Below, piece after piece: positions 1 to 64,000 of a stretch of 64,000 bases of DNA (its first letter is position 1; every line of letters starts with the position of its first letter). The DNA lies in IMG/VR virus record IMGVR_UViG_3300019458_000021, positions 62,001 through 126,000 of that record. One strand, given 5' to 3'. The position numbers and the translations under genes were made by a program. Under the pieces are notes generated by a model. It made no database searches. It saw nothing but the letters and a program-made list of their open reading frames with translations, and was not told the origin of the DNA.

Positions 1-1
1 T

Positions 2-154
2 GAAACAGCTGGCGAGCAAAACGCTATTCCTGATGAAGGTGCGGATCTGGGAGCAAAACAAGAAGAGGAAGAACTTGGTCGTAAGAACCTTCGCTTCCGT
101 AGTCGAGTTCCGGCCTCTCACTTGGCAAACTTCATCCTCAAAAGGATCAAGTAA
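2..154 (+). CDS. 3' end of a gene cut by the window edge (hypothetical)
   Basis: Open frame from base 2 (ETAGEQNAIP...FILKRIK) ending TAA 152-154, overlapping the next ATG (TAATG). Confidence 0.6.
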   Translation, partial: ETAGEQNAIPDEGADLGAKQEEEELGRKNLRFRSRVPASHLANFILKRIK

Positions 155-450
155 TGGATTCATTCAAGCAGTATCTTGACCAACTGAATGAGTTGGCAGC
201 ATCAGCAGCAGCCGCAAAAGCCGCTGAAATCGACACAATGATTGCTGCCATCGACAACAAGATTCAACAGTTGACCAATCCGCTTAATAAGCAGAAGATG
301 GGCCTTCAACGTCAAAAACAAGTGCTCCTCCCTCAAATCGAGAAAGAACGACAAGAGGCAGAACAACAACAGGGCCAACCGATGAAGCCATCAAGCAATG
401 CAACGACTACCCCTGGCAGTTCCGGAGCTCAAACTCCTGGACAGAGCTAA
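154..450 (+). CDS. Hypothetical coiled-coil, Q-rich protein
   Basis: 98-aa ORF coupled by TAATG overlaps at both ends; N-terminus MDSFKQYL resembles T4 capsid-targeting sequences. Confidence 0.75.
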   Translation: MDSFKQYLDQLNELAASAAAAKAAEIDTMIAAIDNKIQQLTNPLNKQKMGLQRQKQVLLPQIEKERQEAEQQQGQPMKPSSNATTTPGSSGAQTPGQS

Positions 451-1109
451 TGTTCATTCACAAATCCGTAACACCCACTGAAACCAAAGTTCAAAATACA
501 CCAAAGGGTCGCTTTTACACGACGCCATCCGGCAAAATCTATCCTTCGATCACCAATCTACTTGGGGTGAAAGAAAGGCCATGGCTGATCGATTGGCGAA
601 CTTCTCTTGGTGAAATTGCTGCTGATAAGGAAACAAAGCGAGCTGCTGATAGAGGAACTGCTGTCCATTTGATGGCGGAACGTCTGCTTAATAATCACCC
701 AAATCCAACCGAGGGACAAACAGCAACTGACGCTGCAGAATTTAACTCACTGCGATTGTTGTTAAAAAAGGTAAACAACATCTATGCTCAAGAGCTACCA
801 TTGTACAGTGATACGTTGAAGATCGCAGGTCGTGTTGACTGTGTTGCAGAATGGGAAGGACGTCTTGCAGTTGTTGATGTCAAAACGTCGACAAACGACA
901 AGTACACACAAATGATTGAGGACTACTACCTTCAAACAACGGCGTATGCCTTGATGTTTGAGGAGCTATACAACATCCAAATCGACGATGTTGTCATTGT
1001 TATGTCGGTCGAAAAGGGAATTGTACCACTCGTTTTCAAAGCGCAGGTTGAGGCGTGGATTTGCCCACTGATCGAGCGTATAAATACGTACTATTCCAGC
1101 AGAAAATAG
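450..1109 (+). CDS. PD-(D/E)XK exonuclease (Cas4/RecB-like phage exonuclease)
   Basis: YPSIT, RGTAVH, E-x-P-LYS, AGRVD, VVDVKTS and YYLQTTAY motifs typical of T4-like phage exonucleases. Confidence 0.85.
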   Translation: MFIHKSVTPTETKVQNTPKGRFYTTPSGKIYPSITNLLGVKERPWLIDWRTSLGEIAADKETKRAADRGTAVHLMAERLLNNHPNPTEGQTATDAAEFNSLRLLLKKVNNIYAQELPLYSDTLKIAGRVDCVAEWEGRLAVVDVKTSTNDKYTQMIEDYYLQTTAYALMFEELYNIQIDDVVIVMSVEKGIVPLVFKAQVEAWICPLIERINTYYSSRK

Positions 1110-1119
1110 GGGCACACCC

Positions 1120-1830
1120 ATGAAGCACGAAGCTGACATGACAAGCGAAGAGGCAATGAATTATGCCATTGACCGCATTAAGATGGCCATTGACGATCTT
1201 GATCGTGAAACCGTATTCGCTGTCTATGTAAGAATGTTTGGTCAAGATGGTATCACCACTCAAATGATGCAAGAAAGTCATGAGGGCAACCACATTTTGG
1301 GTGATACAACAAAAGTGGTGTTCACAAATCTCGGTGGTGGTGCCACGGTTGACGCGAAAGTTGACAGCGGAGCTACAACATCTTCGCTGCACGTTGACAA
1401 GATTGATGTCCATGGCAACCAAGTTTCGTTTGTTTCAAGCGCTCTTGGTGGACGTCGTTTCACTATGGACCTTGTAGGCAACCAACAAGTACATTCCGCT
1501 GATGGTGGGGTGAGCAATCGACCTGTGATCAAGTGCGATATTGAGGTTAACGGCAAACCATTACAAGGCATCATGTTCAATCTCAACGATCGCTCAAACA
1601 TGGACACTCCCGTTTTGTGTGGGCAGAATGTTTTGAAAGCTGGTGATTTCGTTATTGACGTTCAAAAAGGTCAAACCGAATCTGTTCCGGAAAACGCAAT
1701 TATCAAGAAAGAGATCGACGACAAAGCGATTGTAGAAGCAATTGAAACGCTTGCTAACTCCGGCATGACACTTGCTGAACTTTTCACACACATGCGAACA
1801 GTAGTTGTTCGCAACTTGAAAGATGAATAA
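1120..1830 (+). CDS. Retropepsin-like aspartic protease (RimK-associated protease family)
   Basis: AKVDSGATTSSLH catalytic DSG motif, RPVIKCDIEV, FNLNDRSNM..PVLCGQNVL. Confidence 0.75.
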   Translation: MKHEADMTSEEAMNYAIDRIKMAIDDLDRETVFAVYVRMFGQDGITTQMMQESHEGNHILGDTTKVVFTNLGGGATVDAKVDSGATTSSLHVDKIDVHGNQVSFVSSALGGRRFTMDLVGNQQVHSADGGVSNRPVIKCDIEVNGKPLQGIMFNLNDRSNMDTPVLCGQNVLKAGDFVIDVQKGQTESVPENAIIKKEIDDKAIVEAIETLANSGMTLAELFTHMRTVVVRNLKDE

Positions 1831-2449
1831 GTCCCCATTTTACGTCGTAGAAGAGTTCTTGTCACCACACCTTGCAGATGTTGTTCTCGACTACATAAGT
1901 TTCACTGTTCCTGATACAGACAAAGAGGGACATGAAGTTAAGACACGTAAACCATCCGAAAAGGCCGAAGGTATCGTTTACGAACGTCTTCTGACTCTTC
2001 TCCCTGAAATCCAAGCTCACTACAACATCGTGTATCGTGGAACTGAGTCAATGGAGTTTGAATGGATTCCGGCAGGCGCTAAAACCGACTTCATGTGTGG
2101 CAATAGCAAGTATATACGCGGCAAATGGCTCCGTGTCGCAAATCGCGATCTTACAGGCGTCGTTTTCTTGTGCGACTACCAAGAAAAGGTACCGTTCGAA
2201 CAAGAATATGACGTGTACGGTGGAAAGCTTGAATTTCCACAGCATAATTTTGGATTCAATCCACAACGAGGAACGTTAGTGTTGTTCCCCGCAGATCCAC
2301 ACTTCATCAATATCACAACACAAATCCTTGCCGGGGATTTGTTCCAAATCCGCTTCCACCTAGCGGCAGATCGTCCTTACTTGTACAACCCAAAGAACTT
2401 TCCTGGCAATTATCAAACTTGGTTTTCTCCATATCTAACAAAGCGTTAA
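1823..2449 (+). CDS. 2OG-Fe(II) oxygenase-like protein, possibly degenerate
   Basis: DLTGVVFL, YGGKLEFP, PQRGTLVLFP..PHF, distal His and Arg of the prolyl-hydroxylase-like fold; proximal HxD not visible. Confidence 0.65.
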   Translation: MNKSPFYVVEEFLSPHLADVVLDYISFTVPDTDKEGHEVKTRKPSEKAEGIVYERLLTLLPEIQAHYNIVYRGTESMEFEWIPAGAKTDFMCGNSKYIRGKWLRVANRDLTGVVFLCDYQEKVPFEQEYDVYGGKLEFPQHNFGFNPQRGTLVLFPADPHFINITTQILAGDLFQIRFHLAADRPYLYNPKNFPGNYQTWFSPYLTKR

Positions 2450-2460
2450 TACATTTGCTG

Positions 2461-2490
2461 TTGCAATGAGCAACAAACGTAAGGTAAGGT
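2461..2490 (+). promoter_or_regulatory. Possible sigma70-type promoter for the transglycosylase/dsbA unit
   Basis: TTGCAA-18 nt-TAAGGT in the intergenic gap; weak -10. Confidence 0.35.
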
Positions 2491-2544
2491 TGTTCCAGCT
2501 TAACACGCTATGGGGCTTTCATTCACTCTGAAAAGGAGGAACGC

Positions 2545-3330
2545 ATGAAGATAGCAATATGCCTCGCCGTGATGCTTATGATTCTTTCATCGTTCATCAC
2601 TGCACCTTGCACGGCTCAGATGAACTACGAAGGAGCTGTTACCGTTTCAAGAAACGGCAAGTCCTTCACATTTTCAAGCATCGCGGTTCAAAATCTAAAA
2701 GTGTTGCGAGAAGTTGCAGTGGATATGGGCGCAGACGTTCACATTCCAACTCTTCAAGCAATCATGATGACTGAAACACATGCAGGAACCGGTGGGTCAA
2801 TTGGATTGCCGCGCGCGCACCCAACTCGTAGATCATACGGTTGGATGCAGTTAACGATTCCAACAGCAAGAGTGCTGTTCCGAGACCTCGCCGACTTGCG
2901 GATGAAGTATTTTGGCGAGCGGGTTCTGAAATCTGTGAAAGACGCAGAAATCAAGAAACTGCTTCTAACAGACTGTCGGCTCAACGTCCGTCTTGGGATT
3001 CTGTTGTACGTTCAATATCTCGATATGGTCAAGAAGGAATGGGCGCGAGCTGTTGCTGGATATAACATGGGTATCGGCAATGCCTTGAAGCGAGCTCACG
3101 CGCCAAAGAGCGTTTATGTTGTCAAGGTTCGGAACTGGATACCTTTGGTAACTGCAATGACTGAAGAGGTTACGAAAGCGGAACAAATTGTTCTGGTTGC
3201 CTATTCGTCAACCTTGCCGGAAAATTGGCTGGGCATAAAAGGTACTTTACAAGGAGAACAAGATGGCCAAAAAGAGCAAAAAGCAGCCGAAACCTTCACA
3301 AGAGCAGAGTGTTACAAAAGTTGTCAATGA
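2545..3330 (+). CDS. Exported lytic transglycosylase (SLT family)
   Basis: Signal peptide MKIAICLAVMLMILSSFITAPCTA; motifs AIMMTETHAG (catalytic E), SYGWMQL, AVAGYNMG; SD AGGAGG. Confidence 0.85.
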   Translation: MKIAICLAVMLMILSSFITAPCTAQMNYEGAVTVSRNGKSFTFSSIAVQNLKVLREVAVDMGADVHIPTLQAIMMTETHAGTGGSIGLPRAHPTRRSYGWMQLTIPTARVLFRDLADLRMKYFGERVLKSVKDAEIKKLLLTDCRLNVRLGILLYVQYLDMVKKEWARAVAGYNMGIGNALKRAHAPKSVYVVKVRNWIPLVTAMTEEVTKAEQIVLVAYSSTLPENWLGIKGTLQGEQDGQKEQKAAETFTRAECYKSCQ

Positions 3331-3613
3331 CACCGACGAACGTCGCAAATTTAAGACAACGCTTGCAACGCTGACGCACTACATGCAACAGATTGATGAT
3401 GCAAGAGAGGCGATCAAGGAGACTATTGCTGATTTGTCAGGTGCAACTGGAATCGACAAAAAACAAATCAAGAAGCTAGCTACAACGATGTATAAGCATA
3501 ACTATGCAACGTTGCAGGAAGAGAACAGACACTTCGAAGCGCTGTACGAAACACTCGTCGAAGGACGTTTGACGCAAACAGACGACGAAGACCAAGAGAA
3601 ACTCGCCGCATAA
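3263..3613 (+). CDS. dsbA: T4 DsbA-like dsDNA-binding protein
   Basis: QIDDAREAIKETIADL...GIDKKQIKKLATTMYKHNYA...EENRHFEALYET pattern; SD AGGAG inside the upstream gene. Confidence 0.65.
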   Translation: MAKKSKKQPKPSQEQSVTKVVNDTDERRKFKTTLATLTHYMQQIDDAREAIKETIADLSGATGIDKKQIKKLATTMYKHNYATLQEENRHFEALYETLVEGRLTQTDDEDQEKLAA

Positions 3614-3616
3614 AGT

Positions 3617-3650
3617 GAGAGCCGCTCGAAAAGCGGCTCTCTTCCTTTTC
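3617..3650. terminator. Intrinsic terminator between convergent genes
   Basis: GAGAGCCGCT-CGAAA-AGCGGCTCTC 10-bp stem followed by TTCCTTTT. Confidence 0.8.
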
Positions 3651-3654
3651 CAAA

Positions 3655-6024
3655 TTAGAACTCTGAGTATGTCAGAACAATTGCGTTGATCGTTGCATCA
3701 GCCGCACCGGCACCGGTACCACCGCCATTATTCGCTCCACGCACAGTGATCGTGTTTGCACCACTCACATAACCGTTGTAAGTGAAACCTGCAGGAACTG
3801 TCGATGGAAGACCAAGTACGACAGGGTCGCCAACAACCGCACCGGTAACGGTAATCGTGTTTGTGCTGTCTCCAACCGCGCCGTCCACAATCGCACCAAA
3901 CGTCACACTTTGTGTGCCTTTGAATGCAGCAACGTTAAATGTGCGTGATGTTGTGATATCGCCACCGCCTGTCAGACCGACACCAGCCGTGAGGCCGACA
4001 CCAGAGTGATCAACGTGCTCATTTGCAACAAAGTTCATCAACGCGTCGTGATCGACGCCAGCTGGAAGAACGTTAGCTTCAATTGTGGCTGGACCATCAG
4101 TGTACACCAGCTCAACACTTGCTGTATCTGTCAATGTTGTGCCGACCGCATCTTGAGCTGCTTCTGCGAAGTCGGTAACTTGGGAAGAAGTAATCGCAAC
4201 CGCAACAGATGCTGCGGTTGTCAAACGACCCTGAAGATCGACTGAAAACGTTGCAATATTAGCAGCATCACCGTAAGAGGCAGTAATAACACCTGTTGCT
4301 GGTAAGTCGACATTTGGATTAGCTGCAACTCCGTTACCGTTCGTTACAGTAATTGTGCCACCGGTAGATGTTAAAGTGCGTGTTGCAACTGTACCAGCAC
4401 CGGTGCGTGCCACAAGGCCTGTCGTTGCAAGGGCTGCTACTGCATCAAGATCTGCATCCCACGCTTGAACTGTCACACCAATCGAAGCCGCCGTTAGAGC
4501 AGTCATCGGGCCCGGAGGACCACCAAATGTTGCCACAGGAGCACCTGCTACCATCATTGTCATGACGCCCGGAGGACCAAACGAAACACCTGTCGTTGGA
4601 TCTGCTGTTGACCACAATGCCATGCCTGGTGTTGATGCGTAGCCACTAAATGTTGTGATACCACCAGCATCAATACGAACTTTTTGAGCGCCAGCAATTG
4701 CAAAGCTAACTTCACCAGCGCCACTGTCGTACATGCCTTTTGTTGCATCACTTACAAATGTGTATGCTGGAAGAAGGGCCGTACCTGCTGCCAGAGCAAT
4801 CGTAGCACGATTAACCCACAATGCGCCATTGTATTGAAGGACGTTATTCGCTACAGGTGCTGTGATTGTTACATCCGTTAGGTCTGTCAATGCAAGGTTT
4901 TCTGATGTAAGGATTGGGAACGCCGATCCAACAACACCAACAAGCCACTGATCTGTACTCTCATCCCATTCAAGAATGGCATTTGGAGGACCACCACGAT
5001 CGACTTGTAGACCAGAGCTGGCAGGGTCGAATTGTACAAGAGAAATTGGCTGATCAACACCGTTGTCAACAGTTACAGTTCCTGTGAACGTTGCGCCTGT
5101 TAGGTTTGCCTTCAAAGCAAGCCCTGCTGCCAATTCTGCATCTGTTGCCAGTGCACTAAGGGCGATACCACCATCAGCAAGTGCCGTACCGGCACCGGCA
5201 ACAGTCACAACATTACCGTTTACGCCAACAAAATCGTCAAGTTTTGTTGCAATCGCAGCAGCAACTTCCGCATCAGTTGCAAGACCTGTCAATGGTGTGC
5301 CACTGTCAATTAGAGCACCACCAGCCGTGAGTGTTGGAACATTGCCAACAGTTGCACCACCAACAAGTGGAATGAATGAACCAGCAACAGCTGCGATATC
5401 AACGAAACCTATACCGTCATTTGTAAATTGCCACGTGTCTGTTGCTTCATTCCAACGGATGGAAACATCTAGAGAAGCACCTCGATCGACAGAAAACAAA
5501 GCATTTGCAGGGCCGGCAGCTCCCTTGTTCATGTAAAACTGTGAATTTGGTGTACCGTCAACATCGGCCTTCAATGCAAGAGCGTTGTTCATATCCGTAA
5601 AAGTTGGATAATTAACGAGGGCCGCAGTTGGATCTGCAACAACACGATTCAGTGGACGAACGTCATTGATCAACCCCGATGTGATCTGTGTTGTTGATGA
5701 AGACATATAAACCGCAGCCAAGGGCAAGTTGCCTGTTGGTGGTGCAGGGATCGAAGGAGCTGCAGCGGTCGTACCATGTGTCAGAACCACGGAAGCAGAG
5801 CTACTCAGAGAAACTAATGTCCAGCGATTGAGAGACCCTGGTGCCGGAATGGAGGGAGAATTACCACCTGGAAATTCTACAACTTCGTCATCAGCATTCC
5901 AAAAAGACCCGGCTCGGATCCTAACTGTCAAGTTTGGAATGTCTTGTGCAGTAACAGATAACGGCGCAAAGTTAGCACCAATTTCCTTGTCTGCTTCACC
6001 TTTGAGTGGAACAGAGTTTGACAT
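3655..6024 (-). CDS. Tail fibre/appendage structural protein (~789 aa)
   Basis: Ala/Gly/Thr/Val-rich; two VDRG...W.E.TD.W motifs, two LATDAE.AA repeats, DLTDVTIT...VLQYNGALWVN motif; true ATG at 6024 with SD AAGGAG and upstream TAAATA. Confidence 0.75.
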   Translation of the reverse strand: MSNSVPLKGEADKEIGANFAPLSVTAQDIPNLTVRIRAGSFWNADDEVVEFPGGNSPSIPAPGSLNRWTLVSLSSSASVVLTHGTTAAAPSIPAPPTGNLPLAAVYMSSSTTQITSGLINDVRPLNRVVADPTAALVNYPTFTDMNNALALKADVDGTPNSQFYMNKGAAGPANALFSVDRGASLDVSIRWNEATDTWQFTNDGIGFVDIAAVAGSFIPLVGGATVGNVPTLTAGGALIDSGTPLTGLATDAEVAAAIATKLDDFVGVNGNVVTVAGAGTALADGGIALSALATDAELAAGLALKANLTGATFTGTVTVDNGVDQPISLVQFDPASSGLQVDRGGPPNAILEWDESTDQWLVGVVGSAFPILTSENLALTDLTDVTITAPVANNVLQYNGALWVNRATIALAAGTALLPAYTFVSDATKGMYDSGAGEVSFAIAGAQKVRIDAGGITTFSGYASTPGMALWSTADPTTGVSFGPPGVMTMMVAGAPVATFGGPPGPMTALTAASIGVTVQAWDADLDAVAALATTGLVARTGAGTVATRTLTSTGGTITVTNGNGVAANPNVDLPATGVITASYGDAANIATFSVDLQGRLTTAASVAVAITSSQVTDFAEAAQDAVGTTLTDTASVELVYTDGPATIEANVLPAGVDHDALMNFVANEHVDHSGVGLTAGVGLTGGGDITTSRTFNVAAFKGTQSVTFGAIVDGAVGDSTNTITVTGAVVGDPVVLGLPSTVPAGFTYNGYVSGANTITVRGANNGGGTGAGAADATINAIVLTYSEF

Positions 6025-6065
6025 AGGGTTTCTCCTTGAAAAGTCGCAATTATGTCGAGTGGGTG

Positions 6066-6072
6066 TATTTAT
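6066..6072 (-). promoter_or_regulatory. Late promoter motif (ATAAATA) for the fibre gene
   Basis: TATTTAT on + strand, 42 nt upstream of the minus-strand ATG. Confidence 0.65.
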
Positions 6073-6089
6073 TCGAAAGGGGCGGAATG

Positions 6090-6118
6090 TTGATGTTTTG
6101 CGAAGAGTCGGGTATAAT
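6090..6118 (+). promoter_or_regulatory. Sigma70-type promoter of the DNA polymerase operon
   Basis: TTGATG-17 nt-TATAAT, then SD AGGAG and ATG at 6141. Confidence 0.75.
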
Positions 6119-6140
6119 CGGCGCCTTCTAGGAGTAGTGG

Positions 6141-8852
6141 ATGAGCTATATTTCGGCAGCAACAATAGAAGACGACGTCATTGTGTGGGAGCGTGATGAG
6201 AACGGACAGAGAATCGAAACAGTTTACACAGCTCCTTACCTGTTCTACTACAACGATCCCAAGGGAAAACACGAAACAATCTACGGCGATAAAGTCTCTC
6301 GTGTAATTTGCACAAGCAAGCGTGACTTTGAAGATAAGGTTGGTCTCTATAAAGGCCGAGGACATACAGTTTATGAGACAGACATCGAGCCTCACTTCCG
6401 TGTGTTATCAACGGACTACTACAACAAACCTGCACCTAAACTTAACGTAACATTTTACGATATTGAAGTCGACTACGATCCAGCGTTAGGCTTTGCAGGG
6501 GTCGAAAATCCTTACGCAAAAATCAACTCAATGTCGCTATTCCATAAATGGTCACAGGAGCTAATCGTACTAGCTGTTCCTCCGGAGTCTGGATGGACGG
6601 AAGAACGGCTAATCGAAGAGATGACCAAGCAGGTTCCTGATGCACCGATCCCGAAAGAATACAAACTCACAATTATTCTTTGCAAAGAAGAGACGGAACT
6701 GCTCCTGAATTTTCTCGACCAGATAGAGGATTCAGACGTGTTGTGTGGATGGAACAGCTCAATGTTCGATTCACCATACACAGCAAAGCGACTTGAAAAT
6801 CGCCTGGGCAAACGTTACATGGCGAAGATGGATTTCAATGGAACACGACTTCCTTGGTTTAGAAAGGTTCCATCTCGAAAGATTCGCAACCGTGACGGTA
6901 CACCAAAGATCATCGGAACAACGCTTGAAACGGCTGGTCGGATCATGGCTGACTACATGGAGTTGTATAAGAAATACGAAGCGGGAGAACGAGCTTCGTT
7001 TAAGTTGGCTGCTATTGAGCAGGAGGTCGGTTTGAATCTTCCGAAACTCGAATACAAAGGAACCTTGCACAACCTCTACCGAAACAACTTTGCATTCTTC
7101 ATTCGATACAACATTCGAGACACCGAAATCCTTCACGGATTCGAACGTGTGCTTGGCTACGTTGAACTTGCAAACCAAATGTACCACTTGTCAACGGGTG
7201 TGTTCAAACATGTGACAGGAACGCTGAAGCTCGTAGAAGCATCAATTCTTAACTATTGCCATCATGTTGTGAATAAGGTAGTTCCGAATAGCGTCTCACC
7301 AGAAAACGATCGCCAAATTGATGGAGCTTTAGTCTTGTTCCCACAGATTTCCCTCCAAGAATTCACAGGCTCGATTGACATCAACTCTCTGTATCCAACA
7401 GCAATCCGCTCAATCAATATTTCCCCGGAAACACTCAAAGGCCAGTTTGATGAGTTCAATCGCGCTGTTGAAGAAATTCGCATGCGCTCGTTTGCAACAC
7501 TCACACTTCGACTTGAAACTGGTGAAGTGTTAACAAAAGAAGCTTCCGAATGGCGTGAGTGGCTTAAAGAACGGATGTGGTCTGTGTCTGGCTACGGGAC
7601 TGTGTTTGATCAAAACCAACAAGGAATTGTTCCGTCTATTCTTGCAGACTGGTACAAGCAACGTAAAGAGTATCAGAAACTGATGAACGAAGCTCTTACA
7701 CAAGGCGAGAAAGAAAAGGCTGACTACTATGATCGTTTACAGTATGTGTACAAGATTAAGCTAAACTCAGCCTATGGAGCTCTGACAAACATCAACTTCC
7801 GTTTCTTTGACTTGCGGTTAGGGGAGAGTGTGACAGCTACAGGTCGAATGATTCTCCGACATCAGTGTCGGAAGGTCGCTGAGTTCCTCGATGGAGAGTA
7901 CGACGTCGACTTTCCACAATATGAGACAATCAAAGATTGTAACGAGGCGAACAACAAAAAAGGTGTCCCACACGAACTTGCCTTGAATGGTCCAAAATTC
8001 AATGGTAACTTTATGTGCGAATCGGTAATTTACGGAGATACGGACAGCACATACTTTAAGACACACGCAACAAACGTTGTAGATGCAGTGAAAATTGCCG
8101 ATCGGGTTGCACTTGAGGTCAACAACTCGTACAAACCGTTTGTACAAGAGGTGTTTTTGTGTAATCCAGGCTTCGATGATCTCGTTAAGTGTGGTCGAGA
8201 AATTGTGACTGATAAAGGAATTTTTGTTGACAAAAAGCGTTACATTCTTCATGTTGTTGACAAAGAGGGTAAACCATCGGATAGTATGAAAGTCATGGGT
8301 CTTGATACCAAGAAGACCACGCTACCAAAGCACGTGGCCGACGAATTGAATAAATACGTCGGGATGTTCCTAAAAGGAATGCCTTGGGAACAAGTAGCAG
8401 AATTGATAGTCAACTATAAGGATACTCTTCGCAGTCAAGCTAAAGAAGAGATTCAGTTGATTGGATTACCGAAAGGGATCCAGGAAGTAGAAGACTATCA
8501 ACAGCAGTACAAGCGGTTGGGTGATCAAGTTCGATTACCTGGCCACGTGGCTGCAGCAATTCACTACAATTTGCTGTTGAAACATTTCGATGATCGTGAG
8601 AGTATGCCGATCATGTCGGGTATGAAGATCAAAGTCTTCTATCTGACACAGATGAACGGCAAGTTCAAAAGTATTGCTTTGCCAACTGACATCGAAGTTG
8701 TTCCACAGTGGTTTTTTGACAACTTTGAAGTAGACATAGATGCGCATATTGAGAGGTTGGTTGACAATCCGATGCAGAACATTCTAAAAGCAATCGGAAA
8801 GCGAACACCAACTCGACACGACTTGATGGTTGAAGACGTTTTTGGCTTCTAG
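6141..8852 (+). CDS. gp43: Family B DNA polymerase (T4 gp43-like)
   Basis: Exo motifs FYDIEVD, GWNSSMFDSPY, YNIRD; pol motifs DINSLYP, KIKLNSAYG, YGDTDS, KKRY; C-terminal VEDVFGF resembles a clamp-binding tail. Confidence 0.97.
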   Translation: MSYISAATIEDDVIVWERDENGQRIETVYTAPYLFYYNDPKGKHETIYGDKVSRVICTSKRDFEDKVGLYKGRGHTVYETDIEPHFRVLSTDYYNKPAPKLNVTFYDIEVDYDPALGFAGVENPYAKINSMSLFHKWSQELIVLAVPPESGWTEERLIEEMTKQVPDAPIPKEYKLTIILCKEETELLLNFLDQIEDSDVLCGWNSSMFDSPYTAKRLENRLGKRYMAKMDFNGTRLPWFRKVPSRKIRNRDGTPKIIGTTLETAGRIMADYMELYKKYEAGERASFKLAAIEQEVGLNLPKLEYKGTLHNLYRNNFAFFIRYNIRDTEILHGFERVLGYVELANQMYHLSTGVFKHVTGTLKLVEASILNYCHHVVNKVVPNSVSPENDRQIDGALVLFPQISLQEFTGSIDINSLYPTAIRSINISPETLKGQFDEFNRAVEEIRMRSFATLTLRLETGEVLTKEASEWREWLKERMWSVSGYGTVFDQNQQGIVPSILADWYKQRKEYQKLMNEALTQGEKEKADYYDRLQYVYKIKLNSAYGALTNINFRFFDLRLGESVTATGRMILRHQCRKVAEFLDGEYDVDFPQYETIKDCNEANNKKGVPHELALNGPKFNGNFMCESVIYGDTDSTYFKTHATNVVDAVKIADRVALEVNNSYKPFVQEVFLCNPGFDDLVKCGREIVTDKGIFVDKKRYILHVVDKEGKPSDSMKVMGLDTKKTTLPKHVADELNKYVGMFLKGMPWEQVAELIVNYKDTLRSQAKEEIQLIGLPKGIQEVEDYQQQYKRLGDQVRLPGHVAAAIHYNLLLKHFDDRESMPIMSGMKIKVFYLTQMNGKFKSIALPTDIEVVPQWFFDNFEVDIDAHIERLVDNPMQNILKAIGKRTPTRHDLMVEDVFGF

Positions 8853-8861
8853 GAGTTTACG

Positions 8862-9827
8862 ATGAAGTGGTATGAACTGCTCATGATTGCAGTTTTAGGC
8901 GTGTTCCTTAACACGAACGGGTACGCCTTCGAAACCGAGGCTGTGCAAGAGGTGGAAATTTCGACGGTCGTGCAACCTCCACATCTTGAAAGGATCACCG
9001 TTGAGACGCAGGTCGTTCCTTTCAAGATCAATGCCAAATACGCACTTGTAATCGATCAAACAACAGGCGAAATCCTTTACGCAAAGGGCGCGGACACAAT
9101 TGTCCCAATTGCTTCAATCACCAAGCTGATGACTGCTGTTGTGACGCTTGATGCTAGTCTCGATCTTGAAGAAACGATCCAAATCTCACAGGAGGAAGTT
9201 AATGCGACAATGCTTCGCGGTCGGGTAACAAGCAAATCGTTGCCGATGGGTGCGACATTGTCCCGCGCTGAGCTTCTCCATGTTACGTTGATGAATTCTC
9301 AGAACCGTGCAGCCGTGGCACTGGCTCGAACCTACCCAGGCGGTACAGAAGCGTTCGTTGCCGCTATGAACCGCAAAGCTGAGATGCTCGGGATGAAAGA
9401 TACCAACTTCACAGATCCAGCTGGCCTGTACAATACAAACGTGTCCTCAGCAATTGATTTAGTAATCCTCCTCAGACATGCTGAGGATTATGTTTTGATT
9501 CGTGACTTCAGCACATCAGAATCGTTTGCGCTATCGATGTACTCAAAAAAGAAAAGGCGTCCACACCTTGTGAAGTTCGGAACAACAAACCGACTTGTTC
9601 GCAACGATAGCTGGGATATCGTTGTTCAAAAGACTGGTTATATTCGCGATGCTGGTCACTGCGTTGCCATGACGGCAAGAACTGTCACAAACACCATTTC
9701 GATCATCCTGTTGAACACAACGAACAACACTGCGCGCGCCAATGATGCGATTCGAATCAAACACTACATCGAGACAGGTGAAATTCTTCAACCAATGAAG
9801 GCAAAACGCAAAAAACGTCGAGCATGA
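8862..9827 (+). CDS. pbpG: D-alanyl-D-alanine endopeptidase, peptidase S11 (PBP7/PbpG-like)
   Basis: Signal peptide; intact SxxK (PIASITKLMTA), SxN (MNSQNRAA) and KTG (QKTGYI); YPGG..AFV.AMN.KA..LGM and YIETG segments as in PbpG. Confidence 0.92.
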   Translation: MKWYELLMIAVLGVFLNTNGYAFETEAVQEVEISTVVQPPHLERITVETQVVPFKINAKYALVIDQTTGEILYAKGADTIVPIASITKLMTAVVTLDASLDLEETIQISQEEVNATMLRGRVTSKSLPMGATLSRAELLHVTLMNSQNRAAVALARTYPGGTEAFVAAMNRKAEMLGMKDTNFTDPAGLYNTNVSSAIDLVILLRHAEDYVLIRDFSTSESFALSMYSKKKRRPHLVKFGTTNRLVRNDSWDIVVQKTGYIRDAGHCVAMTARTVTNTISIILLNTTNNTARANDAIRIKHYIETGEILQPMKAKRKKRRA

Positions 9828-10267
9828 AGACACTTTACACATCCTATTACGCACGGTCTGGCAAGCGACCAGGCGCAATCTCGATCAGTGCCAAAGCCCC
9901 ATTCTTCTACAAGGGTGCTGCTCGCATTGACCTTGCTCCGTCATGGGAACTACTTCGTGCCTACAAAGACGGAACGGTCGATGCATATGGTTACACGGAA
10001 TGGTTCGGACGCTTGTTAAAGGAACGAAACCTAACTCCAAAGGCGGTGATCGATAGTCTTCCAGAACACTCAATCATGTTGTGTTACGAAAAGGTTGGTG
10101 ACTTTTGTCATCGTCACATTGTCGCTGTTTGGTTGAATCAATCCGGGTTGGCGCAGGTTTATGAGCTGGAAAAAGATGGGTCATCGATGCAATCGCCCAC
10201 AAGTATCGATGATCTTATTCACTTGTTGGCCGTTGATGTGAAGGAGGAAACATCAGACAATACCTGA
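9824..10267 (+). CDS. DUF488-like protein
   Basis: YTSYYA, ISIS, LAPSWELL and LCYEK..DFCHRHIVA motifs. Confidence 0.75.
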   Translation: MKTLYTSYYARSGKRPGAISISAKAPFFYKGAARIDLAPSWELLRAYKDGTVDAYGYTEWFGRLLKERNLTPKAVIDSLPEHSIMLCYEKVGDFCHRHIVAVWLNQSGLAQVYELEKDGSSMQSPTSIDDLIHLLAVDVKEETSDNT

Positions 10268-10288
10268 TTGAACAATAAAGGAGTTCAA

Positions 10289-11002
10289 ATGAAACTCTCC
10301 CCCCAAGACCTAGCCTACATTCTCAACGTCGTCCAGACGGCCGCACTGGTTAAGATCGACAAGATCATTATCGAACCAGGCAAGATTCGCGGTGCAGATG
10401 AAGATCGTTCCATTGTAATGTTCCAAACTGACAACGTTCCAGCATTTGAGTTCGGTTCAATCGGCTTAAACCGCATCGATGTGTTACAATCTCGATACGA
10501 TATCGCTAAGAGCTGTGATAATGTTGAGGTAGAAGTGATTCCGGCTGGTGATTTTGCACGCGCATTAGTTTTCAAAGGCAAGGGAGTCAAGTTAGATTAC
10601 CGAGCCGCAAATCCAGCAACACTACACGACTCTACTCCCAAGCAAATGAACGATCCCGCCAAGTACCGTATCCAAATGTCAGCGGACGCAGTATTGAAAA
10701 TGGTTCGTGGAGCTTCGGCCATGAAGACCGACGACGTTCAATTTGTTAGCGACGGCAATGGAGTGGTGTTCAATATGGAAGATGTTGTGAACCGTGACAT
10801 GTTCACATGTGAGTTTGCACAAAAGACAGATGTAGCGAGCCTCGATGGTTCCCCCATCAAATTCTCGTATACATACCCGATCAAGAACCTCTTGGTTCTG
10901 TTGAAGCAGAACCCGGAAGGATACATTTATCTGACAGAACGAAAAGGGATTCTAAAGGTTGTTGTCAACCAACTCGATCTGTACATCCCACCAAGGACAT
11001 AA
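10289..11002 (+). CDS. Probable DNA polymerase sliding clamp (gp45-like)
   Basis: ~237 aa, alternating beta/alpha pattern, position between polymerase and RNase H; ATG 10289 after SD AAGGAG. Confidence 0.55.
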   Translation: MKLSPQDLAYILNVVQTAALVKIDKIIIEPGKIRGADEDRSIVMFQTDNVPAFEFGSIGLNRIDVLQSRYDIAKSCDNVEVEVIPAGDFARALVFKGKGVKLDYRAANPATLHDSTPKQMNDPAKYRIQMSADAVLKMVRGASAMKTDDVQFVSDGNGVVFNMEDVVNRDMFTCEFAQKTDVASLDGSPIKFSYTYPIKNLLVLLKQNPEGYIYLTERKGILKVVVNQLDLYIPPRT

Positions 11003-11003
11003 T

Positions 11004-11465
11004 ATGTGGCCACTTAAAAAGCCAAGCCGACCAACGATTGAAGAGCAACTTGCGACTATTGGCAATCGCCTCGACGCTCAAGACGCGGAAAAACAACGAT
11101 TGGAACGCGAGAAGGAAACACTTGAGCGAAAGAATAAGGAACTGTTGCAATCAATTGAAGAACTACGAGCAACGGTTACGCTCTTGGCAGAAGAAACAAA
11201 CAAACGCAAAGCTCGTTATGAAGCAAAAGAACCGTGGATCGAGATTGCAAGTGATGGGTTTGATGAAGTCAAGGGAATTGCACTTGGCCTAGATTGGAAC
11301 GATGCAATGATCCAGTACCTGAAAGACAATGGTATCACTGGGTCAAGTGACGAGGACGTGATGCGTAAGTACATTGCATTCCTGTACGAAGACCTAGTAG
11401 GAAAACTTGAAGCAGCCGTCACGGAACAATCAAGCTCTAAAGGCAAGATTGCAGATTTCGAATGA
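11004..11465 (+). CDS. Conserved phage hypothetical protein, coiled coil
   Basis: ATG at 11004; N-terminal coiled coil then EPWIEI...LDWNDAMIQYL..NG. Confidence 0.75.
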   Translation: MWPLKKPSRPTIEEQLATIGNRLDAQDAEKQRLEREKETLERKNKELLQSIEELRATVTLLAEETNKRKARYEAKEPWIEIASDGFDEVKGIALGLDWNDAMIQYLKDNGITGSSDEDVMRKYIAFLYEDLVGKLEAAVTEQSSSKGKIADFE

Positions 11466-12373
11466 TGAAATATCTTGTGTTTGACATCTCGAACATGCTG
11501 TATCGGACGTTCTTCGCCCACAAAGACCAATCAGATACAACAATCGCTGGTCTTGCAACACACTCTGCATTGATGACACTCAACAAGTACTTCCGACAGT
11601 ACAAGCCGGATCGTGTCGTTATGGCGTTTGATCACTCAAGCTGGCGGAAAGATTACACAGCAAGTGAATTGTGCATTTCTCAGAAACCGTATAAGGGCAA
11701 TCGGCGCAAGGACATGTCGCCTGCTCAGCAGGCAAAATACGAGCGGTTCTGCGGCCACCTGAAAGAGTTTGAGTCATTGATTACAAACCACTCAACGATC
11801 ATTTCTCTCGCTGGTGAGAAACTCGAAGCCGACGACCTGATTGCAGGATTTTGTGAAGCACACCAGAACGATGATATCACACTAATCAGTAGTGATAGTG
11901 ACATGCTTCAACTCCTACGCTTCCAGAATGTTAAGATCGTTTCACCGGCAACAGACAAGGAAGTAACGTTGGAAGAATATAACCACGATCCGAAGTACTA
12001 TCTGTTTGTCAAGTGCATGCGTGGTGATTCAACTGACTACATTCAATCTGCACTGCCACGGGTTCAATCAAAGCGACTCGAAAAGGCGTACAAGGATCCT
12101 TTCGAGCGGGTTCAGCTGATGCAAGAGTTCTGGATCGACCCGAAAACAAAGACAGAGTTTAAGGTGCAGGATCTCTACGAAGAAAACATCATGCTAATCG
12201 ATTTAACACAGCAACCCGATCCAGTTCGCCGCCGAATTTTTGCTGTTGTTGACGAAGCTGTGAAGAAAGAGCGAAAGTATTCGCACTTCCATCTGATGCG
12301 ATACTTGGGTAAGTATGAGCTTGAAGTGATTGCAAAACAGTTGGATACCTTTCTACCACTGTTGAGCCAATGA
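11462..12373 (+). CDS. rnh: 5'-3' exonuclease / RNase H (T4 Rnh, FEN-like)
   Basis: YLVFDISN, AFDH.SWRK, YKGNR, LEADDLIA, ISSDSDMLQL, GDSTD.I motifs. Confidence 0.92.
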   Translation: MMKYLVFDISNMLYRTFFAHKDQSDTTIAGLATHSALMTLNKYFRQYKPDRVVMAFDHSSWRKDYTASELCISQKPYKGNRRKDMSPAQQAKYERFCGHLKEFESLITNHSTIISLAGEKLEADDLIAGFCEAHQNDDITLISSDSDMLQLLRFQNVKIVSPATDKEVTLEEYNHDPKYYLFVKCMRGDSTDYIQSALPRVQSKRLEKAYKDPFERVQLMQEFWIDPKTKTEFKVQDLYEENIMLIDLTQQPDPVRRRIFAVVDEAVKKERKYSHFHLMRYLGKYELEVIAKQLDTFLPLLSQ

Positions 12374-12891
12374 GAGTTTTCGTTTATCGCAATCTAAATC
12401 GTCCAAATGCTTGTTGGTATTCAATCAAGGCACTTGAAGGACCTTACAAAGGCTGGGTCGTCGGATATGCACAGGAGTTATTGCTCTGTGATGTTAGATT
12501 CCGGGTGTCCGAGGCAGGCAGACAGCGTGTTCTTTCACAGCGACGACGCAACGTTCATGCTGGAATTGTTGGTAACGTTGTTCGTGTAGGTTCGGAATAC
12601 GAAAAACGTTACGTGTACGATGATCACCTTTGTAACACGACGTTCGATTTTGACTGGAAAACATTTCACAAGCAATATGGTGTACCAGTGACATATAATC
12701 CATACCGCATGGGTTCGTTTGTGGAACGAAAGACCAACAATCCAGTTTACGAAGCAAATTACGCTAGCCTGATTGGTTCCGACGTTCGATGTTTCAACGT
12801 CGAGTACGTTGCCGAACCAAGCCTACTCGCCCCAATGTTCTCGTTACGACTCTCTGTGCCCGTTGTACAATCCTTCGAAGTCCGCAGTTAA
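12370..12891 (+). CDS. Phage hypothetical protein
   Basis: 173-aa ORF coupled by ATGA overlap; VYRNL, FRVSEAGRQRVL..RRRNVHA and YNPY motifs. Confidence 0.75.
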   Translation: MRVFVYRNLNRPNACWYSIKALEGPYKGWVVGYAQELLLCDVRFRVSEAGRQRVLSQRRRNVHAGIVGNVVRVGSEYEKRYVYDDHLCNTTFDFDWKTFHKQYGVPVTYNPYRMGSFVERKTNNPVYEANYASLIGSDVRCFNVEYVAEPSLLAPMFSLRLSVPVVQSFEVRS

Positions 12892-12900
12892 CGCACCTTG

Positions 12901-13392
12901 TCATTTCTTCGCCTCCGGTGGTAGTGCAGCATCAAGATCTGCCTCATCCACACCAACCGTTGGTGGAGTAGGACGCAATGGCCTCTGAACTGACTGAAGT
13001 CGTTGATAGCCAGTTGGCTCATAGCCTCCATTTCCGTTACCGTTTCCATTGTTGCTGTTGAAACCACCGTAACGCGCGGAGACAAACTTGCTCCAAGCTT
13101 CAATTGCACCTACATATGCCAAGTAGATCATCAGATAATCCGGCGTCATCTTTTCCTGCAATGTCAGTTTGACAATCAGCCACGTACCAACGATCCCGCC
13201 AATCAGTTGTAGTAACTTCGTCAAACTAACAAAGTTCGTTCCTTTCATCGTGATCAGGTCGGTCCAGACTAGATTCTTTTGGCGATTCGCTTTGTAGAGC
13301 AAGTAGAAGAAAAACAAGCCCAAAAACAGAATGAACGCCCCGTACATATCGAGGTTGATTACTGGTAGCATGTCAACGACTTTTTCTAACAT
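12901..13392 (-). CDS. Membrane protein with 3 hydrophobic segments (holin candidate)
   Basis: ATG 13392 after SD AAGGAG; segments YGAFILFLGLFFFYLLY, LLQLIGGIVGTWLIV, YLMIYLAYVGAI; late motif upstream. Confidence 0.6.
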   Translation of the reverse strand: MLEKVVDMLPVINLDMYGAFILFLGLFFFYLLYKANRQKNLVWTDLITMKGTNFVSLTKLLQLIGGIVGTWLIVKLTLQEKMTPDYLMIYLAYVGAIEAWSKFVSARYGGFNSNNGNGNGNGGYEPTGYQRLQSVQRPLRPTPPTVGVDEADLDAALPPEAKK

Positions 13393-13415
13393 TTGGGGTC
13401 TCCTTATGATGTGCA

Positions 13416-13465
13416 TATTTAGGGTGTGTCGTGGGGTGTTCCTATTGGAGAAAAATACCTAAATA
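13416..13465. promoter_or_regulatory. Divergent pair of late promoter motifs
   Basis: TATTTA 13416-13421 (minus strand) and TAAATA 13460-13465 (plus strand). Confidence 0.6.
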
Positions 13466-13527
13466 CTCATGGAAAGACATAGAGTGGTATACAGGGCATT
13501 ATCGACTATGTGTAAAGGAGCGTATTC

Positions 13528-13818
13528 ATGCCACCAGTTGTACGTTTAGGTGATGTCTGCACGGGTCATGGTTGTTGGCCACCACGTCCAAATGACCAAG
13601 GATCGCCCAATGTGTTTGCAAATGGAATTCCAGCCCACCGGCTGGGTGATCACTGGTCAACACACTGCTGTCCAAGCCTTCCGGAATGTCATGACAGTAA
13701 CCTCGCAGGAGGAAGTCCAAACGTGTTCGTAAACGGAATTCCATGGGGTCGTATTGGTGATGCAGTAGCATGTGGATCCGCATGTGCCCAGGGTAGTCCA
13801 AACGTGTTTGCAAACTGA
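13528..13818 (+). CDS. PAAR-repeat spike tip protein (T4 gp5.4-like)
   Basis: VRLGDVCTGH, three GSPNVF.NG repeats, PAHRLGD, RIGD..ACGS. Confidence 0.92.
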   Translation: MPPVVRLGDVCTGHGCWPPRPNDQGSPNVFANGIPAHRLGDHWSTHCCPSLPECHDSNLAGGSPNVFVNGIPWGRIGDAVACGSACAQGSPNVFAN

Positions 13819-13826
13819 GATAGTTT

Positions 13827-15212
13827 ATGCCAGCAACTCCGATTCAAATTACTGCATTCCAAGAACTGTCCCGTGGCGGAGGTTTCTTTAACCCTATCGG
13901 TGGTTTCTACAATCCGCCAACGAATCCCGGCGTTCTTGCACCACTGTTAAGCACAGCACTGTTCACGTTTTTTGACACGATTCTATCACAAATTACCGCA
14001 GCTTCACCGTTTCTAAGCAGTCCTGCACCATGTCCAAATCCATTCCCCCCTCCGACTTGCGCCACAGTAACGGCATATCCTTCGGTGTTGGCAGGACAGC
14101 TTCAGGCAGCGATGCCAGAATACTATAACGCTTGGTATTCGATCAAAGGACGCCAAGAATCACCGAAAGAAGACCCATTATTTGCGCTTACAAAAATCCC
14201 AGGTGTGTCATCTGGATCAACAGCTGGTAGTCTTATGGAACATAGCGACAAATACTTTGGCCATCGACGTACGCCACTCCCAGGATTTTCAACCGGTGCG
14301 TGTAATTACTACAAGACGGGGTTACCACCTCTTCTTGTAAAAATCGCCAGCGCTCGTAGCGTTGACGATCGTCTCGGCCCGGAAGGACTCGATCAGACCG
14401 CATATCCTGCTTCACAAACGTTCTCAATAGTTGGTGTCGTGCCAGGCGCTGGCGGCAGCTGGTCTGTTGCCGGCGATCAAACAGCGATCTTTTCAGAAGG
14501 AGCAACTTTTGCAGTTACGGGTAATACCGGTGGCGGCAACGATGCGTACACGGTTCTCACGTCGGTGTTTATGCTTGGTGTCACTGTGATTAGTGTCATT
14601 GCATCACAGACAATTCCAGCACCATCAACACCAAATGGAACAATTGGAGCTGTGTTTGCAAAGGGATACTTCGCAGTAACTTTTCCGCTTGTTGATATCG
14701 CACCATTCAAGAATGCCTCCATAACAAAGCTATCTGGCAACAGTTGGTATGATGAAATGATCGGTATGATCACAGGTGCGGTTGATGAAGAGATTGACAC
14801 GATCATCAACTACTACACTAATCTTGGACTGACACCTGCAGGTGCGACGTTTCTAGCCACGCTTGCTATAGAACAAGCAAACATTCTCACTGAACTAGCA
14901 ACAATCGTCAGCTTCGCTACGTTCACAACTGCAACGGCCACGATTACAACTTTCGTTGCAAACATCGCTGCTGCCTATACGACAGTTATAGCAGCTTTGC
15001 CACCTCCTGTCACGGAAAGGCAGCGAATTGATGCACAAATCGTGCAAGAAAACCTCCGCTACTATGGACAGCAGTTTGTTATCCTGAACCAGGGGTCCGT
15101 CGCAGCAGGCTTCTACCAATACAAGAACGATCCTGTTGCATATCAAGTGCTGTCTGACTGCTCTAGTCCAGCAATGCTAGCGGCTTTGAACGAAGTTATT
15201 GTGTTCCCCTAA
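13827..15212 (+). CDS. Putative virion protein downstream of PAAR
   Basis: 461-aa ORF co-oriented with PAAR; carries one copy of the GNTGG.N..YTV repeat shared with baseplate proteins. Confidence 0.7.
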   Translation: MPATPIQITAFQELSRGGGFFNPIGGFYNPPTNPGVLAPLLSTALFTFFDTILSQITAASPFLSSPAPCPNPFPPPTCATVTAYPSVLAGQLQAAMPEYYNAWYSIKGRQESPKEDPLFALTKIPGVSSGSTAGSLMEHSDKYFGHRRTPLPGFSTGACNYYKTGLPPLLVKIASARSVDDRLGPEGLDQTAYPASQTFSIVGVVPGAGGSWSVAGDQTAIFSEGATFAVTGNTGGGNDAYTVLTSVFMLGVTVISVIASQTIPAPSTPNGTIGAVFAKGYFAVTFPLVDIAPFKNASITKLSGNSWYDEMIGMITGAVDEEIDTIINYYTNLGLTPAGATFLATLAIEQANILTELATIVSFATFTTATATITTFVANIAAAYTTVIAALPPPVTERQRIDAQIVQENLRYYGQQFVILNQGSVAAGFYQYKNDPVAYQVLSDCSSPAMLAALNEVIVFP

Positions 15213-15247
15213 ACCCTTTTGATTGGTTACAGTGTGTTTTCATTGCG

Positions 15248-15253
15248 TAAATA
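15248..15253 (+). promoter_or_regulatory. Late promoter motif
   Basis: TAAATA 32 nt upstream of ATG 15285. Confidence 0.6.
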
Positions 15254-15284
15254 ACCACGTTGTAGCAACAAAAGGAGAAAAACT

Positions 15285-15656
15285 ATGAGAGTTGTCAAGT
15301 CCGCAAACCACGCTCACGTCGAATGGATTGAGCTGTACAATGATGGCGTTCTGCACGAGTGCTGCGTCCTCAAAACAGATCCACAAGGCAACAAGCTGTT
15401 GTTCCCGACCAACCACCTCGACGACATCGATCGTAAGCGTCTCGCTGGTATCCTTCTCGACCGCAATGCTCGAAACTTCGAGCTGTGGGACTTGATGGCT
15501 CAGAAGACCCTTGGTAATGGTATGAATGCACTTCAGTACTTCCACCAGTACGTGAAGATTCTCACGCCACAGGGCAAGATGATCGATCCGAAGTCTGGTC
15601 AGATTGGTGTCCCAGCAGGCACGGTGAAGCTCGACGACGGCCAACCGGCTGCGTAA
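15285..15656 (+). CDS. Hypothetical late protein
   Basis: 123 aa, SD AGGAG, own late motif and terminator, C-ending codon bias like the capsid genes. Confidence 0.8.
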   Translation: MRVVKSANHAHVEWIELYNDGVLHECCVLKTDPQGNKLLFPTNHLDDIDRKRLAGILLDRNARNFELWDLMAQKTLGNGMNALQYFHQYVKILTPQGKMIDPKSGQIGVPAGTVKLDDGQPAA

Positions 15657-15673
15657 GTCAAACTGTAAGAAAC

Positions 15674-15702
15674 GAAAAGAGCCCTCTTAGAGGGCTCTTT
15701 TC
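15674..15702. terminator. Bidirectional intrinsic terminator
   Basis: GAAAAGAGCCCTC-TTA-GAGGGCTCTTTTC perfect 13-bp inverted repeat between convergent genes. Confidence 0.85.
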
Positions 15703-16914
15703 TTATGCAGTGATCAGAGGTGTACGTGCGACAGAGATTGTCAGAGTGTAGGTGATCGTCAACACACGGTTCCGTGATTTGAGAACTGGTGAGAAGATCA
15801 AGTGAGCAAGAAGACGTTCACGCTCTGTTGTTGGTGCTACAGGATTGTTCTGAACGCCAGCAGCCTTACCAGCAACAGACGTTTGAGCTGTTGCACCTGA
15901 CGGCGGATTCAATGCAGCTAGGAATGCGACTGCCGCACTAATCAAAATGCTCGAAGTTGCTCCAGCGGTTGGACTCTCAAATTTCAAGAAGCCAAACGTT
16001 TCTGCACCAGCAATAGTTGGGAATGTGCCGCCTGTATTATCAGTGATCGAAATTGTTGCACTACCCATCGGATTTACGCCCGACATGCCCCACAAAACGT
16101 CGCCTGTGTTGATTGCTTCACACAGATCGCCATAAAGGATTTCACCACCAGAACCGCTACCACCGCCGGCTGGTGTCGTAAAGGACACAGGGATCGGAAT
16201 TCCACCGTCAATTGAAATGCTGAATGAATAAGCCGTACCTGGCAGCAGTCCGCTGTCCTCTTCAGAGTTGCGTGTGCCAACGTCAAGGTATTGATAACCG
16301 CTTGTTGCGATTGCAGGGGCTCCAGCGGTATACAAACCGATTTCGTCAAACACAAAGTCTGTTTCTGTGTCGTCCGTTGGAGGAGATGAATCTGTTGCTT
16401 GCTGTGAGAGCGGCTCGTCTTGATTTAGAACGCATGTAATTACGACTTCAGATGTCAGACCAAGCTCATTGCTGCGAACACCTGGACCAGAAACGTGCGG
16501 CACAGAAGGAGGATCACTTGCAGGCACTGCACCACCACCTGGACGATCGCCCGTATTGAGGTCAGCGGATCCTGGGTCGGTACCAAGTAACGGATTCAGT
16601 GTGACCTGACCAGCGTCGATAATTTCAGAATACGTTTCATTGTAGATACGGCTATCCCATGTTGCAAGATCAGGTGGTTGGCCATCGTTTGGTGTCTTGT
16701 AAGTAATCGTGAATGCTGCATCAACAATCGTACCGCCGTTACCGAATGCCATACGGTAAATGTAGTAGTTGTGCTCATTTGACAGCGCACGGGCAAAGAC
16801 ACGTGCGAGGTTTTGTGGATGAACAGCGTTTGGCTTGGTCTCTAGCAACACATTACCAAGATCATCCACGATCTTTGCACGACCTTTAACTTCGACTGGC
16901 AGAAACGTACGCAT
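15703..16914 (-). CDS. Baseplate/tail-collar fibre-attachment type structural protein
   Basis: YRMAFGNGG, FVFDEIGL and HLIFSPVLKS.NR.LTITYTL motifs; SD AGGAG; late motif upstream. Confidence 0.7.
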   Translation of the reverse strand: MRTFLPVEVKGRAKIVDDLGNVLLETKPNAVHPQNLARVFARALSNEHNYYIYRMAFGNGGTIVDAAFTITYKTPNDGQPPDLATWDSRIYNETYSEIIDAGQVTLNPLLGTDPGSADLNTGDRPGGGAVPASDPPSVPHVSGPGVRSNELGLTSEVVITCVLNQDEPLSQQATDSSPPTDDTETDFVFDEIGLYTAGAPAIATSGYQYLDVGTRNSEEDSGLLPGTAYSFSISIDGGIPIPVSFTTPAGGGSGSGGEILYGDLCEAINTGDVLWGMSGVNPMGSATISITDNTGGTFPTIAGAETFGFLKFESPTAGATSSILISAAVAFLAALNPPSGATAQTSVAGKAAGVQNNPVAPTTERERLLAHLIFSPVLKSRNRVLTITYTLTISVARTPLITA

Positions 16915-16935
16915 TGATTATCTCCTGATTTCAGA

Positions 16936-16942
16936 TATTTAT
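16936..16942 (-). promoter_or_regulatory. Late promoter motif
   Basis: TATTTAT on + strand upstream of the minus-strand ATG 16914. Confidence 0.6.
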
Positions 16943-17163
16943 CAGTCCATCCTCTTGACGCTGGTCGTCAGTTGTTTGATCATATTGTTGAACGCAACTG
17001 GCTCGACGCGAGCATCGCCCAAATCGTAAGATTGGATGAGATCCTGATCTACGTTCGCAAAGACAAACGTACCTTTTTGCCCCTGTTTCTCGATTTTTGT
17101 CATTTGACAACCGCTTATCTTCAGAAATGCTGCTAAAACGATATCGCTAGTTTTATACTCCAC
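16942..17163 (-). CDS. DUF5659-like small protein
   Basis: YKTSDIVLAAFLK motif; GTG start after SD AAGGAG; ATAAATA at 17182-17188. Confidence 0.65.
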   Translation of the reverse strand: MEYKTSDIVLAAFLKISGCQMTKIEKQGQKGTFVFANVDQDLIQSYDLGDARVEPVAFNNMIKQLTTSVKRMD

Positions 17164-17191
17164 TCTGCGTCTCCTTTGCTGTATTTATCGC

Positions 17192-18517
17192 TTAGATCGT
17201 ACGTCCATAAACGTGAACCAGTGTAGAAAGATCCTCATCCATTCCACCAATGTCCATGTAGAGAGCATCCAAACCAGACGGGAGAATCAAAATACCGGTA
17301 GTTGGTGCAGTTGCAGGAAATGGTGAATCTCCCGTTCCAAACGGACCATCACCGTATCCCATCGTACCGAAACCATGCGGTTCATTCTCTAGGACTGCTG
17401 CTGAGATGTCATCAGCAAAGTCCCCAAGTGTAAAGTCAAAGCGAATTGATTCAGCAACAAATGTGTCTGTATGCAAATCGCCCGCCTGGAGCAATCGACA
17501 GTACGGTGGCTCGTCATAGCCTTCCACGTGGAGATACATACGGCCATCATAGGTATTTGCTAGAGGTTTTGTTGCTGGGACAGCTTCTTTGACAAATACG
17601 ATCGTGTTGCCAAGTTCAATTGTGCCAGTTGCAGTTGCATCGACAGGAATTGTGCCTGCAACAGTGATCACTGTGTCCCCGTCAACAACTACTGCTGATA
17701 CAACGGTATACACACCATTTCCCGTACCAGTATTGCCCGTTACGGTGAATGTGGAACCGACTTGGAAACCAACAGTCATGTAGCCAGGAACGGTCCAAGC
17801 GCCACCAAGTCCGGTTGTTACTTCAATTATTGCAAGCTCATCGTACGTCTCATGGATGATGTAACCACCATTGTTTCGTCCCAAATACGTGTTGTCAACC
17901 GAGATGAACACACCTTCAAAGTACTTCTCCGTTTTCTCACCAGAGACCAAGAATGCATTTGAGTCAGCGCTGCTGTTCAGAATAAAGTCCTTCGTCAAGT
18001 CAAATACGTACGCAATACCGTGCGGTGTTGCAGTGGAAATGATTGATGTCAGCCAAAAGAGCGGTGGCGTTGATGCTGTTGTGTCAATCGTGATAACCGT
18101 ATTTGTCCCGTTGAACAATGACGAAGCAACACGATACCACCCACTACCGCCTCCAACGTTTCGACCGACAACAAAGAGTGTGCCAGGTGTGAAGCTCAAC
18201 GTGCGATCTCCGGCAACTGTCCAAGAACCAGCTCCCGTCACAACACCTTTGATCATGAAAGCTGTGTGTGCAAATCCAGCAGGAGCATCCCAAATGATGC
18301 CAAATCCACAATCATATACAACATCAGGTTGAGGACGACTGAACACCATGTCCCATGCCCAACGCTCACAAACTGTTGCGTTAATTTCTTCCGTCCACAC
18401 GTATTCAATCAACACCTCGAGAATCTTCGTATGATACGGTTTGACGGTTGAAACATAATCAACAAAACCACCAGTTGGGTCCGTTCGGAAAAGTGCGTCA
18501 ATTAACCGGCTTGCCAT
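17192..18517 (-). CDS. Baseplate-associated structural protein
   Basis: VDYVSTVKPYHTKI motif seen in wedge-type proteins; several copies of the W.V.GD...GNTG.GNG.YTV repeat. Confidence 0.7.
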   Translation of the reverse strand: MASRLIDALFRTDPTGGFVDYVSTVKPYHTKILEVLIEYVWTEEINATVCERWAWDMVFSRPQPDVVYDCGFGIIWDAPAGFAHTAFMIKGVVTGAGSWTVAGDRTLSFTPGTLFVVGRNVGGGSGWYRVASSLFNGTNTVITIDTTASTPPLFWLTSIISTATPHGIAYVFDLTKDFILNSSADSNAFLVSGEKTEKYFEGVFISVDNTYLGRNNGGYIIHETYDELAIIEVTTGLGGAWTVPGYMTVGFQVGSTFTVTGNTGTGNGVYTVVSAVVVDGDTVITVAGTIPVDATATGTIELGNTIVFVKEAVPATKPLANTYDGRMYLHVEGYDEPPYCRLLQAGDLHTDTFVAESIRFDFTLGDFADDISAAVLENEPHGFGTMGYGDGPFGTGDSPFPATAPTTGILILPSGLDALYMDIGGMDEDLSTLVHVYGRTI

Positions 18518-19077
18518 TATAGTCTCGCTTGTTCTATGTATCCGGCATCAAGTAACGCTTGTTGCAACGCATAAACATCTCTGTCATTTAGATGAGTATT
18601 GAAGATATTTTGGAGCTCCATCTCACGCGGAAATTCAAATGCTGTTACTCCTGGAATTAGAATCAATCCTAACATGTTGGTCTTTTTCTCGCAAAGAAAC
18701 ATTCCCTTGATCGTTCCAAGATGTTTATGCACATTTGTTAGTGAAAGTAACGTTGGATTTTCCAGAACGGAAAAATTGCCACCAACAAATCGAGGCCCAC
18801 CGACAAGGGACACTAGCTTATTATGTGCAGCATTATAAGACTTATTCACGTGAGATGGTCCACCAATTAGAGAAGTCAGATAATTGATCTGACAATCAAA
18901 GGTGCCAGTCACTGTTTTTGGACAACCAGCTAAGGAGGTTAGCTCCTGATAACGAACGTATAAATTACCTTCGTGTGGATCAGAAAATCGTTCTCTGTAG
19001 GCGGAAGCAACGTTTCGTTCGCGTGGCCCTTTTGGTGTTTTAATTACTTCATCAAGATTCATGTCAAGCTCCGTCAA
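18517..19077 (-). CDS. Leucine-rich-repeat protein
   Basis: ~22-aa repeats: LTSLAGCPKTVTGTFDCQINY / LTSLIGGPSHVNKSYNAAHNK / LVSLVGGPRFVGGNFSVLEN. Confidence 0.75.
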   Translation of the reverse strand: MTELDMNLDEVIKTPKGPRERNVASAYRERFSDPHEGNLYVRYQELTSLAGCPKTVTGTFDCQINYLTSLIGGPSHVNKSYNAAHNKLVSLVGGPRFVGGNFSVLENPTLLSLTNVHKHLGTIKGMFLCEKKTNMLGLILIPGVTAFEFPREMELQNIFNTHLNDRDVYALQQALLDAGYIEQARL

Positions 19078-19786
19078 TTTCCTGCTTCAGCGTTGTCAGA
19101 AGTGTTGAAGGAAAGCATTCGGTCCAACCCGTTTGATTCAAAGCTTGAAGTTCTTTGGACTTATAACGATGTTTTTTATACTTACGTAAAATGGTCTGTT
19201 CCATCAAAAACGCCTCGTACAAAGGCATTTGTTTAGCTACAACTACATCAAAATCAATTCCAGGAAATCGTTGTTTGATGTAACGTTTGCTCGTAATTCC
19301 TACTTTGCAAAAATTTGTACTGTTGATCAAGTACAGATACGATGGTTGTGTTTTTGCTTCTGGTCGTTTTACAAAATATTCTCGAGTGTAGCCGCCCTGT
19401 TTCAAACTTCCACACACAGGACAACCAACACCATTTACATGGTCGGCCGGTCGTTGTTCGAAATCCCCATGAATTTTACAAATAATCGTAACCTTTGTAT
19501 TCATATTGAGCAACTCTGTCTTTTCATAGCTGTATTTTTGCTTGTGTGTGCACCGGGCGCGTCGTACAAATTCCTTTGTCGTTAGTTTCTTTGTACCTCC
19601 ACATGAAGGACATCCGTAGCCTTGCAAGTGATCATCCGGTGTTTGTAAAAAACTTCCATGTTTGCAACAATCGATCAACACCTTCGTCTTGACATTACGG
19701 TAGTTCACTTTTTCGTACGTATATCGAGCGTTATGTCGTTCTCTGGCACGAATTTCAAATGCTTCTTTGGTTAATTTCTTTGGCAT
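19064..19786 (-). CDS. Putative free-standing homing endonuclease (two Zn-ribbon repeats plus GIY-YIG-like domain)
   Basis: Two Y.YEK...N..TKV.I.C..HG.F.Q.P..H..G.GCP.CG repeats; YLYLI...FCKVGITSK; own late motif at 19805-19811. Confidence 0.75.
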   Translation of the reverse strand: MPKKLTKEAFEIRARERHNARYTYEKVNYRNVKTKVLIDCCKHGSFLQTPDDHLQGYGCPSCGGTKKLTTKEFVRRARCTHKQKYSYEKTELLNMNTKVTIICKIHGDFEQRPADHVNGVGCPVCGSLKQGGYTREYFVKRPEAKTQPSYLYLINSTNFCKVGITSKRYIKQRFPGIDFDVVVAKQMPLYEAFLMEQTILRKYKKHRYKSKELQALNQTGWTECFPSTLLTTLKQEIDGA

Positions 19787-19815
19787 GTTTAGTCCTAAAT
19801 CTGCTATTTATGGCT

Positions 19816-22800
19816 CTAGTCATCAAATATACCAGCAACTTCCAACACACGAATACCGTGCAAAGCTACCCAGGAGGTCTTAAAGATCTCACGGTATTTA
19901 GATTTCACGGACAATGCATCTAGCAGACAGTTAAACCAAATGTTGTTGACGTGTTCTGTACCAAATGTGTTGTAGATTGCATCCATTGCTGTGGCAATAT
20001 TCTCAGACGTGTCAAACGAGAACGTTGCAAAGAACGAGTTGATGTCTAGTGGATAAAAGTCGTTGTTCGGATCCTCGAGATACGCAATGACCGTTTGCAG
20101 CGACAATGTACCATCGGTGAATGACTGATCAACACCAAGACCGTATTGTGTATCCGTGCCAGAAATCTCATCATACAGCGTGCGCTCCAACGCTGGGACA
20201 CGAACGCTTGGATCAGCGAGCTTGTAGCCAATCAACGATTCCGTTAGACGGTCCCACAGACGGCGGTCAATGTTAGCCCCCTGGCTGCGACGAATTGCAA
20301 GCCATTCTTCATGCTTGTTTTTGAGGTTCAACGGTGTCGGACCGTCATCAAGAGTGTCACGAAGTGTCAGATCCCGTGTAAATCGCACTTCATAGCGATC
20401 ATCCGTTCGAATAAAGTCCGCAGCCTTACGAATGATCGCTTGGCGATAGAACACTGGAATAACAGGGTATTGATCATAGATCCAAGGCGCTGAATAAATG
20501 ATGCCAAATGTGATACCGTATCCGAACCGGTCCGCCAAAGTTGGATCATCTTCTGGACGCTGTACAACAAGATATAGCGTTGGAATCTGTTCGATCTGTT
20601 GGGCAACTTGGATCAAAGGCAATGCATCATTACGATCCTCGATCTTGTTCAATCGATTTTCAACCCAAAAGTAGAACAATGAACGCGTAACGTTGTCAAT
20701 TGTTACAACACGTTGTGTGTATTCGGTCTGTTGCTTGAATTGCGTGTGTGTTGTTCCGTCATCTGTCGTATCTGGGTCAAACGTAATCTGTTCTTCTGTG
20801 AGAACAGGAATTGGACGTACGACCGTCACAATATCGTTGATTGTGAGAGAGGTTGAATTCGAGATCTCCAGCGAATTATCAACAACAAGACCTGTTTCCA
20901 CGACAACTCCGTTCACATACATGTTGACAACATCACCAGAAGCAAACAAGTCGCTGTCAAGCGTAAATGTCGCAGGAACCGGAAGTGTATACCCGTCAAT
21001 AATTGGAATGATTTTTTGCGACACAATCGGTTTACGCACCCAAGATGTTGCTTTGAATGCTGGAACAACTTCTAGTGTTCCAATGCCGGCCGTACCGTAT
21101 TCGAACGGCGTACCATTTTCCGTGTCGCTTAGTTTGGTAATTGTTGATGTTGTACCCAGTGTTGCAAAATACTTTGTTGAACCAGCAAGCGTTGTAGTTG
21201 TTGTTAATGGAAGTTGCAGGTCGAATGTTGTGATCACAATCGTGCTTTCCACAGCTTCAACTGTTGTTGGTACACCTGTGAGAGCAGTTTGCATCAAAGC
21301 TGCAAGCTGTGTAACTGTCGTTGATGCAGAAGTAATTGTGATCGTGTAGTCGATTGCCGCTCCACCATTCACAGCGAGGGTAAAGTCATAGCTGCCAATA
21401 GCCAAATTTGTCAACGTTGTTGGTACTACTGCCGGTGTATCATAGAAAGTAACCGTTGCAATGGCTGGTGATGTTTCAAACACCGCTGGAACGACCGTAA
21501 TCGTTACAACCGCTGTCATCGAAGTTGCTAAACTGTCAAACAAGTCTGGATTAGCACCCGTTGTCGGACGAGTTGGTGTAATTGTTCCATTAACGACTAA
21601 CACTACTTCATCGCCTATGCTCAACGTGTTCACGCCAGCAATTTCATCGGTGCCGACGTTCACAGTCGCTGAAATTGGTGTACGTTCACGGAAGAAAGTT
21701 GTCATTCGTGGGGTACCAGTGATCTTGTCGTTTGACGCAATTGCTGTGTCATTGGTCTCATCAACAGCTGTTGCAGCCCATTCCTCAGGTGTGAATTGGC
21801 TTTCAACCCATTGATACACACGAACGTCGCCCCAATCCGCCAAACGACCCCAGTTGTAGAGGCGGTCGTTGAGATCCGGTAGGACAACATCGTCATAGTA
21901 CGGACGATATGCAAGCGTTGCTGTATCAAGCCACACTGTTTGTGTTTCAGCCTGATTCCATGGCTGTTGTGAGATGTCATTTGGATTCAACGTATTCGTA
22001 TACAGAGCTGGATCGACAGCATTTTGAATGTCAACATTATGAACGGCTGTGGGTGAGTGATATCCTCGAGCTGGATCCCACATCGGAACATTGGTCAGCA
22101 CCGTTCCGGCAACGTAATCGATGATCTTCGCAGGACTATTCTTTGTCTTACCTGGGTTGATCGTGAAGATCATGATAATGTCAGTGAAACCAGTCGTTGT
22201 AAACCGGATCACTTCCGAATTGATTCTTGAGAACTCATCTGCACCTGTGCCTTCAATCATATACGCTGTTGTATAGTTGCGTAAATCACCAGCAACAACA
22301 AGATCACGGTTGGTTACACGAACTGTGTCTGCAAAAGTTGGCAGCTGTATGTAGATATCACCGGCAACAGTTGTAATTTTGACTGGTACGTCAGTTGTCT
22401 GAACCCATTGTGTTCCATCCCAAATGAAGATGAAGCCAGTCGACTTTTCATACCACATGTCAACCGTTTCTTCGCCAGCTGTTGGAACAACATCAGAAGC
22501 ATAGATTGTTGTGAGAGTTGTCACCTGACTGTCTAAAAACAGGATTGAATTATCGAGCAACACCCGTTGCTCGGGCGCATCAATCCAACGGTCTTGATTG
22601 CTAAATGTTACAATCTTGAATCCCATTGCCTCATCAGCCTCAACCTGTGCCGTGTCTGATGCTTCTGTATCTGTCAAAAACTCGAGACGAACGTCATCGA
22701 CTTGGCCATCAGACGCAAACAATTTGATTTCTGGATACACACGCGGACGAACATCTCCAAATTGAGCAATCTTCCAAGCCCAAAACTCGTCGATTTTTGC

Positions 22801-25800
22801 GTCAACAAATCGACGAGAGTTGATGTACGCCTTGATTGCATTTGTTGATCCTTTTGCTTGGATCATACCGCGGTAGAAGACAAACTGTGTTTTTGCATTT
22901 GTGTTCAACAGATCCAAATATGGCTGTGAACCGGCACGGTAACCAAGCAATTGACGAGAGTTGAGACCAACCTTCGTAAGTTCCTTCAGCCCGTATGTGT
23001 CATAGTAGTTCTGCGAATCGACGGTCTGGCCTTCAATGTTGCGACGGTATTTGCCGCCGAGCAAGTAATATCCACCTAATGTTGGACGAAGTGAAAAATC
23101 GTTCTTTTCGTAGAAGTCCATGCCAAATCGCTGTGCTGTTAATCCGAGGAATGAATCGTACAGAATTTGATTGCTTGTTGTGTAATCGTTGAACAAACAA
23201 ATGTGCTCGTATCCTTCGATAAACAAGTGCGCTCCACCCATGTGAATATAGTTGTATGGGTCAGCGGTAGAGATTGATGGTGGAACAGTGTCGTTAGGAA
23301 GTTCTGTTCGCATTGCAAGACGGCTCTGTTTGTCTTCACGGAACACCAACAACTTATCAGCACTGATTGGCCGTGCATACTGGTCAAAGATCGTTTGCTG
23401 AACACGAATGTCTGCATACGGTCCTTGAACAACGTCCGAAAGAACACCTTGAGGCGTGTCAATCCACACATTGTTCCGAGCCGCATTCAACTCAAACGAT
23501 GGGAATGAAATCGGACGGCTTTGTGGAGCAATAAACATCACCCCACTGCCGTTTGTGAGAACGTCAACGATGCTTGCGTTCAACATGCGTGTGGTTGATA
23601 ACCTGAACTCACCTGACACGCCGGTCGGATTATAGTAGTATGGTGTGTTCGCGATGAACGGTTCTGGCAGAAGACCTGTTGATGACATTAAGATAGCAGT
23701 TCCTGGTTGCCACATTGGCACCTGACCTGAGAACGTCATGGTATTTGCGGCCAAGTCTGTCACAGTGAATTGATATTTGTCAGCAACGCTCATGCGTGTA
23801 CGACGTAGTCGGAACGCCCAATCGATGAATCGTTCTTCTTCAAGCTGCCAGTTAACTGTGCGTCCTGTTTCCGGATCCAGCTCTGTGAAGTCGCTCAAAT
23901 TGTACAAGACGCCAATGTCTTTCTGGTAGGCTGCGTAGCCGTCGATGATGTTAATCAGTCGCTGAATACCAGCGATCGAGTAAGGAGGAATAAACGTTCG
24001 AACCTTTGTCTTGTCCAGTGCATAGTGATACCAGATTTCTGTTGAAGGGCCCGCACCTCCAAACACTTGGAATGATGAATCGACTTGACCAACATTAAGA
24101 TCTCCTGTACCAGTTGTTGTCCACACAAAAGGAACACCAGCCAGCGCTGCATTTGGACTTTCTGCAACTCGGAACTGTCGATTGTTCAGTCGGATAATGT
24201 ACAATGGTTGATTCGGAACCAACGGAGCTGGTAACAATTTTGATGAAGTTACGAACACAAGATCGCCAGTTTGCCACGGTAGAACACTTAACGGAAAGTC
24301 AATCAAACCATTTGCGATTGAACTTGGTAGTGGTTCAAGTGTTGTGATTCTTGTCCTGTCAACCGATGGATCGTAAATCGAAGCAACAACGGTATAGGAA
24401 CCATCATTTCCTGTTGAGTTGATAACGTCAAATTCTTGATCCGGAGGAAAATCTGTCACATGATCACCATCAACCTCAAGCAGATTCGATACAGACAGTG
24501 CACCTGTAATTGTATAGCGGAAAATCGTTGCAGTGTTCGTAAGAATATCAACCGTGAACGGATAGTTGATCACGTCATAGTAGGAAACGTCGCGAGGAAT
24601 TGACGCAAGCGTTTCGATTTCAAGTTTCCACTGAGTTTGACTGTTGTACTGAACAAGTTGTGGTGGCATATTCAAGACAACGACTTCAAACGCATCTGAC
24701 CACATGTCTTTGATCACACCCATATTTGCGAGCAATACGTTGTAGTCTTGTGGACCAACATCAAAGTACTTGTTCGAAACTTCGAGAGTTGATGTGTCAA
24801 TAATGCCGGAGAATTGATAGGACAATAATGGATCCCAAGCTGTCCACAAAATACGGAATTCTTTGTTCGTGTCGTAGCCAACGAATCGGTCATAGTTCAC
24901 ATACCACTGGTTCAATCCTCGTGCTAGGAATGAGACGTCATTGTTGTAAATGTCGCCGTGGAACAGTGCGTCTTCGTGGTTGTACACCTGACAGAATGTT
25001 GGATCGATCTGAAGGTTGTTGACACGTATAAAATCAATGCCCCACGCATAGTGCATGAAGCGAACAGGTTGCATTCGAAATGCAATCACTAGTGGATCGT
25101 AAACATGCTCACCGGAAACCAACCACTGCCATTCTACAGGACCGCCGTCTCCAAACGCATAGTTCGCTCCAGGGGCAACAATCTCAGTCGACAAACTTGT
25201 GAAGAACGAGCGAACAATTGATGAAACGGTAGTGTAATACGGTGGCAACAGATCATCCGGTGCATAGTTGCCTTGAATTACACCGTCACTGATGTTGACG
25301 GAGAAATAGTTGTACACCAGCGTCACTTGGCCTGGTAGACCAGTTCCCGGCGAACCATCCGGAGCAGTACCACCCACAGGAATGGTACCAACACGAATAT
25401 TCTCCCACATACCAGTTGTTGTGCCGTGGTTGTAAATCCATCGACGGGTGCCGTTGGTTTCAAGGTAGAACGCATCCCACCAGTCAGGTTTGTCCGCAAA
25501 TCCCTGGAGTTTCCATGGCTCGAGATGTGGGTAAGGTGTATTGTACCATAGCGTGTAAAGCTGTTGCCAAGACCCTGCCAACCCAGGCGAAATCGAGAAC
25601 GTTGGTGGTGTAGTCAAGTTGCTATACACATAGTTCCATGTGAACGCATCTGACGGATTATACAACACATTTTCGAACGGTGCACGAATACGGCGAGCGG
25701 CGACAAATGCAAAGAATTGGTCTTCGGTATATTCATCGAAGAATGCTTGTTCACTTACATCGGGAGTTAACGATGAGTAATCGAATGCCGTTTCAGCGAA

Positions 25801-28800
25801 GTCAGGCGTAACAGCATGCAATTGTTCTTCGATTGAAAGGATTGTGTTTGCCAATAGCGCGCGCATATCAACTTGTTGCCATGCAATTGAGATCTCGCCA
25901 GCAGGTGCTGCAGCAACCCAAGAAACACCGTTCCATTCAAACAGTTGGTTAAATGTGGTGTTCCAGTACAAGGCACCAATTGGAACGCCAGCCGATGATG
26001 GCGCAACGGGCGAAACAGCAATCACGTTGAAGCGATACAAAACACGAGGCGCAATAGTCTGATACCAGTAAACACCGTTTCGAATCACACCAAACTCTGC
26101 AACGAACGTTGTTAGTGGGCAGCCAGGTGGTAATATGAACGGAAGCGTTGACATGAAACATGGTGGCGCTGTCGTAGAAATCTTTCCAAGAGTACCGTTT
26201 GTTACTCGCGTGTCCGGTAAACTACACAAAATACGTGCGATGCTATCTTCTTCGGCGGCTGTGAAATCAATACCCGAACGATGACCGTCGTGATGTAGAA
26301 TTTGATAGATGTTCAACTTCGAATCGATGTCTACAATCGGTTTTGTCTTTGGTCCGAGTGCAAACATTGGAACTGTTGCAACCCAATGACGTACACCAAT
26401 ATCGGTTACATTGTCGAACGCACTTGTATCAACATACACTTGGCCGTAGAAGTCGTTCGCTTCATAAGCGTCTTGAATCGTTTCGTTGATGAATCCTTGC
26501 AAGTCTGTGATTGTTTCCGTGTTGATTGTTGACAACATTGTCAACACGTTCTTCGTGTATAGTTCTTTAATCGCTAACAACAATGATGCATACTGTTGTT
26601 GTGCAAAATCAATGATGCCCAACGGGGTCACAACAGTCTCATTTACTGCAGAAATCAGAGTATCATAACTATCATTGTGCTCCTTGATCGTACCACCCAA
26701 CGAATAGTTGAACGACCCCTGCGTCAAAGCAGAAACTGTTCCGCCTGGGAATGCAAATGGATTTGGTTGTTCAGCAATGATTGATCGGAAATGTGAGACA
26801 AGCTCTGAGTAGGCAACAACCGCGCGGTTGTGATGCTCCGGATTGAATCGCCACTGATCAGGTATTTCCCAGTCACCAGTAGGATCGCCAACAGGCAGAG
26901 GATTTCGATTGCCGTCGACCCATTCGGGAATGTAAACACCACCAGTCCAATCGCTAGGTGGACCAGAAGTTCCGTTTGTGTATTGCGGGACGCTACGCCA
27001 AATCGTCGTCAGTGTTGGATCAGCTCCTTCGATACAAACAACCGGTGTTAGAAGGGAATCGTCCTGTTTCGGCTGAGCTTCTGTTGACCATGTGGTGCCA
27101 TTAGATCGGAAGACAATCTGCTGTTCGGGATCATAGTAAATGCTGTTAACAATTGTGACAAGATATGCAGGAGGATCTGTGCCAACAAACGGTGCATGCG
27201 TTTCAAAGCGATCGTTCGCATCTTGAATGACAAACAACGATTGCCATGCGTCACCATCCCATTGTTTTAGGACTTGTGTGCTGGTGTTATACCAGTAATC
27301 ACCCGACTGCACACGACCATCATGCAGGCGATAGCCGTAGATCTGACCATTATCTTCTGCAAGTAGGAACTGTTCGAATCCAAACTCCCGGCCACCATCT
27401 GAAACTGTAATACGCTTCTGAACAGAACGATTGATTGGCGCCGATGGATCTTCTTGGAAAGAAAAAATTGGCGATGCTTTGATGATTTCTCCCGTGCAGA
27501 CATTGTACACGTTGAACAACGGATACTGATTGATCAATATCTTGGCTTGTTCGTTTCGTTTGTATGTTTCACGTGCAAGATATTCTGGTTGAGTACCAGC
27601 AATCACAGCTGCAAGGAATGTCACTTCATCTTCAATTGTACGAACAGGAACATACTGTAGACCCATGTCACTCAACGAAGCCGGACCAACTTCAATGCGA
27701 ACAATGTCATATTGTGTCAGTGGTGTTGTAAAAATGATCTGCGTTACATAACCGAACGTTTGAGAAGTGTAGATGCTTGTACCGACTACCGTATAGTCCG
27801 GAGTACCGACAGTTGTTGTTTCTACATACTGACCATACTGACGAACATCGTTAACATATACACGAAGTTGGTCTTGTCCGGCAAGCGCAAACAGGGAACG
27901 GCCAGTCGTAATTGTACCAGAAGCGTTTGCTGCAGCAGGAATTGTTTCGTTGACGACAATGTTTGTATTCAGACCAACGTTTGTTGCCGACAATACTGTG
28001 TAGATGCCGTCGCCACCGCCCGTGTTGTCTGGAATGACAAACGACATGTTTGGGAAAAAGAATGATGCAAAATTGCCTGTAATTTGCCATGTTCCGTTAA
28101 CACCCACGATCACACCATTGATCGTAAATGCTGTCTCATTGATGAATTGGAATGAGGCATCGAGAGGGATAGTCGTTACGCCAACGCCCGTGACTGTTGT
28201 CTCTTGGAAATACTGGCCAACAGTCATTGGACCAATAGCTGGATTGCCGAAGAATGAGTATGGATCGCCGTCTTCTATCGCACGACGGAGCAGCGGGTTA
28301 CCGACAATCGATCCTTCCGCAGTAGTCACTTGTGATGCGGTGTTCATAACCCAATGAACATGATAGCCGCGCCAGGTGTCGCCAAGACTTGTCAAGCTCG
28401 GTTCAAGTCGTAAGTGTGTTGGACCACCACCGGTTGGGTACGTTGCAAAAAATACATCAACAGCTGGACCAGCCTCAATCAGTTTCACAATTGTTACCAT
28501 ATAGCGGCCTTGGACATCCGCTGGATCAGTTGGACCTCCTTCACGGTAAATTGAGTAGTCGACGGTGAATGTATTGTTCGTCACCGGCAGATCAGACTTC
28601 ACTAAAAAGTGAAAACCCGGAACAAATGTGTCTGTATAGTTTGTGTCACGCGCCTCAGTTTCTGACTTGTCAAACAAGTACAAGAACCATTCTGTGCCTG
28701 CCCCACCCCTGGTCAGCAATCCAGCCTTTGACTGGCTCAAGTTCAAGTCGTGTTGGCTGGCTAGTTGTTGCTGAAAACACACCACTTGTTGTTGGACGAT

Positions 28801-28893
28801 ACTTCCAACTATATGTGACCTTTGTCCATTCGTTGAGTTCCGTTCGGGAATCGTACTCGAGAATTGGAATTTGAGCACGCCGGACACCGGCAA
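19816..28893 (-). CDS. Giant baseplate wedge-type protein, C-terminal part (~3,000 aa; sensible frame begins ~28,700)
   Basis: 3025-codon open frame in the baseplate operon; first ~60 aa look like junk, then GGAGTEWFLY...; joins the upstream ORF by a 1-nt frameshift. Confidence 0.8.
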   Translation of the reverse strand: MPVSGVLKFQFSSTIPERNSTNGQRSHIVGSIVQQQVVCFQQQLASQHDLNLSQSKAGLLTRGGAGTEWFLYLFDKSETEARDTNYTDTFVPGFHFLVKSDLPVTNNTFTVDYSIYREGGPTDPADVQGRYMVTIVKLIEAGPAVDVFFATYPTGGGPTHLRLEPSLTSLGDTWRGYHVHWVMNTASQVTTAEGSIVGNPLLRRAIEDGDPYSFFGNPAIGPMTVGQYFQETTVTGVGVTTIPLDASFQFINETAFTINGVIVGVNGTWQITGNFASFFFPNMSFVIPDNTGGGDGIYTVLSATNVGLNTNIVVNETIPAAANASGTITTGRSLFALAGQDQLRVYVNDVRQYGQYVETTTVGTPDYTVVGTSIYTSQTFGYVTQIIFTTPLTQYDIVRIEVGPASLSDMGLQYVPVRTIEDEVTFLAAVIAGTQPEYLARETYKRNEQAKILINQYPLFNVYNVCTGEIIKASPIFSFQEDPSAPINRSVQKRITVSDGGREFGFEQFLLAEDNGQIYGYRLHDGRVQSGDYWYNTSTQVLKQWDGDAWQSLFVIQDANDRFETHAPFVGTDPPAYLVTIVNSIYYDPEQQIVFRSNGTTWSTEAQPKQDDSLLTPVVCIEGADPTLTTIWRSVPQYTNGTSGPPSDWTGGVYIPEWVDGNRNPLPVGDPTGDWEIPDQWRFNPEHHNRAVVAYSELVSHFRSIIAEQPNPFAFPGGTVSALTQGSFNYSLGGTIKEHNDSYDTLISAVNETVVTPLGIIDFAQQQYASLLLAIKELYTKNVLTMLSTINTETITDLQGFINETIQDAYEANDFYGQVYVDTSAFDNVTDIGVRHWVATVPMFALGPKTKPIVDIDSKLNIYQILHHDGHRSGIDFTAAEEDSIARILCSLPDTRVTNGTLGKISTTAPPCFMSTLPFILPPGCPLTTFVAEFGVIRNGVYWYQTIAPRVLYRFNVIAVSPVAPSSAGVPIGALYWNTTFNQLFEWNGVSWVAAAPAGEISIAWQQVDMRALLANTILSIEEQLHAVTPDFAETAFDYSSLTPDVSEQAFFDEYTEDQFFAFVAARRIRAPFENVLYNPSDAFTWNYVYSNLTTPPTFSISPGLAGSWQQLYTLWYNTPYPHLEPWKLQGFADKPDWWDAFYLETNGTRRWIYNHGTTTGMWENIRVGTIPVGGTAPDGSPGTGLPGQVTLVYNYFSVNISDGVIQGNYAPDDLLPPYYTTVSSIVRSFFTSLSTEIVAPGANYAFGDGGPVEWQWLVSGEHVYDPLVIAFRMQPVRFMHYAWGIDFIRVNNLQIDPTFCQVYNHEDALFHGDIYNNDVSFLARGLNQWYVNYDRFVGYDTNKEFRILWTAWDPLLSYQFSGIIDTSTLEVSNKYFDVGPQDYNVLLANMGVIKDMWSDAFEVVVLNMPPQLVQYNSQTQWKLEIETLASIPRDVSYYDVINYPFTVDILTNTATIFRYTITGALSVSNLLEVDGDHVTDFPPDQEFDVINSTGNDGSYTVVASIYDPSVDRTRITTLEPLPSSIANGLIDFPLSVLPWQTGDLVFVTSSKLLPAPLVPNQPLYIIRLNNRQFRVAESPNAALAGVPFVWTTTGTGDLNVGQVDSSFQVFGGAGPSTEIWYHYALDKTKVRTFIPPYSIAGIQRLINIIDGYAAYQKDIGVLYNLSDFTELDPETGRTVNWQLEEERFIDWAFRLRRTRMSVADKYQFTVTDLAANTMTFSGQVPMWQPGTAILMSSTGLLPEPFIANTPYYYNPTGVSGEFRLSTTRMLNASIVDVLTNGSGVMFIAPQSRPISFPSFELNAARNNVWIDTPQGVLSDVVQGPYADIRVQQTIFDQYARPISADKLLVFREDKQSRLAMRTELPNDTVPPSISTADPYNYIHMGGAHLFIEGYEHICLFNDYTTSNQILYDSFLGLTAQRFGMDFYEKNDFSLRPTLGGYYLLGGKYRRNIEGQTVDSQNYYDTYGLKELTKVGLNSRQLLGYRAGSQPYLDLLNTNAKTQFVFYRGMIQAKGSTNAIKAYINSRRFVDAKIDEFWAWKIAQFGDVRPRVYPEIKLFASDGQVDDVRLEFLTDTEASDTAQVEADEAMGFKIVTFSNQDRWIDAPEQRVLLDNSILFLDSQVTTLTTIYASDVVPTAGEETVDMWYEKSTGFIFIWDGTQWVQTTDVPVKITTVAGDIYIQLPTFADTVRVTNRDLVVAGDLRNYTTAYMIEGTGADEFSRINSEVIRFTTTGFTDIIMIFTINPGKTKNSPAKIIDYVAGTVLTNVPMWDPARGYHSPTAVHNVDIQNAVDPALYTNTLNPNDISQQPWNQAETQTVWLDTATLAYRPYYDDVVLPDLNDRLYNWGRLADWGDVRVYQWVESQFTPEEWAATAVDETNDTAIASNDKITGTPRMTTFFRERTPISATVNVGTDEIAGVNTLSIGDEVVLVVNGTITPTRPTTGANPDLFDSLATSMTAVVTITVVPAVFETSPAIATVTFYDTPAVVPTTLTNLAIGSYDFTLAVNGGAAIDYTITITSASTTVTQLAALMQTALTGVPTTVEAVESTIVITTFDLQLPLTTTTTLAGSTKYFATLGTTSTITKLSDTENGTPFEYGTAGIGTLEVVPAFKATSWVRKPIVSQKIIPIIDGYTLPVPATFTLDSDLFASGDVVNMYVNGVVVETGLVVDNSLEISNSTSLTINDIVTVVRPIPVLTEEQITFDPDTTDDGTTHTQFKQQTEYTQRVVTIDNVTRSLFYFWVENRLNKIEDRNDALPLIQVAQQIEQIPTLYLVVQRPEDDPTLADRFGYGITFGIIYSAPWIYDQYPVIPVFYRQAIIRKAADFIRTDDRYEVRFTRDLTLRDTLDDGPTPLNLKNKHEEWLAIRRSQGANIDRRLWDRLTESLIGYKLADPSVRVPALERTLYDEISGTDTQYGLGVDQSFTDGTLSLQTVIAYLEDPNNDFYPLDINSFFATFSFDTSENIATAMDAIYNTFGTEHVNNIWFNCLLDALSVKSKYREIFKTSWVALHGIRVLEVAGIFDD

Positions 28894-30427
28894 ATGATTG
28901 CACTTGTGACTTGTGAATCCAACGGTTTTGTTGAGTCCACTGATTGCCTTCTTGAAGGGCGTTAAAGCAACTCGTGGTTAGGTCCCATAGGACGTCCCCA
29001 AGCAACTTGTCTCCGATGAACGCCGTCCAATCCTGTACAACAGCGATCCAGGTAGTGTTAGCAGGATTACGCTGGAATAGTATGTCCTGAGTTGTATCCA
29101 ACCACAATGCCAACGCTGTTGGTGCACCATTAAAAGTGATCCAGTCAGCTTCTGTTGGCTGAGCATATGGACCAAGCAACGTATACCATGGCGGCAAAGT
29201 CTCTTGATTGTCATCCCACAACGCTAAGTCCCAACCATAATCGCCCGTACAGACGCAGTTCGTGTCTGCACGGATAATATTATGGAGCTCTGCGAGCGAC
29301 AAAATACCTGAAGCAATAGGTGTGCATGGCACCCAGTCCAAACCGTCCCAACAGAACACCTCATCTGTTGATGTGTTGACCCAATATCGACCAACGAGTG
29401 ATGGCGGTGGCTCTATAGAGCTACGAATGGCCATCGGTGATGCGTCCGGATCAAAACACACAGTTGTCTGTGATGGCACTGCATCCTCAGCACATGAACT
29501 TATGTCAATTGTGCATGTTCCATCACCAGTTGCTGTTAGCGGAATGTCTTCATTGACAAGAATTGTTGTTACACCAGCTGAAAAAGTTGTGCTTGAAACG
29601 GTGAATGTACCATTTGCACCTCCTGTATTGTCGCTAATTGTAAATGAAGCACCCACAGGAAGAACATCTCGGAAATCACCATCAATCATCCACAGGCGTG
29701 AGGTAGCGTTAACGTCGACAACAGGTGTTGTTCGTGTTGAAAGGCTGAACAACGAACTTGAAACTGTGAAGAAACGGTTCCGAATATTGATATCGTCCGT
29801 CCCTTTGATCCATACTTGGAAGCCTTCAATGAACAAACCATCGTACCGTCCGTCAATCACAACGCAATTGTTGACTACATCAATCTCGACTATTGGAAAG
29901 GTTTCGCCATACGTTTCAACCAGTGTATTGTATGCATTGAGGACGTTCTGCTGTTTGCGGCAACGGTCCTCAATCGTTAGATATTGTGGCTGGTCTGTGC
30001 GATCGTCTGGTGCCCAGTAGTAGTCGACGAAGTTGACCAACATATCGATATTAACAGGAGGAATCCAGTTGAATTGAATCGTGTTGCCCCACTTTTGCAT
30101 GCGGTCAAAGTCAACACCCATCAACGTTAACTGCTGTTGATAGTTCTTAAACGTCATTGCCGTTTCAACACTTCCAACCTTTGTGTAGATTGTCGGCGCA
30201 AGCTGGAACGCTTGCAGTTGCGGAGTTGGCTCCGGTAGTTGACGGTTTGTCAGTGATGATGGGTTCGGTTGTCCGACAAAGCCCGATAAATGTGTTGTGT
30301 CATCTTTGGTAAGATGTCGGTTGAACGACGTTTCAAATACGCTACGGTTTGTCTCCGAATGTAGAACTTCCGGAAGCAGTTCGAAGATGTTTGTGCGTGG
30401 CTGATTGTCGTGATCGCTTTTACTCAC
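28670..30427 (-). CDS. Giant baseplate wedge-type protein, N-terminal part
   Basis: GTG 30427 after SD GAGGA and ATAAATA (30454-30460); LLPEV..SETN...F and NIDMLVNFVDYYW motifs; frame shifts at a G-run near 28,701-28,709. Confidence 0.8.
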   Translation of the reverse strand: MSKSDHDNQPRTNIFELLPEVLHSETNRSVFETSFNRHLTKDDTTHLSGFVGQPNPSSLTNRQLPEPTPQLQAFQLAPTIYTKVGSVETAMTFKNYQQQLTLMGVDFDRMQKWGNTIQFNWIPPVNIDMLVNFVDYYWAPDDRTDQPQYLTIEDRCRKQQNVLNAYNTLVETYGETFPIVEIDVVNNCVVIDGRYDGLFIEGFQVWIKGTDDINIRNRFFTVSSSLFSLSTRTTPVVDVNATSRLWMIDGDFRDVLPVGASFTISDNTGGANGTFTVSSTTFSAGVTTILVNEDIPLTATGDGTCTIDISSCAEDAVPSQTTVCFDPDASPMAIRSSIEPPPSLVGRYWVNTSTDEVFCWDGLDWVPCTPIASGILSLAELHNIIRADTNCVCTGDYGWDLALWDDNQETLPPWYTLLGPYAQPTEADWITFNGAPTALALWLDTTQDILFQRNPANTTWIAVVQDWTAFIGDKLLGDVLWDLTTSCFNALQEGNQWTQQNRWIHKSQVQSFAGVRRAQIPILEYDSRTELNEWTKVTYSWKYRPTTSGVFSATTSQPTRLELEPVKGWIADQGWGRHRMVLVLV

Positions 30428-30491
30428 GTAGTATGTCCTCTGATTTGCTCCAGTATTTATCAAGAGGAACCCTACTATTATTCCACTGATT

Positions 30492-33400
30492 TTAACCGTT
30501 TAAGCGCAAATTGATTGCATTATATGCAGGGACAATCAAGACGTCATCAACCGTAATGTCTGAGTAGAAAATCTCGTCCTCACGCGCGACCACCTCGAAC
30601 ATATCACCAAACTGGTTTTGCTCGAACAACGGGACGAGAACAACAGAACTGATGTCAACTGGTAATGCAGAGTGAATAGCAGCTGCCAATTCTGTGAAGA
30701 AGAATGTTTCACCGAACTCCCACGAAGTAATGTCGAAGAAGTTTCGAACCGTCGCAACAATCGTTGTTTTGATTTCATTGTCTGTGAGTAGCGCATTTTC
30801 CGACTTGATCACCTTCAACTGTGCTTGCAGCTGTGGAATTGCGTTTGAACCAAATAACAGCTTGAGGCGGCCAGGACGCAAAACGACGGTATCAGAAATC
30901 ATTGCATTGTCCAGCAAGTAGTTGTACGACGTGCGTAAATCAAGTGGGGTGGGTAATGGGGGTAACGACAACTCATTCTCGAGCGCCCGCTTCAGTTCTG
31001 TGAAGTAACCTTTTGTAATGATCATCATGTCGATGATGTTGCTTGCAGCCGGATCAACTAAGTGGTATCGTGGCGAACGATGGAACCAGGCAAAATTGAA
31101 GTCATCACGACCATTGTTTCGCTTCCACAAGTCTGTTGCAGCTAATTGGTCTTCAATGTAAGACGTAATCGTCTCAAACGACGTTGGAGCCGGTACATAC
31201 GGATCTGCCAACGTCAGACGCGAAAAGTATACGTAGTCCTTCACAGAAATCGTTACTTCTGTGTTTCCGCCCATGTTCAACACAAGCACAGTATCAACAA
31301 TCTGATTGGCGACAAGAGATCCTTCTTGCCAATCAACGGGCGTCGCAAGAGGAATGATGTTGCCACTTACCGTCACGTCACTTTGACCTGTGATGTAGAG
31401 AATTGGAACCGTCACTGTTGTTCCTGAAGCTGTTGCAGTTGAACTGCCAACGGTCGGTGTCTCCAGGGACAGGAAATTTGTTAACGATGAAAACAACGGC
31501 GGTGCACCATCAACGATGCTTACGGTCGATAGTGCGCCAAACGTGTTGCTCATTATGACAAGAGATCCGTCAATGATCGCCGCATATCCGTTACCGAGTA
31601 AATCGGCATTGATGTCAGTGATCAGGTTTGTATACAGGTACGTTACAGGTGTCACCACTGTAACGCTCACTGGATGCGGAACACCATCCAGTGTGATGGT
31701 GGCATTGTACGTGCCCGCTAGTGCAAAAGGCTGTCCTGTGTCAGAAATATCAATTGTAAACGTGACTTCTTGTTGGCCAGTAACTAACGTGATCAACGGA
31801 TTGATTATGTCGTTTAACATCGGATTGTCTGGTACTCGGTCACCGTTCTCATCTGCTGAGATTACGTTGAGCTTGTTAATGTCTGGCAGGCCCAGTTCCG
31901 TGCCCGAATCGATTGTTTCTTGACTCAGAACATTGAAGTTCCAGTTCTGAGTCATCAGGCCGTCACGATTGTTGTTCGCATTGGCCTGCAGAATCACAAT
32001 TTGATCATCATCTGAATTCAATGTGTCGTACTCAATCACTGACAAACCGTCGTTAGAATTCCAGAACTCGGTTGTAACACTCTGAACTATCGTACGTCGA
32101 GCATTCCGCGAAACATCGTAGATTGTTTCAAACACACTTAGCTGTTCAACGGTTATCAGCGCGTAAGTGATGAAGTCGGCTGGGTAACCAACAGTTGCAA
32201 GACCGTCAACAAAGAATGGCGGTGTACCAACGTTGGCGGGATTTGCGCTCTGCTTAACACTGTACCATTCGTTCGTTGCTGTGTTGTAATACATTTCAAA
32301 TGCAGCTGGCGCTGGAGGAGGAGCTAAGGCTGCGTTGATTCGATCGATCTCATCTTGATTGAATACTCGGCGAATGTTCGTGTTGTCAACACCATTGCTG
32401 ATCAATTGCAGATATACGTCTGTCGACGAAAGCAACGGTTCAATATACGTTGAGATCAACGTGCTTGCATCAACGACAGGTGTTGTGTTCGAGATTGTCT
32501 CATCTTCAAAGTACAGCAGTGCGTCATCACCAAACAGTTTAACGTTCTCATACGTACCGCTTGGGTCATGCCAAGTGATGTACTTACTGTCTCCGGCAAA
32601 TGTTCGGTTGAATGCTCGCAGCTTCAAAATCGAACTATCTTGCAACGGGAAGATGTTATAATCTTGTGCATTAACCATACGGTCTTGTGTGTAATAAACC
32701 GCTGGCGCAGTAACGCCAATGTGCTCGAGTTCTTCACTTGCAGATGCGTTCTGCAGTGTGTTGATCAAAGAAACTGTGAAAGTAAACGTCTGAACACGGC
32801 TGAGCGAATCAAGATATGTGAATGATAACGACTGGTTGACAATCGACGAACGAGGAATAACGATGTCTTCGTTCAAACTTGAACGAATCCAAATATCAAA
32901 CGTGCCTTTTGGAATGTCTGCGAATTCACCATCACCAAAAATCAGACGAATTTGATCGTTGACAAGCGTCTCAACTTCGTACTTGTTACGAGCGGGATTC
33001 GTGTTAAAAATCACGTTTTGAGCGTGCGCCAAGTCAACTAACTGCCACTCGCCCGACTTGATGTTTGTTGCTCGTTTGTAAGGCAATAATGCAGGCAAAT
33101 CCAATGTTACTGCTGTGTTAGGATCAATATTGTTCAACCAAACATCTGTCTCGTTAATGTTATTCGCATTGACAAGATAGATTTGATTTGGCGTAATTCC
33201 GTCAAATGTTGTGCGGAACCGTTGTATTGTACCTTGCTTGGTTAAACAGAAGAAACCTGTGGTGTCTGATTGATCACCAAGACCGTCAGTTCCGTACGTC
33301 AAGGTAAAGTTTGTGTTGTTCTGAGGACGTCGCTCAATCAGTCCTAATGCCGAGTCATGAGCGATTGGTACAAGTTCCATTGGTACTGATGTACCACTCA

Positions 33401-33998
33401 CTGTTGTCGAATATTGGAACACACCCAACGGCAGCGGCACGAGATTCACTTGGTAGAGTTCAAACACAACGTCTTGAATTTGGAATCGATCTGTAGGAAC
33501 AACCGATCCAAACGGTTGTTCAAGAACTCGGTTCATGATCAGAAGAAACTGCTGCTTCCAGTCAGGATTATTGACATCGTTCCATCGGATTGTCGTGTTT
33601 GCAAGGTTCGTACCACTGGAGTCGATCACAGGCTCGGTGGTCGTGATCGACTGAATCTTGACCAGGCCACGGGCTGGCAATGAACGATCTGCTTTGTAGG
33701 AAACCAACTTTGCCAAACGGAGAATGCTGTCACGACGTTGAGCTGTCGTGATGAAGTTTTCTTGTGCGTTTACATCGAGACGGTAAGCAATTTGCTCGGC
33801 AACATATGCAAAAGACTCGATAACAGCAATGAATTCACTACTCTCAATAAAGTCGTTGAACGTCTCAGGGAAATACAGCTGAATGTATTCAATGAGACTC
33901 TGCTTGATTGTGTTGAAATCAAACGCAGCAAAGTTGACGTTCTGGAACGCTGTGTAAACACGCTCAAACGATTCTGCTCGTGAAACTAGACGGCTCAT
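30492..33998 (-). CDS. gp6: Baseplate wedge subunit (T4 gp6-like)
   Basis: AAFDFNTIKQSLIEYI, FNDFIESSEF, AQRRDSILRLAKLVSY, FGDGEF..IP.G, TQDRMVNAQDY, FGETFFFTEL. Confidence 0.88.
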   Translation of the reverse strand: MSRLVSRAESFERVYTAFQNVNFAAFDFNTIKQSLIEYIQLYFPETFNDFIESSEFIAVIESFAYVAEQIAYRLDVNAQENFITTAQRRDSILRLAKLVSYKADRSLPARGLVKIQSITTTEPVIDSSGTNLANTTIRWNDVNNPDWKQQFLLIMNRVLEQPFGSVVPTDRFQIQDVVFELYQVNLVPLPLGVFQYSTTVSGTSVPMELVPIAHDSALGLIERRPQNNTNFTLTYGTDGLGDQSDTTGFFCLTKQGTIQRFRTTFDGITPNQIYLVNANNINETDVWLNNIDPNTAVTLDLPALLPYKRATNIKSGEWQLVDLAHAQNVIFNTNPARNKYEVETLVNDQIRLIFGDGEFADIPKGTFDIWIRSSLNEDIVIPRSSIVNQSLSFTYLDSLSRVQTFTFTVSLINTLQNASASEELEHIGVTAPAVYYTQDRMVNAQDYNIFPLQDSSILKLRAFNRTFAGDSKYITWHDPSGTYENVKLFGDDALLYFEDETISNTTPVVDASTLISTYIEPLLSSTDVYLQLISNGVDNTNIRRVFNQDEIDRINAALAPPPAPAAFEMYYNTATNEWYSVKQSANPANVGTPPFFVDGLATVGYPADFITYALITVEQLSVFETIYDVSRNARRTIVQSVTTEFWNSNDGLSVIEYDTLNSDDDQIVILQANANNNRDGLMTQNWNFNVLSQETIDSGTELGLPDINKLNVISADENGDRVPDNPMLNDIINPLITLVTGQQEVTFTIDISDTGQPFALAGTYNATITLDGVPHPVSVTVVTPVTYLYTNLITDINADLLGNGYAAIIDGSLVIMSNTFGALSTVSIVDGAPPLFSSLTNFLSLETPTVGSSTATASGTTVTVPILYITGQSDVTVSGNIIPLATPVDWQEGSLVANQIVDTVLVLNMGGNTEVTISVKDYVYFSRLTLADPYVPAPTSFETITSYIEDQLAATDLWKRNNGRDDFNFAWFHRSPRYHLVDPAASNIIDMMIITKGYFTELKRALENELSLPPLPTPLDLRTSYNYLLDNAMISDTVVLRPGRLKLLFGSNAIPQLQAQLKVIKSENALLTDNEIKTTIVATVRNFFDITSWEFGETFFFTELAAAIHSALPVDISSVVLVPLFEQNQFGDMFEVVAREDEIFYSDITVDDVLIVPAYNAINLRLNG

Positions 33999-34381
33999 TG
34001 GGACGCGCCTTCAAAGATGATGTTCAAGTTCAGATTGTCGATTAAGTTCAGTTCGATGTACAGTAATCGAGCAGAAGCAACAACTGTGTTTCGGTCTTCA
34101 TCAGGTACGATTTCCAGCTGCAGAAGCTCAACACGAGGATCAAAGTTGATCACCGTTTCAAGGTCTTCTCGCAAAATCCCAATTGTTATTTCGTCCAACG
34201 GCTCAAACGCCAAGTCTGGGATTCTTGTACCGAATGTAGGCATCATTACACGCTCTCCTCTACGTGTAAAGATGTGATTGAGTAAGTCCATCTTTACGAG
34301 TTCGAGATCTGTTAACGAGAATGTCTTGTTCTTCTCGTACTCGAACGAGGAATACCCTTTGTAAAGTCCTGATGCCATCAT
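33995..34381 (-). CDS. gp25: Baseplate wedge subunit (gp25-like)
   Basis: DLELVKMDLLNHIFTRRGERVMMPTFGT.IPDLAFEPLD...FDPRV; TAAATA at 34400-34405. Confidence 0.92.
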   Translation of the reverse strand: MMASGLYKGYSSFEYEKNKTFSLTDLELVKMDLLNHIFTRRGERVMMPTFGTRIPDLAFEPLDEITIGILREDLETVINFDPRVELLQLEIVPDEDRNTVVASARLLYIELNLIDNLNLNIIFEGASQ

Positions 34382-34410
34382 TTACTCCGAAAGTTCATGT
34401 ATTTAGTCGG

Positions 34411-35838
34411 TTATCTTCGCCAAAACTTACCGCGCGGAATCGTCTTACCACGTTCAGAACGTCCTACCTGTGTGCTTGTATAAGGAAACTCCGGATCATG
34501 TGTAAAGTCATTCTTGGTCATTGTTCGTGCCCACGGTTCGTGCGCTGGAACACGACTTGTCCACATCGCATTCTGTGAATTGGCCGTTGTTGCAACAGCA
34601 GCACTTGGACCATTGTGATGAATTGTTGGTGCTGTTTCAATGATAGCCGCACCTGCATTTTGGTGTGTAGTTCCACCGGACGTTAACTTCAGATCGGAAC
34701 CCGAACGAACATTGATCTCTTCGAGCGTATCCATGTACATGCTCTTTGATGCCCGCATCCGAATATTTTCAAGCGTTTTCACGTTGATGTCTTTCTTTGC
34801 CTGCATCCGAATTTCGCCATCGGAATACATGTGAATTCCATTCTTCGCAAACATTCGAATCGAGTCATCGCTTGTGAAGTTTATTCCTTGCTTTGCATGG
34901 ACATTGACTTTGTTGTCGGTGTAGATGTCGATGTTTCCTTCCTGATCCATCTCAATCCAGTTCTTGCCTTTGGCTGTTGCGATGTAAACACGCTCGTTTG
35001 TATCATCCATCAAAATTTGATGTCCGGAAGTGGTACGGAATCGAACTCGGCAGTTCTTTTGACTGTCGTCCATTGCAATCGCATGGAACCCAGGCGTCGT
35101 CCATGCATATGTTTCTGAATCGAGATTGCCTTCTCCAAACAACCCCTCATAATCAGGGTCCTGGCGACTAATCTGGTAACCTTGAGAGGTCGTCCACCCA
35201 TCAAACGTTACATCCTTGTCGTCAGGCACATTACTTGTTGATGTTGGCAAAGCAGAAACGTCAATTGCACTCACTGCGTTGTCTGCAACGCGTGTTCGCC
35301 ACTCAAAATTTGGCTCACTCTTTGGAAATGCCTCTCGCATGTTAACGTTAAGTGGTTCAATGTACTTTTCATCAGATGTATACGGGCCAAAAGGACGACG
35401 GTTATCAGATTTTTGCAGAGCAGGATGATCTTCATACATGAATCGACCATGCGGCATTGTGTGCGGACGGAACTGATCATAGATTCCACCAACACACACG
35501 CGCAGGTTTGGATCACCGTCAATGAACATTACGACAACTTGGGCGCCTACCTTAGGCCGCGCCCAAAATCCATAACCAACGGCACCGTCAGATGTCGTAT
35601 CGCCAGGACCGCGCGCACCGACAGTCGTGCTACCAGCAAACGGTGATACGTAAACTGCCCACGGCAAGTCTTCGATTTTCATCCGCATGTTTTCGCCAAG
35701 CGTCGCACAAACGACACGAATTCGTCCCATTTGCTGCGGGTCGTTTGTGTCAACCACCGTGCCAATTGTTACAACACCATCGAATGATGAGCGAGGTGCT
35801 GCTTCGCTTTGGTATGTGTCTAGTTGTCTTGTTCTCAT
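34411..35838 (-). CDS. gp5: Central spike / hub protein (gp5/VgrG-like), no lysozyme domain
   Basis: GTVVDTNDPQQMGRIRV OB-fold, PKVGAQVVVMF.DGD, RTTSGHQILMDD, NWIEMDQEGNI.IY, short beta-helix, RVPAHEPW. Confidence 0.85.
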   Translation of the reverse strand: MRTRQLDTYQSEAAPRSSFDGVVTIGTVVDTNDPQQMGRIRVVCATLGENMRMKIEDLPWAVYVSPFAGSTTVGARGPGDTTSDGAVGYGFWARPKVGAQVVVMFIDGDPNLRVCVGGIYDQFRPHTMPHGRFMYEDHPALQKSDNRRPFGPYTSDEKYIEPLNVNMREAFPKSEPNFEWRTRVADNAVSAIDVSALPTSTSNVPDDKDVTFDGWTTSQGYQISRQDPDYEGLFGEGNLDSETYAWTTPGFHAIAMDDSQKNCRVRFRTTSGHQILMDDTNERVYIATAKGKNWIEMDQEGNIDIYTDNKVNVHAKQGINFTSDDSIRMFAKNGIHMYSDGEIRMQAKKDINVKTLENIRMRASKSMYMDTLEEINVRSGSDLKLTSGGTTHQNAGAAIIETAPTIHHNGPSAAVATTANSQNAMWTSRVPAHEPWARTMTKNDFTHDPEFPYTSTQVGRSERGKTIPRGKFWRR

Positions 35839-38741
35839 GAGATTGTCTCGATATTCACGCCACCGAACGATTCATACGTCTTGATGAATCGTTGCATGCT
35901 AACTTGTCTTTGACCTGGCGCATACGCTCCTGGTAAAGATGCCCATTGTGACTTTAACTTGTTTACGGCCGTAACAATCCGACCTGCTTTAATGTCGTTA
36001 AACGCATTGAAGTTTTTGAAGATTTGTTCGCACGCTTGATCTTGGCTGTCTGCACCAAAATCTGTCAAACCAAGCTGCGCTTTGATTGCGTTCCAAGTCG
36101 TTAGAACGATCTGATATCCACCAGCAGCACTTGATGGAAGAACAACCTTCTTGTTTGTGGTATCTTGCGTACCTCTCAAAGTGTCGATAAATGCCCTTGT
36201 TAGACCTTCAATCTTAGACACAATCTTTGCTGCTGTCACACGGAAGTTGTCACTGACAACAAGCTGTGGAGTTACTCCAGCAGCTGGATGATCATCGAGC
36301 GATGAACATTCTGTTCCCGGATTAACGATCTTCCGATAGTTGATTGTTCCTTCTTTGGTCAATGTGCCTTCACCTTTTGCAATCGCGTGGCGGAACGCAT
36401 AGAGATTCTTTTGCTCTTGGTCGTTGGTTGGCAGCTGTGGTGCTTCGTCTTGAACAATAACAGGTGTTGGATTTACAACCGTCGAACGTTGTACCTGATC
36501 AGTAGGTGGTGATTCAGGTTGGCCAGTACCACATGGTGCCTTCAACATTTGTTGAGCTTTTTCTTGCGGACATTCAAGCTGCGCTGTTAGACTGTCGTTT
36601 GCTGTCCTTGTGTCTGGTTGACCATCAGCAGACGGTTTCGGCTGCTGACAAGGAACTGTTGAACCAAAACAGTCGACAATTTGTTCTGTGAACGCAACAG
36701 CAGAACGTCGCTTATCGTTCAAGAACGCAAATGTTCCTGGGTCTGGCAGAGCAATCATATTGAGCGTTTGGTTAAACTCTCCCTGCGTAAATTCATGATT
36801 GATTGCATAGATGTAGTAATAGCCTTGAAACCAGAAGTTCGCAGCATAGTTTGAACGATCGCGAAACGCTTGTAGGTCGTCTTGATCGGCAGGCATTTTG
36901 ATGTTAAGCTTTGCAAGCATTGGAAAGTCCCCCATAGACATACCACGAATCTCTCCTTGAGATTCCGCCGGGGCTGACGGCTGCGCAGAGCAAACGTCTA
37001 CATTTCCTGATTTGTCACGAACAACCGCATCAAGAAATCTGAATACCGAATCTGGATTCGACATCTCACTAGCTGTGTGGAGAAATGCCGTATTACCACG
37101 AATCTTAACAGTTGCTTCAGCAACTTCAAGACTAGCATGTTTTGCCATCGTGTAGTTCGCACCAATGTTTTCTCCCGGATACATAGTGTTAAGTCCACGA
37201 CGTTGCGCCTGCGCACCAAAATATAGCGGAATCTTCAACGGCTGACCTGGATTCTGACGATTCTTTTCAGCATTTGGATTGATGTGTGTTGAACTACTGG
37301 GTGCCGCTTCGAGTTGCTGTTTGAACGAGTTAGCAGAAGTTGCTGTCTGCATATACCCCATTCCAAGATTCAACTTCAGATCAAACTCCAGAATATCGGT
37401 GTTTAGTCCGGTGTAAATGTAATCGAAGATTGTCAAATTGTCACTGATCACTTTATCGTTGAACACGCGTTCGTTTTCCGACTTCCCACCAACGAGTTCC
37501 GCAACAAGACCCGCCTTTGGTGACACAAACTGCTTGATCGTATAAACAATTTGGACTTTGTTCTCAAGGGCCCGAAGAGCAGTTTGCACCTTGTATTCGT
37601 ACTTGATCACACTACCCTTACCATCTTTCACGCCGGCCATTTCTTCGAGAATCTGGGGACTGAGTTGCATGACACCACGAATCGCACTTTCAATACTACC
37701 GCCAATGGTTTGCTTAACGTAAGCCTTACCTTTTTCACAATCAACCGTGTCGCGGTACTGTTGAGGGCGATCGGTCACTAGATAACGCTCGTTACAGTAC
37801 ACAGGATCAAGAAGAATAATGTACTCAACCGGTAGATAGTCCGAAACTGTGTTGACAAAGTTCGTACCATCGAGAAGGTGAAGCTTCTGCTCAAAGCAAT
37901 TCTTGTATTCAGTGTATCGATCATTGATATAGATCTGAAGCTGTTGCATTGCATCACGCAACGATGGACCAACCTGCAAAGCAAAACCATCAGCAGCACG
38001 AGAATATTGCGGCAGACGTGTCGCACCATTTGCAAGGCCTACAAATGACAAATCATACGTGCCACCTTGTTCGGTGTAAACACCGGTTAGATCATACGGA
38101 ATGAACATCAACGGACGAACATCAGCGATTGTTTGTGCGATGTCCTGTCTCGTGTTTGGATCGACAGCATATCCAACGAAGAATGGTTTCAACATCCACG
38201 TGACCATTGACGCATCAACGCCCAATGCCTGACAGCATCGAATTACCTGATCAACAAACAGAATGCCACGTGGTTCGGAAACCTTAATGTTGCCTTCAAC
38301 AGCAATAGACGTTCCTGCATCACCGGGAACAGCTTCGCCGGCTGTTACTGACATCCATGTCACGTCTGTAATTGCAAATGCAGCATCTGTAGCTCCAAAG
38401 ATTAGTACGCAGTAATCGTTACTCGTATTGCCGCCATCCAAAGCGCGAGGAGCGTATTGTTCAAGACCTTCAACGTTCCAAAGCTGTGCTTCTTTTGGCC
38501 CTGTTGGATGTTGCCAAGCTGTAACATTTGTTTGTTGAGCGAGCGTTTCTGCAATCTCTGTTGTTCGACAAAGAACCAGTGAGAAAAAATAGCTGTAAGA
38601 GCGCATTTCCGACAAACGGTTGATGTCTACCGCTCGACGGCCTAGAACGCCCTCAGGATGGTCGAATTCCGAAACAGGCGTCCTTTGACGAGGATCCTGC
38701 AGCGGCGCTTCGTTGTCGAACTGTCCGATATTGTCTGGCAT
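35835..38741 (-). CDS. Baseplate hub-like protein with C-terminal lambda-R-type muramidase/transglycosylase
   Basis: Hub-like region ending FWFQGYYYIYAINHEF..GEFNQTL; C-terminus AFRHAIAKGEGT, AAGGYQI...TW, LGLTDF..DSQD.A, QWASLPG. Confidence 0.75.
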   Translation of the reverse strand: MPDNIGQFDNEAPLQDPRQRTPVSEFDHPEGVLGRRAVDINRLSEMRSYSYFFSLVLCRTTEIAETLAQQTNVTAWQHPTGPKEAQLWNVEGLEQYAPRALDGGNTSNDYCVLIFGATDAAFAITDVTWMSVTAGEAVPGDAGTSIAVEGNIKVSEPRGILFVDQVIRCCQALGVDASMVTWMLKPFFVGYAVDPNTRQDIAQTIADVRPLMFIPYDLTGVYTEQGGTYDLSFVGLANGATRLPQYSRAADGFALQVGPSLRDAMQQLQIYINDRYTEYKNCFEQKLHLLDGTNFVNTVSDYLPVEYIILLDPVYCNERYLVTDRPQQYRDTVDCEKGKAYVKQTIGGSIESAIRGVMQLSPQILEEMAGVKDGKGSVIKYEYKVQTALRALENKVQIVYTIKQFVSPKAGLVAELVGGKSENERVFNDKVISDNLTIFDYIYTGLNTDILEFDLKLNLGMGYMQTATSANSFKQQLEAAPSSSTHINPNAEKNRQNPGQPLKIPLYFGAQAQRRGLNTMYPGENIGANYTMAKHASLEVAEATVKIRGNTAFLHTASEMSNPDSVFRFLDAVVRDKSGNVDVCSAQPSAPAESQGEIRGMSMGDFPMLAKLNIKMPADQDDLQAFRDRSNYAANFWFQGYYYIYAINHEFTQGEFNQTLNMIALPDPGTFAFLNDKRRSAVAFTEQIVDCFGSTVPCQQPKPSADGQPDTRTANDSLTAQLECPQEKAQQMLKAPCGTGQPESPPTDQVQRSTVVNPTPVIVQDEAPQLPTNDQEQKNLYAFRHAIAKGEGTLTKEGTINYRKIVNPGTECSSLDDHPAAGVTPQLVVSDNFRVTAAKIVSKIEGLTRAFIDTLRGTQDTTNKKVVLPSSAAGGYQIVLTTWNAIKAQLGLTDFGADSQDQACEQIFKNFNAFNDIKAGRIVTAVNKLKSQWASLPGAYAPGQRQVSMQRFIKTYESFGGVNIETIS

Positions 38742-39073
38742 TAGGCACCCGATACAACCAATGGTTTCGTCAAGAACTCAGTCTGAACACGTTCACGAGT
38801 TGGAAGAAGGATTTCTTTCCCTTCAGCGAATTCGAGATTTATGTCGACGATGTTGTTATAAAGCAAGATCACCCATGCAAGTGTTGCTTTACCATACACA
38901 TCGTATGCCAATAAGTCGGGACGAACAGCGTATCGCGGTGTAATTGTCAGTTTGATATCTGTCACAGAAGGTGCGTAGATTCGACGTTCCCACCATCCCA
39001 ATCGATCACGGAGCTGTTCTACTGTTCCACCCTGTACGTATCTTCCGTCACGTGTTTGATCTGATCTTGCCAT
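38741..39073 (-). CDS. LysM-like baseplate protein (gp53-like)
   Basis: RYAVRPDLLAYDVYG...LAWVILLYNNI.D......G..I.LP. Confidence 0.85.
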   Translation of the reverse strand: MARSDQTRDGRYVQGGTVEQLRDRLGWWERRIYAPSVTDIKLTITPRYAVRPDLLAYDVYGKATLAWVILLYNNIVDINLEFAEGKEILLPTRERVQTEFLTKPLVVSGA

Positions 39074-39082
39074 TGTTGTTCC

Positions 39083-39847
39083 TTAGAACGAGTCCAGTTG
39101 ACCCGTCTTGTATTTAATCAGTGAGAATCGTTCAAACTCACGAGGCGAATGGGTTTCTGCCAGTTCAATCGACACATCCCAACGCACAGGACATGGTTGA
39201 CGATAAAGATTCGGAATGTAGTCAACATCATCCGGATACGTAATGCTCAAGCTCGTAAGGACAACAGGAATCTTGTTCAGGTGAACATTTGGCAATCGAG
39301 AACGATCTGTGTCCGGAGCGGAATATGCATATAGGTAAAGAACTTCTGGAGGCGCTCCGAGCAGCTCAAACCCAGTCTTTGACGCTCGAGCGCGCAACGT
39401 CTGAATCTCAGCTGCTTGTGCTGGATCAAGCGCACGTTGCTGTTCGCGCATCATCTGTTGCATTGCACGGTCACGAGCAGTTGCTTCACTCTCCAACTGG
39501 CGTCGCTTGTTCGATTGACTATCTGTCAATGTTGAACTTCCAACACCAAAGAAAGGAAAACGCCACGAACGGAGCAGCTGTACTGCTTCCATGCTTTGTG
39601 TTGCTTCGCCGCTGGTACGTGAAATGAACTTGTGAGAGATGGAAAACGAGCGAGGCTGAGTGTTCTTATACACTTGTATTGCTCCAGGCATGTGAATCGG
39701 CATCACCGGTGTGTACTCTACACCGCCGCTCTCGGTAAACTGAGGCGTGTTGTCAAACACGACTTGTTGAACACGAAACCGGTCATCGCCTGTTGCAATG
39801 TTGTTCAGAGATGACACTAGTCGAACCTTAAAGATGCTGTTGGCCAT
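39083..39847 (-). CDS. Tail tube initiator/baseplate protein (gp48/gp54- or CIS-tube-like)
   Basis: FDNTP...ES..VEY, YKNT.PRSFSI, GAPPEVLYL, IPVVLTSLSITYPDDVDY; TAAATA at 39867-39872. Confidence 0.65.
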   Translation of the reverse strand: MANSIFKVRLVSSLNNIATGDDRFRVQQVVFDNTPQFTESGGVEYTPVMPIHMPGAIQVYKNTQPRSFSISHKFISRTSGEATQSMEAVQLLRSWRFPFFGVGSSTLTDSQSNKRRQLESEATARDRAMQQMMREQQRALDPAQAAEIQTLRARASKTGFELLGAPPEVLYLYAYSAPDTDRSRLPNVHLNKIPVVLTSLSITYPDDVDYIPNLYRQPCPVRWDVSIELAETHSPREFERFSLIKYKTGQLDSF

Positions 39848-39857
39848 TTTCCACTCG

Positions 39858-39873
39858 GTAAATAAGTATTTAC
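39858..39873. promoter_or_regulatory. Palindromic face-to-face late promoter pair
   Basis: GTAAATA-AG-TATTTAC inverted repeat giving TAAATA on both strands. Confidence 0.6.
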
Positions 39874-39878
39874 ACCTG

Positions 39879-39906
39879 TTGCCCTAAAGGAAAAATCCAC
39901 TATAAT
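39879..39906 (+). promoter_or_regulatory. Sigma70-type promoter of the late sigma gene
   Basis: TTGCCC-16 nt-TATAAT upstream of ATG 39943. Confidence 0.6.
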
Positions 39907-39942
39907 GACCAGAGAAGCCGTAATTTCACAAGGAAGGCTCGA

Positions 39943-41817
39943 ATGAATAACAAGAAGAAATCGACCAAGAAGGCTAGTGAGAAGCTGTCTTACTACCAGC
40001 GAAAAAAACTAGAACGTCTAAAAGAAGAACGAAGAGCTCTTCGTGAACAACGTAAGAAACAAAAAGAGAAAGAAGCGAAGAACCCTAAAATCGCAAAGCG
40101 CAAAAAATCAAAGAAACAGGGTCCTGACAAAGCCAAAGTCAAGCGCTCTCCTGTTACCAAGCCGAAAAAACAACCTCGTGTTAAAGCAGTTGAGATTCTG
40201 CCTCAACTCGTTGTAGTTGACCTTCCAGAATTGGAGGAAGAGAAACCCATCTACAATCCAACCGCCGCAAGTGCTCTTGCAGGTAAGAATATCTATCTGA
40301 ACAACAGGGACTTGCTTGCTGCTGTCAAAGACAGCAAGAAGAGGGGAGAGATGTCAGATAAGTTGGCTCGAATGCTACAGTTGCTTTGTGCCAAGTATGC
40401 AAAGAAAGGCAACTTTATCAACTACTGTGTTGATAGTGCCACACTAGCACTAACAAAAAGTGGTTGGAAAACACATCAACAAATGACAACGGACGATGAG
40501 ATTCTTTCGTATAACCTGGAAACACAACAGCTGGTATGGTCAAAAGTTCTTGAAGTGTTTCGAAATAACTACTCAAGTACGATGCACAAACTAGCAACAC
40601 AAGGACTCGATGCTCTAGTAACACCAAATCATAAGTTTGTTTCCATAGAACGTGGTTTGATTCCCGTTGAAGACATCATCTGCAATGAACACATCGTTTT
40701 AATGGGACAACCGGTGGCAGATGGTAGTATTATCTATCCCGATGATGTTGTGGAGCTTGTAGGATGGTGTGTTACTGAAGGACACTACAGCACTAAATCT
40801 AAAAAGCGACACTCGATACAGATTTCCCAAAAACAAGGAGCCAAAGCTAACCGAATCCGTGAACTGTTACAGTCACTTGCTATTCCCCATAAGGAATATC
40901 TGAACAAACAGGGGATTATTCTCTTTAACTGTACAGGCGTCTGGATATCAAAAATACATCAAACAATTGCTCCGTCTCGTGTACCTGCATGCGAATTTCT
41001 TTTAGACCTTATTCAAACACAACGACTGTTACTTATCAAAACTATGGTGGCTGGAGATGGATGGATGCGACCATCAGGAGGGATGTCATACGTGCAAAAG
41101 TCCCCCGAACATATTGACGCATTCCTAATGCTCTGTACATTGGCAGGTCAGACTGTTTCTGTCACACCAATGACATACAAAACACCTACCAGTCGAAAAA
41201 ATCCCAATGGCGGTGTTAGCGATGTACTCAGCGTGAACATTTATAGTGAACCTAAAACAACATGTCGTGCGGAGTGGATTGACTTTCATGGTGGAAAGCA
41301 AACAGCTGGCGGTCGCAGGAACGACAAACCGAACCTACCCACCGAGCAATACACCGGACAGATATGGTGCCCACGGACTGAGTATGGAACTTTTGTCGCT
41401 CGTCGTGGCAAGTATATCTACATCACAGGGAATACGTACAATGACGACATGCAAGGGTATGCAATGATGATGCTTGTTCGGACGTGGAACAGTTTCGATC
41501 CTGAACGTAGCGAGAACGCATTTGCATTCTATACACAGTGTATCAAGAGTTCGTTCATTCAATATCTCAACCAAGAGAAACGACAACGAACAATTCGTGA
41601 TATGATGCTTGTCGATCAAGGTCTCAATCCTTCTTTCAGTTATGAAGGTGAGGGCAGTGATCAACATATTCTTGAGGATGAACAGGACTTTTATGCGCAG
41701 AAACGTGCAGCTGATCTGTTAACACGACTTCCTAGAGAATACGAAGAGGGTTCGACAGATGTTGACAGAACCCCCTCGGAACCAGATAATGTTGAGTCTA
41801 ACAATACTGCCAGATAA
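39943..41817 (+). CDS. gp55: Late-transcription sigma factor (T4 gp55-like) with intein and basic N-terminal extension
   Basis: IYLNNRDLL..V; exteins join to KGNFINY/TYNDDM; FDPERSENAFAFYTQCIKSSFIQYLNQEKRQ; gene order 55-47-46 as in T4. Confidence 0.9.
   Translation: MNNKKKSTKKASEKLSYYQRKKLERLKEERRALREQRKKQKEKEAKNPKIAKRKKSKKQGPDKAKVKRSPVTKPKKQPRVKAVEILPQLVVVDLPELEEEKPIYNPTAASALAGKNIYLNNRDLLAAVKDSKKRGEMSDKLARMLQLLCAKYAKKGNFINYCVDSATLALTKSGWKTHQQMTTDDEILSYNLETQQLVWSKVLEVFRNNYSSTMHKLATQGLDALVTPNHKFVSIERGLIPVEDIICNEHIVLMGQPVADGSIIYPDDVVELVGWCVTEGHYSTKSKKRHSIQISQKQGAKANRIRELLQSLAIPHKEYLNKQGIILFNCTGVWISKIHQTIAPSRVPACEFLLDLIQTQRLLLIKTMVAGDGWMRPSGGMSYVQKSPEHIDAFLMLCTLAGQTVSVTPMTYKTPTSRKNPNGGVSDVLSVNIYSEPKTTCRAEWIDFHGGKQTAGGRRNDKPNLPTEQYTGQIWCPRTEYGTFVARRGKYIYITGNTYNDDMQGYAMMMLVRTWNSFDPERSENAFAFYTQCIKSSFIQYLNQEKRQRTIRDMMLVDQGLNPSFSYEGEGSDQHILEDEQDFYAQKRAADLLTRLPREYEEGSTDVDRTPSEPDNVESNNTAR
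40426..41433 (+). mobile_element. Intein (336 aa) with LAGLIDADG-type endonuclease
   Basis: Starts at Cys162 (CVDSATLALTKSGW); block B LVTPNHKF; LVGWCVTEGHY and IKTMVAGDGW; block F IWCPRTEYGTFVA; ends ITGN followed by Thr+1. Confidence 0.92.
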
Positions 41818-42538
41818 AACCGCCAGCGGTTTTTGATTTACCACGACAACATTCACTAATGTTATGTAACATTACACCTGTTGCATGTTGTGCGGCTGTT
41901 AGTGATCGAAACGTTCTAATTAGAATACCATCAAGTGATAATTGCCGAACTGTGCGAAAATATTTCTTTGAGAAAATCGGAGGCGAAGATCCATAATAAC
42001 ACCATAAAAAACCACCCGCCGATCTTCTCTTTCCCTTGCAACACTGACTGATGTACGAGGCGTTTGCTTTCGTCACTTCACTTGCCAATTTGCATGACGA
42101 GAAACTTGCAAGCAACTTTCCGTCAAGCGAATATTGCGAAACTGGTTTCTCTATGATCGGCAAATATCCACGTTTTCCTTTCATCTTCGTACTTAGGATT
42201 TTGCGTCGAACATTAGTCCACGCGGTAGAGTTTCCTTCACCACCTTCAGTCAGATTACATAGAATACCGGTGTGATTTATCAATCGCCCGTAGTAACTTA
42301 TCAGTTCTTTCTCTTTTTGAAAAGCCTCCGCTTCACTTACATTAATTAAAACTTTTTCGTATACAGGCTTCTTTCCTCGTTGATAGAGCTTACATAACTT
42401 ATTTTTCAACAAAGGATTTGTCAATCGACTTCGCACACGATTATGCTCGTACATACGCGTTCCTGAACCTTTACCTACGTAGAAAGGTTGTCGCGAATCC
42501 GGATCTATAATACAATACGTGTAGAAATTTCTATTCAT
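41798..42538 (-). CDS. GIY-YIG-like homing endonuclease with two NUMOD1 domains
   Basis: FYTYCIID...PFYVGKG...R.Y.H; two V.Q.SLDG.L...F.S...A......IS.CC.GK...AGGF.W repeats. Confidence 0.85.
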   Translation of the reverse strand: MNRNFYTYCIIDPDSRQPFYVGKGSGTRMYEHNRVRSRLTNPLLKNKLCKLYQRGKKPVYEKVLINVSEAEAFQKEKELISYYGRLINHTGILCNLTEGGEGNSTAWTNVRRKILSTKMKGKRGYLPIIEKPVSQYSLDGKLLASFSSCKLASEVTKANASYISQCCKGKRRSAGGFLWCYYGSSPPIFSKKYFRTVRQLSLDGILIRTFRSLTAAQHATGVMLHNISECCRGKSKTAGGFIWQYC

Positions 42539-42551
42539 AATAAGAAGTTCC

Positions 42552-42583
42552 GTAAATATTTACCGTAATGAATGGTATTTATA
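42552..42583. promoter_or_regulatory. Late promoter cluster between divergent genes
   Basis: Palindrome GTAAATATTTAC 42552-42563 and a perfect TATAAATA on the minus strand at 42576-42583. Confidence 0.65.
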
Positions 42584-43674
42584 AGGAGACTGCCTTGAGC
42601 AAACAATTGCGGAAAATGGCCGCACTAACCGATATACACTTCGGTAAAAAAGCAAATTCACAGCTGCATAATGAAGACTGTTTACGATTTATCGATTGGT
42701 TTCTTATTCAGGCGCAAGAAAACAACTGCGATTACATTGCTTTCCTTGGTGATTGGAACGAGAACAGAAGCGCCCTAAACATTGCAACACTCAACTTCTC
42801 ATACCAGGGAGCAAAACGGATTAACGCCGTTGGACTCCCGGTCTTCTTTTGTATTGGGAATCACGACCTTTACCATCGACACACACGAGAAGTGTATTCT
42901 GTCGTTCCTTTCCAGGAATTCAAACACTTCCAAATGATCGATCAACCAATTCTCATTCCGGAGATCGGTGATGGAGCTGTATTCAGTCCATATCTTTTTC
43001 ACGACGAATATCCTGGAATGATGCAGTACTTAGACACACCGTTTTGGGCTGGTCATTTCGAGTTTCAAGGATTTCAAGTCACTGGATATGGTGTGAAGAT
43101 GCAAACAGGACCTGATCCAAAGTTGTTCAAAGGTCCGAAACACATCGTATCAGGCCACTTCCATAAGCGACAAACAATGGATAACATAGTCTACATGGGG
43201 AATTGTTTTCCAATGGATTTCGGTGATACGGGCGATGACAATCGCGGAATGATGATCTATGATCATGTTACACAAGAAATGACGTTCATCAACTGGGCCG
43301 ACTGTCCGAAGTATGTCAAGACAAAGTACACTGATCTTCTTGATGGAGTTGTTGATATTCCTGTTCAATCGCGTGTTCGTTGTATAATGGATGATCCACA
43401 CGCATCATTTGAGGAAATTACTTTTGTTCGAGCAACTTGGCTCGAGAAATACAACCTTCGTGAATTTATCATGGAGGAGACAATGCATCTTGATGAAGCG
43501 CGAACGTCTACAGTAACGACAGCTGATGTGAATTCGCTCGAGACAGACATCGATTCCGCTAAGGATGAAACCAACAGTTTCGACGAACTTGTCGTGCAGA
43601 TGTTGAATGACATCAAGAGTGACGCAATCGACAACACTCTTCTCATCGAACAATACAGGATGATTCCGTCATGA
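42568..43674 (+). CDS. gp47: Recombination endonuclease subunit (gp47, Mre11/SbcD-like)
   Basis: TDIHFG, FLGDW, IGNHD, GHFE, SGHFH metallophosphoesterase motifs; likely real start TTG 42595 after AAGGAG. Confidence 0.95.
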   Translation: MNGIYKETALSKQLRKMAALTDIHFGKKANSQLHNEDCLRFIDWFLIQAQENNCDYIAFLGDWNENRSALNIATLNFSYQGAKRINAVGLPVFFCIGNHDLYHRHTREVYSVVPFQEFKHFQMIDQPILIPEIGDGAVFSPYLFHDEYPGMMQYLDTPFWAGHFEFQGFQVTGYGVKMQTGPDPKLFKGPKHIVSGHFHKRQTMDNIVYMGNCFPMDFGDTGDDNRGMMIYDHVTQEMTFINWADCPKYVKTKYTDLLDGVVDIPVQSRVRCIMDDPHASFEEITFVRATWLEKYNLREFIMEETMHLDEARTSTVTTADVNSLETDIDSAKDETNSFDELVVQMLNDIKSDAIDNTLLIEQYRMIPS

Positions 43675-45617
43675 TCGAGTTCACGTCACTCACACTGCGA
43701 AACTTCCTCTCCTATGGTAACAACACAACGATTGTTAACCTCTCTCGTCAAAACACAACAACACTGATTGTTGGTGAGGACCTCGATAACACCGCTGATG
43801 GAAAGGGAGCAAACGGCGTTGGCAAGACAGCAATCATCAATGCGTTAACATATGCAGTATACGACACACCGATTTCGAATATTTCCAAGGACAACCTTGT
43901 TAACAATATCAACAAGAAGAACATGGAGGTTGTTGTTGAATTCAAAATGCCGAGTGGTGATCAGTACACAATTAAACGTGCTCGTAAGATGAAAGCTGGA
44001 GCAGCTGGAAACACAGTGTACCTGCTCAAAAACGAGGTTGATATTACACCAGATAGTGCCAATGCAACAAATGCACTGATCCAAAAGATCATCGGGATTC
44101 CTTACGAGTTGTTCATCCGCATTGTTGTGTTTTCAGCTGCTCACACACCGTTCTTAGATCTAAAAGCAGCTGACCAAGCCGCAATGATTGAAGAACTGTT
44201 TGGTTTGACAATGCTTTCTGAAAAGGCCACTTACCTTAAGGACATGATTCGCGATACTGAATCCAAGATTGCGATCCAACAGGTGTTGGTCGGTGAGAAG
44301 GAAAGGGAACGTTCTCAATATGACAAACAGGTAGAATCAGCGCGTCAAAGAATTGACGCATGGGTTTTAAAACATAATAAAGATGTCGGTGATCTTGTCG
44401 AAAAGGCAGCGATTTGGAAAAACGAACGAGAAGCCCGGCGTCTCGCAGCAGTTCAAAAAATCGAAGCGTGGGAGTCTGACCATTCGCGTGATGTTAAGAC
44501 GTATGAAGATAGGTTGATTATTCTTTCAGAGATTGACTTCAATCACGAACAGGATGTATTTGATGCAATAAAACAAGCAACTTCAGAACGTGATTCAATC
44601 GTTGCTGAACAACGAGAAAAGACTCGTGATAAAGCAACCCTTATGTCAAAGCTTCAGACAAACGAAAACGAGCTTGAGCATCTTCGGGACGCTAAATGTC
44701 CTCGTTGTTTCCAAAATATGCCAAATGCTACACAAGAGATTCAGAGGTGTGAAACACACTCAAACGAATGGATGGTAGCAATCGAACATATCCAAACTGA
44801 GCTTGCTGAACTCTCAACATCTTTAACAGTATGTGACGATAAAATCAAGACTTGGAAGATCAGCCTTCGGGTTCAAACCATCAACGATCTTGCCCAACTT
44901 CGAGCAGAAAAGGACAGTGCTAGTAGTAACCTGCAGCGAATTAAAACCGCTGTTAACCCTTTGATCGGTACTGATCTTGCCGTACTGGATGAAAAAAATC
45001 CTTATGTAGCTCAGCTTGATCGAGTAGAAAACGAGACAAACCCGCACATAGGTGCCTTCGACGAATTGCAAAAACTCGCACCACCAGCACCGGACTACAC
45101 AGCGATCAACTCACTAACAAAGGTTGTTGAACATCAACAGTTTCTGTTGAAGTTACTGACAAAGAAGGACAGTTTCGTCCGTAAGGCGCTTCTTAACAGA
45201 AACATTCCGTACCTCAACAATCGGCTTCAACACTATCTGTCACTGTTAGGATTACCACATAAAGTTGAGTTCACTCATGAAATGACAGCAAGGATCTCTC
45301 AGATTGGTCGCGAGCTGGATTTTGGTAATCTCTCGGCAGGTCAGGCAGCACGTGTGAATTTCGCACTCGCTCTTGCATTCCGAGATGTCCTCCAAGGTCG
45401 CCACGCAAAAATCAATGTGTGTATGCTCGACGAAGTGCTCGACCATGGATTGGATACAATTGGCGTCCAGGCGGCTGCGCGTCTGTTAAAGCGTAAGGCT
45501 CGCGATGAAGGACTTTCGTTGTACATCACCTCACACAGGGACGAAATTGACCGTGCTTTCGACCATACGATGACTGTGCAGTTGTCGAAAGGTTTCAGTT
45601 ATATCATCGAAGAATGA
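43671..45617 (+). CDS. gp46: Recombination ATPase subunit (gp46, Rad50/SbcC-like)
   Basis: NFLSYGN, Walker A GANGVGKT, Zn-hook CPRC, signature LSAGQ, Walker B LDEVLD.GLD, H-loop TSH. Confidence 0.96.
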   Translation: MIEFTSLTLRNFLSYGNNTTIVNLSRQNTTTLIVGEDLDNTADGKGANGVGKTAIINALTYAVYDTPISNISKDNLVNNINKKNMEVVVEFKMPSGDQYTIKRARKMKAGAAGNTVYLLKNEVDITPDSANATNALIQKIIGIPYELFIRIVVFSAAHTPFLDLKAADQAAMIEELFGLTMLSEKATYLKDMIRDTESKIAIQQVLVGEKERERSQYDKQVESARQRIDAWVLKHNKDVGDLVEKAAIWKNEREARRLAAVQKIEAWESDHSRDVKTYEDRLIILSEIDFNHEQDVFDAIKQATSERDSIVAEQREKTRDKATLMSKLQTNENELEHLRDAKCPRCFQNMPNATQEIQRCETHSNEWMVAIEHIQTELAELSTSLTVCDDKIKTWKISLRVQTINDLAQLRAEKDSASSNLQRIKTAVNPLIGTDLAVLDEKNPYVAQLDRVENETNPHIGAFDELQKLAPPAPDYTAINSLTKVVEHQQFLLKLLTKKDSFVRKALLNRNIPYLNNRLQHYLSLLGLPHKVEFTHEMTARISQIGRELDFGNLSAGQAARVNFALALAFRDVLQGRHAKINVCMLDEVLDHGLDTIGVQAAARLLKRKARDEGLSLYITSHRDEIDRAFDHTMTVQLSKGFSYIIEE

Positions 45618-45991
45618 CAACGTTATATTTTGACGCTAATCTCAGACAGGAAGAGGCACCAATGTTGCCACGATTGCCTGTAGATACATTCCGACAACCA
45701 GATGTTGATACGGTTGTTGCACGTGATGTTGAAAGGATTATAACATTTCGACGGATGCCAGACCCGCTTTCCTACCGAGCCCGATACACGGTTGGAGGAG
45801 TTACGGTGTATGCAAAAGTACGAAAATGGCAAGTTGTCTCAAAAACAGCCGACGACGATTTCCAAGCCCGTTGGTATGATTGGATTGCTATAGACGACAA
45901 CAACTATCACGAAATTGACTGGTACCTTGAAGGATGTGTTCATCCTTTGATACATGATCCTAGACTAAGTGGTTTCGTGTTCCATGAATAA
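45614..45991 (+). CDS. Hypothetical protein
   Basis: 125-aa ORF coupled by ATGA overlap to gp46. Confidence 0.6.
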   Translation: MTTLYFDANLRQEEAPMLPRLPVDTFRQPDVDTVVARDVERIITFRRMPDPLSYRARYTVGGVTVYAKVRKWQVVSKTADDDFQARWYDWIAIDDNNYHEIDWYLEGCVHPLIHDPRLSGFVFHE

Positions 45992-46018
45992 TAAATATAC
46001 ACATATACGGAGAAATGC

Positions 46019-46333
46019 ATGAAACTTGACGAGCTCTTGTCCGAAAATGTGGTGTGGACGGACACTCTGGGACACCTAGTTGATCAAGCGGTCCACTACC
46101 ATTCACAAAACCCTCACGATGATGCAGCTCGAATTCTTCGCCACTACATCGCTCCAATGTTAAGTCACGCTCATGATCATCCGGCCGACATTGATGATCC
46201 TGAAGCATTTCGGACAGCTGTTCATACCCTTCAAACAAACTTTCCTAACCCTGTTGCGGATAGTTTGAAACAGGTCGTACATTTCCTGCATAACGCTATG
46301 CCTTACTACAAGGAAAGTGACAAGGGGATTTGA
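46019..46333 (+). CDS. Hypothetical late protein
   Basis: 104 aa; ATAAATA 45991-45997 and SD GGAG upstream; N-terminus MKLDELLSE. Confidence 0.65.
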   Translation: MKLDELLSENVVWTDTLGHLVDQAVHYHSQNPHDDAARILRHYIAPMLSHAHDHPADIDDPEAFRTAVHTLQTNFPNPVADSLKQVVHFLHNAMPYYKESDKGI

Positions 46334-46365
46334 ATCCCTAAATAGTTCTCCATACGGAGAGCTAT

Positions 46366-46959
46366 ATGCAGAAGAAAGTATTCATGGGGATTGATCAATC
46401 CTACACAAGTTGTGGTGTTGTGTTAATCAACGAACAGAAAGAAGTTCTCAATTGCTATCGTATCACGTCTTCAAAAACTGACGACATATACCAACGCGCG
46501 CAGACGATCACTAACACAGTCAGTTCCTTGATTCAAAAGCATGACCCATACGTGATTGGTCTCGAAGGATTGGCATTTTCGAATTTCGGTAATGCCACAC
46601 GAGATCTCGCCGGCCTTCAATTTTGCCTGGTTCAGCGAATCCGTTACTACCACAATCACCACTACGGACCTGTTATAGTCGCTCCTAAGGAACTAAAGAA
46701 ATATGCATTCAAGGGCAACGCAACCAAAGACAACATGGTTGACAAACTCCCACAAGCCGTGTTAGACTTGTTCAAGGAGCACAACTTCAAGAAGACAACA
46801 GGGTTGTATGATGTAACTGATGCCTATTGGATTGCGTGCTATGCACAAGACAAACACAGACCCGACCAGACCTCCTCGTTATATTTCGTTTTTGATTCAC
46901 TAGTAGATCCGAAGCATTTCACAGCAGAACAGATCAGACAAGCAGTCCTCGACCTCTGA
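46366..46959 (+). CDS. ruvC: RuvC-like Holliday junction resolvase
   Basis: Reads ATG CAG AAG on the + strand at 46366; GIDQSYTSCG, IGLEG, PKELKK..KGNA.K, DVTDAYWIA; TAAATA at 46339-46344. Confidence 0.88.
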   Translation: MQKKVFMGIDQSYTSCGVVLINEQKEVLNCYRITSSKTDDIYQRAQTITNTVSSLIQKHDPYVIGLEGLAFSNFGNATRDLAGLQFCLVQRIRYYHNHHYGPVIVAPKELKKYAFKGNATKDNMVDKLPQAVLDLFKEHNFKKTTGLYDVTDAYWIACYAQDKHRPDQTSSLYFVFDSLVDPKHFTAEQIRQAVLDL

Positions 46960-47274
46960 AACAAACAGATCAAATAGAAACATAGCCGAACAAACCCTAA
47001 CTGTCGGTGGCGTAGGAACAGAGTCCGTCTCTCGAGCCTCAGGAACGATGTCCTGAAAGTTGACCCGCTTGGGAGTGAAGCCCCCTTCACTCATGATTCA
47101 ACGTTTTGCGTCGCAGTTCTACCGCACTGTCGCGCGTGTTCATAAAACACAAAAAGGAGCGGTATGGTGTATCTTTTCAATATTGAAAAGAGAAATGATA
47201 GACGAGAACGTGAGCGTTCCAACGAACGCAGTGAGGAAGGACGCGAACAGTTCTGCTTCGCGTCAGCGAAGCAA
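46960..47274. other. Hairpin-dense non-coding region (candidate origin or structured RNA)
   Basis: Largest intergenic gap in the window, with at least seven inverted repeats including a perfect 20-bp palindrome (47172-47191). Confidence 0.6.
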
Positions 47275-47463
47275 TCAATATTGTGGATACATCTTTTTCG
47301 CTTCAACTTCGAGCCGTTTTTCAATAAACTCTACCATTCGCTGACGTTCAATAGCTGTTGTAACAAACATTGAGTCATACTGGACAGCACCACGCATGAA
47401 GTAGGAAATCTCTACCAATCGATCGATGATGCCTTCGCGCTCAGATTCCATCCGACTAAACAT
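47275..47463 (-). CDS. Small baseplate hub assembly protein (gp51-like)
   Basis: LVEISYFMRG..Y.....ER..M.EFIE.R pattern; follows the gp26-like gene; the frame stays open back to a CTG overlapping the upstream stop. Confidence 0.6.
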   Translation of the reverse strand: MFSRMESEREGIIDRLVEISYFMRGAVQYDSMFVTTAIERQRMVEFIEKRLEVEAKKMYPQY

Positions 47464-47498
47464 TTTTCGAATGTCATCATCAGTTCCTATTCTGAGCG

Positions 47499-48293
47499 TC
47501 AGGTAAAAAAACTTACTGGGTTGGCATTGATGTAAAGTTCAATCGCACCACCGCAATCGAGACATGCTCGGTGAACAATTCCATCCACGCCCCATTGACT
47601 GACTCGTTGAGCTGCTTGTTCAATCTGTCTTTTCCAACCGAGAGGAACCGCTAGAACCCACTGGCGAATCTGATCTTTGTCTGTGATTGTATCAACTGAT
47701 CGAATTACACCGGTGATTGTATCAACGACAAGTTTGATCGCTTCTTCTTCTGTCAGTTCGTTACGTTTCGTTAAAGCGGTCGTTTGATAAAGCTCAACGA
47801 TATGCTGGTATGTCAACGGTTTCAGAGTCACAACCTGTCCATTTGTCATCGTAAGCCTGTATTCATCTTTCACGATAGTCGGATCGACCATCTTTGCCGA
47901 ACGGATGATTTCGTTCAGGTCAATCTGATACGAGTGTTTCTTGGCGTGTTCACAATCATGCGTGAAGAATGCCTCCATTGTTCCTTCAAAAGATACCATT
48001 CGGAGGCAAATCATCAAATAGTCGACGTCCTTCGAAAGTAGTTCGGTTGGCTTGAGAATTTGTGGAATACAGCGCGAGAATACTTCAACAATAGCTTTGC
48101 CAGATAGAAGTTTGTCTGGCGTGCTAAACACAATCTCATCCATTGCGGTCATTGGATACACTTCAAGTTCACCATGCTTAACGTCCGGCGCAAGTTCGCC
48201 GTTCTCGTAGAACAAACCTTGCGACGGTAACTTAAAAGTTGCGCCAGGGATACGCAATTTTTCCATCAATGGATTTTCGTGGGTTTCACTCAT
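47499..48293 (-). CDS. Baseplate hub assembly chaperone (gp26-like)
   Basis: NPL..LR.P...KLPSQG.FY, YPMTAMDEI...TPD.LL.G, DVDYLMI.LR, C.H and CLDC. Confidence 0.8.
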   Translation of the reverse strand: MSETHENPLMEKLRIPGATFKLPSQGLFYENGELAPDVKHGELEVYPMTAMDEIVFSTPDKLLSGKAIVEVFSRCIPQILKPTELLSKDVDYLMICLRMVSFEGTMEAFFTHDCEHAKKHSYQIDLNEIIRSAKMVDPTIVKDEYRLTMTNGQVVTLKPLTYQHIVELYQTTALTKRNELTEEEAIKLVVDTITGVIRSVDTITDKDQIRQWVLAVPLGWKRQIEQAAQRVSQWGVDGIVHRACLDCGGAIELYINANPVSFFT

Positions 48294-48314
48294 ACAGATC
48301 TCCTTAACACTGAG

Positions 48315-48344
48315 TATTTACAAAAGGGAAGCGTCCGATAAATA
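48315..48344. promoter_or_regulatory. Divergent pair of late promoter motifs
   Basis: TATTTA 48315-48320 (minus strand) and ATAAATA 48338-48344 (plus strand). Confidence 0.65.
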
Positions 48345-48366
48345 CGCGGTATGAAGGGGTATTTTG

Positions 48367-50430
48367 ATGGCGGAAGCTAACATCGCAACACAACAAATCG
48401 CAGCTTTGGCTGAATCGTCACGGCAATTGGTTGCCGCGCACAACGCTGAACTGAAGGCGATGAAGCAGTACACAGATGCGCTGAATCAGTCAACAGAAGC
48501 GTTAGAAGCTTACGAGTTGGAGTTGACGAAGGGTCAAGAACTGACGGACGATGAAAACAAACTCCTTCAAAAAGCCCTTGTTGCAAAGCAAAAAGAACTG
48601 CAGATCACCAACAGCCTGAACGCAGCAAACAAGCGACTTCAGGACATGCTTCAGCAGCGCCACAAAATTGCTAAAGAGGATCCAACACTTGGAAAGGTTC
48701 ACAACAGACTTATCCGCGAGCAGATCCAACAGATCAGAACACTGAAGTCCTCTCAGGCTGCCGCTTCCGCTGGTTCCGCGGCGTCCGCTGCCCAGTTTGC
48801 AAAAATGATGAGTGGAGCCGTTGTAGCGCTTCGAGTTTTCACCGGCATTTTGGGCATCATCGTTGGTGCGATACTGGGTCAGTATGAACTCCAAAAGAAG
48901 TTGATGGTCGCCAACCAAGGATTCATCGAAGGAACTGACAACGCAACCCAAGCGTTGATGCGTCAACAAGAACTTGCAACACTTCGTGCGAAAGTTGAAC
49001 CAGTTGAATTTGCTAAAATCATTACATCATCTCGACAAATGGTCAACGCGTTAGGTGGTAATGCAAAGGTAGTTGATTTGTTGTCTGAATCACAACATGC
49101 ATTATATGCAATGACCGGCAACTTCGCCGATGCATTGAAAGCAGCAAACGATATCGCACAATCATTGATCTATAGTGGTTTCCGTCCAACGCAACAAGCA
49201 ATGGAAGCGTATATCCGCGACCTGAAAGACCTTCACATCCTCACAGGTAGAACCGAAGCAGAGCTTCGAGGAATGTTTGACGAGATTGCTAAAGATACCG
49301 ATTCACTCACGTTGTTGCGAGCAGCTCGAGAAGATGAACGTGAAGCAATCCTTGCATCACAACGAGCATTATTTAAGTTGGGTGTTGAAGCTGGTATGAC
49401 GGCTGAACAAGCTCGAGATGCGGCAAAGATGTTGAACAAGATGGTTGCCGCGAAGCCGCTGGAGCGTATTAAACAAGCAGCGAAAATGCGCGCATTTGGT
49501 GCAGCATTCGGTATTGCTGGAAGTGAAGAAGCAGCACGAGCAGTTCTAGCCGGACCAAGAGCAACAGCTGATCAGAAAAAGTCCCTGCAACAATTTAGCA
49601 TGGCGGCAACAAGCTTCGCCGATCAAGCACGAGGTGCAGGCATGGCAACAGAAATTGCTGTAACAACTCTCCTTGACAAGCTTGACCTTGAGCAGTATTA
49701 CGGACCTGGCAGCACATTTTCAACAACGTTAGGACAACAATTGCAAAACAATGCGGGTGATTTGCTGAAACAGTTCATTGACATTGCAAAGGATCCGCTC
49801 GCTAAAGTCGTACAGACAGAAGAATGGGCAAGAACACTTGTTGAATGGGCTGCTGTAAGTGGTGGTTGGTTAGCAATTATATCAAACCACTTGAAAGACA
49901 TTCTCGAAGCGGTTAGGGGTATGTGGGCTTCAATCAAACATGGGTTCGGTTGGGTAGGGGACAAAATGGCTGAATTCTGGCTCGGGTTCAAATCAGTATT
50001 TCTTGAGATGTTCTATGGACTTGCTGAGGCACTGGGTAAAGTTCCTGGTTTAGGTTCACTAACTGAATGGGCAACCGAGGGCAGAAAGAACCTAGATAAA
50101 GAGGCGTTGCGTATTGGTGCAAGTACTCAACCAATTGGTGATAGATCTGCGCTCGTGAAGAAAGAGCGTGAACTAGAAGAGCGCCAGAGGAAACTTGAAC
50201 AGCGGACTACCGCTGCTCCGGTTGAAAACAAACAGGTTGTTGATGAAGCGAAGAAAACGAATAACACACTTGAGAAGCAAAACGCACTGATGGAAGAAGG
50301 TAACGCTATTGCGAAGAAGACGCTCGAGCAAGCGACAACATCTGCAGCTGAAATCAAAGCACGACTTGAAGAAGCGGCAAGAATGGATGCGGCGAAACGA
50401 GGTCTCTCTTATCACGATCTCGTTCGGTAA
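48367..50430 (+). CDS. Probable tail tape measure protein
   Basis: ~687 aa, Ala/Leu/Gln-rich helical, hydrophobic segment FTGILGIIVGAILG, W/F-periodic segment near the C-terminus; next to gp26/gp51. Confidence 0.75.
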   Translation: MAEANIATQQIAALAESSRQLVAAHNAELKAMKQYTDALNQSTEALEAYELELTKGQELTDDENKLLQKALVAKQKELQITNSLNAANKRLQDMLQQRHKIAKEDPTLGKVHNRLIREQIQQIRTLKSSQAAASAGSAASAAQFAKMMSGAVVALRVFTGILGIIVGAILGQYELQKKLMVANQGFIEGTDNATQALMRQQELATLRAKVEPVEFAKIITSSRQMVNALGGNAKVVDLLSESQHALYAMTGNFADALKAANDIAQSLIYSGFRPTQQAMEAYIRDLKDLHILTGRTEAELRGMFDEIAKDTDSLTLLRAAREDEREAILASQRALFKLGVEAGMTAEQARDAAKMLNKMVAAKPLERIKQAAKMRAFGAAFGIAGSEEAARAVLAGPRATADQKKSLQQFSMAATSFADQARGAGMATEIAVTTLLDKLDLEQYYGPGSTFSTTLGQQLQNNAGDLLKQFIDIAKDPLAKVVQTEEWARTLVEWAAVSGGWLAIISNHLKDILEAVRGMWASIKHGFGWVGDKMAEFWLGFKSVFLEMFYGLAEALGKVPGLGSLTEWATEGRKNLDKEALRIGASTQPIGDRSALVKKERELEERQRKLEQRTTAAPVENKQVVDEAKKTNNTLEKQNALMEEGNAIAKKTLEQATTSAAEIKARLEEAARMDAAKRGLSYHDLVR

Positions 50431-50434
50431 CGAA

Positions 50435-50441
50435 ATAAATA
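50435..50441 (+). promoter_or_regulatory. Late promoter motif
   Basis: ATAAATA 24 nt upstream of the portal ATG. Confidence 0.65.
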
Positions 50442-50464
50442 ATCCTTGATATAAAGGCACATAC

Positions 50465-52159
50465 ATGGCAAAGTTCGTAGACTTCTTCAAAGTTGTCCAG
50501 CCAAAAACTGGCACAACGACAATGACCGATAGTCAAAGCATTGGCGATCAAGGCGTCTATGCAAACTACTCATGGTACCAGCGACTGATTCAAGGATCTG
50601 CCTCTCGTATTACACGTTACCGTGAATATGATTTGATGGACAACGACGTTGAAGTAGCTCGAGCACTGGATACGATTGCAGAAGAAATGACAGGATCTAA
50701 TCCACAACTTGAAATGCCGCTAGAACTCAACATCAAGATGGAGAAGCAAGAGTCAATCCCTTCATCCGTTGTTATGACGTTGAAATCTGCCCTTAGTTAT
50801 TGGTGTGATCTCCATGAATGGGAAACCCGTTTATTTCCCGTAGCTCGTAACTCGATCAAATATGGGGACTGTTTCTTTCGTCGCAAGACGGACACGAAGA
50901 AGTGGGAATACATTCATCCTAAGAACGTTGTTGCAGCAATTGTTGACGAAAATGATATGACGCGAGTGCTTGGATGGCAAATCAAGCAAGACATTAAAGT
51001 GCCGAACTCGCCCTACAATGCTCCTGTCGGTCATTTTGGGAAGTATAGTGAAACACAAGTAGACACATACAGTGCAGATGAGATTGTGTGGTTCACATTG
51101 AACAATGATCTCGGTGAGCAAGCGCCATTTGGTGATAGCGTGCTTCGTGCTATTTACCGTGCACAAAAGCAGAAGGAACTGCTGGAAGATGCAATCATCA
51201 TCTATCGTATCCAGCGTGCTCCTGAACGTCGTGTTTTCTACATCGATGTTGGAAAGATGCCACCACAACGCGTTAAGACGTATCTTGAACAAATCAAGAA
51301 CGAAATCCGCCAGAAGAAAATTCCAACATATGGTGGGGGTGTTGAACAAGTTGATAGTGTTTACAACCCACACAGTATGAATGAGGACTTCTTTTTTGCA
51401 CAACGTCAAGAAGGTAAGGGCTCACGCGTTGAAGTTCTACCAGGGGGACAAGGTCTCGGCGAACTTGCCGATCTCGAATACTTCCAATGGAAAGTCTTTC
51501 GTGGTCTTCGGATTCCTCTGTCATACATGAGAGAAGGCCAAGATAATGCCATCTTTAATGATGGCAACACTGGTATTGCATACATCCAAGAATTGCGATT
51601 CGCTTTATTTGTGAAGCGTCTGCAGCGCTATGTTGAACGTGTTCTTGACAAGGAGTTCAAGCGCTATCTCCACGCTGCAGGAATCAACATCGATACAGCT
51701 ATTTTCAACATTAAGCTGCCAGATCCGGAAAACTTTGGCATCTACAAGCAGCAGAAGCTCGATAGTGAGTTGCTTAATACAATGTCAACGGCGCAGGCTA
51801 TTACATCACTTTCTGCACGATTTGCAGAGAAGAAGTACCTGCAGCTTACAGACGAAGAAATCATCACCAACTATCGTCAGAAGTGCGAAGAGTTGCAGCT
51901 TGATCCAGAAGATTCTGCAAGCATGCCGAAGGTCTACGGTCCACCACCAACTGAAGGAGGTTTGGTAGCTGGTGGCCTTGGAGGTGGTCCAGGCATGTTC
52001 CCAGGAACGCTTGGAGGAGTTGGAGGCGCTCCTGGCATGGAAACCGGTGGTTTAGGTGGTGAAATGGGTGGTCAGCTTCCAGCAGGAGGTCCGGAAACTC
52101 AAACTGCTGGACCCGCACAACTCCCTGGAAATACAGGTGGAATGACGCCGCCTCAGTAA
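50465..52159 (+). CDS. gp20: Portal protein (T4 gp20-like)
   Basis: RYREYDLM...EVARALD.IAEE, LLEDAIIIYRIQRAPERRVFYIDVGKMP, EDFFF..R..G.GS.VE.LPGG, LRIPLSY. Confidence 0.97.
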   Translation: MAKFVDFFKVVQPKTGTTTMTDSQSIGDQGVYANYSWYQRLIQGSASRITRYREYDLMDNDVEVARALDTIAEEMTGSNPQLEMPLELNIKMEKQESIPSSVVMTLKSALSYWCDLHEWETRLFPVARNSIKYGDCFFRRKTDTKKWEYIHPKNVVAAIVDENDMTRVLGWQIKQDIKVPNSPYNAPVGHFGKYSETQVDTYSADEIVWFTLNNDLGEQAPFGDSVLRAIYRAQKQKELLEDAIIIYRIQRAPERRVFYIDVGKMPPQRVKTYLEQIKNEIRQKKIPTYGGGVEQVDSVYNPHSMNEDFFFAQRQEGKGSRVEVLPGGQGLGELADLEYFQWKVFRGLRIPLSYMREGQDNAIFNDGNTGIAYIQELRFALFVKRLQRYVERVLDKEFKRYLHAAGINIDTAIFNIKLPDPENFGIYKQQKLDSELLNTMSTAQAITSLSARFAEKKYLQLTDEEIITNYRQKCEELQLDPEDSASMPKVYGPPPTEGGLVAGGLGGGPGMFPGTLGGVGGAPGMETGGLGGEMGGQLPAGGPETQTAGPAQLPGNTGGMTPPQ

Positions 52160-52186
52160 AAAAGTAGCCAAATCAACAAGGTAGAA

Positions 52187-52193
52187 ATAAATA
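52187..52193 (+). promoter_or_regulatory. Late promoter motif
   Basis: ATAAATA upstream of the prohead core gene. Confidence 0.6.
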
Positions 52194-52248
52194 ACCACGA
52201 ATCACCTAAACCGGTGAGTTTAACTGTTGTTTCCACAAGGAGCAGACA

Positions 52249-52590
52249 ATGAACAAAGAAATGAAGGACAACCTTGGCAAGGTGATCAACAGTCTTGTCA
52301 ATGACGATAGCAAGACTGCATCTGATTCACTTCACGAGTATCTTCGTGCAAAGGCTCAGTCTATCATCCTCGGCGAAGAACATGATATGGATGAGAAGCC
52401 AGAAATGAAGGACGAGGAAGACGTGGATGAGAAGCCAGAAATGAAAGCTGATGCTGACGACGCAGATGAAGATGCTGATGACGAACCTGTCGATGGCGAT
52501 GATGACGAACCTGTCGATGGCGATGATGACGACGTTGACATGGAAGAGGAAGAGAAGTCTAAGAAGTCCAAGAAGAAGGACAAGAAGTAA
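52249..52590 (+). CDS. Acidic prohead core protein (gp67/gp68-like)
   Basis: Between portal and protease; helical N-terminus then D/E-rich tail; SD AAGGAG. Confidence 0.7.
   Translation: MNKEMKDNLGKVINSLVNDDSKTASDSLHEYLRAKAQSIILGEEHDMDEKPEMKDEEDVDEKPEMKADADDADEDADDEPVDGDDDEPVDGDDDDVDMEEEEKSKKSKKKDKK
52388..52532 (+). repeat. Coding direct/tandem repeats in the prohead core gene
   Basis: 22-bp TGGATGAGAAGCCAGAAATGAA at 52388 and 52424; 24-bp GATGACGAACCTGTCGATGGCGAT tandem at 52477 and 52501. Confidence 0.85.
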
Positions 52591-52607
52591 TCCTTTAAGG
52601 ACGTACC

Positions 52608-53249
52608 ATGAACAAGAAAGAGATTGTGCTTCTTATTGAATCGCTTCTCCCTTCAGAAAGCAACATGGTTTGTGAAACATCCGCTGACGGTAAGTCTTAC
52701 TGGCTTAACGGCACAATGATGCAATCAAATATCAAAAACCGTAACGGTCGTGAATATCCGCTCACTGAGATTACCTCGGCCGTTGAATCTGCTATCAAAC
52801 AGATCAATGAATACGGTCTGATGGGAGAGCTAGACCACCCACAAACGCTTCAAATCAACCTTGATCGTGTTTCACATAAGATCACTGAAATGAAGATGGT
52901 GAATGGCAACGCAATCGGTAAGGCTCAACTACTTGATACACCAATGGGTAAAATTGCACAAGAGTTTGTCCGTGCAGGTCTCCGTCCAGGTTTTTCGAGT
53001 CGTGGTGCTGGTAATGTCAACGAAAGCGGCGGTGTATCAGGCTTCCAATTTGTCACAGTGGATATCGTGGCGCAGCCATCTGCCCCAGGAGCATATCCAG
53101 AAAGTGTGTATGAAAGCCTTGATCGCAGCAGAACGGGTCGTAATGTGTTAACTCTTGCTGAAGCAGTTCGAAATGATCCTCAAGCACAAAAATTCCTTAA
53201 GGACGAAGTGCTTAAGTTCCTTTCAAGTGTGAATTGGCGCAAAGGCTAA
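52608..53249 (+). CDS. gp21: Prohead protease (gp21-like)
   Basis: MQSNIKNRNGREYP, GELDHP, INLDRVSH.I, LDTPMG.I, GFSSRGAG, VDIVA.PSAPGAY. Confidence 0.96.
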   Translation: MNKKEIVLLIESLLPSESNMVCETSADGKSYWLNGTMMQSNIKNRNGREYPLTEITSAVESAIKQINEYGLMGELDHPQTLQINLDRVSHKITEMKMVNGNAIGKAQLLDTPMGKIAQEFVRAGLRPGFSSRGAGNVNESGGVSGFQFVTVDIVAQPSAPGAYPESVYESLDRSRTGRNVLTLAEAVRNDPQAQKFLKDEVLKFLSSVNWRKG

Positions 53250-53341
53250 ATCCGGAAACTAAGGAAGAGAATAACACGTTGATTTAACTCGGGATTTTCT
53301 GTATAGATTACAAGTTTCGTGCAGGAATGCGGATTTACCGC

Positions 53342-53347
53342 TAAATA
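53342..53347 (+). promoter_or_regulatory. Late promoter motif for scaffold/capsid
   Basis: TAAATA upstream of SD AAGGAG and ATG 53386. Confidence 0.65.
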
Positions 53348-53385
53348 AATCCCACAAGGAACAACTTGTTACCAAGGAGATTTAC

Positions 53386-54336
53386 ATGGATGAGCTGCTT
53401 AAGAAACTGCTTGCTGCTGAAGTCCTGACGGAAGACACCCGCAAGGAACTTGAAGCTGCATTCAAGCAGAAGATCGACGAAGAAGCAAAGAAGGCCCGCG
53501 AAGAGGCAACAGTTGCAGTCAACGCAGAACTCCACGAAAAGTGGACACAAGAGCGTGACACTCTGATTGAAGCTCTCGATGCAAAGGTCAGCGAAGTTCT
53601 GAAAGAAGAGCTTGCAGAGCTGAAAGATGACATCGACCGTTTCCGCGATCTTGAAGCTGAATACGCAGAAAAGCTCGTCGAAGCAAAGGGTGAAATGGCT
53701 GATGGTCTCAAGAAGGACATGGACGCTCTCATCGAGAAGCTGGACAAGTTCCTTGAAATCCGCCTGACAAAAGAACTCGAAGAACTCCACGAAGACATCG
53801 AAACACAGCGCAAAAAGAACTTTGGTAAGCGTGTATTTGAAGCATTCGTTGATGAGTTCAAAAAGCACTACGCAGCAGATGACAGCGTAGAAGGCAAACT
53901 TCACGAAACAGAGCAACAGCTTGCAGACGCTCTCAAGGCTCTCGAAGAGTCCGAGAAGAAGTCCGCTAAGCTTGAGCGCGCAAAGAAGATGGACGAAGTC
54001 CTGAAGCCTCTCTCAGGTCGCTCACGAGAGGTGATGGAAGCTATCCTCAAGAACGTCGACACTCCTATGCTCGAGGATGCATACAAGACTTACGTAGGTA
54101 AGGTCTTGAAGGAAACGACAGCCGTCGAGCCAAAAACCGACGACAAGAAAACTTCAGAGAAGGAAACTCCAGTACTAGCTGAAGGTGAGAAGAAGAGCGA
54201 AACCAAGCCGCAAGGCGTAACAAAGACCGGCGATGACAATGAGCGTATCACAGAGGGTGCTAAGCTCGACCAACCAGCAGGCAAGCTCTCGGAAGAGAAC
54301 AAAGCCAAGCTGCGTCATCTTGCAGGCATTAAGTAA
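53386..54336 (+). CDS. gp22: Prohead scaffold protein (gp22-like)
   Basis: Highly charged coiled coil between protease and capsid; ends RHLAGIK. Confidence 0.88.
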   Translation: MDELLKKLLAAEVLTEDTRKELEAAFKQKIDEEAKKAREEATVAVNAELHEKWTQERDTLIEALDAKVSEVLKEELAELKDDIDRFRDLEAEYAEKLVEAKGEMADGLKKDMDALIEKLDKFLEIRLTKELEELHEDIETQRKKNFGKRVFEAFVDEFKKHYAADDSVEGKLHETEQQLADALKALEESEKKSAKLERAKKMDEVLKPLSGRSREVMEAILKNVDTPMLEDAYKTYVGKVLKETTAVEPKTDDKKTSEKETPVLAEGEKKSETKPQGVTKTGDDNERITEGAKLDQPAGKLSEENKAKLRHLAGIK

Positions 54337-54361
54337 TCTCACTTAGCTAGGAGCTAAAACA

Positions 54362-55809
54362 ATGAACGAAATTTTTGAAAATTGGAGCGAAGTCAAGGAA
54401 GCGCTTCTTGATGGTCTTACTCCTCAACAGCGTACCGTAGTCGGTCCTGTTCTGGAAAACCAGAAAGAGTACCTCTTGGCAGAATCCGCAGCAGTAGGCG
54501 CTGTTCAGGCGCACGACATTGCTGGTTTCCGTAAGATCCTCATCCCGATGATCCGTCGTATTATCCCAGGCACAATCGCGACCGAAATCGTTGGTGTTCA
54601 GCCAATGCAAGGTCCAGTTGGACTGGTTTACACGATGCGTTACCGCTACGGCGAAACAGTCAACGTGCCAGGTGCACCAACAGCAGCAAACCCATGGTCA
54701 CCGAATCCAGTTGGTAACTTTGGTAACATCACGTCTGGTGATGAAATGTTTGGTAACAACCCAGTTCTTCGTCAGTTCTATTCTGGCGCAGCTGGTGCAG
54801 TCGTAGGTGATGGTGGTGCTAACCAGCCAGCTGGCGCATCCGGTATCACAAACGCAGCTGCAGATGAAGCCGACATTCAAGCTAACGCATCACGTGGTGC
54901 ATGGCCATCCAGCATCCCAGCATGGAACACATCATTGTTTGGTCCATACCCAGCTGTAGGTACAGACGCAATCGGCAAGCAGTATGCTGGTCGTCTCTTC
55001 GGTGGTTCTGGTTCCTTCATCGAAGGTTCCGGTGGTCGTGTGGTCAAGCTTGAAGTTGTGAGCCAGGCTGTTGAAGCAGGCACGCGTAAGCTTCAGGCAG
55101 GTTGGACAATTGAATCGATGCAGGACCTTAAGAGCCAGCACGGTCTCGACCTTGAGAACGAACTGACACAGGTTATCTCTGCAGAAATCGTTCAGGAACT
55201 CGACTCTGAAATTCTGACAGACCTTTTGGCTCTGGCAGGAACAGTCGGTACCTACGACTATGCAACGATCGGCCTTGGCCCACAGTACCAGCCAGCATAC
55301 CTTGGTGACCGTTTTGCAAACCTTGGTATTATCATCAACGCAGTTGCAAATGAAATTGCACGTAAGACCCGTCGTGGTCCAGGCAACTTCATCGTTGTAT
55401 CGCCAATGGTTGTTTCTATCCTTCAGAGCGCAGCAAAGTCAGTGTTCGCACCGGCAGTTGCTGGCAGCTTCAAGGGTCCTAACAACAGCATGTTGGTAGG
55501 TACACTCAACGGCACGATCAAGGTTTACAGCTACCTGTGGAACCAAGTATCAGGCCTCGCAGCTCAAACAAACGACGTCATCCTTGTTGGTTACAAGGGC
55601 GGCAACGGTGAGACAGACACTGGTTACTTCTACTGCCCATACATCCACTGATGTCAAGCGGTGTTGTTATCAACCCAGTAACGTTCCAGCCAGTTGTCTC
55701 CATGATGACACGTTATGGTAAGACAGCGTTTACCCAAACAGAAACATCGTTGGGTAATAGTGCAGACTACTATGGAAAGATCAATATGCTGAATTTCCAA
55801 TTCGCATAA
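54362..55809 (+). CDS. gp23: Major capsid protein (gp23-like); C-terminal 54 aa in the -1 frame
   Basis: LENQ..YL.E, LIPMIRR..P, VGVQPMQGP.GL.Y, RKLQAGWT.E..QDL...HG, EI..E.D.EI. The frame-0 stop is at 55651 (YCPYIH*), while the -1 frame continues PLMSSGV..NP.TFQP...MTRYG...YY..FA* to 55809. Confidence 0.95.
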
Positions 55810-55835
55810 ACAGTGGATCTTCACGAAGCAGCTAT

Positions 55836-55867
55836 AAAAATCCCCGTTTTTCGCCGGGGATTTTTTT
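55836..55867 (+). terminator. Intrinsic terminator after the capsid gene
   Basis: AAAAATCCCCG...CGGGGATTTTTTT, 26 nt after the -1 frame stop at 55809. Confidence 0.85.
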
Positions 55868-55941
55868 ATCAACTGGGAAACTCCGTGGATTACCCTTCCG
55901 ATATAGCGTATACTCAGAAATCTATAGGGAGAAAACACCAG

Positions 55942-56805
55942 ATGCCATTAGCAGGAGAAATCGATAGAACATATTCCGAACGTCTAACGGCAATCGGAAT
56001 CGAACTTCAAGAGAGTTTCAAAGGAACCAAAATAACACATCGTATGAAGTGTGTCAAATGTCAACACAAGTGGTCAGCGACACCTCTATCGAAGATTCAA
56101 TCCAATAAAAAACGTAAAGGAAACGGTTGTCCCAACTGCAATCTCGATCGGCAAATAGCAGAAAAGAAAGAATTACGTGCCAAAAATATCAAACTTCTTG
56201 AAGACAGAGGACTTGAGATTCTATCTGATTGGGATGGTAAACGTGTAGCAGATAAACATGATACACCAATATTCGTAACCGTTCGAAACAAAGTTTGTGG
56301 TCACACGTTTACTTCAGTGGCGAAGAACCTTCTCTCAAGAGGCATAACATGTGCAGTTTGCGGGAAAGAGGAACGAACGAAGAATATCAATGCCTGGTCA
56401 AAAGCAAACTCAGAAAAGTGGCGAGAAACAGCCGACCTGTGGTTGCAGTATCGCTCGAAAGTAATGTCGCTCACCCGTCAGAATTACAAAGCCCATAAGC
56501 AAGAAATCAATCCAAACAATCTTCCAACAGGCAAAGCTGGCACAGAAGGTGCGTATCAACTTGATCACATCGTGCCGATTCGATACTGTTTCGAGCACTA
56601 TATCCCTGCGGAAACTTGTGCTGATTGGTCCAACCTCCAGATGTTACCTTGGCAAGAAAATCTCTCTTCAAAAGCACACCTAAAAGAAGGAATTCCACCA
56701 ATCTTCGCTAAATATCAGCTTCAGAGGGTCCTCAATAAATATTGGCATGGACCTGTCATTCAAAGAATACCTGAAAAGCAAGGAACAGCTCAGACAAGCA
56801 ATTGA
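55942..56805 (+). CDS. Putative HNH homing endonuclease with Zn ribbons
   Basis: ATG 55942 after GGGAG; CVKC.H.W, CPNC, CGHTF, CAVC; LDHIVP...NLQML.W.EN. Confidence 0.8.
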   Translation: MPLAGEIDRTYSERLTAIGIELQESFKGTKITHRMKCVKCQHKWSATPLSKIQSNKKRKGNGCPNCNLDRQIAEKKELRAKNIKLLEDRGLEILSDWDGKRVADKHDTPIFVTVRNKVCGHTFTSVAKNLLSRGITCAVCGKEERTKNINAWSKANSEKWRETADLWLQYRSKVMSLTRQNYKAHKQEINPNNLPTGKAGTEGAYQLDHIVPIRYCFEHYIPAETCADWSNLQMLPWQENLSSKAHLKEGIPPIFAKYQLQRVLNKYWHGPVIQRIPEKQGTAQTSN

Positions 56806-57076
56806 GCAAACTCCGCGTGCAGTTGTTGAATATGAAGTTCGTAAATATTGCAGTATTGCTTTGGGTGAGAACAAAGAAGATCGTAAAATCGTTGGGTTGA
56901 AACCAAAACAAACGATCATTGTTGAATGGCGATATGATACAATCAGCAACCCAACGATTGTATCATTGAAATTCAAGAATGTTCAGGCGTTAGATGAGCA
57001 GGAAGAATTCCAGACATTCTGGAATTCTTCAAAACTCAAGAAATGGTTGGCTCGGCACACAAAAGAAGGACAATGA
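56747..57076 (+). CDS. Hypothetical late protein
   Basis: 109 aa; ATAAATA at 56735-56741; N-terminus MDLSFKEYL. Confidence 0.75.
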   Translation: MDLSFKEYLKSKEQLRQAIEQTPRAVVEYEVRKYCSIALGENKEDRKIVGLKPKQTIIVEWRYDTISNPTIVSLKFKNVQALDEQEEFQTFWNSSKLKKWLARHTKEGQ

Positions 57077-57077
57077 C

Positions 57078-57815
57078 ATGAAAAAGAAGACCCCAAAACA
57101 GCGTTGGAACAAAGCTGTTAACACGTACAAGAAAGTCAACCGAACCAACGTAACAGTCAAAGCAAAGCAGAAGCTGAAAGTTCCTCGGATGACAAAACTT
57201 GCTAAGATCATCAAACCACAAAACGCCTTCCGTGCGTTCAAACTCGTTCGTGAAGCAGATGAAACAATTAAAGCAAATGACATGCTGATTGAGAAGGCGG
57301 TTGTAACTTGGACTGTTCGCTTCGGTGATCGTGCTTCAATTGTTGTTGAAAATGTGATGAAGGTTCTCGGTGCTGTTCAAGCAAACATCAACGCAGGAAA
57401 AAATCCTTTGAGTATTGCACAGGGGAAGGAGCAAGACCTTGTTGACCTGCTTGCGGGCGCTCGAGCGCTACAAGCAACTGGCACAGGAAGCTCGGTGGCT
57501 CTACATTCATATATGCAACAAGTGGCTGGACAAAAGCAAGGACTGACACCGGAACAAGTTGAAATTGCAGCTGTGAAACAAGCCGGTCGTGGATCTCGTG
57601 TTTCTCCTGAAGTTCAACAACAATTGCAGCAACTTGCGCAAGCGATTCAGACGGGGGATGCGGCAGCAGTGGAAGCGATCAAGCGTCAGTTCCAGCAAAC
57701 GTTTTCATTCTATCAGCAGTTGCAACAACGCATGGCACCACAACAACAGACACCTGTACCAGCGCAGCGTCAACCTGTCATGCCTACGCAACGTCCGGCA
57801 CAACTACCACGTTGA
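57078..57815 (+). CDS. Hypothetical protein, basic N-terminus and Gln/Pro-rich C-terminus
   Basis: ATG 57078 after AAGGA; 245 aa. Confidence 0.7.
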   Translation: MKKKTPKQRWNKAVNTYKKVNRTNVTVKAKQKLKVPRMTKLAKIIKPQNAFRAFKLVREADETIKANDMLIEKAVVTWTVRFGDRASIVVENVMKVLGAVQANINAGKNPLSIAQGKEQDLVDLLAGARALQATGTGSSVALHSYMQQVAGQKQGLTPEQVEIAAVKQAGRGSRVSPEVQQQLQQLAQAIQTGDAAAVEAIKRQFQQTFSFYQQLQQRMAPQQQTPVPAQRQPVMPTQRPAQLPR

Positions 57816-57840
57816 TTTGCCCCTGAAAGCCTGTCATACT
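57812..57840 (+). promoter_or_regulatory. Sigma70-type promoter with downstream inverted repeat
   Basis: TTGATT-17 nt-CATACT; ATGACC-TCAG-GGTCAT at 57845-57860. Confidence 0.5.
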
Positions 57841-57883
57841 GGTCATGACCTCAGGGTCATTGATCAACATTAAGGGGACTCTT

Positions 57884-58126
57884 ATGAAATCAGCAATCGT
57901 TGTTGCTCTTGCAGCAGCTGTGTTCGCCGGTTCGGCAAATGCAGCGATTCTCGAGGGCGTGAAGGACGGATTCAAGCGCGACGTATACGTCAATGACACC
58001 TACAAGCAGCATGATGGTGTTGGCGGCGGTGGCAGTTCCGCTGGTAGCGCTGGTGCAGCGGCAGGTGGTTCAACTGGCGGTGGTTCAACTGGCGGCAACG
58101 GCGGTACGTGTGGCGGTGGTAAGTAA
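57884..58126 (+). CDS. Small exported Gly-rich peptide
   Basis: SD AAGGGG; signal peptide MKSAIVVALAAAVFAGSANA; C-terminal GGGGSSAGSAG...TCGGGK. Confidence 0.7.
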   Translation: MKSAIVVALAAAVFAGSANAAILEGVKDGFKRDVYVNDTYKQHDGVGGGGSSAGSAGAAAGGSTGGGSTGGNGGTCGGGK

Positions 58127-58151
58127 GTCAAAAACGTGCAAACATGAAGGT

Positions 58152-58184
58152 ACACCACGCGTGGGAAAACTCCACCCGTGGTGT
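58152..58184 (+). terminator. Stem-loop after the Gly-rich peptide gene
   Basis: ACACCACG-C-GTGG...CCAC-C-CGTGGTGT; weak U tail. Confidence 0.55.
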
Positions 58185-58234
58185 CGTTCTTGTGGAACGT
58201 GCTTAGGTTCGATTTTCAATACGAAACGATTCTG

Positions 58235-58263
58235 TTGACTCTTTAGTTGTACAAGTGTAGCAT
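58235..58263 (+). promoter_or_regulatory. Sigma70-type promoter
   Basis: TTGACT-17 nt-TAGCAT upstream of SD GGAGG and ATG 58292. Confidence 0.65.
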
Positions 58264-58291
58264 GCGACCACCTTAACAAATGGAGGTCAAA

Positions 58292-58858
58292 ATGCAAGCT
58301 CTTGATTATACAAGGTTCGAACACGGACTTCGTTCTTTTGTTCGACTGATTCCCCTGCGCCGCGACTCCACCCAAGCTAAGTACATCCAAGACGAATTCG
58401 ATCTGTTTTCTGCAATCGACTGTCTTGAGCAGTATCTAAACGAATCTGCTGAAATGTTCGGCAAACAGAAGTACCGCGATACGCCGTTCGATTTCTGTGA
58501 GGACATTCAACTCGACCTCGCCGAACTGTTCCTCAACCATGAAAACCAACAGAAAGCAGCTGTTCTTCGTAAGAAGAACCAGCCAATATACCACCTTGTT
58601 CTGTGCGTGATCCTCGATCTTCTTCGCACCTATCCGCATGGTGATGTCCTGATGCATGCACAGGAAATTTTCAAAGAAATTCGCGAGCGGATTGCGAACC
58701 ATAATTACGATGGTGGATACGACGACGCTCTCGTGATGCAAGAGATCATCTACAAGGAAATCCGTGAAAAGGAAGCCGCTCGCCAGGCGAAGATTGTCAA
58801 ACGTCGCAAGCGTCATGAGGCAATGCTTGAAGAAATTGTCGAGTTGTCGTTCGAATAA
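58292..58858 (+). CDS. Hypothetical early protein
   Basis: 188 aa with own promoter and terminator; helical with a basic C-terminal coiled coil. Confidence 0.75.
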   Translation: MQALDYTRFEHGLRSFVRLIPLRRDSTQAKYIQDEFDLFSAIDCLEQYLNESAEMFGKQKYRDTPFDFCEDIQLDLAELFLNHENQQKAAVLRKKNQPIYHLVLCVILDLLRTYPHGDVLMHAQEIFKEIRERIANHNYDGGYDDALVMQEIIYKEIREKEAARQAKIVKRRKRHEAMLEEIVELSFE

Positions 58859-58875
58859 CTCTTTCACCCTGCAAC

Positions 58876-58913
58876 AACAGCCGTGTTCCGAAAGGACACG
58901 GCTGTTTTGTTTT
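58876..58913 (+). terminator. Intrinsic terminator
   Basis: AACAGCCGTGTTCC-GAAA-GGACACGGCTGTT then TTGTTTT; ATAAATA follows at 58918-58924. Confidence 0.85.
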
Positions 58914-58945
58914 CCGGATAAATACAACTACATCAAGGAGAAAGC

Positions 58946-61900
58946 ATGAGTACTTTCGATATTAGCCACGACTCCCCTGGTTTGCTGCGCTTTGAAGCGC
59001 TCAACATGAGCCTTAAAGTCGAACGAACAAGTGAGACAACTGCTCGAATCAGCTGGAACATTCCAACTCCAGCAGCCGGCTGTACAGCTGATACCCAAGC
59101 ATATTGTGGTATTGTCATCACCGGCGACACAACAGCAATCAATGGAAGCAAGCTTCCAAAGAATGGTGTCGTGTACAATTCTGATCCAACAATGGACAAG
59201 AATTTATTTGCAGGTGACAAGATCGGAACATCGTTCGTTCTTGGCGCTTTCTATCAAGACAGAACAACAACATTTCTTGACGTGACAGGTCTGTTACCAA
59301 ACACACCGTTTTACGTTTCAGGATTCCCGGTTGATTGTGAGTACCGATACTTCTTTGAAGGCGTACATGGGTACTCGCTGGATTTCAAATCTGATGGAAC
59401 CGAACCAACACATGCAACACAAACAGTATTGCTTACAAAGCCAGACGGTACGGCAGGTGTTCTTCCAACAGATTACACAGGTTTGGTTCCAGGTGTAACG
59501 TACACGTTTACAGCTTCAGTTGGTGCAGGAAGCCTAGCGACACAACCACAAGTTCCTCTTCCGCCATCTGCGTGTGTGACAAAACCAACTGTGTACACAG
59601 TTACAATCAAAGGCGAAAATGCTCTTACATATCAAGATCTGATCGATGAGATCAATCGACAGTTCGGGATCTTGACAGGTTGCCCACAAAGTCCACAACC
59701 ACCAAACGCTGGTACGTATTTCTGGAATGTAGTAGCACAGAAACTGTACCTGTTTGACGGATTCCAGCTGATTGAACTCCCTGTGTACATTCAGCCAACG
59801 CCGCCAACGCTTGTTGCGATTGGCACATACTGGTACAACCCGGTTACGAAAATTCTCTATCAATGGGACGGCACACAATGGATCGTTCAGACGGTAATCG
59901 TCTATGCAACGGATCCAACACAACCGATCTGTGATCAATCAATCTGGTTTGACGGAACTGCCGTTCACTTGTGGAATGGAATTGCGTGGTGTGACACAAC
60001 TCTATACACATCGCCCGTCGATCCATCACAACAGAATCCAGCTCCGTGTGGAGCGTACTGGTATAAAGCATCAACAAAACAGATGTTCAAATGGAACGAC
60101 GCACTTGAGATCTGGATTGCCACACTCGTCATCAAAGCGACCCTTAATCCGAACGCCTTGCCAATTGGATTCTATTGGTTCAACTCTTCGAACAACACAT
60201 TGTATCAATGGAGCGGTGTTTCTTGGGTTGCTCAAGTAAACGTACGTATTCAAGAAACAACTCCGTTAATGCCTGGTCCTGGCACGTATTGGTACAATCC
60301 GCTGACAGAAGTCCTACAACAGTGGAATGGTGTTGCGTGGATTGTTTTGCCTGATGTAACAACGTTTGCAACTGATCCTCAGGACCGTAGTTCTTGTGAC
60401 TTATGGTGGGACCTAACTAACAACCTTCTCTATGTTTGGGATATTGTAAACGGTGTATGGAAAGAAGTAACGGTATTCTTTCAGCAAGAGGTTGATCCAA
60501 CAATTCCTCCTGACATAGTTGATGGATCGTATTGGCTGAACCCAACAACACTTGTAATCAACGTGTGGGTGAATGGCTGCTGGATAGAAACGCAGTACAT
60601 CTTTTTCCCGACTGATCCAACACAGATGGTCAATGGAACTGTGTGGTTCAATGGTACAGGTTGGTTCTACTGGGACGGCACGCAGTGGGTTCCATTTGTG
60701 CCGACAATCTCAGAAATCGATCCTTCGTTGATTGCAGCTGGAGCATACTGGTTCAACACCACAAACGATACGTTGAATTTGTGGAACGGTGCATTGTGGG
60801 TGAACCTGTTGTATGTAACAACACCTCCGACGCCTGTTAAGGGTGATTGCTGGTTCAATACGACAACTGGCAAGGTGATGGTTTGGGACGGTACGCAGTG
60901 GATTGATGGAACGCCTGTTGCTTCTGTTGAACTTGACTGTGACGGAAACTTACTGTTCACAGACACATCACACCTTGGCAGTGCATCGTACATTGCTGTT
61001 GACGGTCGTGTGTTGACGAATTCGTTGGTGTTTGGTTTCCCTGTGTGGGAGATTTCTTCAGCAGGTCCTGGAACGTTGTGGATGTCACTTGGAGCTCAAC
61101 CAACGTTCACAAATCCACAACCTGGCATGGACGGCATCTCCGGAGAACCAATGTATCGCCAACTCGGTATTGGCACCGATGGTTCGAGCGACGAGCGTTT
61201 GGCTCTTGCAACAGAAATTCGATTCCAGCTTGGTTATCCAGTTGTTGATGTTGAGTTGAGTAAGGAACAACTCGATTATTTCATCACGAAGGCCATTGAT
61301 GAACTCCGTCAGCGAGCTGGCATTGCATACCGTCGTGGTTTCTTCTTCATGCAAATCGCTCCAGAACATCAGCGATACATTCTGTCGAACACAGCAACTG
61401 GCTACAACAAGATTGTAAATCTCATGGGTGTTTATCGTCTGACATCAGCGTTCTTGAGTTCAGCACACGGTGCTGGAGTGTACGGACAGATTGTTCTTCA
61501 GCACTTGTATAATATGGGTACGTTTGATTTGTTGAGTTATCACATCATCTCCGAATACATCGAACTGATGGAGATTCTGTTTGCTGGTCGAATCACTTTC
61601 ACGTGGAATGAACAAAAACGTGAGCTTCACTTGCTTCACCGATTCCCATTTGCAGAACGTATGGTGCTGATTGAAGCAGCTGTAGAACGCACGGAACAAG
61701 ACCTGCTTTCTGACCGATTCACATTCCCGTGGATTCGTCGTTACGCTCTTGCGCAATCCCGTATTGCTCTAGCGGAAATTCGTGGTAAGTACAGCACCCT
61801 ACCTGGGGCAGGGGGTGGTGTAACACTCAACGCCTCCGATCTGCGCGCTGCCGGTGTAGAAGAAATCAATCTTTGCTTGCAGGATTTGGATAACTTTGTG

Positions 61901-61951
61901 ACAGACACGCCAGAGGAATTTGGCATGGCAGCATCGTTCATTTTGGGTTGA
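58946..61951 (+). CDS. gp13: Neck protein (gp13-like) with ~745-aa N-terminal repeat extension
   Basis: C-terminal ~250 aa: LGYPVVDVEL..EQL...I..A, WIRRYALA..RI.LAEIRGKY..LPG.GGGVTLN..DL...G.EE. Confidence 0.85.
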   Translation: MSTFDISHDSPGLLRFEALNMSLKVERTSETTARISWNIPTPAAGCTADTQAYCGIVITGDTTAINGSKLPKNGVVYNSDPTMDKNLFAGDKIGTSFVLGAFYQDRTTTFLDVTGLLPNTPFYVSGFPVDCEYRYFFEGVHGYSLDFKSDGTEPTHATQTVLLTKPDGTAGVLPTDYTGLVPGVTYTFTASVGAGSLATQPQVPLPPSACVTKPTVYTVTIKGENALTYQDLIDEINRQFGILTGCPQSPQPPNAGTYFWNVVAQKLYLFDGFQLIELPVYIQPTPPTLVAIGTYWYNPVTKILYQWDGTQWIVQTVIVYATDPTQPICDQSIWFDGTAVHLWNGIAWCDTTLYTSPVDPSQQNPAPCGAYWYKASTKQMFKWNDALEIWIATLVIKATLNPNALPIGFYWFNSSNNTLYQWSGVSWVAQVNVRIQETTPLMPGPGTYWYNPLTEVLQQWNGVAWIVLPDVTTFATDPQDRSSCDLWWDLTNNLLYVWDIVNGVWKEVTVFFQQEVDPTIPPDIVDGSYWLNPTTLVINVWVNGCWIETQYIFFPTDPTQMVNGTVWFNGTGWFYWDGTQWVPFVPTISEIDPSLIAAGAYWFNTTNDTLNLWNGALWVNLLYVTTPPTPVKGDCWFNTTTGKVMVWDGTQWIDGTPVASVELDCDGNLLFTDTSHLGSASYIAVDGRVLTNSLVFGFPVWEISSAGPGTLWMSLGAQPTFTNPQPGMDGISGEPMYRQLGIGTDGSSDERLALATEIRFQLGYPVVDVELSKEQLDYFITKAIDELRQRAGIAYRRGFFFMQIAPEHQRYILSNTATGYNKIVNLMGVYRLTSAFLSSAHGAGVYGQIVLQHLYNMGTFDLLSYHIISEYIELMEILFAGRITFTWNEQKRELHLLHRFPFAERMVLIEAAVERTEQDLLSDRFTFPWIRRYALAQSRIALAEIRGKYSTLPGAGGGVTLNASDLRAAGVEEINLCLQDLDNFVTDTPEEFGMAASFILG
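59711..60903 (+). repeat. About 11 Trp-rich protein repeats in the neck protein
   Basis: G.YW.N..T..L..W.G..W units, e.g. GTYWYNPVTKILYQWDGTQW, GFYWFNSSNNTLYQWSGVSW, GAYWFNTTNDTLNLWNGALW. Confidence 0.85.
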
Positions 61952-61954
61952 CCT

Positions 61955-62488
61955 TTGAAACTCAACACTCAAACATTCATTGAACGAGCGCGCCAGGTTC
62001 ACGGCAATCGCTATGATTATAGCAAAGTCGAGTACAAGCGCAGCACTGAAAAAGTCAAGATCTTTTGTCCCTTACATGGTGCGTTTTTACAAGCTCCGGA
62101 GAATCACGTTAACCAGAAGCAGCATTGTCCGAAGTGTGCCAATCTTCGTAAAGGAAAGCATGAACGATATAGTTTTCAATGGATGCAACAACGTCCGGAA
62201 CGTGCTTATGCACCTGCCTTGTTGTATGTTGTCGACGCTGGCGCTTACATTGAACTGGGAATAAAAACGACAAGCGTAATGCCTATGAAACACAAGCTGT
62301 TACACTTGCTTTACCTGTCTCTCAAAGATGCGTATCTGCTCCAGGACAAAATTGAAAAAGCACTTGAGAGTCATCGCCACGAGACGTATGATATTTACGC
62401 TGAAAAATCAAAGCGTTGGAACAACAAAAAACATGTACTCGAAACTCTGCAGGAAATTTTACCGAAACCCGAGTACCCTTATAAATAA
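61955..62488 (+). CDS. Putative homing endonuclease (one Zn-ribbon repeat), paralogue of 19064-19786, possibly degenerate
   Basis: FIERARQVHGNRYDYSKV...KVKIFCPLHGAFLQ.P.NH....CPKC; RPE...LYVV...ELGI; TTG start. Confidence 0.65.
   Translation: MKLNTQTFIERARQVHGNRYDYSKVEYKRSTEKVKIFCPLHGAFLQAPENHVNQKQHCPKCANLRKGKHERYSFQWMQQRPERAYAPALLYVVDAGAYIELGIKTTSVMPMKHKLLHLLYLSLKDAYLLQDKIEKALESHRHETYDIYAEKSKRWNNKKHVLETLQEILPKPEYPYK
62480..62487 (+). promoter_or_regulatory. Late promoter, perfect T4 consensus
   Basis: TATAAATA upstream of SD AAGGAG and ATG 62523. Confidence 0.75.
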
Positions 62489-62522
62489 GTCTGCAGTTCA
62501 TTTTATCTAAGGAGAAGAACTA

Positions 62523-64000
62523 ATGTTGAACGTACCAGCACCTTTCGTACCTCTTGATGTAAGTTGGAACCGTATTGCTGAAAATACGCTTCTACTTCGT
62601 GCATCAGCGGGTTACGCACATATCAAATTTGGTCCTAACTTCCCTGGTGGTAGCAGCACCCCGACAGGACTCGCGAACGACGCAACAGTATACACAGCAA
62701 CAGTTCGTATCGATGGTACAAACCGTGCAGTGTCTATCGTTGGTTCCGCAGCACAAACATTCACGACACTGATGACAGAACTCAACACAGACCTCAGCAC
62801 ATGGTCGACTGTTGTTCTCGATGGTGATACAATCAAAATCACGAGCTTGACGACAGGTGCAACAAGTGCAGTGTTTGTTTCCGACTCTGGTGCAAACTTC
62901 TTGTTTGCAAGTCTCCGAGGCACCGGTTCGCAGAAGTTTGGCGTTACCGACTACGACTCCACACGCGGCTGGTTCAATATTGCAGCTTCTACAAACCGTG
63001 TTGGTACAAGTGTTCGTGGTAACTCACAGTACCTTCGTTGGGACAAGATGCGTGACTTCACAAACATGCAGGAAGATATTTCTGACCTTATCGACGCGTT
63101 CTTGGCAGCGGCAGCAGCAAACACGAACGTTAAGTGGCAGAATGCAGCTGCAGGTATTGTGGTTCCGACAGGCCTTCCAAATGCTGATACAAGCACAGGT
63201 TTGCTCCGCACAACGATTTACCAGTTGCGCGTCAACTTGAACGGTGCAGGTAACGTAACAGTGTTCATTGACTTGAACATTCCACAAACAACCGGCGTTT
63301 CATTCAACAACCTTGTTGCCGCATTGAACACAGGTCTGAAGACAGCTGGTCTTGCAGTTGAAGCAGTATGGCGTCCTGGTTACAGCGCTACTGTTCCACC
63401 AGCAATTGTGTTCACAGCATTCCCTGTTAACACAGCATTCACAGCAACATCAACAGGTGCGGTCCTTCAAGGAACCACATCCTCGATCGTTCTAACGGAT
63501 GGTGCAACAAACGGTATCGTTGCCGCACTTGCAGCATTTGGTGGTGCAATTGACGCAGCAGCTGAAGGTTTTGGCTGGGTTGATTTCCATCGCGTAAATG
63601 CAGCAGCAGTTTTGCCAGCAACAGTTCCTGGTGTTGCAGCTGGTAGTTATGACTTTACAGTCACAACAGAAGACGGTGCCTTCGATGTAACGGTTGTACT
63701 TGCAGGCGGTGAAACAATGACAGCAATTGCTGCATTGATGCAAACTGCTCTTCAAACAGCAACAGGTGAAGCTGAACTGGTTACTGCAGTTGGTAGCAAG
63801 TTCCTGTTCGTTAACGACGATGCAGGTTTCAATTCCGGCATCTCTGTGACAATTCCAACAGCTGGTTTAAACTCAGACCTGTTCCAGGCAATTGCAACAG
63901 CGCTCGACACAACTGTTGGTAGCATCACAACCCTGCACACGTTCTCTGGTGATGGTTGGGCAACACCTGGTGTTGACGGAACAACCAACTTGGCATTCCC
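62523..64000 (+). CDS. Late structural protein, runs off the window end (>492 aa); absent from the ORF track
   Basis: Translated by hand with no stop: MLNVPAPFVPLDVSWNRIAE...GVDGTTNLAF; three copies of a domain shared with baseplate and neck proteins. Confidence 0.85.
   Translation, partial: MLNVPAPFVPLDVSWNRIAENTLLLRASAGYAHIKFGPNFPGGSSTPTGLANDATVYTATVRIDGTNRAVSIVGSAAQTFTTLMTELNTDLSTWSTVVLDGDTIKITSLTTGATSAVFVSDSGANFLFASLRGTGSQKFGVTDYDSTRGWFNIAASTNRVGTSVRGNSQYLRWDKMRDFTNMQEDISDLIDAFLAAAAANTNVKWQNAAAGIVVPTGLPNADTSTGLLRTTIYQLRVNLNGAGNVTVFIDLNIPQTTGVSFNNLVAALNTGLKTAGLAVEAVWRPGYSATVPPAIVFTAFPVNTAFTATSTGAVLQGTTSSIVLTDGATNGIVAALAAFGGAIDAAAEGFGWVDFHRVNAAAVLPATVPGVAAGSYDFTVTTEDGAFDVTVVLAGGETMTAIAALMQTALQTATGEAELVTAVGSKFLFVNDDAGFNSGISVTIPTAGLNSDLFQAIATALDTTVGSITTLHTFSGDGWATPGVDGTTNLAF

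What the first reader, a model, noticed from the sequence alone, without database searches (positions are those of the whole stretch)
2545..9827. Possible two-enzyme periplasmic wall-remodelling system (glycan cutter plus cross-link cutter)
Two separately encoded, signal-peptide-bearing peptidoglycan enzymes with complementary chemistry lie in the early/replication block, not in a lysis cassette. In bacteria, lytic transglycosylases and PBP7 cooperate in wall expansion and turnover. Inference: the phage may loosen or enlarge the host sacculus during replication, alter muropeptide signalling, block superinfection, or use holin-independent lysis.
Basis: inference. Interest (0 to 1): 0.6.

Follow-up and report, generated by a model that had tools for sequence, protein, structure and literature searches.

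The report
Jumbo phage exports two wall-cutting enzymes
An uncultivated ~350-kb cave phage carries, on either side of its DNA polymerase gene, two secreted enzymes, one cutting the sugar strands and one the peptide cross-links of the bacterial wall; they are separate from its ordinary lysis enzyme and mostly conserved across a whole clade of related giant phages, which suggests wall remodelling during infection, though nothing shows they work as an obligate pair.

Summary
Both genes are real. Window 2545-3330(+) encodes a 261-aa SLT/goose-lysozyme-fold lytic transglycosylase-like protein. Window 8862-9827(+) encodes a 321-aa PbpG/PBP7-type DD-endopeptidase (Peptidase_S11, 1.4e-53; SITK, SQN and KTG intact). 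Both start with Sec-type signal peptides.

They flank dsbA-like, a reverse late fibre gene, and DNA polymerase B, in the replication block of a T4-like jumbo phage from a cave metagenome (237 kb held; the same protein is on a 352-kb contig).

The phage has a separate cytoplasmic GH108 + PG_binding_3 lysozyme about 38 kb away, so these two are probably not the endolysin.

In 18 distinct related phages, 12 carry both genes, 5 only PBP7 and 1 only SLT. The pairing is frequent and probably ancestral, but not obligate. PBP7 always sits directly after the polymerase gene. In relatives without the fibre gene, SLT-dsbA-pol-PBP7 is one tight co-directional string behind a conserved sigma70-like element, with no T4-type late motif.

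Phage PBP7s form a clade of 71 clusters beside betaproteobacterial PbpG. They share two derived traits: SxN is Q/N/H instead of E/D, and the C-terminus is polybasic.

Best reading: wall-remodelling accessory enzymes made before the late phase. Their purpose is inferred, not shown.

The parts
2461..2490 (+). Sigma70-like promoter-like element upstream of the SLT-like gene (TTGCAA, 18 nt, TAAGGT)
   Evidence: It is weak against the E. coli consensus. It aligns in register with a conserved GTTG(C/A)T ... TAAGAT/TATACT/TATAGT block upstream of the SLT gene in 8 relatives. There is no T4-type late motif within 130 nt in the query or in 14 relatives.
2545..3330 (+). SLT-like lytic transglycosylase (P0001, 261 aa): signal peptide, catalytic domain (about residues 45-215), disordered acidic tail
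   Evidence: Pfam SLT at threshold. Invariant E77, S97-Y-G-x-M-Q102 and Y173-N-x-G176. Slt/MltE/g-lysozyme fold. Only SLT domain in the 237-kb record.
2545..2616 (+). Predicted Sec signal peptide of the SLT-like protein (residues 1-24, CTA|Q)
   Evidence: Read from the sequence. AxA-type sites follow a hydrophobic core in all 16 homologues. In the model, helix 2-15 is followed by a low-confidence linker.
3263..3613 (+). DsbA-like small DNA-binding or transcription protein (P0005); overlaps the 3' end of the SLT gene by 68 nt
   Evidence: phrog_639 'transcriptional regulator'. Homologues match Pfam Phage_DsbA.
3617..3641 (.). Strong G+C-rich hairpin terminator between the convergent SLT-dsbA unit and the fibre gene
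   Evidence: 10-bp stem with 7 GC pairs followed by a T-rich tail.
3655..6024 (-). Fibre-like structural gene on the opposite strand (late gene), inserted between dsbA and pol
   Evidence: phrog_697 structural protein. Late motif AATAAATAC lies 49 nt upstream, at 6065-6073. The gene is absent from this position in relatives L019, L026-L029 and L032.
6090..6118 (+). Sigma70-like promoter (TTGATG, 17 nt, TATAAT) 22 nt before the DNA polymerase start
   Evidence: 10 of 12 matches. A GTTGNNN-17-TATAAT element sits at the same distance in relatives that carry the fibre insertion.
6141..8852 (+). Family-B DNA polymerase (P0003)
   Evidence: Pfam DNA_pol_B and exo domain, phrog_262. 42% identical to Xanthomonas phage XacN1 polymerase.
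8862..9827 (+). PbpG/PBP7-type DD-endopeptidase (P0002, 321 aa), 9 nt after the polymerase stop codon
   Evidence: Peptidase_S11 1.4e-53. 6muq/6azi 1e-51. S85-x-x-K88, S146-Q-N148 and K257-T-G259 are invariant in 39 phage homologues.
8862..8927 (+). Predicted Sec signal peptide of the PBP7-like protein (residues 1-22, GYA|F)
   Evidence: Read from the sequence. N-terminal hydrophobic segments occur in all 71 phage-clade homologues; some look like uncleaved signal anchors.
9798..9824 (+). Polybasic C-terminal tail of the PBP7-like protein (7 K/R in the last 9 residues)
   Evidence: Trait of the phage clade. Mean K+R in the last 15 residues is 6.35, against 3.16 in 49 bacterial hits and 2.4 in 80 chromosomal betaproteobacterial homologues.

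Best explanation
The two genes encode periplasm-targeted peptidoglycan-cleaving enzymes. They are accessory 'host-wall remodelling' genes of a clade of T4-like jumbo phages of Betaproteobacteria. They are not the phage's lysis enzyme.

The PbpG-type enzyme would cut D-Ala-mDAP (4-3) cross-links. The SLT-like enzyme would cut glycan strands. Both are most likely transcribed by the host RNA polymerase together with the replication genes. In fibre-less relatives they lie in one co-directional string. In this window they lie in two units with the same type of promoter-like element.

Inferred purpose: after host gene shut-off, during a long latent period, the phage supplies its own wall 'space-maker' and strand-trimming activities. 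This would keep the sacculus expandable and turning over while very large virions are built. The host versions are short-lived in E. coli.

Shown: gene identity, intact catalytic motifs, export signals, conservation and synteny, and a separate endolysin candidate. Inferred: expression time, enzymatic specificity and physiological purpose. The confidence figure applies to the whole statement including purpose. That these are exported wall enzymes made before the late phase and distinct from the endolysin I hold at about 0.65.
For: Identity and intact active sites.

Export signals.

A separate GH108 + PG_binding_3 lysozyme without signal peptide lies at G000:C1:25778-26347 and also occurs in relative G008. 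No other SLT, Phage_lysozyme, Amidase_2, M23, GH19, M15_4, NlpC/P60, GH25 or Phage_lysozyme2 domain was found.

PBP7 follows the polymerase gene directly in every context examined.

Expression class: a sigma70-like promoter precedes pol, and PBP7 starts 9 nt after the pol stop codon. A conserved sigma70-like block precedes SLT, with no late motif. The T4-type late motif NATAAATAN is 20-fold enriched upstream of genes and marks the structural genes.

Conservation: a deep clade of 71 clusters down to about 45% identity with all motifs kept.

Literature: E. coli PBP7 alone, when overproduced, suffices as the only endopeptidase for growth and cuts only 4-3 cross-links (bioRxiv 10.1101/2021.02.12.430937). 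PBP7 and MltD are degraded by Prc/NlpI once protein synthesis stops (PMC10671308). The related jumbo phage RsoM2USA has a 270-min latent period (PMC8504454).
Against: There are no expression data: no RNA run holds this phage. The promoter-like element before SLT is weak in the query itself (3 of 6 matches in the -10 hexamer). Each gene is missing from some relatives, so neither is indispensable. The nearest isolates, XacN1 and RsoM2USA, lack both genes at these positions and still complete long infections. The genome held is only about 68% complete. Nothing links the enzymes to cell enlargement. Constant export of wall hydrolases could equally serve lysis.
Confidence: 0.4

Rival explanations
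1. Lysis helpers. The exported enzymes gradually lower cross-linking and shorten the strands. The cytoplasmic GH108 lysozyme, once released, then destroys the wall of slow-growing, highly cross-linked cave bacteria quickly and completely. In the extreme version they give holin-independent lysis, like secreted endolysins.
For: Both enzymes are muralytic and exported. The polybasic tail of the PBP7-like enzyme recalls cationic C-termini of lysis proteins that act on the outer membrane (own knowledge). T4-like phages scatter their lysis genes, so position says little (own knowledge). PBP7 has been linked to lysis of non-growing E. coli (own knowledge: Tuomanen and Schwartz 1987).
Against: No late-promoter motif precedes either gene, in the query or in relatives. 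PBP7 is coupled to the polymerase gene. No holin or spanin is adjacent. The signal peptides look like ordinary cleavable Sec signals, not the weakly hydrophobic SAR type.
Confidence: 0.25
2. The two genes are not a system. They are unrelated accessory genes that sit at two insertion-prone borders of the conserved dsbA-pol core. PBP7 is a long-kept host-derived gene with a role of its own, and the SLT-like gene is separately dispensable.
For: Each occurs without the other: 5 relatives have PBP7 only and 1 has SLT only. This needs at least 3 SLT losses and 1 PBP7 loss on the polymerase tree. Other variable genes occupy the same borders: the fibre gene, DUF488, a dCMP deaminase and Cpn60. In the query the two genes lie in separate transcription units.
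Against: The earliest-branching relative (L032) and 12 of 18 phages keep both genes. In fibre-less relatives they share one co-directional string with a single promoter-like element. Their chemistries are complementary, and in E. coli Slt70 and PBP7/8 are reported to cooperate (own knowledge: Romeis and Holtje 1994).
Confidence: 0.2
3. Conflict or signalling function. The altered wall or the released anhydro-muropeptides could block superinfecting phages, blunt a host envelope-stress or abortive response, or feed wall-recycling products into phage metabolism.
For: T4-type phages export early periplasmic proteins for superinfection exclusion (own knowledge: Imm, Sp). A review proposes that jumbo phages modify peptidoglycan and capsule against rival phages (PMC7824862, section 3.4.10). 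A lytic transglycosylase plus an endopeptidase is the enzyme pair that yields monomeric anhydro-muropeptides (own knowledge).
Against: No specific feature supports it. No inhibitor-like or sensor domains are present. The same enzymes are ordinary housekeeping activities of the host.
Confidence: 0.1

Closest known systems
Bacterial PbpG (PBP7/8) murein DD-endopeptidase, Peptidase_S11 (solved: 6muq, 6azi)
   Same: Single-domain low-molecular-weight PBP of about 300 aa with a signal peptide and SxxK, SxN and KTG motifs. It aligns over residues 52-312 at 1e-51. The nearest cellular relatives are chromosomal betaproteobacterial pbpG genes at 42-51% identity.
   Different: It is phage-borne, always directly 3' of the DNA polymerase gene. 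It belongs to a separate clade with SH-aLRT 99. The middle residue of SxN is Q/N/H in 69 of 71 phage proteins, against E/D in 79 of 80 bacterial ones. The C-terminus is polybasic. The query has an extra linker of about 28 residues after the signal peptide.
Family-1 lytic transglycosylases (Slt70/Slt, MltE) and the goose-type lysozyme fold; phage example phiKZ gp144
   Same: The catalytic Glu followed by Ser/Thr, the G-x-M-Q and Y-N-x-G motifs, and the fold.
   Different: Sequence similarity is very weak: Pfam at threshold and no PDB hit even with a family profile. It is a small single domain with a preceding beta-hairpin and a disordered acidic tail. It carries a Sec signal, unlike the virion or endolysin transglycosylases of phiKZ-type phages. 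The family was seen only in this phage group (17 clusters).
Cooperation of Slt70 with PBP7/8 in E. coli wall turnover (Romeis and Holtje 1994; recalled, not re-read here)
   Same: The same two bond specificities are brought together in the periplasm.
   Different: No evidence for contact or synergy of the phage proteins was obtained. Each phage gene can occur without the other.
Secreted and SAR endolysins (phage P1 Lyz, phage 21 R, Oenococcus fOg44 Lys44)
   Same: A muralytic phage enzyme exported by the Sec system independently of a holin.
   Different: The signal looks like a cleavable AxA type with a strongly hydrophobic core, not a Gly/Ala-rich SAR segment. There is no late motif. The genome has a separate cytoplasmic GH108 endolysin candidate.
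Jumbo T4-like phages XacN1, Xoo-sp13, Stenotrophomonas CM1/RAS14 and Ralstonia RsoM2USA
   Same: The closest isolates by DNA polymerase (36-42% identity). They share the order o1823-homologue, pol, 240-aa gene, RNase H.
   Different: Neither gene is found at these positions or by tblastn in any isolated phage. RsoM2USA has only a weak SLT-family hit 5.5 kb downstream of pol and an M23 MepM-like protein elsewhere (PMC8504454).

Membership tests
Peptidase_S11 / PbpG (PBP7)-type DD-endopeptidase | Family profile match above the curated threshold | tested here: met
   PF00768 at 182.3 bits against a cut-off of 27.6. 6muq and 6azi at 1e-51 and 3e-48.
Peptidase_S11 / PbpG (PBP7)-type DD-endopeptidase | Active-site motifs SxxK, SxN and KTG | tested here: met
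   S85-I-T-K88, S146-Q-N148 and K257-T-G259, invariant in 39 phage homologues. The middle residue of SxN differs from the bacterial E/D.
Peptidase_S11 / PbpG (PBP7)-type DD-endopeptidase | Single catalytic domain without the PBP5-type C-terminal domain; periplasmic targeting | tested here: met
   321 aa, aligned over 52-312 to the 283-aa 6muq chain. The N-terminal signal was judged by eye and hydropathy; no predictor was run.
Peptidase_S11 / PbpG (PBP7)-type DD-endopeptidase | Hydrolysis of 4-3 cross-links in sacculi; beta-lactam binding | not testable with these tools
   Needs purified protein, muropeptide analysis and Bocillin labelling.
Family-1 lytic transglycosylase (SLT domain, PF01464) | Family profile match above the curated threshold | tested here: inconclusive
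   The query scores 21.5 bits against a cut-off of 21.3 and 20.6/23.7 in the genome scan. A relative scores 37.6 bits. A family profile finds no PDB sequence.
Family-1 lytic transglycosylase (SLT domain, PF01464) | Catalytic Glu in the E-S/T motif, plus the G-L-M-Q and A-Y-N-x-G motifs | tested here: met
   E77-T78, G99-W-M-Q102 and Y173-N-M-G176. E77, M101, Q102, N174 and G176 are invariant in 16 homologues.
Family-1 lytic transglycosylase (SLT domain, PF01464) | Goose-type lysozyme-like helical fold | tested here: met
   Model pLDDT is above 90 over most of residues 50-210. The top 40 Foldseek hits are mainly Slt, MltE, MltC, MltF, g-type lysozymes and phiKZ gp144, at probability about 1.0 but E about 5e-3 and TM 0.3-0.45.
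Family-1 lytic transglycosylase (SLT domain, PF01464) | Product is 1,6-anhydro-MurNAc (transglycosylase rather than hydrolytic lysozyme) | not testable with these tools
   Needs product analysis. Sequence cannot separate the two chemistries with confidence.
Phage lysis cassette endolysin (canonical or SAR type) | Linked holin/spanin genes or late expression signal | tested here: not met
   The neighbours are replication genes. No NATAAATAN late motif lies within 120-130 nt upstream of either gene, nor upstream of SLT in 14 relatives. T4-like phages do not cluster their lysis genes, so the linkage criterion is weak here.
Phage lysis cassette endolysin (canonical or SAR type) | It is the only muralytic enzyme of the genome | tested here: not met
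   A GH108 + PG_binding_3 protein of 189 aa without signal peptide lies at G000:C1:25778-26347.
Obligate two-gene system (strict co-occurrence) | Both genes present together, or absent together, across relatives | tested here: not met
   Of 18 distinct phages with both positions visible, 12 have both, 5 only PBP7 and 1 only SLT. No SLT was found elsewhere on the 49-kb and 69-kb contigs of two PBP7-bearing relatives, but these are fragments.

The most novel reading that the evidence does not exclude
A whole lineage of environmental jumbo phages has domesticated a betaproteobacterial PbpG. It is fused to the replication operon and re-tooled: the acidic residue of SxN is lost, and a polybasic tail has been gained that could tether the enzyme to anionic membranes or shield it from the C-terminal protease Prc. 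Together with a phage-specific secreted transglycosylase, it would act as a viral 'space-maker' that keeps the infected cell's wall growing, so the cell can enlarge during a very long latent period. That would be a new class of virus-driven control of host cell size.
Probability: 0.15. Interest if true: 0.75.

Novelty: new variant of a known kind. Interest (0 to 1): 0.45.

Why it matters
Phage wall enzymes are normally thought of as entry tools (virion lysins) or exit tools (endolysins). This looks like a third use. A deeply conserved, exported cross-link cutter is wired to the replication genes of a large uncultivated jumbo-phage clade, usually together with an exported strand cutter and in addition to a normal endolysin. 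If they act during replication, they would be auxiliary genes that manage the host envelope. That bears on how giant phages sustain hosts through long infections. It also offers a natural, diverged PbpG variant for studying how endopeptidase activity is controlled. Full-text searches found no paper describing a phage-borne PbpG. No isolated phage in 50,697 records carries a close homologue. The few hits lie in unannotated fecal 'Bacteriophage sp.' contigs, in records that look like bacterial DNA or host flanks, or are weak matches in Listeria, Staphylococcus, Enterococcus and Erythrobacter phages that I did not inspect.

Tried and rejected
Complex prediction of the mature SLT-like domain with the PBP7-like protein gave no verdict (score 0.00, controls not run). 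It is neither support for nor evidence against binding.

'The SLT-like protein is the phage's only endolysin' was my working idea after five negative family scans. I rejected it when GH108 + PG_binding_3 turned up.

A lipoprotein reading of the SLT-like protein (Cys22) is rejected. There is no lipobox, and the Cys is not conserved.

A conserved 5'-UTR hairpin before the SLT gene is visible by eye in L019, L026, L028 and L034. It is not significant in the query (z = 0.18), and RNAalifold found no consensus, so I make no claim.

Megablast and tblastn against isolated phages found nothing for the region or for the SLT-like protein.

No RNA sequencing run holds the phage.

The 355-kb NCBI contig of a relative could not be scanned whole because it is not held.

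The large representative protein search was not run, as the operators advised; no claim here rests on the absence of relatives.

Full report
**What is there.** The window is bases 62,001-126,000 of a 237,379-bp IMG/VR virus record judged 68% complete. The same PBP7-like protein is also recorded on a 351,809-bp contig. The DNA is held by two cave-metagenome runs.

Within the finding's coordinates the plausible genes are:
- 2545-3330(+): P0001, 261 aa.
- 3263-3613(+): a DsbA-like small protein.
- 3655-6024(-): a fibre-like structural protein.
- 6141-8852(+): a family-B DNA polymerase.
- 8862-9827(+): P0002, 321 aa.

Upstream lie a PD-(D/E)XK nuclease and a RimB/Zn_protease-like gene. Downstream lie DUF488, two unknown genes, and a 5'-3' exonuclease (RNase H).

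**The two proteins.** P0002 is an unambiguous Peptidase_S11 protein of the PbpG/PBP7 type.
- It matches Pfam at 1.4e-53.
- It matches solved murein DD-endopeptidases 6muq and 6azi at 1e-51 over residues 52-312.
- S85-x-x-K88, S146-x-N148 and K257-T-G259 are intact.

P0001 is a much more diverged SLT-domain protein.
- It sits on the Pfam threshold at 21.5 against 21.3 bits.
- Its relatives score higher, up to 37.6 bits.
- The catalytic Glu (E77) and the two other family-1 transglycosylase motifs are invariant in 16 homologues.
- An AlphaFold model built on that alignment has pLDDT 78, and above 90 across the core.
- Foldseek returns mainly Slt, MltE, MltC/F, goose-type lysozymes and phiKZ gp144, with weak E-values of about 5e-3.

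Whether it is a true lytic transglycosylase or a hydrolytic lysozyme cannot be told from sequence.

Both proteins begin with a Lys, a hydrophobic core and a small-x-small site. So do their homologues, though a few PBP7 homologues look like uncleaved signal anchors. Either way the catalytic domains should face the periplasm. This rests on inspection, not on a predictor.

**Which phage.** The polymerase is 36-42% identical to those of the jumbo phages XacN1, Xoo-sp13, Stenotrophomonas CM1/RAS14 and Ralstonia RsoM2USA. Nothing in 50,697 isolated-phage records matches the region at the DNA level or the SLT-like protein at the protein level.

The S11 hits in that collection fall into three groups. 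Most are unannotated human-fecal 'Bacteriophage sp.' contigs at 28-36% identity. Some lie in records that look like bacterial DNA or host flanks: 'Acinetobacter phage MD-2021a' contigs annotating pbpG and dacD, and the end of Stx2 phage 1717 marked as E. coli sequence. The rest are matches in Listeria, Staphylococcus, Enterococcus and Erythrobacter phages, which I did not inspect.

**Distribution in relatives.** I gathered related loci from IMG/VR, Logan, JGI and NCBI assemblies. I scored them with family profiles and with the neighbouring genes.

The PBP7-like gene lies directly after the polymerase gene in every case. Among 18 distinct phages in which both positions are visible:
- 12 have both genes.
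- 5 have PBP7 but no SLT between the o1823 homologue and dsbA (L030, L033, L031, L021 and the P0021 contig).
- 1 (L011) has SLT, but the polymerase is followed directly by the next conserved gene.

XacN1 and RsoM2USA lack both genes at these positions.

On a polymerase tree rooted with those isolates, the environmental clade holds together (SH-aLRT 93). Its first branch (L032) has both genes. The simplest history is that both were present early, with one loss of PBP7 and at least three losses of SLT. Several nodes on that tree are weakly supported. The contigs lacking SLT are fragments, so a copy elsewhere cannot be excluded.

Strict co-dependence is not supported either.

**Origin and derived features of the PBP7-like gene.** In a tree of the 120 best database hits, 71 proteins fall on one side of a branch with SH-aLRT 99. 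All nine members whose contigs I inspected are among these 71, and all nine are phage-borne. On the other side are 49 proteins that include those named Burkholderiales.

A scan of one genome per prokaryotic species returned 80 chromosomal loci. Almost all are Betaproteobacteria, at 39-51% identity. None has phage neighbours. The gene is thus most simply an old capture from a betaproteobacterial host lineage, which also suggests the host range.

The phage clade differs from the bacterial proteins in two ways:
- The middle residue of SxN is Q (55), N (8), H (6), L (1) or K (1), and never E or D. It is E or D in 79 of the 80 chromosomal homologues.
- The last 15 residues carry on average 6.35 Lys/Arg, against 3.16 and 2.4 in the two bacterial sets.

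These are clade-level traits, not independent observations. Their meaning is unknown. Membrane or LPS binding, or protection from the C-terminal protease Prc, are guesses.

**Expression class (inferred).** The 8-mer family NATAAATAN, the T4-type late promoter, is 20-fold enriched upstream of genes. It precedes many large structural genes at -25 to -50. One of these is the opposite-strand fibre gene inside the finding, where it sits at -49.

Neither wall-enzyme gene has this motif, nor do 14 SLT homologues. The polymerase gene has a sigma70-like promoter (TTGATG-17-TATAAT) 22 nt before its start codon. The PBP7-like gene starts 9 nt after the polymerase stop codon and has no promoter-like element of its own.

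A block resembling GTTG(C/A)T-17/18-TAAGAT is conserved in register in relatives upstream of the SLT gene. The query's version is weak.

In relatives without the fibre gene, SLT-dsbA-pol-PBP7 is one tight co-directional string, and the polymerase has no promoter of its own. Relatives with the fibre insertion have a GTTGNNN-17-TATAAT element before pol. A strong terminator follows dsbA in the query.

I read this as follows. Both genes belong to the class transcribed by the host polymerase. They were originally one unit, and here that unit is split by the insertion of a late gene. No RNA data exist to check this.

**Not the endolysin.** Family scans were run in two sets.
- Scanned in the window's record plus relative G001, with G002 or G003 as the third record: one SLT domain per record, and no Phage_lysozyme, Amidase_2, M23 or GH19.
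- Scanned in six records, including the 244-kb G008: no M15_4, NlpC/P60, GH25 or Phage_lysozyme2, but a clear Glyco_hydro_108 hit.

The GH108 hit lies at G000:C1:25778-26347(-) and also occurs in G008. It is a 189-aa GH108 + PG_binding_3 protein without a signal peptide. That is the ordinary architecture of a Gram-negative endolysin.

It too is not in a cassette: its neighbours are a phosphoesterase and a PRPP synthetase. This fits the scattered lysis genes of T4-like phages. It also means that 'not in a lysis cassette' is weak evidence by itself.

About a third of the genome is missing, so further lysins cannot be excluded.

**How it most likely works.** From the families (established knowledge), PbpG-type enzymes cut 4-3 cross-links in intact sacculi. 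Family-1 transglycosylases cut the glycan strands, and cross-link removal favours strand degradation. Three literature points bear on purpose:
- In E. coli, overproduced PBP7 alone can serve as the only endopeptidase needed for wall growth (bioRxiv 10.1101/2021.02.12.430937).
- PBP7 and MltD decay through Prc/NlpI once protein synthesis stops (PMC10671308).
- A related jumbo phage has a 270-min latent period (PMC8504454).

Together with the pre-late expression signals and the separate endolysin, my preferred reading is that the phage replaces or boosts labile host wall-opening activities during a long infection. I hold this purpose at modest confidence.

Three rivals remain open:
- A pre-weakening role in lysis.
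- Two unrelated accessory genes.
- A role in conflict or signalling.

Noticed in passing
G000:C1:25778-26347 (-), about 38 kb upstream of the finding (36 kb before the window start), outside the window: A 189-aa GH108 + PG_binding_3 lysozyme without signal peptide, the likely canonical endolysin. It is flanked by a metallophosphoesterase and a PRPP synthetase, with no lysis cassette. A homologue exists in relative G008.
   Followed up: partly
Whole genome; in the window e.g. 6065-6073(-), and upstream of the genes starting at 48367, 50465, 58946 and 62523: The T4-type late promoter motif NATAAATAN is 20-fold enriched upstream of genes (31 of 151 upstream regions), typically 25-50 nt before the start codon, mostly at large structural genes.
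   Followed up: partly
window 3655-6024 (-): A late, fibre-like structural gene sits in reverse orientation between dsbA and the DNA polymerase. It is present in some relatives and absent in others. Where it is present, the polymerase has acquired its own sigma70-like promoter.
   Followed up: partly
L005 12723-16544; L008 14483-18277 (= L012 6195-9992); L030 6240-9893; L021, L029, L011: The DNA polymerase of relatives carries an insert of about 1 kb, annotated as an intein with LAGLIDADG endonuclease in L012. In L021, L029 and L011 it is split into two ORFs. The window's polymerase is uninterrupted.
   Followed up: no
G000:C1:19660-20334 (+) and 9093-9407 (-): Two further exported proteins. 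One is a trypsin-like serine protease with a signal peptide and a late motif. The other is a glutaredoxin-like protein with an Arg-Arg-containing signal. The phage therefore targets several enzymes to the periplasm.
   Followed up: partly
window 2490-2530; L019, L026, L028 and L034 upstream of their SLT genes: Hairpins lie between the promoter-like block and the ribosome-binding site of the SLT gene, with apparent compensatory changes between L019 and L026. The feature is not significant in the query, and RNAalifold found no consensus.
   Followed up: partly
window 3263-3330: The DsbA-like ORF overlaps the last 68 nt of the SLT-like ORF in another frame. The overlapped part of the SLT-like protein is its disordered, poorly conserved tail.
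   Followed up: no
window 9824-10267 (+): A DUF488-N3a gene directly follows the PBP7-like gene in the query and some relatives. It is absent or placed elsewhere in others (for example after o10959 in L032), so it is another variable accessory gene at this border.
   Followed up: no
L002/L003 (IMGVR_UViG_3300019487_000018) 11407-12137 against window 10268-11002: The otherwise identical IMG/VR contig has the 244-aa gene after DUF488 split into two frames. This is an apparent frameshift or assembly difference relative to the window's record.
   Followed up: no
window 19816-28719 (-): A very large ORF of 2,967 aa lies in a block of reverse-strand genes, some of which carry late motifs. Relatives have products of 3,248-3,684 aa at the equivalent place.
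   Followed up: no

What the first reader, a model, noticed from the sequence alone, without database searches (positions are those of the whole stretch)
8862..9827. Intact PBP7/PbpG-type penicillin-binding protein directly behind the phage DNA polymerase
All three serine-PBP motifs (SITK, SQN, KTG) and a signal peptide are intact, and the SD overlaps the polymerase stop codon. Phage peptidoglycan peptidases are normally Zn-dependent (M15/M23) or CHAP; an S11 serine PBP is a host cell-wall gene and unusual in a lytic phage. It would also be a beta-lactam target or sink. It carries an extra basic tail (MKAKRKKRRA). The QKTGYI variant suggests a proteobacterial, possibly betaproteobacterial, donor/host (recollection, not a search).
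Basis: partly seen in the sequence, partly recalled or inferred. Interest (0 to 1): 0.7.

Follow-up and report, generated by a model that had tools for sequence, protein, structure and literature searches.

The report
Jumbo-phage penicillin-binding cell-wall peptidase
An uncultivated clade of ~350-kb "jumbo" phages from caves and other habitats carries, directly behind its DNA polymerase gene, an intact exported PbpG-like enzyme that bacteria use to cut cell-wall cross-links. This suggests the phages reshape the host wall during infection, and nobody appears to have studied it.

Summary
Window 8862-9827(+) encodes a 321-aa Peptidase_S11 protein with SITK, SQN and KTG motifs, an N-terminal hydrophobic helix and a polybasic tail. 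Its ribosome-binding site overlaps the polB stop codon. It is not a chimera: the same junctions occur in independent assemblies, and 11 of 11 diverged relatives examined keep polB→S11. These phage proteins form one well-supported clade grouping with proteobacterial PbpG. The best bacterial matches are betaproteobacterial, at 39-51% identity. S11 divergence tracks that of the neighbouring clamp gene, so the gene is old and inherited vertically, not a recent host capture. The closest cultured phages (XacN1, RsoM2USA) lack it. Two deeper S11 lineages occur in other complete 330-383-kb phages, and at least 479 IMG/VR contigs encode a relative. S11 genes are therefore recurrent in uncultivated jumbo phages, yet I found no paper on them. 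The genome also has a separate cytoplasmic GH108 endolysin. My best reading is a periplasmic DD-endopeptidase made together with the replication genes that loosens host peptidoglycan during infection. The biochemical identity is secure. The biological role is inferred.

The parts
8862..9827 (+). S11 (PbpG-like) low-molecular-weight penicillin-binding protein gene, 321 aa including the stop codon
   Evidence: ORF. Pfam PF00768 E=1.4e-53. NCBIfam NF008668 at 246.5 bits. Fold matches 6azi and 6muq with target-normalised TM 0.91 and 0.85.
8862..8930 (+). N-terminal hydrophobic segment (aa 1-23), read as a Sec signal peptide or signal anchor with a likely GYA|FE cleavage site
   Evidence: AF2 helix at residues 3-21. 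Kyte-Doolittle 3.11 over 11 residues. 54 of 57 clade members have a comparable segment. Inferred; no signal-peptide predictor was run.
8931..9026 (+). Acidic, low-confidence linker (aa 24-55). An extended N-terminal region is shared with L005, P0002 and P0005 and absent from most clade members
   Evidence: Alignment A1. pLDDT 48-55.
9027..9776 (+). Catalytic penicillin-binding domain (aa 56-305) carrying SITK (9114-9125), SQN (9297-9305) and KTG (9630-9638)
   Evidence: SxxK and KTG are present in 57 of 57 clade members.
9795..9824 (+). Polybasic C-terminal tail MKAKRKKRRA
   Evidence: Specific to this clade. Median K+R in the last 20 residues is 7, with 42 of 57 members at 6 or more. Bacterial PbpG has median 4 (9 of 86 at 6 or more) and the other jumbo-phage S11 group has none of 40 at 6 or more. 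Low confidence in the model.
8851..8855 (+). Shine-Dalgarno AGGAG overlapping the polB stop codon (TAG 8850-8852)
   Evidence: Read directly from the sequence.
6141..8852 (+). Family-B (T4-type) DNA polymerase, the gene immediately upstream in the same orientation
   Evidence: Pfam DNA_pol_B and DNA_pol_B_exo1; phrog_262 E=1.6e-156.
6090..6118 (+). Sigma-70-like promoter (TTGATG, 17-nt spacer, TATAAT; 10 of 12 matches) ahead of polB. It may drive transcription of polB-S11-DUF488-clamp-RNaseH
   Evidence: Consensus scan and sequence. The only plus-strand terminator-like site between polB and RNaseH lies inside the S11 coding sequence, at 9469-9487. This is a consensus match only.
9824..10267 (+). 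DUF488-N3a gene whose start overlaps the S11 stop. Present in only part of the clade
   Evidence: Pfam PF22751 E=4.2e-7. Present in L005, L009, L174 and L177; absent in L017, L018, L021, L175 and L176.
10268..11002 (+). Sliding-clamp-like processivity factor (the start called in other assemblies corresponds to 10289)
   Evidence: phrog_223 E=1.8e-6. Syntenic in all relatives.
11462..12373 (+). RNase H / 5'-3' exonuclease, the last of the conserved replication genes in the syntenic block
   Evidence: Pfam 5_3_exonuc_N; phrog_107.
2545..3330 (+). A second putatively exported cell-wall enzyme in the same region: a 261-aa SLT-like lytic transglycosylase with an N-terminal signal-like sequence. Its link to S11 is only positional
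   Evidence: Pfam SLT 21.5 bits against a cut-off of 21.3. N-terminal sequence MKIAICLAVMLMILSSFITAPCTA. Conserved in L005 (63%), L009 (53%) and L017, L018, L021 (32-35%).

Best explanation
This is a genuine, long-resident phage gene encoding an exported serine DD-peptidase of the PbpG/PBP7 type (Peptidase S11, single domain). It is probably transcribed and translated together with polB, the clamp and RNase H, that is in the replication phase rather than with a lysis cassette. The N-terminal hydrophobic segment takes the catalytic domain to the periplasm. There Ser85 (SITK), with Lys88, Ser146/Asn148 (SQN) and Lys257 (KTG), attacks D-Ala-containing peptide bonds of the host sacculus through an acyl-enzyme. 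By analogy with PbpG this would mainly cut D-Ala-mDAP cross-links, and possibly terminal D-Ala. The clade-specific polybasic tail probably holds the enzyme on anionic envelope components. The net effect would be progressive loosening or remodelling of host peptidoglycan during the long jumbo-phage infection, ahead of final lysis by a separate cytoplasmic GH108 endolysin. Shown here: gene integrity, family and fold, conserved motifs, conserved synteny, monophyly and co-divergence with the replication module, tail enrichment, and a separate endolysin. Inferred: export, expression timing, substrate, tail function and biological role.
For: Family and fold: Pfam S11 E=1.4e-53; the best NCBIfam model is PbpG, with the next model at 83 bits; 39% identity to E. 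coli PbpG over 260 aa; the best solved relatives are the DD-endopeptidases 6muq and 6azi. Genuine phage gene: an identical locus occurs in ENA, JGI and IMG/VR assemblies. Two cave runs hold the region in one contig at even depth, and a third study holds a 90-99% identical variant with a contig that reaches from the polB end 11 bases into S11. G000 has a T4-type Gp23 capsid and a terminase. Conservation: polB followed by S11 is kept in 11 of 11 lineages examined, with polB down to 52% and S11 down to 43% identity. The phage clade is monophyletic at 100/94 and groups with bacterial PbpG at 99/92. S11 distances correlate with clamp (rho 0.80) and with RNaseH and PolB (0.51). SxxK and KTG are kept in 57 of 57 members. 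Not the endolysin: a GH108+PG_binding_3 protein without a signal peptide lies at G000:25778-26347. Timing: a sigma-70-like promoter precedes polB, the only plus-strand terminator-like hit lies inside the S11 coding sequence, and stops and starts overlap. Other jumbo-phage S11 genes also sit among nucleotide and replication genes: dCMP deaminase, clamp loader, PhoH. A conserved exported SLT-like gene lies 3.5 kb upstream. Precedent for the mechanism: Bdellovibrio secretes DD-endopeptidases that de-crosslink the prey wall (PMC3276566, PMC4686830).
Against: There are no expression data; no RNA run was listed. No enzymology exists and the host is unknown. The NCBIfam PbpG equivalog cut-off is not reached (246.5 against 294), so endopeptidase rather than carboxypeptidase specificity is not established. 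The middle residue of the SxN motif is Q, H or N in the phage clade but E or D in bacterial PbpG, and the consequence is unknown. The promoter is only a consensus match, and there were fewer such matches than in shuffled sequence. Structural genes (a fibre-like protein and PAAR) are interspersed nearby, so the early or middle timing is not secure. An exported wall hydrolase made early could be harmful to the phage unless its activity is limited.
Confidence: 0.55

Rival explanations
1. Lysis accessory or second lysin. The exported peptidase accumulates in the periplasm and acts at the end of infection together with the GH108 muramidase. The polybasic tail would help disrupt the outer membrane or bind LPS.
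For: It is a peptidoglycan-cleaving enzyme. The polybasic C-terminus is specific to this clade, and cationic C-terminal peptides are known in some Gram-negative phage lysins (my own knowledge, not tested here). Secreted endolysins exist (own knowledge).
Against: The gene sits in the polB-clamp-RNaseH block, not beside the GH108 endolysin about 45 kb away in G000. The position is conserved across the clade. The h-region is strongly hydrophobic, unlike the Gly/Ala-rich segments of SAR endolysins.
Confidence: 0.2
2. Superinfection exclusion or competitor exclusion. Remodelling the sacculus of an infected cell would block wall penetration by later-arriving phages, in parallel with the Bdellovibrio DD-endopeptidases that prevent a second predator from entering.
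For: It would be an exported protein of the replication phase, the same pattern as periplasmic exclusion proteins such as T4 Spackle (own knowledge). There is a Bdellovibrio precedent (PMC3276566, PMC4686830).
Against: There is no direct evidence. De-crosslinking should ease wall penetration rather than hinder it. The idea overlaps the main explanation rather than excluding it.
Confidence: 0.1
3. Virion-associated wall-penetration enzyme used at entry.
For: In Erythrobacter phage vB_EliS-R6L an S11-like domain is part of a 755-aa protein in the tail module. A fibre-like gene and a PAAR gene lie within 5 kb here.
Against: It is a small stand-alone protein with an N-terminal export signal, which virion proteins normally lack. 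It is fused to no structural domain and is coupled to polB.
Confidence: 0.05
4. Beta-lactam sink or protection of infected cells from beta-lactams.
For: The intact SxxK, SxN and KTG motifs make acylation by beta-lactams likely.
Against: Low-molecular-weight PBPs bind stoichiometrically and turn over slowly (own knowledge). There is only a weak sub-threshold match to the class A beta-lactamase model (25.5 bits against a cut-off of 200), which gives no support for beta-lactamase activity. Nothing in the cave source indicates beta-lactam exposure. Conservation across a diverse clade argues for a core infection role.
Confidence: 0.03
5. Assembly chimera, or a recently captured host gene with no role in the phage.
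For: GC content of the 1-kb bin holding most of the gene is 48%, against 43-46% in the flanking bins.
Against: The same junctions appear in independent assemblies and runs. Synteny holds in 11 diverged lineages. The best GTDB-genome match to the window protein is about 50% identical. The phage clade is monophyletic.
Confidence: 0.01

Closest known systems
PbpG / PBP7 DD-endopeptidase of Proteobacteria (E. coli b2134; structures 6azi from Enterobacter cloacae and 6muq from Yersinia enterocolitica)
   Same: Single-domain S11 fold (TM 0.91 and 0.85 normalised to the target). SxxK, SxN and KTG motifs. An N-terminal export signal. 39% identity to E. coli PbpG and 39-51% to betaproteobacterial homologues. 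The two groups cluster in the tree.
   Different: It is encoded by a jumbo phage inside its replication gene block. It scores below the NCBIfam equivalog cut-off. The SxN middle residue is Q, H or N rather than E or D. It has a clade-specific polybasic C-terminal tail, and in this phage an extra acidic linker.
PBP5/PBP6 (DacA, DacC) DD-carboxypeptidases
   Same: The same S11 catalytic domain and motifs, matched at E=1e-10 to 1e-17.
   Different: The beta-rich C-terminal domain and amphipathic membrane anchor are absent. Scores are much weaker (58-62 bits against cut-offs of 610-694). These proteins serve as the outgroup on a long branch.
Bdellovibrio secreted DD-endopeptidases Bd0816 and Bd3459 (PBP4/DacB-like)
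   Same: This is a proposed functional analogy. An invader delivers a serine DD-endopeptidase to the victim's periplasm to de-crosslink and reshape the sacculus during occupation (PMC3276566, PMC4686830).
   Different: Per those papers and my own knowledge they are PBP4/DacB-type enzymes, so a different PBP family. The producer is a predatory bacterium rather than a virus. No activity data exist for the phage enzyme.
Other phage S11-like proteins (phrog_5304 'peptidase'; UniProt 'DacC' entries from uncultured Caudovirales; Erythrobacter phage R6L gp77; the 235-285-aa S11 proteins of other IMG/VR jumbo phages)
   Same: S11 fold in viral genomes. The jumbo-phage versions also have N-terminal hydrophobic segments and sit among nucleotide and replication genes.
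   Different: Identity is at most 28% to the BFVD entries and 36-46% to the other jumbo-phage group, which forms two deeper clades. Those proteins lack the polybasic tail and are not next to polB. R6L carries the domain inside a 755-aa tail-module protein.
Canonical phage endolysins (GH108 muramidases, M15/M23/CHAP peptidases, SAR endolysins)
   Same: They also cleave peptidoglycan.
   Different: The catalytic class differs (serine acyl-enzyme PBP). The genomic position is not in a lysis cassette. The genome carries its own GH108+PG_binding_3 endolysin.

Membership tests
Peptidase S11 (Pfam PF00768; low-molecular-weight class C PBPs) | Profile match above the curated gathering score | tested here: met
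   182.3 bits against a cut-off of 27.6, covering profile positions 6-235 of 239.
Peptidase S11 (Pfam PF00768; low-molecular-weight class C PBPs) | Active-site motifs SxxK, SxN and KTG in order and with correct spacing | tested here: met
   SITK at 85-88, SQN at 146-148, KTG at 257-259. The SITK and KTG motif residues, S146 and N148 are invariant in alignment A1; the middle residue of SxN varies. SxxK and KTG are present in 57 of 57 clade members.
Peptidase S11 (Pfam PF00768; low-molecular-weight class C PBPs) | Penicillin-binding / beta-lactamase-like alpha/beta fold | tested here: met
   AF2 mean pLDDT 89.3. Foldseek E=2.8e-28 to 6azi, followed by K15 DD-transpeptidase, PBP5 and PBP6.
Peptidase S11 (Pfam PF00768; low-molecular-weight class C PBPs) | Covalent acylation by beta-lactams and DD-peptidase activity | not testable with these tools
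   Needs Bocillin-FL labelling and muropeptide analysis.
PbpG/PBP7 DD-endopeptidase (NCBIfam NF008668 equivalog) | Score above the curated equivalog cut-off (294 bits) | tested here: not met
   246.5 bits and 248.1 bits. It is the best model by a wide margin but falls below the cut-off, so I describe the protein as PbpG-like and not as a PbpG equivalog.
PbpG/PBP7 DD-endopeptidase (NCBIfam NF008668 equivalog) | Single catalytic domain without the PBP5-type C-terminal domain | tested here: met
   Domain at residues 56-305 followed only by a 16-aa tail. The closest structures are the 252- and 267-residue PbpG-type chains.
PbpG/PBP7 DD-endopeptidase (NCBIfam NF008668 equivalog) | Groups with bacterial PbpG in a phylogeny, apart from DacA and DacC | tested here: met
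   The phage clade plus bacterial PbpG form a clade at 99/92 when rooted on E. coli DacA and DacC. Branching within that clade is unresolved.
PbpG/PBP7 DD-endopeptidase (NCBIfam NF008668 equivalog) | Cleaves D-Ala-mDAP cross-links in intact sacculi | not testable with these tools
   Biochemical assay needed.
Phage endolysin (holin-dependent or SAR) | Located in or co-regulated with a lysis cassette, and the main muralytic enzyme of the genome | tested here: not met
   The gene lies between polB and the clamp gene. A canonical GH108+PG_binding_3 endolysin without a signal peptide lies at G000:25778-26347.
Phage endolysin (holin-dependent or SAR) | SAR-type weakly hydrophobic, Gly/Ala-rich N-terminal segment | tested here: inconclusive
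   The h-region LLMIAVLGVFL is strongly hydrophobic (Kyte-Doolittle 3.1) and is followed by a GYA|FE site. This looks like a cleavable signal peptide, but no predictor or experiment was available.
Class A beta-lactamase | Profile score above cut-off | tested here: not met
   NF033103 gives 25.5 bits against a cut-off of 200.

The most novel reading that the evidence does not exclude
A whole clade of ~350-kb phages runs a replication-phase programme of wall sculpting. A Sec-exported PbpG-like DD-endopeptidase, held at the envelope by a polybasic tail, would de-crosslink and reshape the host sacculus long before lysis. A conserved exported SLT-like transglycosylase encoded 3.5 kb upstream may act with it. 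The outcome could be cell enlargement or rounding, or exclusion of competitors, as Bdellovibrio does to its prey. This would be a host-takeover function not yet described for phages, carried out by a serine penicillin-binding protein and therefore inhibitable by beta-lactams.
Probability: 0.3. Interest if true: 0.75.

Novelty: new variant of a known kind. Interest (0 to 1): 0.55.

Why it matters
Phage wall-cleaving enzymes are normally thought of as late endolysins or virion lysins of the glycosidase, amidase, metallopeptidase or CHAP types. Here a serine penicillin-binding protein is fixed in the replication gene block of a diverse jumbo-phage clade, and related S11 genes recur in other complete jumbo-phage genomes. 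If it acts during infection, it would show that large phages actively remodel the host sacculus, which bears on cell-size control, lysis timing and inter-phage competition. It would also predict a direct, testable interaction between beta-lactams and the phage life cycle. The polB→S11 junction is a handy genomic marker for this uncultivated clade. The polybasic-tailed enzymes are a natural set of Gram-negative envelope-targeted peptidases worth characterising.

Tried and rejected
1. Megablast of the 6.7-kb block against 50,697 phage records gave no match, so no cultured near relative exists.
2. The chimera hypothesis is rejected (and synteny).
3. dN/dS could not be estimated. The held DNA copies of each lineage differ by 0 or 1 nucleotide, and pairs between lineages are 41-57% different in protein, too far for dS. 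Purifying selection is therefore argued from motif conservation only.
4. Expression evidence was sought, but no RNA run was listed.
5. The T4-type late promoter TATAAATA has only 3 sites in 64 kb and none near the gene, which is uninformative.
6. Pfam Phage_lysozyme gave no hit in G000. The endolysin turned out to be GH108.
7. Seven literature searches covered phage or jumbo phage with PBP, D-Ala-D-Ala carboxypeptidase, Peptidase_S11 and PbpG, plus one search for the Bdellovibrio precedent. None found a study of a phage S11 or PBP. The only phage mentions of a D-Ala-D-Ala carboxypeptidase that I opened were bare annotations in Erythrobacter phage R6L and in Limnohabitans phages. A 'pbpG' mention in a jumbo-phage paper referred to the host genome.
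8. I considered functional coupling between S11 and the overlapping DUF488 gene and rejected it, because DUF488 is present in only some clade members.
9. The host could not be identified. There are no tRNAs in the window and no spacer data. A betaproteobacterial host is only suggested by the nearest PbpG relatives.

Full report
THE OBSERVATION

The ORF at window 8862-9827(+) is real and intact: 321 aa with an ATG start. The motifs are SITK (aa 85-88), SQN (146-148) and KTG (257-259). The C-terminus is MKAKRKKRRA. The polB stop TAG (8850-8852) lies inside TAGGAG, six bases before the ATG. The S11 stop overlaps the start of the next gene (ATGA, 9824-9827).

The family assignment is strong:
- Pfam Peptidase_S11 matches at E=1.4e-53, 182 bits against a cut-off of 27.6.
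- The best NCBIfam model is the PbpG DD-endopeptidase equivalog NF008668 at 246.5 bits. This is below its 294-bit cut-off; the next model scores 83 bits.
- PHROGs places it in phrog_5304 'peptidase'.
- It is 39% identical to E. coli PbpG over 260 residues.
- An AlphaFold2 model (mean pLDDT 89.3) shows a helix at residues 3-21, a low-confidence linker to about 55, a confident domain at 56-305 and a low-confidence tail.
- Its best structural matches are the PbpG-type endopeptidases 6azi and 6muq, with target-normalised TM 0.91 and 0.85.

IS IT REALLY PHAGE DNA?

The window is bases 62001-126000 of a 237,379-bp IMG/VR virus record that CheckV rates 68% complete. The identical protein also occurs on a 351,809-bp contig. 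The record encodes a T4-type Gp23 capsid protein and a terminase. It also carries a family-B polymerase, clamp, clamp loader, RNase H and PAAR genes.

The same polB-S11-DUF488 junctions occur in ENA, JGI and IMG/VR assemblies. The source is a cave metagenome. Two runs hold positions 7800-10800 in a single contig at even depth (39x and 13x). A third cave study holds a 90-99% identical variant, with a contig that runs from the end of polB 11 bases into S11. The chimera explanation is rejected.

CONSERVATION AND EVOLUTION

Every diverged relative whose context I examined has S11 directly after polB. These are L005-L008 and L013-L014; L009 and L015-L016; L017; L018; L021; L025; L174; L175; L176; and L177. 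PolB identity falls to 52% and S11 identity to 43% across them.

The contigs reach 355-362 kb, so these are jumbo phages. The closest cultured phages by PolB are Xanthomonas XacN1 and Xoo-sp13 (42%), Stenotrophomonas CM1 and RAS14 (41%) and Ralstonia RsoM2USA (36%). In XacN1 and RsoM2USA polB is followed directly by short genes and then the RNase H-like gene, with no S11.

A careful tree was rooted on E. coli DacA and DacC. It gives three results:
- The polB-linked phage proteins are monophyletic (ultrafast bootstrap 100, SH-aLRT 94).
- They group with proteobacterial PbpG (99/92). Branching inside that group is unresolved.
- The best matches in GTDB genomes are Burkholderiales, Rhodocyclaceae and Gallionellaceae at 39-51%.

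Pairwise S11 divergence tracks that of the neighbouring clamp (Spearman 0.80) and of RNase H and PolB (0.51). For comparison, clamp against RNase H gives 0.58. The pairs are not independent, so this is descriptive. Between the window and its closest relative, S11 has diverged most in the block: 57% identity to L005 against 73-87% for polB, DUF488, clamp and RNase H. Averaged over all ten lineages its divergence equals that of the clamp (mean p-distance 0.52 against 0.50) and exceeds RNase H and PolB (0.37 and 0.39). Together this indicates one old acquisition followed by vertical inheritance, not a recent host capture.

HOW UNUSUAL IS IT?

Among 50,697 deposited phage records only 67 match, all below 50% identity. 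Many of these matches look like host or contaminant DNA. The credible exception is the Erythrobacter R6L/ZS04 pair, where the domain is part of a 755-aa tail-module protein. BFVD holds seven viral structures with this fold, at 28% identity or less, and none has been studied.

IMG/VR is different: at least 479 contigs encode a relative. A set of 235-285-aa S11 proteins (36-46% identity) lies in other jumbo phages. These include complete 329-383-kb genomes with CheckV 98-100%, one with terminal repeats, and PolB 37-41% identical to ours. In those genomes S11 is not next to polB. It sits near dCMP deaminase, clamp loader, PhoH and a metallophosphoesterase. These proteins form two deeper clades in the tree.

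S11 genes are therefore recurrent in uncultivated jumbo phages. My literature searches found no description of them.

CLADE-SPECIFIC FEATURES

The polybasic tail is a hallmark of the polB-linked clade. Counts of K+R in the last 20 residues:

| Group | Median K+R | Members with 6 or more |
|---|---|---|
| polB-linked phage clade | 7 | 42 of 57 |
| Bacterial PbpG | 4 | 9 of 86 |
| Other jumbo-phage S11 group | 3.5 | 0 of 40 |

The SxN motif reads S-Q/H/N-N in the phage clade and S-E/D-N in bacterial PbpG. QKTG(Y/F)I is near-universal in the clade but also common in bacteria. N-terminal hydrophobic segments are present in 54 of 57 members.

MECHANISM

G000 has a canonical GH108+PG_binding_3 endolysin (phrog_315) with no signal peptide at G000:25778-26347. 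S11 is therefore not the main endolysin.

S11 is translationally coupled to polB. It lies downstream of a sigma-70-like promoter at 6090-6118, and the only plus-strand terminator-like site in the block is inside the S11 coding sequence itself. A conserved SLT-like ORF with a signal-like N-terminus lies 3.5 kb upstream, though its Pfam match is marginal.

My best explanation (confidence about 0.55) is an exported DD-endopeptidase made with the replication genes. It would de-crosslink or remodel host peptidoglycan during infection, with the basic tail acting as an electrostatic envelope tether. The nearest functional precedent is the pair of secreted Bdellovibrio DD-endopeptidases that sculpt the prey wall (PMC3276566, PMC4686830).

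The rivals and their confidences are:
- lysis accessory, 0.2
- superinfection exclusion, 0.1
- virion enzyme, 0.05
- beta-lactam sink, 0.03
- chimera or passenger gene, 0.01

The biochemical identity is well supported. Export, timing, substrate, tail function and biological role are inferences.

VERDICT

This is a real and well-conserved gene. It is a new phage-borne variant of a known enzyme kind and a marker of an uncultivated jumbo-phage clade. It is moderately surprising and directly testable.

Noticed in passing
window 54347-55809 (break at 55644): The T4-type Gp23 major capsid gene appears frameshifted. The main frame stops at 55651 and the last ~55 residues continue in another frame (55612-55809). 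Contigs from all three cave runs carry one extra C after 55644 (CC becomes CCC), which restores a single frame. The break is probably an assembly or sequencing error in the IMG record, not biology.
   Followed up: yes
window 2545-3330 (+): A 261-aa SLT-like lytic transglycosylase with a signal-peptide-like N-terminus. It lies two genes upstream of polB and is conserved across the clade (32-63% identity). The Pfam match is marginal, at 21.5 bits against 21.3. It may be a partner of S11.
   Followed up: partly
window 9824-10267 (+): A DUF488-N3a gene whose start overlaps the S11 stop. It is present after S11 in only some clade members, so it has been gained or lost repeatedly. Its function is unknown.
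   Followed up: partly
G000:C1:7227-8510 (-), outside the window (locus L185): A 426-aa isocitrate lyase family protein (Pfam ICL, E=1.7e-106) encoded by the phage. It is a candidate auxiliary metabolic gene, and homologues appear on other S11-bearing viral contigs (L080, L085).
   Followed up: no
L005 4202-8017, L009 4195-7992; G000:C1:31631-33487 (L187): Relatives' polB genes carry an intein with a LAGLIDADG endonuclease (1265-1271 aa), while the window's polB (903 aa) has none. The genome's PhoH-like gene also contains a LAGLIDADG/Hom_end insert.
   Followed up: no
window 12901-13416 (-), 13528-13818 (+): A membrane protein (phrog_1322) and a PAAR-motif spike-tip protein (phrog_281, E=1.9e-34) sit just after the replication block. 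The region therefore mixes replication and structural genes.
   Followed up: no
window 19816-28893 (-): A 3025-aa open reading frame, presumably a giant structural protein. It was not analysed.
   Followed up: no
window 55813-56805 (+): A 330-aa ORF directly after the capsid gene, with paired CxxC motifs. By eye it resembles a mobile endonuclease. It was not scanned against any library.
   Followed up: no
L019 and L064 (IMG/VR 3300024978_000004, 3300003408_000005): A 242-aa S11 homologue (49-50% identity to the window protein) that seems to lack an N-terminal hydrophobic segment. It lies about 5.5 kb from a homologue of the GH108 endolysin (68-69% identity to the G000 copy). Its context differs from both jumbo-phage groups.
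   Followed up: no

What the first reader, a model, noticed from the sequence alone, without database searches (positions are those of the whole stretch)
40426..41433. Intein inside the late sigma factor: protein splicing may gate all late gene expression
Seen: a complete 336-aa intein (Cys1, TxxH block B, two LAGLIDADG-like motifs, terminal Gly-Asn, Thr+1) inserted in the conserved NFxxY/TY motif of gp55. Established: inteins cluster in replication, repair and packaging enzymes, and some splice conditionally. I do not recall one in a phage sigma factor, but cannot search. Inference: about 20 TAAATA promoters in this window depend on this protein, so splicing rate or conditions (redox, metal, temperature, ssDNA) could act as a switch into virion assembly and lysis. 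The penultimate Gly instead of His may affect kinetics.
Basis: partly seen in the sequence, partly recalled or inferred. Interest (0 to 1): 0.8.

Follow-up and report, generated by a model that had tools for sequence, protein, structure and literature searches.

The report
Mobile intein inside phage late sigma factor
The late-gene sigma factor (gp55) of this T4-like jumbo phage from a cave metagenome is interrupted by a real, intact, mobile self-splicing intein. The same insertion is common in environmental phages but appears undescribed, and it looks like a selfish homing element rather than a regulatory switch.

Summary
ORF 39943-41817 (+) encodes a gp55-type late sigma factor split by a 336-aa intein at exactly 40426-41433 (NFINY|CVDS...YITGN|TYND). 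All splicing residues and both LAGLIDADG motifs are present. The AlphaFold model (pLDDT 96) matches PI-SceI-type inteins.

The site is not unique. Cultured Synechococcus phages B3 and B23 carry an allelic intein at the same gp55 position, unannotated. About 114 metagenomic protein clusters and 458 IMG/VR stretches do too. I found no paper describing it.

The evidence points to a selfish homing element:
- Intein-free gp55 alleles with an intact target site are abundant and interleave with occupied ones on the extein tree.
- Against a co-occurring relative, the intein is a 92% nucleotide-identity island in 61-78% flanks.
- dN/dS of the endonuclease domain is 0.14.

The penultimate Gly is a family trait (TGN in 115 of 120 sequences). 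A homologous mycobacteriophage intein and the AceL NrdHF intein both end in TGN and splice fast. Mutating that Gly to His slowed the first and abolished activity in the second.

About 20 TAAATA motifs do sit upstream of genes, so mature sigma logically requires splicing. Nothing supports conditional gating, although two invariant active-site cysteines leave a redox effect possible.

Verdict: new member of a known kind, moderate interest.

The parts
39943..41817 (+). gp55 (late sigma factor) precursor ORF, 624 aa including the intein
   Evidence: ORF list. PHROG 234/12791 and Sigma70_r2 on the C-extein. Intein-free gp55 profile covers both exteins. Synteny baseplate-gp53-like / gp55 / gp47 / gp46.
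39943..40425 (+). N-extein, 161 aa: a Lys-rich extension of about 110 aa, then the conserved gp55 core ending ...KKGNFINY
   Evidence: gp55 profile positions 11-64 align to the last ~54 residues. The extension has no family hit and is only 41-47% nt identical to relatives.
40426..40725 (+). Intein N-terminal splicing region (aa 1-100): block A Cys1 (40426-40428); block B T66-P-N-H69-K70-F71 (40621-40638)
   Evidence: Cys1 120/120, T66 119/120, H69 120/120, K/R70 120/120 across relatives. Intein_splicing Pfam hit. Profile hit to AceL NrdHF intein 6zgq.
40726..41325 (+). LAGLIDADG homing-endonuclease domain (aa ~101-300): motif 1 at 40750-40782 (E118), motif 2 at 41029-41061 (D211)
   Evidence: LAGLIDADG_3 Pfam hit. 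E118 105/120 and D211 103/120 conserved. Fold matches I-DmoI and PI-SceI. dN/dS 0.137 against L004.
41326..41433 (+). Intein C-terminal splicing region (aa 301-336): block F W314-C315-P316 (41365-41373); block G T334-G335-N336 (41425-41433)
   Evidence: W314 and C315 120/120, T334 111/120, G335 115/120, N336 119/120. The same WC...TGN signature occurs in the mycobacteriophage RDF intein.
41434..41817 (+). C-extein, 127 aa plus stop, starting Thr+1 (TYNDDMQGY...): sigma region-2-like helices that bind RNAP and the promoter
   Evidence: PHROG 234 at 1.9e-17, Sigma70_r2 profile positions 25-70. +1 is Thr 79 / Ser 41 of 120. T4 gp55 7d7c homology via XacN1 gp55.
39859..39864 (+). TAAATA late-promoter-like motif 79 nt upstream of the gp55 start; forms a palindrome with the oppositely oriented copy at 39867-39872
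   Evidence: Whether it acts as a promoter for gp55 itself is untested.

Best explanation
This is a mobile intein that carries a LAGLIDADG homing endonuclease. It is inserted in frame in the sigma-region-2 homology domain of the T4-type late sigma factor gp55, between helices H2 and H3. The gene is translated as a 624-aa precursor. The intein must then cut itself out and join NFINY to TYNDD to give a 288-aa sigma factor that can bind the RNA polymerase clamp helices and read the TAAATA-type late promoters. The chemistry is most likely class 1: Cys1 forms the thioester, Thr+1 attacks it, and Asn336 cyclises. Lys70 (block B position 11) probably stands in for the missing penultimate His. The excised intein, or the precursor, supplies an endonuclease that cuts intein-free gp55 alleles of co-infecting relatives, so the intein is copied in by repair (homing). 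It persists because it is selfish and sits in an essential, conserved site. Splicing is probably fast and unconditional, so any effect on late-gene timing is a by-product. Shown here: anatomy, homology, fold, conservation, empty alleles and horizontal transfer. Inferred: that it splices, its splicing rate, endonuclease activity and precursor inactivity.
For: - Anatomy and fold.
- Same site in cultured phages B3/B23, in about 114 metagenomic gp55 clusters and in all 80 best IMG/VR loci of 458. Only 7 weak hits in 185,579 species genomes.
- Empty alleles: 120 listed intein-free gp55 proteins, many with contiguous NF[VI]NY|[ST]YN[DE]D. A syntenic empty locus, L085, has a junction 52/60 nt identical to the window's spliced junction.
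- Sporadic distribution: at least 18 gain/loss changes on the extein tree, and intein-free P0131 and P0126 are among the window's four nearest relatives.
- Horizontal transfer: window vs P0002 is 93% aa in the intein but 76% in the extein; vs P0003 it is 73% and 87%. Nucleotide identity to L004/L007 is 92.3% in the intein against 71.5% and 78% in the extein cores, 61% in the upstream gene and 65% in gp47. Both phage types occur in the same two IMG samples.
- In run X1 the intein-core unitig has higher depth (44.9 vs 39.3), and a second contig enters it from a divergent N-extein.
- Purifying selection on the whole intein and on the endonuclease domain: dN/dS 0.13 and 0.14.
- Mini-intein derivatives exist (136-246 aa), as expected from the homing cycle.
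- Fast splicing by analogy: the homologous 317-aa mycobacteriophage RDF intein has the same WC...TGN signature (profile E 3.7e-24). The Bethlehem version splices completely, and G316H slows it (PMC5050341). The AceL NrdHF intein, also ending TGN with a basic residue at B:11, splices in minutes, and G145H impaired all its activity (PMC7891396).
- Essential site: it equals T4 Y63|T64, just before H3, whose E70/D74/E77 bind the beta' clamp helices.
Against: - No experiment here shows splicing, its rate or endonuclease cleavage.
- No intein-free allele of this same phage was seen in the two runs that hold it (no joints), so ongoing homing into this lineage is not directly observed.
- Intein presence is strongly clustered on the extein tree (18 changes vs about 78 for shuffled labels), so long vertical inheritance also occurs. 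That is compatible with a tolerated or even useful resident.
- Both Cys1 and Cys315 are invariant in 120 sequences. This is more than plain class 1 chemistry needs and leaves room for redox sensitivity or a different nucleophile.
- The rest of the ~352-kb genome was not available, so a second sigma gene elsewhere cannot be excluded.
Confidence: 0.8

Rival explanations
1. Conditional-splicing switch: the intein has been co-opted so that splicing of gp55 responds to a signal such as redox state, metal, temperature or DNA, and so times or vetoes all late transcription.
For: - Mature sigma logically needs splicing, and about 20 TAAATA-preceded genes in the window would depend on it.
- Two invariant cysteines, Cys1 and Cys315 at block F position 4, should lie together in the active site and could form a reversible disulfide (position by analogy with PMC7664689 and PMC7891396).
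- Oxidant-sensitive splicing is documented for other cysteine-dependent inteins (PMC6195587, listed).
- The intein is retained across deep gp55 divergence.
Against: - The distribution is sporadic and interleaved with empty alleles.
- There is a clear recent horizontal-transfer island.
- The endonuclease is kept under selection. Endonuclease-free mini-inteins, the expected end state of a domesticated regulator, are rare: 4 of 120.
- Only 2 of 511 cultured phage records with a gp55 match carry it.
- Relatives with the same catalytic signature splice quickly and completely without special conditions.
Confidence: 0.1
2. Same element, different chemistry: it splices by a class-3-like route in which Cys315 (block F position 4), not Cys1, attacks the N-terminal junction and forms the first branched thioester.
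For: - Cys at F:4 is invariant (120/120) and Thr at G:5 is present in 111/120, two of the three class 3 hallmark residues (definitions).
- The Cys315-to-Asn336 spacing of 21 residues matches class 3 inteins (MchDnaB1 Cys124 to about Asn145, AceL Cys124 to Asn146).
- The best sequence match among solved structures is the class 3 AceL NrdHF intein, which also ends TGN and lacks both assisting histidines.
Against: - Cys1 is invariant in 120/120, whereas class 3 inteins are defined by lacking it.
- Block B position 12 is Phe in 90/120 and Trp in only 3/120.
- The homologous RDF intein was treated as class 1 (PMC5050341).
Confidence: 0.12
3. A dead insertion: the intein no longer splices, so this gp55 copy is a pseudogene or works with a permanent 38-kDa insert, and another sigma elsewhere in the genome drives late genes.
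For: Pfam and NCBIfam intein hits are below their curated cut-offs. The penultimate His is missing. Only 64 kb of a ~352-kb genome was inspected.
Against: - Every catalytic position is intact and invariant across 120 relatives.
- dN/dS is 0.13, and the model is very confident.
- The ORF is open through both junctions and the exteins are conserved.
- No second gp55 or intein copy is in the window.
- None of the 120 listed intein-free gp55 clusters has a longest contig of the window's contig length.
Confidence: 0.03

Closest known systems
Allelic gp55 intein of Synechococcus phages B3 and B23 (MN695334 / MN695335, gp289 'T4-like gp55')
   Same: Same host protein and same insertion point (NFANY|CVDS...LTGN|SY), same length class, same TGN end, 42% identity over all 336 aa.
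   Different: The exteins are very divergent: the junction is only 35/60 nt identical. The host phage is a cyanomyovirus. The gene is annotated only as a hypothetical protein and the genome announcement does not mention the intein.
Mycobacteriophage cluster A1 RDF / metallophosphoesterase intein (Bethlehem gp51; homologue MetalQZJ gp50)
   Same: Homologous end to end (profile E 3.7e-24). It has Cys1, block B TxNH+basic, block F WC, a TGN C-terminus, Ser/Thr +1 and a LAGLIDADG domain. Experiments showed complete splicing, and penultimate Gly to His slowed it (PMC5050341).
   Different: Different host protein and insertion site. About 25% identity. Actinobacteriophage rather than T4-like jumbo phage.
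AceL NrdHF-1-1 intein (PDB 6ZGQ), a naturally split class 3 intein
   Same: Best sequence hit among solved structures. It has Cys at F:4, a Thr-Gly-Asn end, no His at F:13 or G:6, and a basic residue at B:11 that assists Asn cyclisation.
   Different: It has Ala1, no endonuclease, and is split into two genes. Its class 3 mechanism is proven. The window intein has an invariant Cys1 and is contiguous.
PI-SceI / PI-PfuI / TliVMA-type LAGLIDADG inteins
   Same: Two-domain architecture of a HINT splicing domain plus a LAGLIDADG endonuclease. Top structural matches, Foldseek E 6e-14 to 1e-8, TM 0.5-0.64.
   Different: 9-14% sequence identity, no extra DNA-recognition region, and archaeal or yeast hosts in VMA/RNR-type genes.
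T4 gp55 (PDB 7D7C/7D7D), late promoter specificity factor
   Same: The exteins are homologous (PHROG 234; XacN1 gp55 bridges to 7d7c_F). The NF..Y|T motif is conserved (T4 NFSGY|TQ). Gene order gp55-gp47-gp46 is shared.
   Different: T4 gp55 has no intein and no Lys-rich N-terminal extension. The promoter motif enriched here is TAAATA, not the full TATAAATA.

Membership tests
Intein (HINT protein-splicing domain) | N-terminal nucleophile (Cys/Ser/Thr at position 1) | tested here: met
   Cys1 at 40426-40428; invariant in 120/120 relatives.
Intein (HINT protein-splicing domain) | Block B Thr-x-x-His | tested here: met
   T66-P-N-H69; T 119/120, H 120/120.
Intein (HINT protein-splicing domain) | C-terminal Asn followed by a Cys/Ser/Thr +1 extein residue | tested here: met
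   N336 119/120; +1 is Thr 79 / Ser 41.
Intein (HINT protein-splicing domain) | HINT fold | tested here: met
   AF2 pLDDT 96. Foldseek top hits are inteins. Profile hits to three solved mini-inteins.
Intein (HINT protein-splicing domain) | In-frame insertion in a conserved host protein, for which uninterrupted alleles exist | tested here: met
   Intein-free gp55 with contiguous NFINY|TYNDD (P0131) and a syntenic empty locus, L085.
Intein (HINT protein-splicing domain) | Actual protein splicing | not testable with these tools
   Needs expression and a gel or mass-spectrometry assay. Inferred from conservation and from spliced relatives.
LAGLIDADG homing endonuclease | Two LAGLIDADG helices, each ending in a catalytic acidic residue | tested here: met
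   VELVGWCVTEG (E118, 105/120) and LLIKTMVAGDG (D211, 103/120); Pfam LAGLIDADG_3.
LAGLIDADG homing endonuclease | Alpha-beta-beta-alpha-beta-beta-alpha pseudo-dimer fold | tested here: met
   Foldseek hits to I-DmoI and I-Tsp061I over about 180 residues, E 5e-7 to 1e-5.
LAGLIDADG homing endonuclease | Mobility (homing) into empty alleles | tested here: met
   Indirect only. A 92% nt island in 61-78% flanks against a co-occurring phage; intein/extein incongruence; at least 18 presence/absence changes. Cleavage itself was not tested.
Class 1 intein | Cys/Ser/Thr1 together with standard blocks A, B, F, G; usually Asp at F:4 and His at G:6 | tested here: inconclusive
   Cys1, B:7 Thr, B:10 His and G:7 Asn are present. 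F:4 is Cys and G:6 is Gly. Class 1 inteins with Cys at F:4 and with penultimate Gly are both documented, so membership is likely. The nucleophile actually used is untested.
Class 3 intein | No nucleophile at position 1 | tested here: not met
   Cys1 invariant.
Class 3 intein | WCT triplet: Trp B:12, Cys F:4, Thr G:5 | tested here: not met
   B:12 is Phe (F 90, L 12, W 3 of 120). Cys F:4 (120/120) and Thr G:5 (111/120) are present. Two of the three positions are met.
T4-type late sigma factor gp55 | Sequence homology to gp55 / sigma region 2 | tested here: met
   PHROG 234 at 1.9e-17 and Sigma70_r2 on the C-extein. Homologue XacN1 gp55 hits PDB 7d7c_F.
T4-type late sigma factor gp55 | T4-like genomic context and a short A/T-rich -10-like late promoter upstream of structural genes | tested here: met
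   gp53-like, gp47, gp46 and gp20 portal genes nearby. TAAATA enriched: 20 of 33 in 5.4% non-coding DNA, typically 19-24 nt before starts. Promoter function was not tested.
Conditional (environment-sensing) intein | Splicing rate or yield changes with a physiological signal | not testable with these tools
   Only suggestive: two invariant active-site cysteines. Relatives splice constitutively.

The most novel reading that the evidence does not exclude
The gp55 intein family, with its invariant pair of active-site cysteines (Cys1 and Cys at block F position 4), is reversibly switched off by oxidation or metal binding. In hundreds of T4-like jumbo phages and some cyanophages, late transcription would then be held back post-translationally until the infected cell is in a permissive state. 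That would be a protein-splicing checkpoint on a viral developmental programme.
Probability: 0.1. Interest if true: 0.8.

Novelty: new member of a known kind. Interest (0 to 1): 0.42.

Why it matters
Inteins are known mostly from replication, repair, nucleotide-metabolism and packaging enzymes. A promoter-specificity factor is an unusual host, and I found no paper that reports it. Here the whole late programme of a phage depends on one protein-splicing event, and the insertion is common: 458 IMG/VR stretches, about 114 protein clusters, and two cultured cyanophages. That gives three practical gains:

- A correction for the annotation of many 'hypothetical' 500-650-aa phage proteins that are really gp55 plus an intein.
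- A clean natural example of recent intein homing between co-occurring jumbo phages.
- A culturable system (phages B3/B23) in which to test whether splicing of a transcription factor ever limits or tunes a viral life cycle.

The family also combines Cys1 with the class-3-type Cys F:4, Thr G:5 and Gly G:6. This makes it a useful test case for how class 3 inteins arose.

Tried and rejected
- Megablast of the gene against 50,697 phage records found nothing, so there is no close cultured relative.
- The canonical T4 late promoter TATAAATA occurs only 3 times, not clearly above chance. The shorter TAAATA is the enriched motif.
- Pfam and NCBIfam intein models hit only below their curated cut-offs. 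I did not rely on them and used homologues, profile searches and structure instead.
- Read laying showed no joint that would mark an intein-free allele of this phage. Logan contigs drop rare variants, so this does not prove absence.
I used IMG/VR locus L009 of that type instead.
- Tori & Perler 2011, on class 3 definitions, is not held. The definitions came from PMC3196547, PMC7664689 and PMC7891396.
- The structure tool returns no coordinates, so I could not measure the Cys1-Cys315 distance.
- A class 3 assignment was considered and rejected as membership (Cys1 present, no Trp at B:12). It is kept only as a mechanistic rival.
- A second gp55 or intein copy in the window was searched for and not found.
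- A scan of 185,579 species genomes gave only 7 weak relatives, so a cellular origin or reservoir is not supported.
Full report
**1. The observation**

The window has a single 624-aa ORF at 39943-41817 (+). Reading the DNA shows TGT (Cys) at 40426, GGG-AAT (Gly-Asn) at 41428-41433 and ACG (Thr) at 41434.

Pfam finds Intein_splicing and LAGLIDADG_3 in the insert, and Sigma70_r2 just after it. PHROGs puts the C-extein in phrog_234, 'late sigma transcription factor', at 1.9e-17. The intein models score below their curated thresholds, so I tested the call independently in four ways:

- tblastn of the insert against 50,697 phage genomes hits 137 records. These are annotated inteins in terminase, portal, methylase, thymidylate synthase and phosphoesterase genes.
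- A 63-sequence profile of relatives scores 1.9e-149 on this ORF and on nothing else in the window.
- AlphaFold2 on that alignment gives pLDDT 96.0 and pTM 0.92.
- Foldseek against the PDB returns endonuclease-bearing inteins first (TliVMA, PhoVMA, PI-PfuI, PI-SceI; E 6e-14 to 1e-8), then LAGLIDADG enzymes such as I-DmoI.

**2. The host protein and the site**

A profile built from 100-odd intein-free gp55 proteins aligns to both exteins. Positions 11-64 end at ...NFINY, and positions 54-169 resume at TYNDD. Excision would therefore restore an ordinary gp55.

The Xanthomonas jumbo phage XacN1 gp55 is the best cultured extein relative. It links by sequence to T4 gp55 in PDB 7D7C/7D7D. In that alignment the insertion point equals T4 Tyr63|Thr64. 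The cryo-EM paper shows that T4 gp55 helices H1-H4 form the sigma-region-2 homology domain, and that E70, D74 and E77 of H3 bind the beta' clamp helices (PMC7892883). The intein therefore sits a few residues before H3. I infer that a 38-kDa insert there prevents the domain from forming, so the precursor is inactive.

The surrounding genes are T4-like: a gp53-like baseplate protein, gp47 and gp46 nucleases, and the gp20 portal. The source is a cave metagenome. The phage is in IMG/VR as contigs L005 and L006, about 100% identical.

**3. The promoter claim**

TAAATA occurs 33 times against 17.5 expected, and none of 100 shuffles reaches 33. With crude gene calls, 94.6% of the window is coding, yet 20 of the 33 motifs are intergenic. 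Twenty-two lie in the right orientation within 120 nt upstream of a start, and about 15 of these are 19-24 nt upstream, including the portal gene. The full T4 octamer TATAAATA is not enriched.

**4. The site is not unique**

The best phage hit of the intein (42% identity over all 336 aa) is in Synechococcus phages B23 and B3. There it lies inside gp289, which is noted as 'T4-like gp55' but named hypothetical. Alignment shows the same insertion point, NFANY|CVDS...LTGN|SY. The genome announcement does not mention it.

A search of 5.8 billion proteins returned 124 hits, of which 120 are listed. About 114 of the listed ones are gp55 with the intein at this site. Six carry the same intein family in other proteins: ParB-like/DUF4417, PolA and one unknown.

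IMG/VR holds 458 stretches encoding relatives, and all 80 of the best are in gp55 at this site. A scan of one genome per 185,579 prokaryotic species gave only 7 weak relatives, so the family is essentially viral.

Full-text searches for intein with gp55, late sigma factor, jumbo phage, and several direct phrases found no paper describing it.

**5. Conservation and catalytic signature**

| Position | Residue | Conservation in 120 relatives |
|---|---|---|
| Block A, position 1 | Cys1 | 120 |
| B:7 | Thr66 | 119 |
| B:10 | His69 | 120 |
| B:11 | Lys/Arg70 | 120 |
| Block F | Trp314 | 120 |
| F:4 | Cys315 | 120 |
| G:5 | Thr334 | 111 |
| G:6 | Gly335 | 115 |
| G:7 | Asn336 | 119 |
| +1 | Thr/Ser | 120 |
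| LAGLIDADG motif 1 | Glu118 | 105 |
| LAGLIDADG motif 2 | Asp211 | 103 |

The penultimate Gly is thus the normal state of the family, not a defect.

Two characterised inteins share the signature. The first is the 317-aa mycobacteriophage RDF/phosphoesterase intein. Its MetalQZJ gp50 homologue aligns end to end with the family profile (E 3.7e-24) and ends ...EVWCL...HLTGN|S. For the Bethlehem version, Kelley et al. showed complete splicing, and G316H caused precursor accumulation (PMC5050341).

The second is the AceL NrdHF intein (6ZGQ), the best sequence match among solved structures. It also ends Thr-Gly-Asn and lacks both assisting histidines. It uses Arg at B:11 in their place, splices within minutes, and G145H impaired all its activity (PMC7891396).

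By analogy, Lys70 compensates here and splicing should be efficient.

**6. Mechanistic class**

Cys at F:4 and Thr at G:5 are two of the three class 3 hallmarks. Class 3 inteins, however, lack a position-1 nucleophile and have Trp at B:12. Here Cys1 is invariant and B:12 is Phe. [quoted passage not shown]

I therefore file it as class 1 with class-3-like residues. I keep a class-3-like route, and a Cys1-Cys315 redox effect, as untested possibilities.

**7. Selfish element or regulator?**

Intein-free gp55 proteins of 182-215 aa are abundant. Many have the contiguous motif NF[VI]NY|[ST]YN[DE]D, and P0131 has exactly NFINY|TYNDD. A syntenic empty locus, L085, has the same gene order, and its junction is 52/60 nt identical to the window's spliced junction.

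On a FastTree of 234 exteins (quick method, short alignment), presence or absence needs at least 18 changes, against about 78 for shuffled labels. Two of the window's four nearest relatives are intein-free.

Intein and extein histories disagree:

| Comparison with the window | Intein identity (aa) | Extein identity (aa) |
|---|---|---|
| P0002 | 93% | 76% |
| P0003 | 73% | 87% |
| A distant gp55 group (P0037-P0040) | ~52% | ~22% |

At the DNA level, comparing the window with L004/L007 (P0002-type, a 355.6-kb contig) gives:

| Region | Nucleotide identity |
|---|---|
| Intein | 92.3% |
| N-extein core | 71.5% |
| C-extein core | 78% |
| Upstream gene | 61% |
| gp47 | 65% |

Identity declines gradually into the C-extein (84%, then 77%), as a co-conversion tract would. 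Both phage types occur in the same two IMG samples, 3300019487 and 3300019458.

In sequencing run X1 the assembly graph forks about 25-55 nt inside each end of the intein. The 937-nt core unitig has depth 44.9 against 39.3 for the flanks. A 4,050-nt contig of depth 7.8 joins it from a divergent N-extein. I infer that a further gp55 allele carries the identical core.

Between the window and L004, dN/dS is 0.13 for the whole intein and 0.14 for the endonuclease domain. Endonuclease-less mini-inteins exist but are rare, 4 of 120.

All of this fits the homing cycle of a selfish intein with an active endonuclease. A domesticated regulator would be expected to lose the endonuclease and be inherited vertically.

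**8. Verdict on the interpretation**

The logical dependency is real: no splicing means no late sigma. The evidence gives no support for gating, and the penultimate Gly argues against slow kinetics if anything.

My best explanation is a mobile class-1-type LAGLIDADG intein at a new host site that splices constitutively (confidence about 0.8). The conditional-switch reading remains possible at about 0.1.

In novelty terms it is a new member of a known kind. It is unpublished as far as I could search, but it is already widespread in public sequence data.

**9. Limits**

- Nothing here demonstrates splicing, cleavage or timing.
- The extein tree used the quick method on a short alignment. The two protein sets were also collected with different queries.
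- Logan contigs cannot show rare empty alleles.
- Only 64 kb of the genome was visible.
- The mapping onto T4 helices goes through a pairwise HMMER alignment of a homologue.

Noticed in passing
window 41798-42538 (-): A free-standing GIY-YIG homing endonuclease gene with NUMOD DNA-binding repeats lies convergent to gp55 and overlaps its 3' end by 20 nt. It has a TAAATA motif 19 nt upstream. It is absent from relatives L004/L007 and L085, where gp47 follows gp55 directly. The gp55-gp47 junction therefore carries a second, independent mobile endonuclease.
   Followed up: partly
window 39943-40270 (+): The gp55 N-extein starts with a Lys/Arg/Glu-rich extension of about 110 aa that T4, XacN1 and most relatives lack. 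It stays in frame in P0002 and P0003 but is only 41-47% nt identical, and it has no family hit. Its function is unknown.
   Followed up: partly
window 39859-39872 and 42553-42562: TAAATA motifs of divergent gene pairs form palindromes (TAAATAagTATTTA; TAAATATTTA). One short A/T element seems to serve both directions. One of them lies 79 nt upstream of gp55 itself, which hints at possible late-promoter read-in to the sigma gene.
   Followed up: no
proteins P0109-P0113, P0118, P0120: The same intein family (CVD...WCP...TGN) also sits in non-sigma hosts: ParB-like/DUF4417 proteins, a family-A DNA polymerase and one unknown protein. The family has therefore moved to ectopic sites.
   Followed up: partly
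sequencing runs X1/X2 laid on window 39000-43000: Assembly unitigs break just inside both intein ends. In X1 the intein core has extra depth and a second contig enters it from a divergent N-extein. In X2 an intein variant of roughly 92% identity is deeper than the window's own. Several gp55-intein alleles coexist in the cave community.
   Followed up: partly
L004:6948-7406: The 355.6-kb relative has a NADAR-domain gene inserted between gp47 and gp46. The window lacks it.
   Followed up: no
window 19816-28893 (-): A single 3025-aa ORF with a TAAATA motif just upstream (19805 is for the next gene; 19895 lies inside it). It was not examined.
   Followed up: no
proteins P0116, P0117, P0111, P0119: These are gp55 inteins of only 136-246 aa. 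They are mini-inteins that have lost all or part of the LAGLIDADG domain while keeping CVD...TGN ends.
   Followed up: partly
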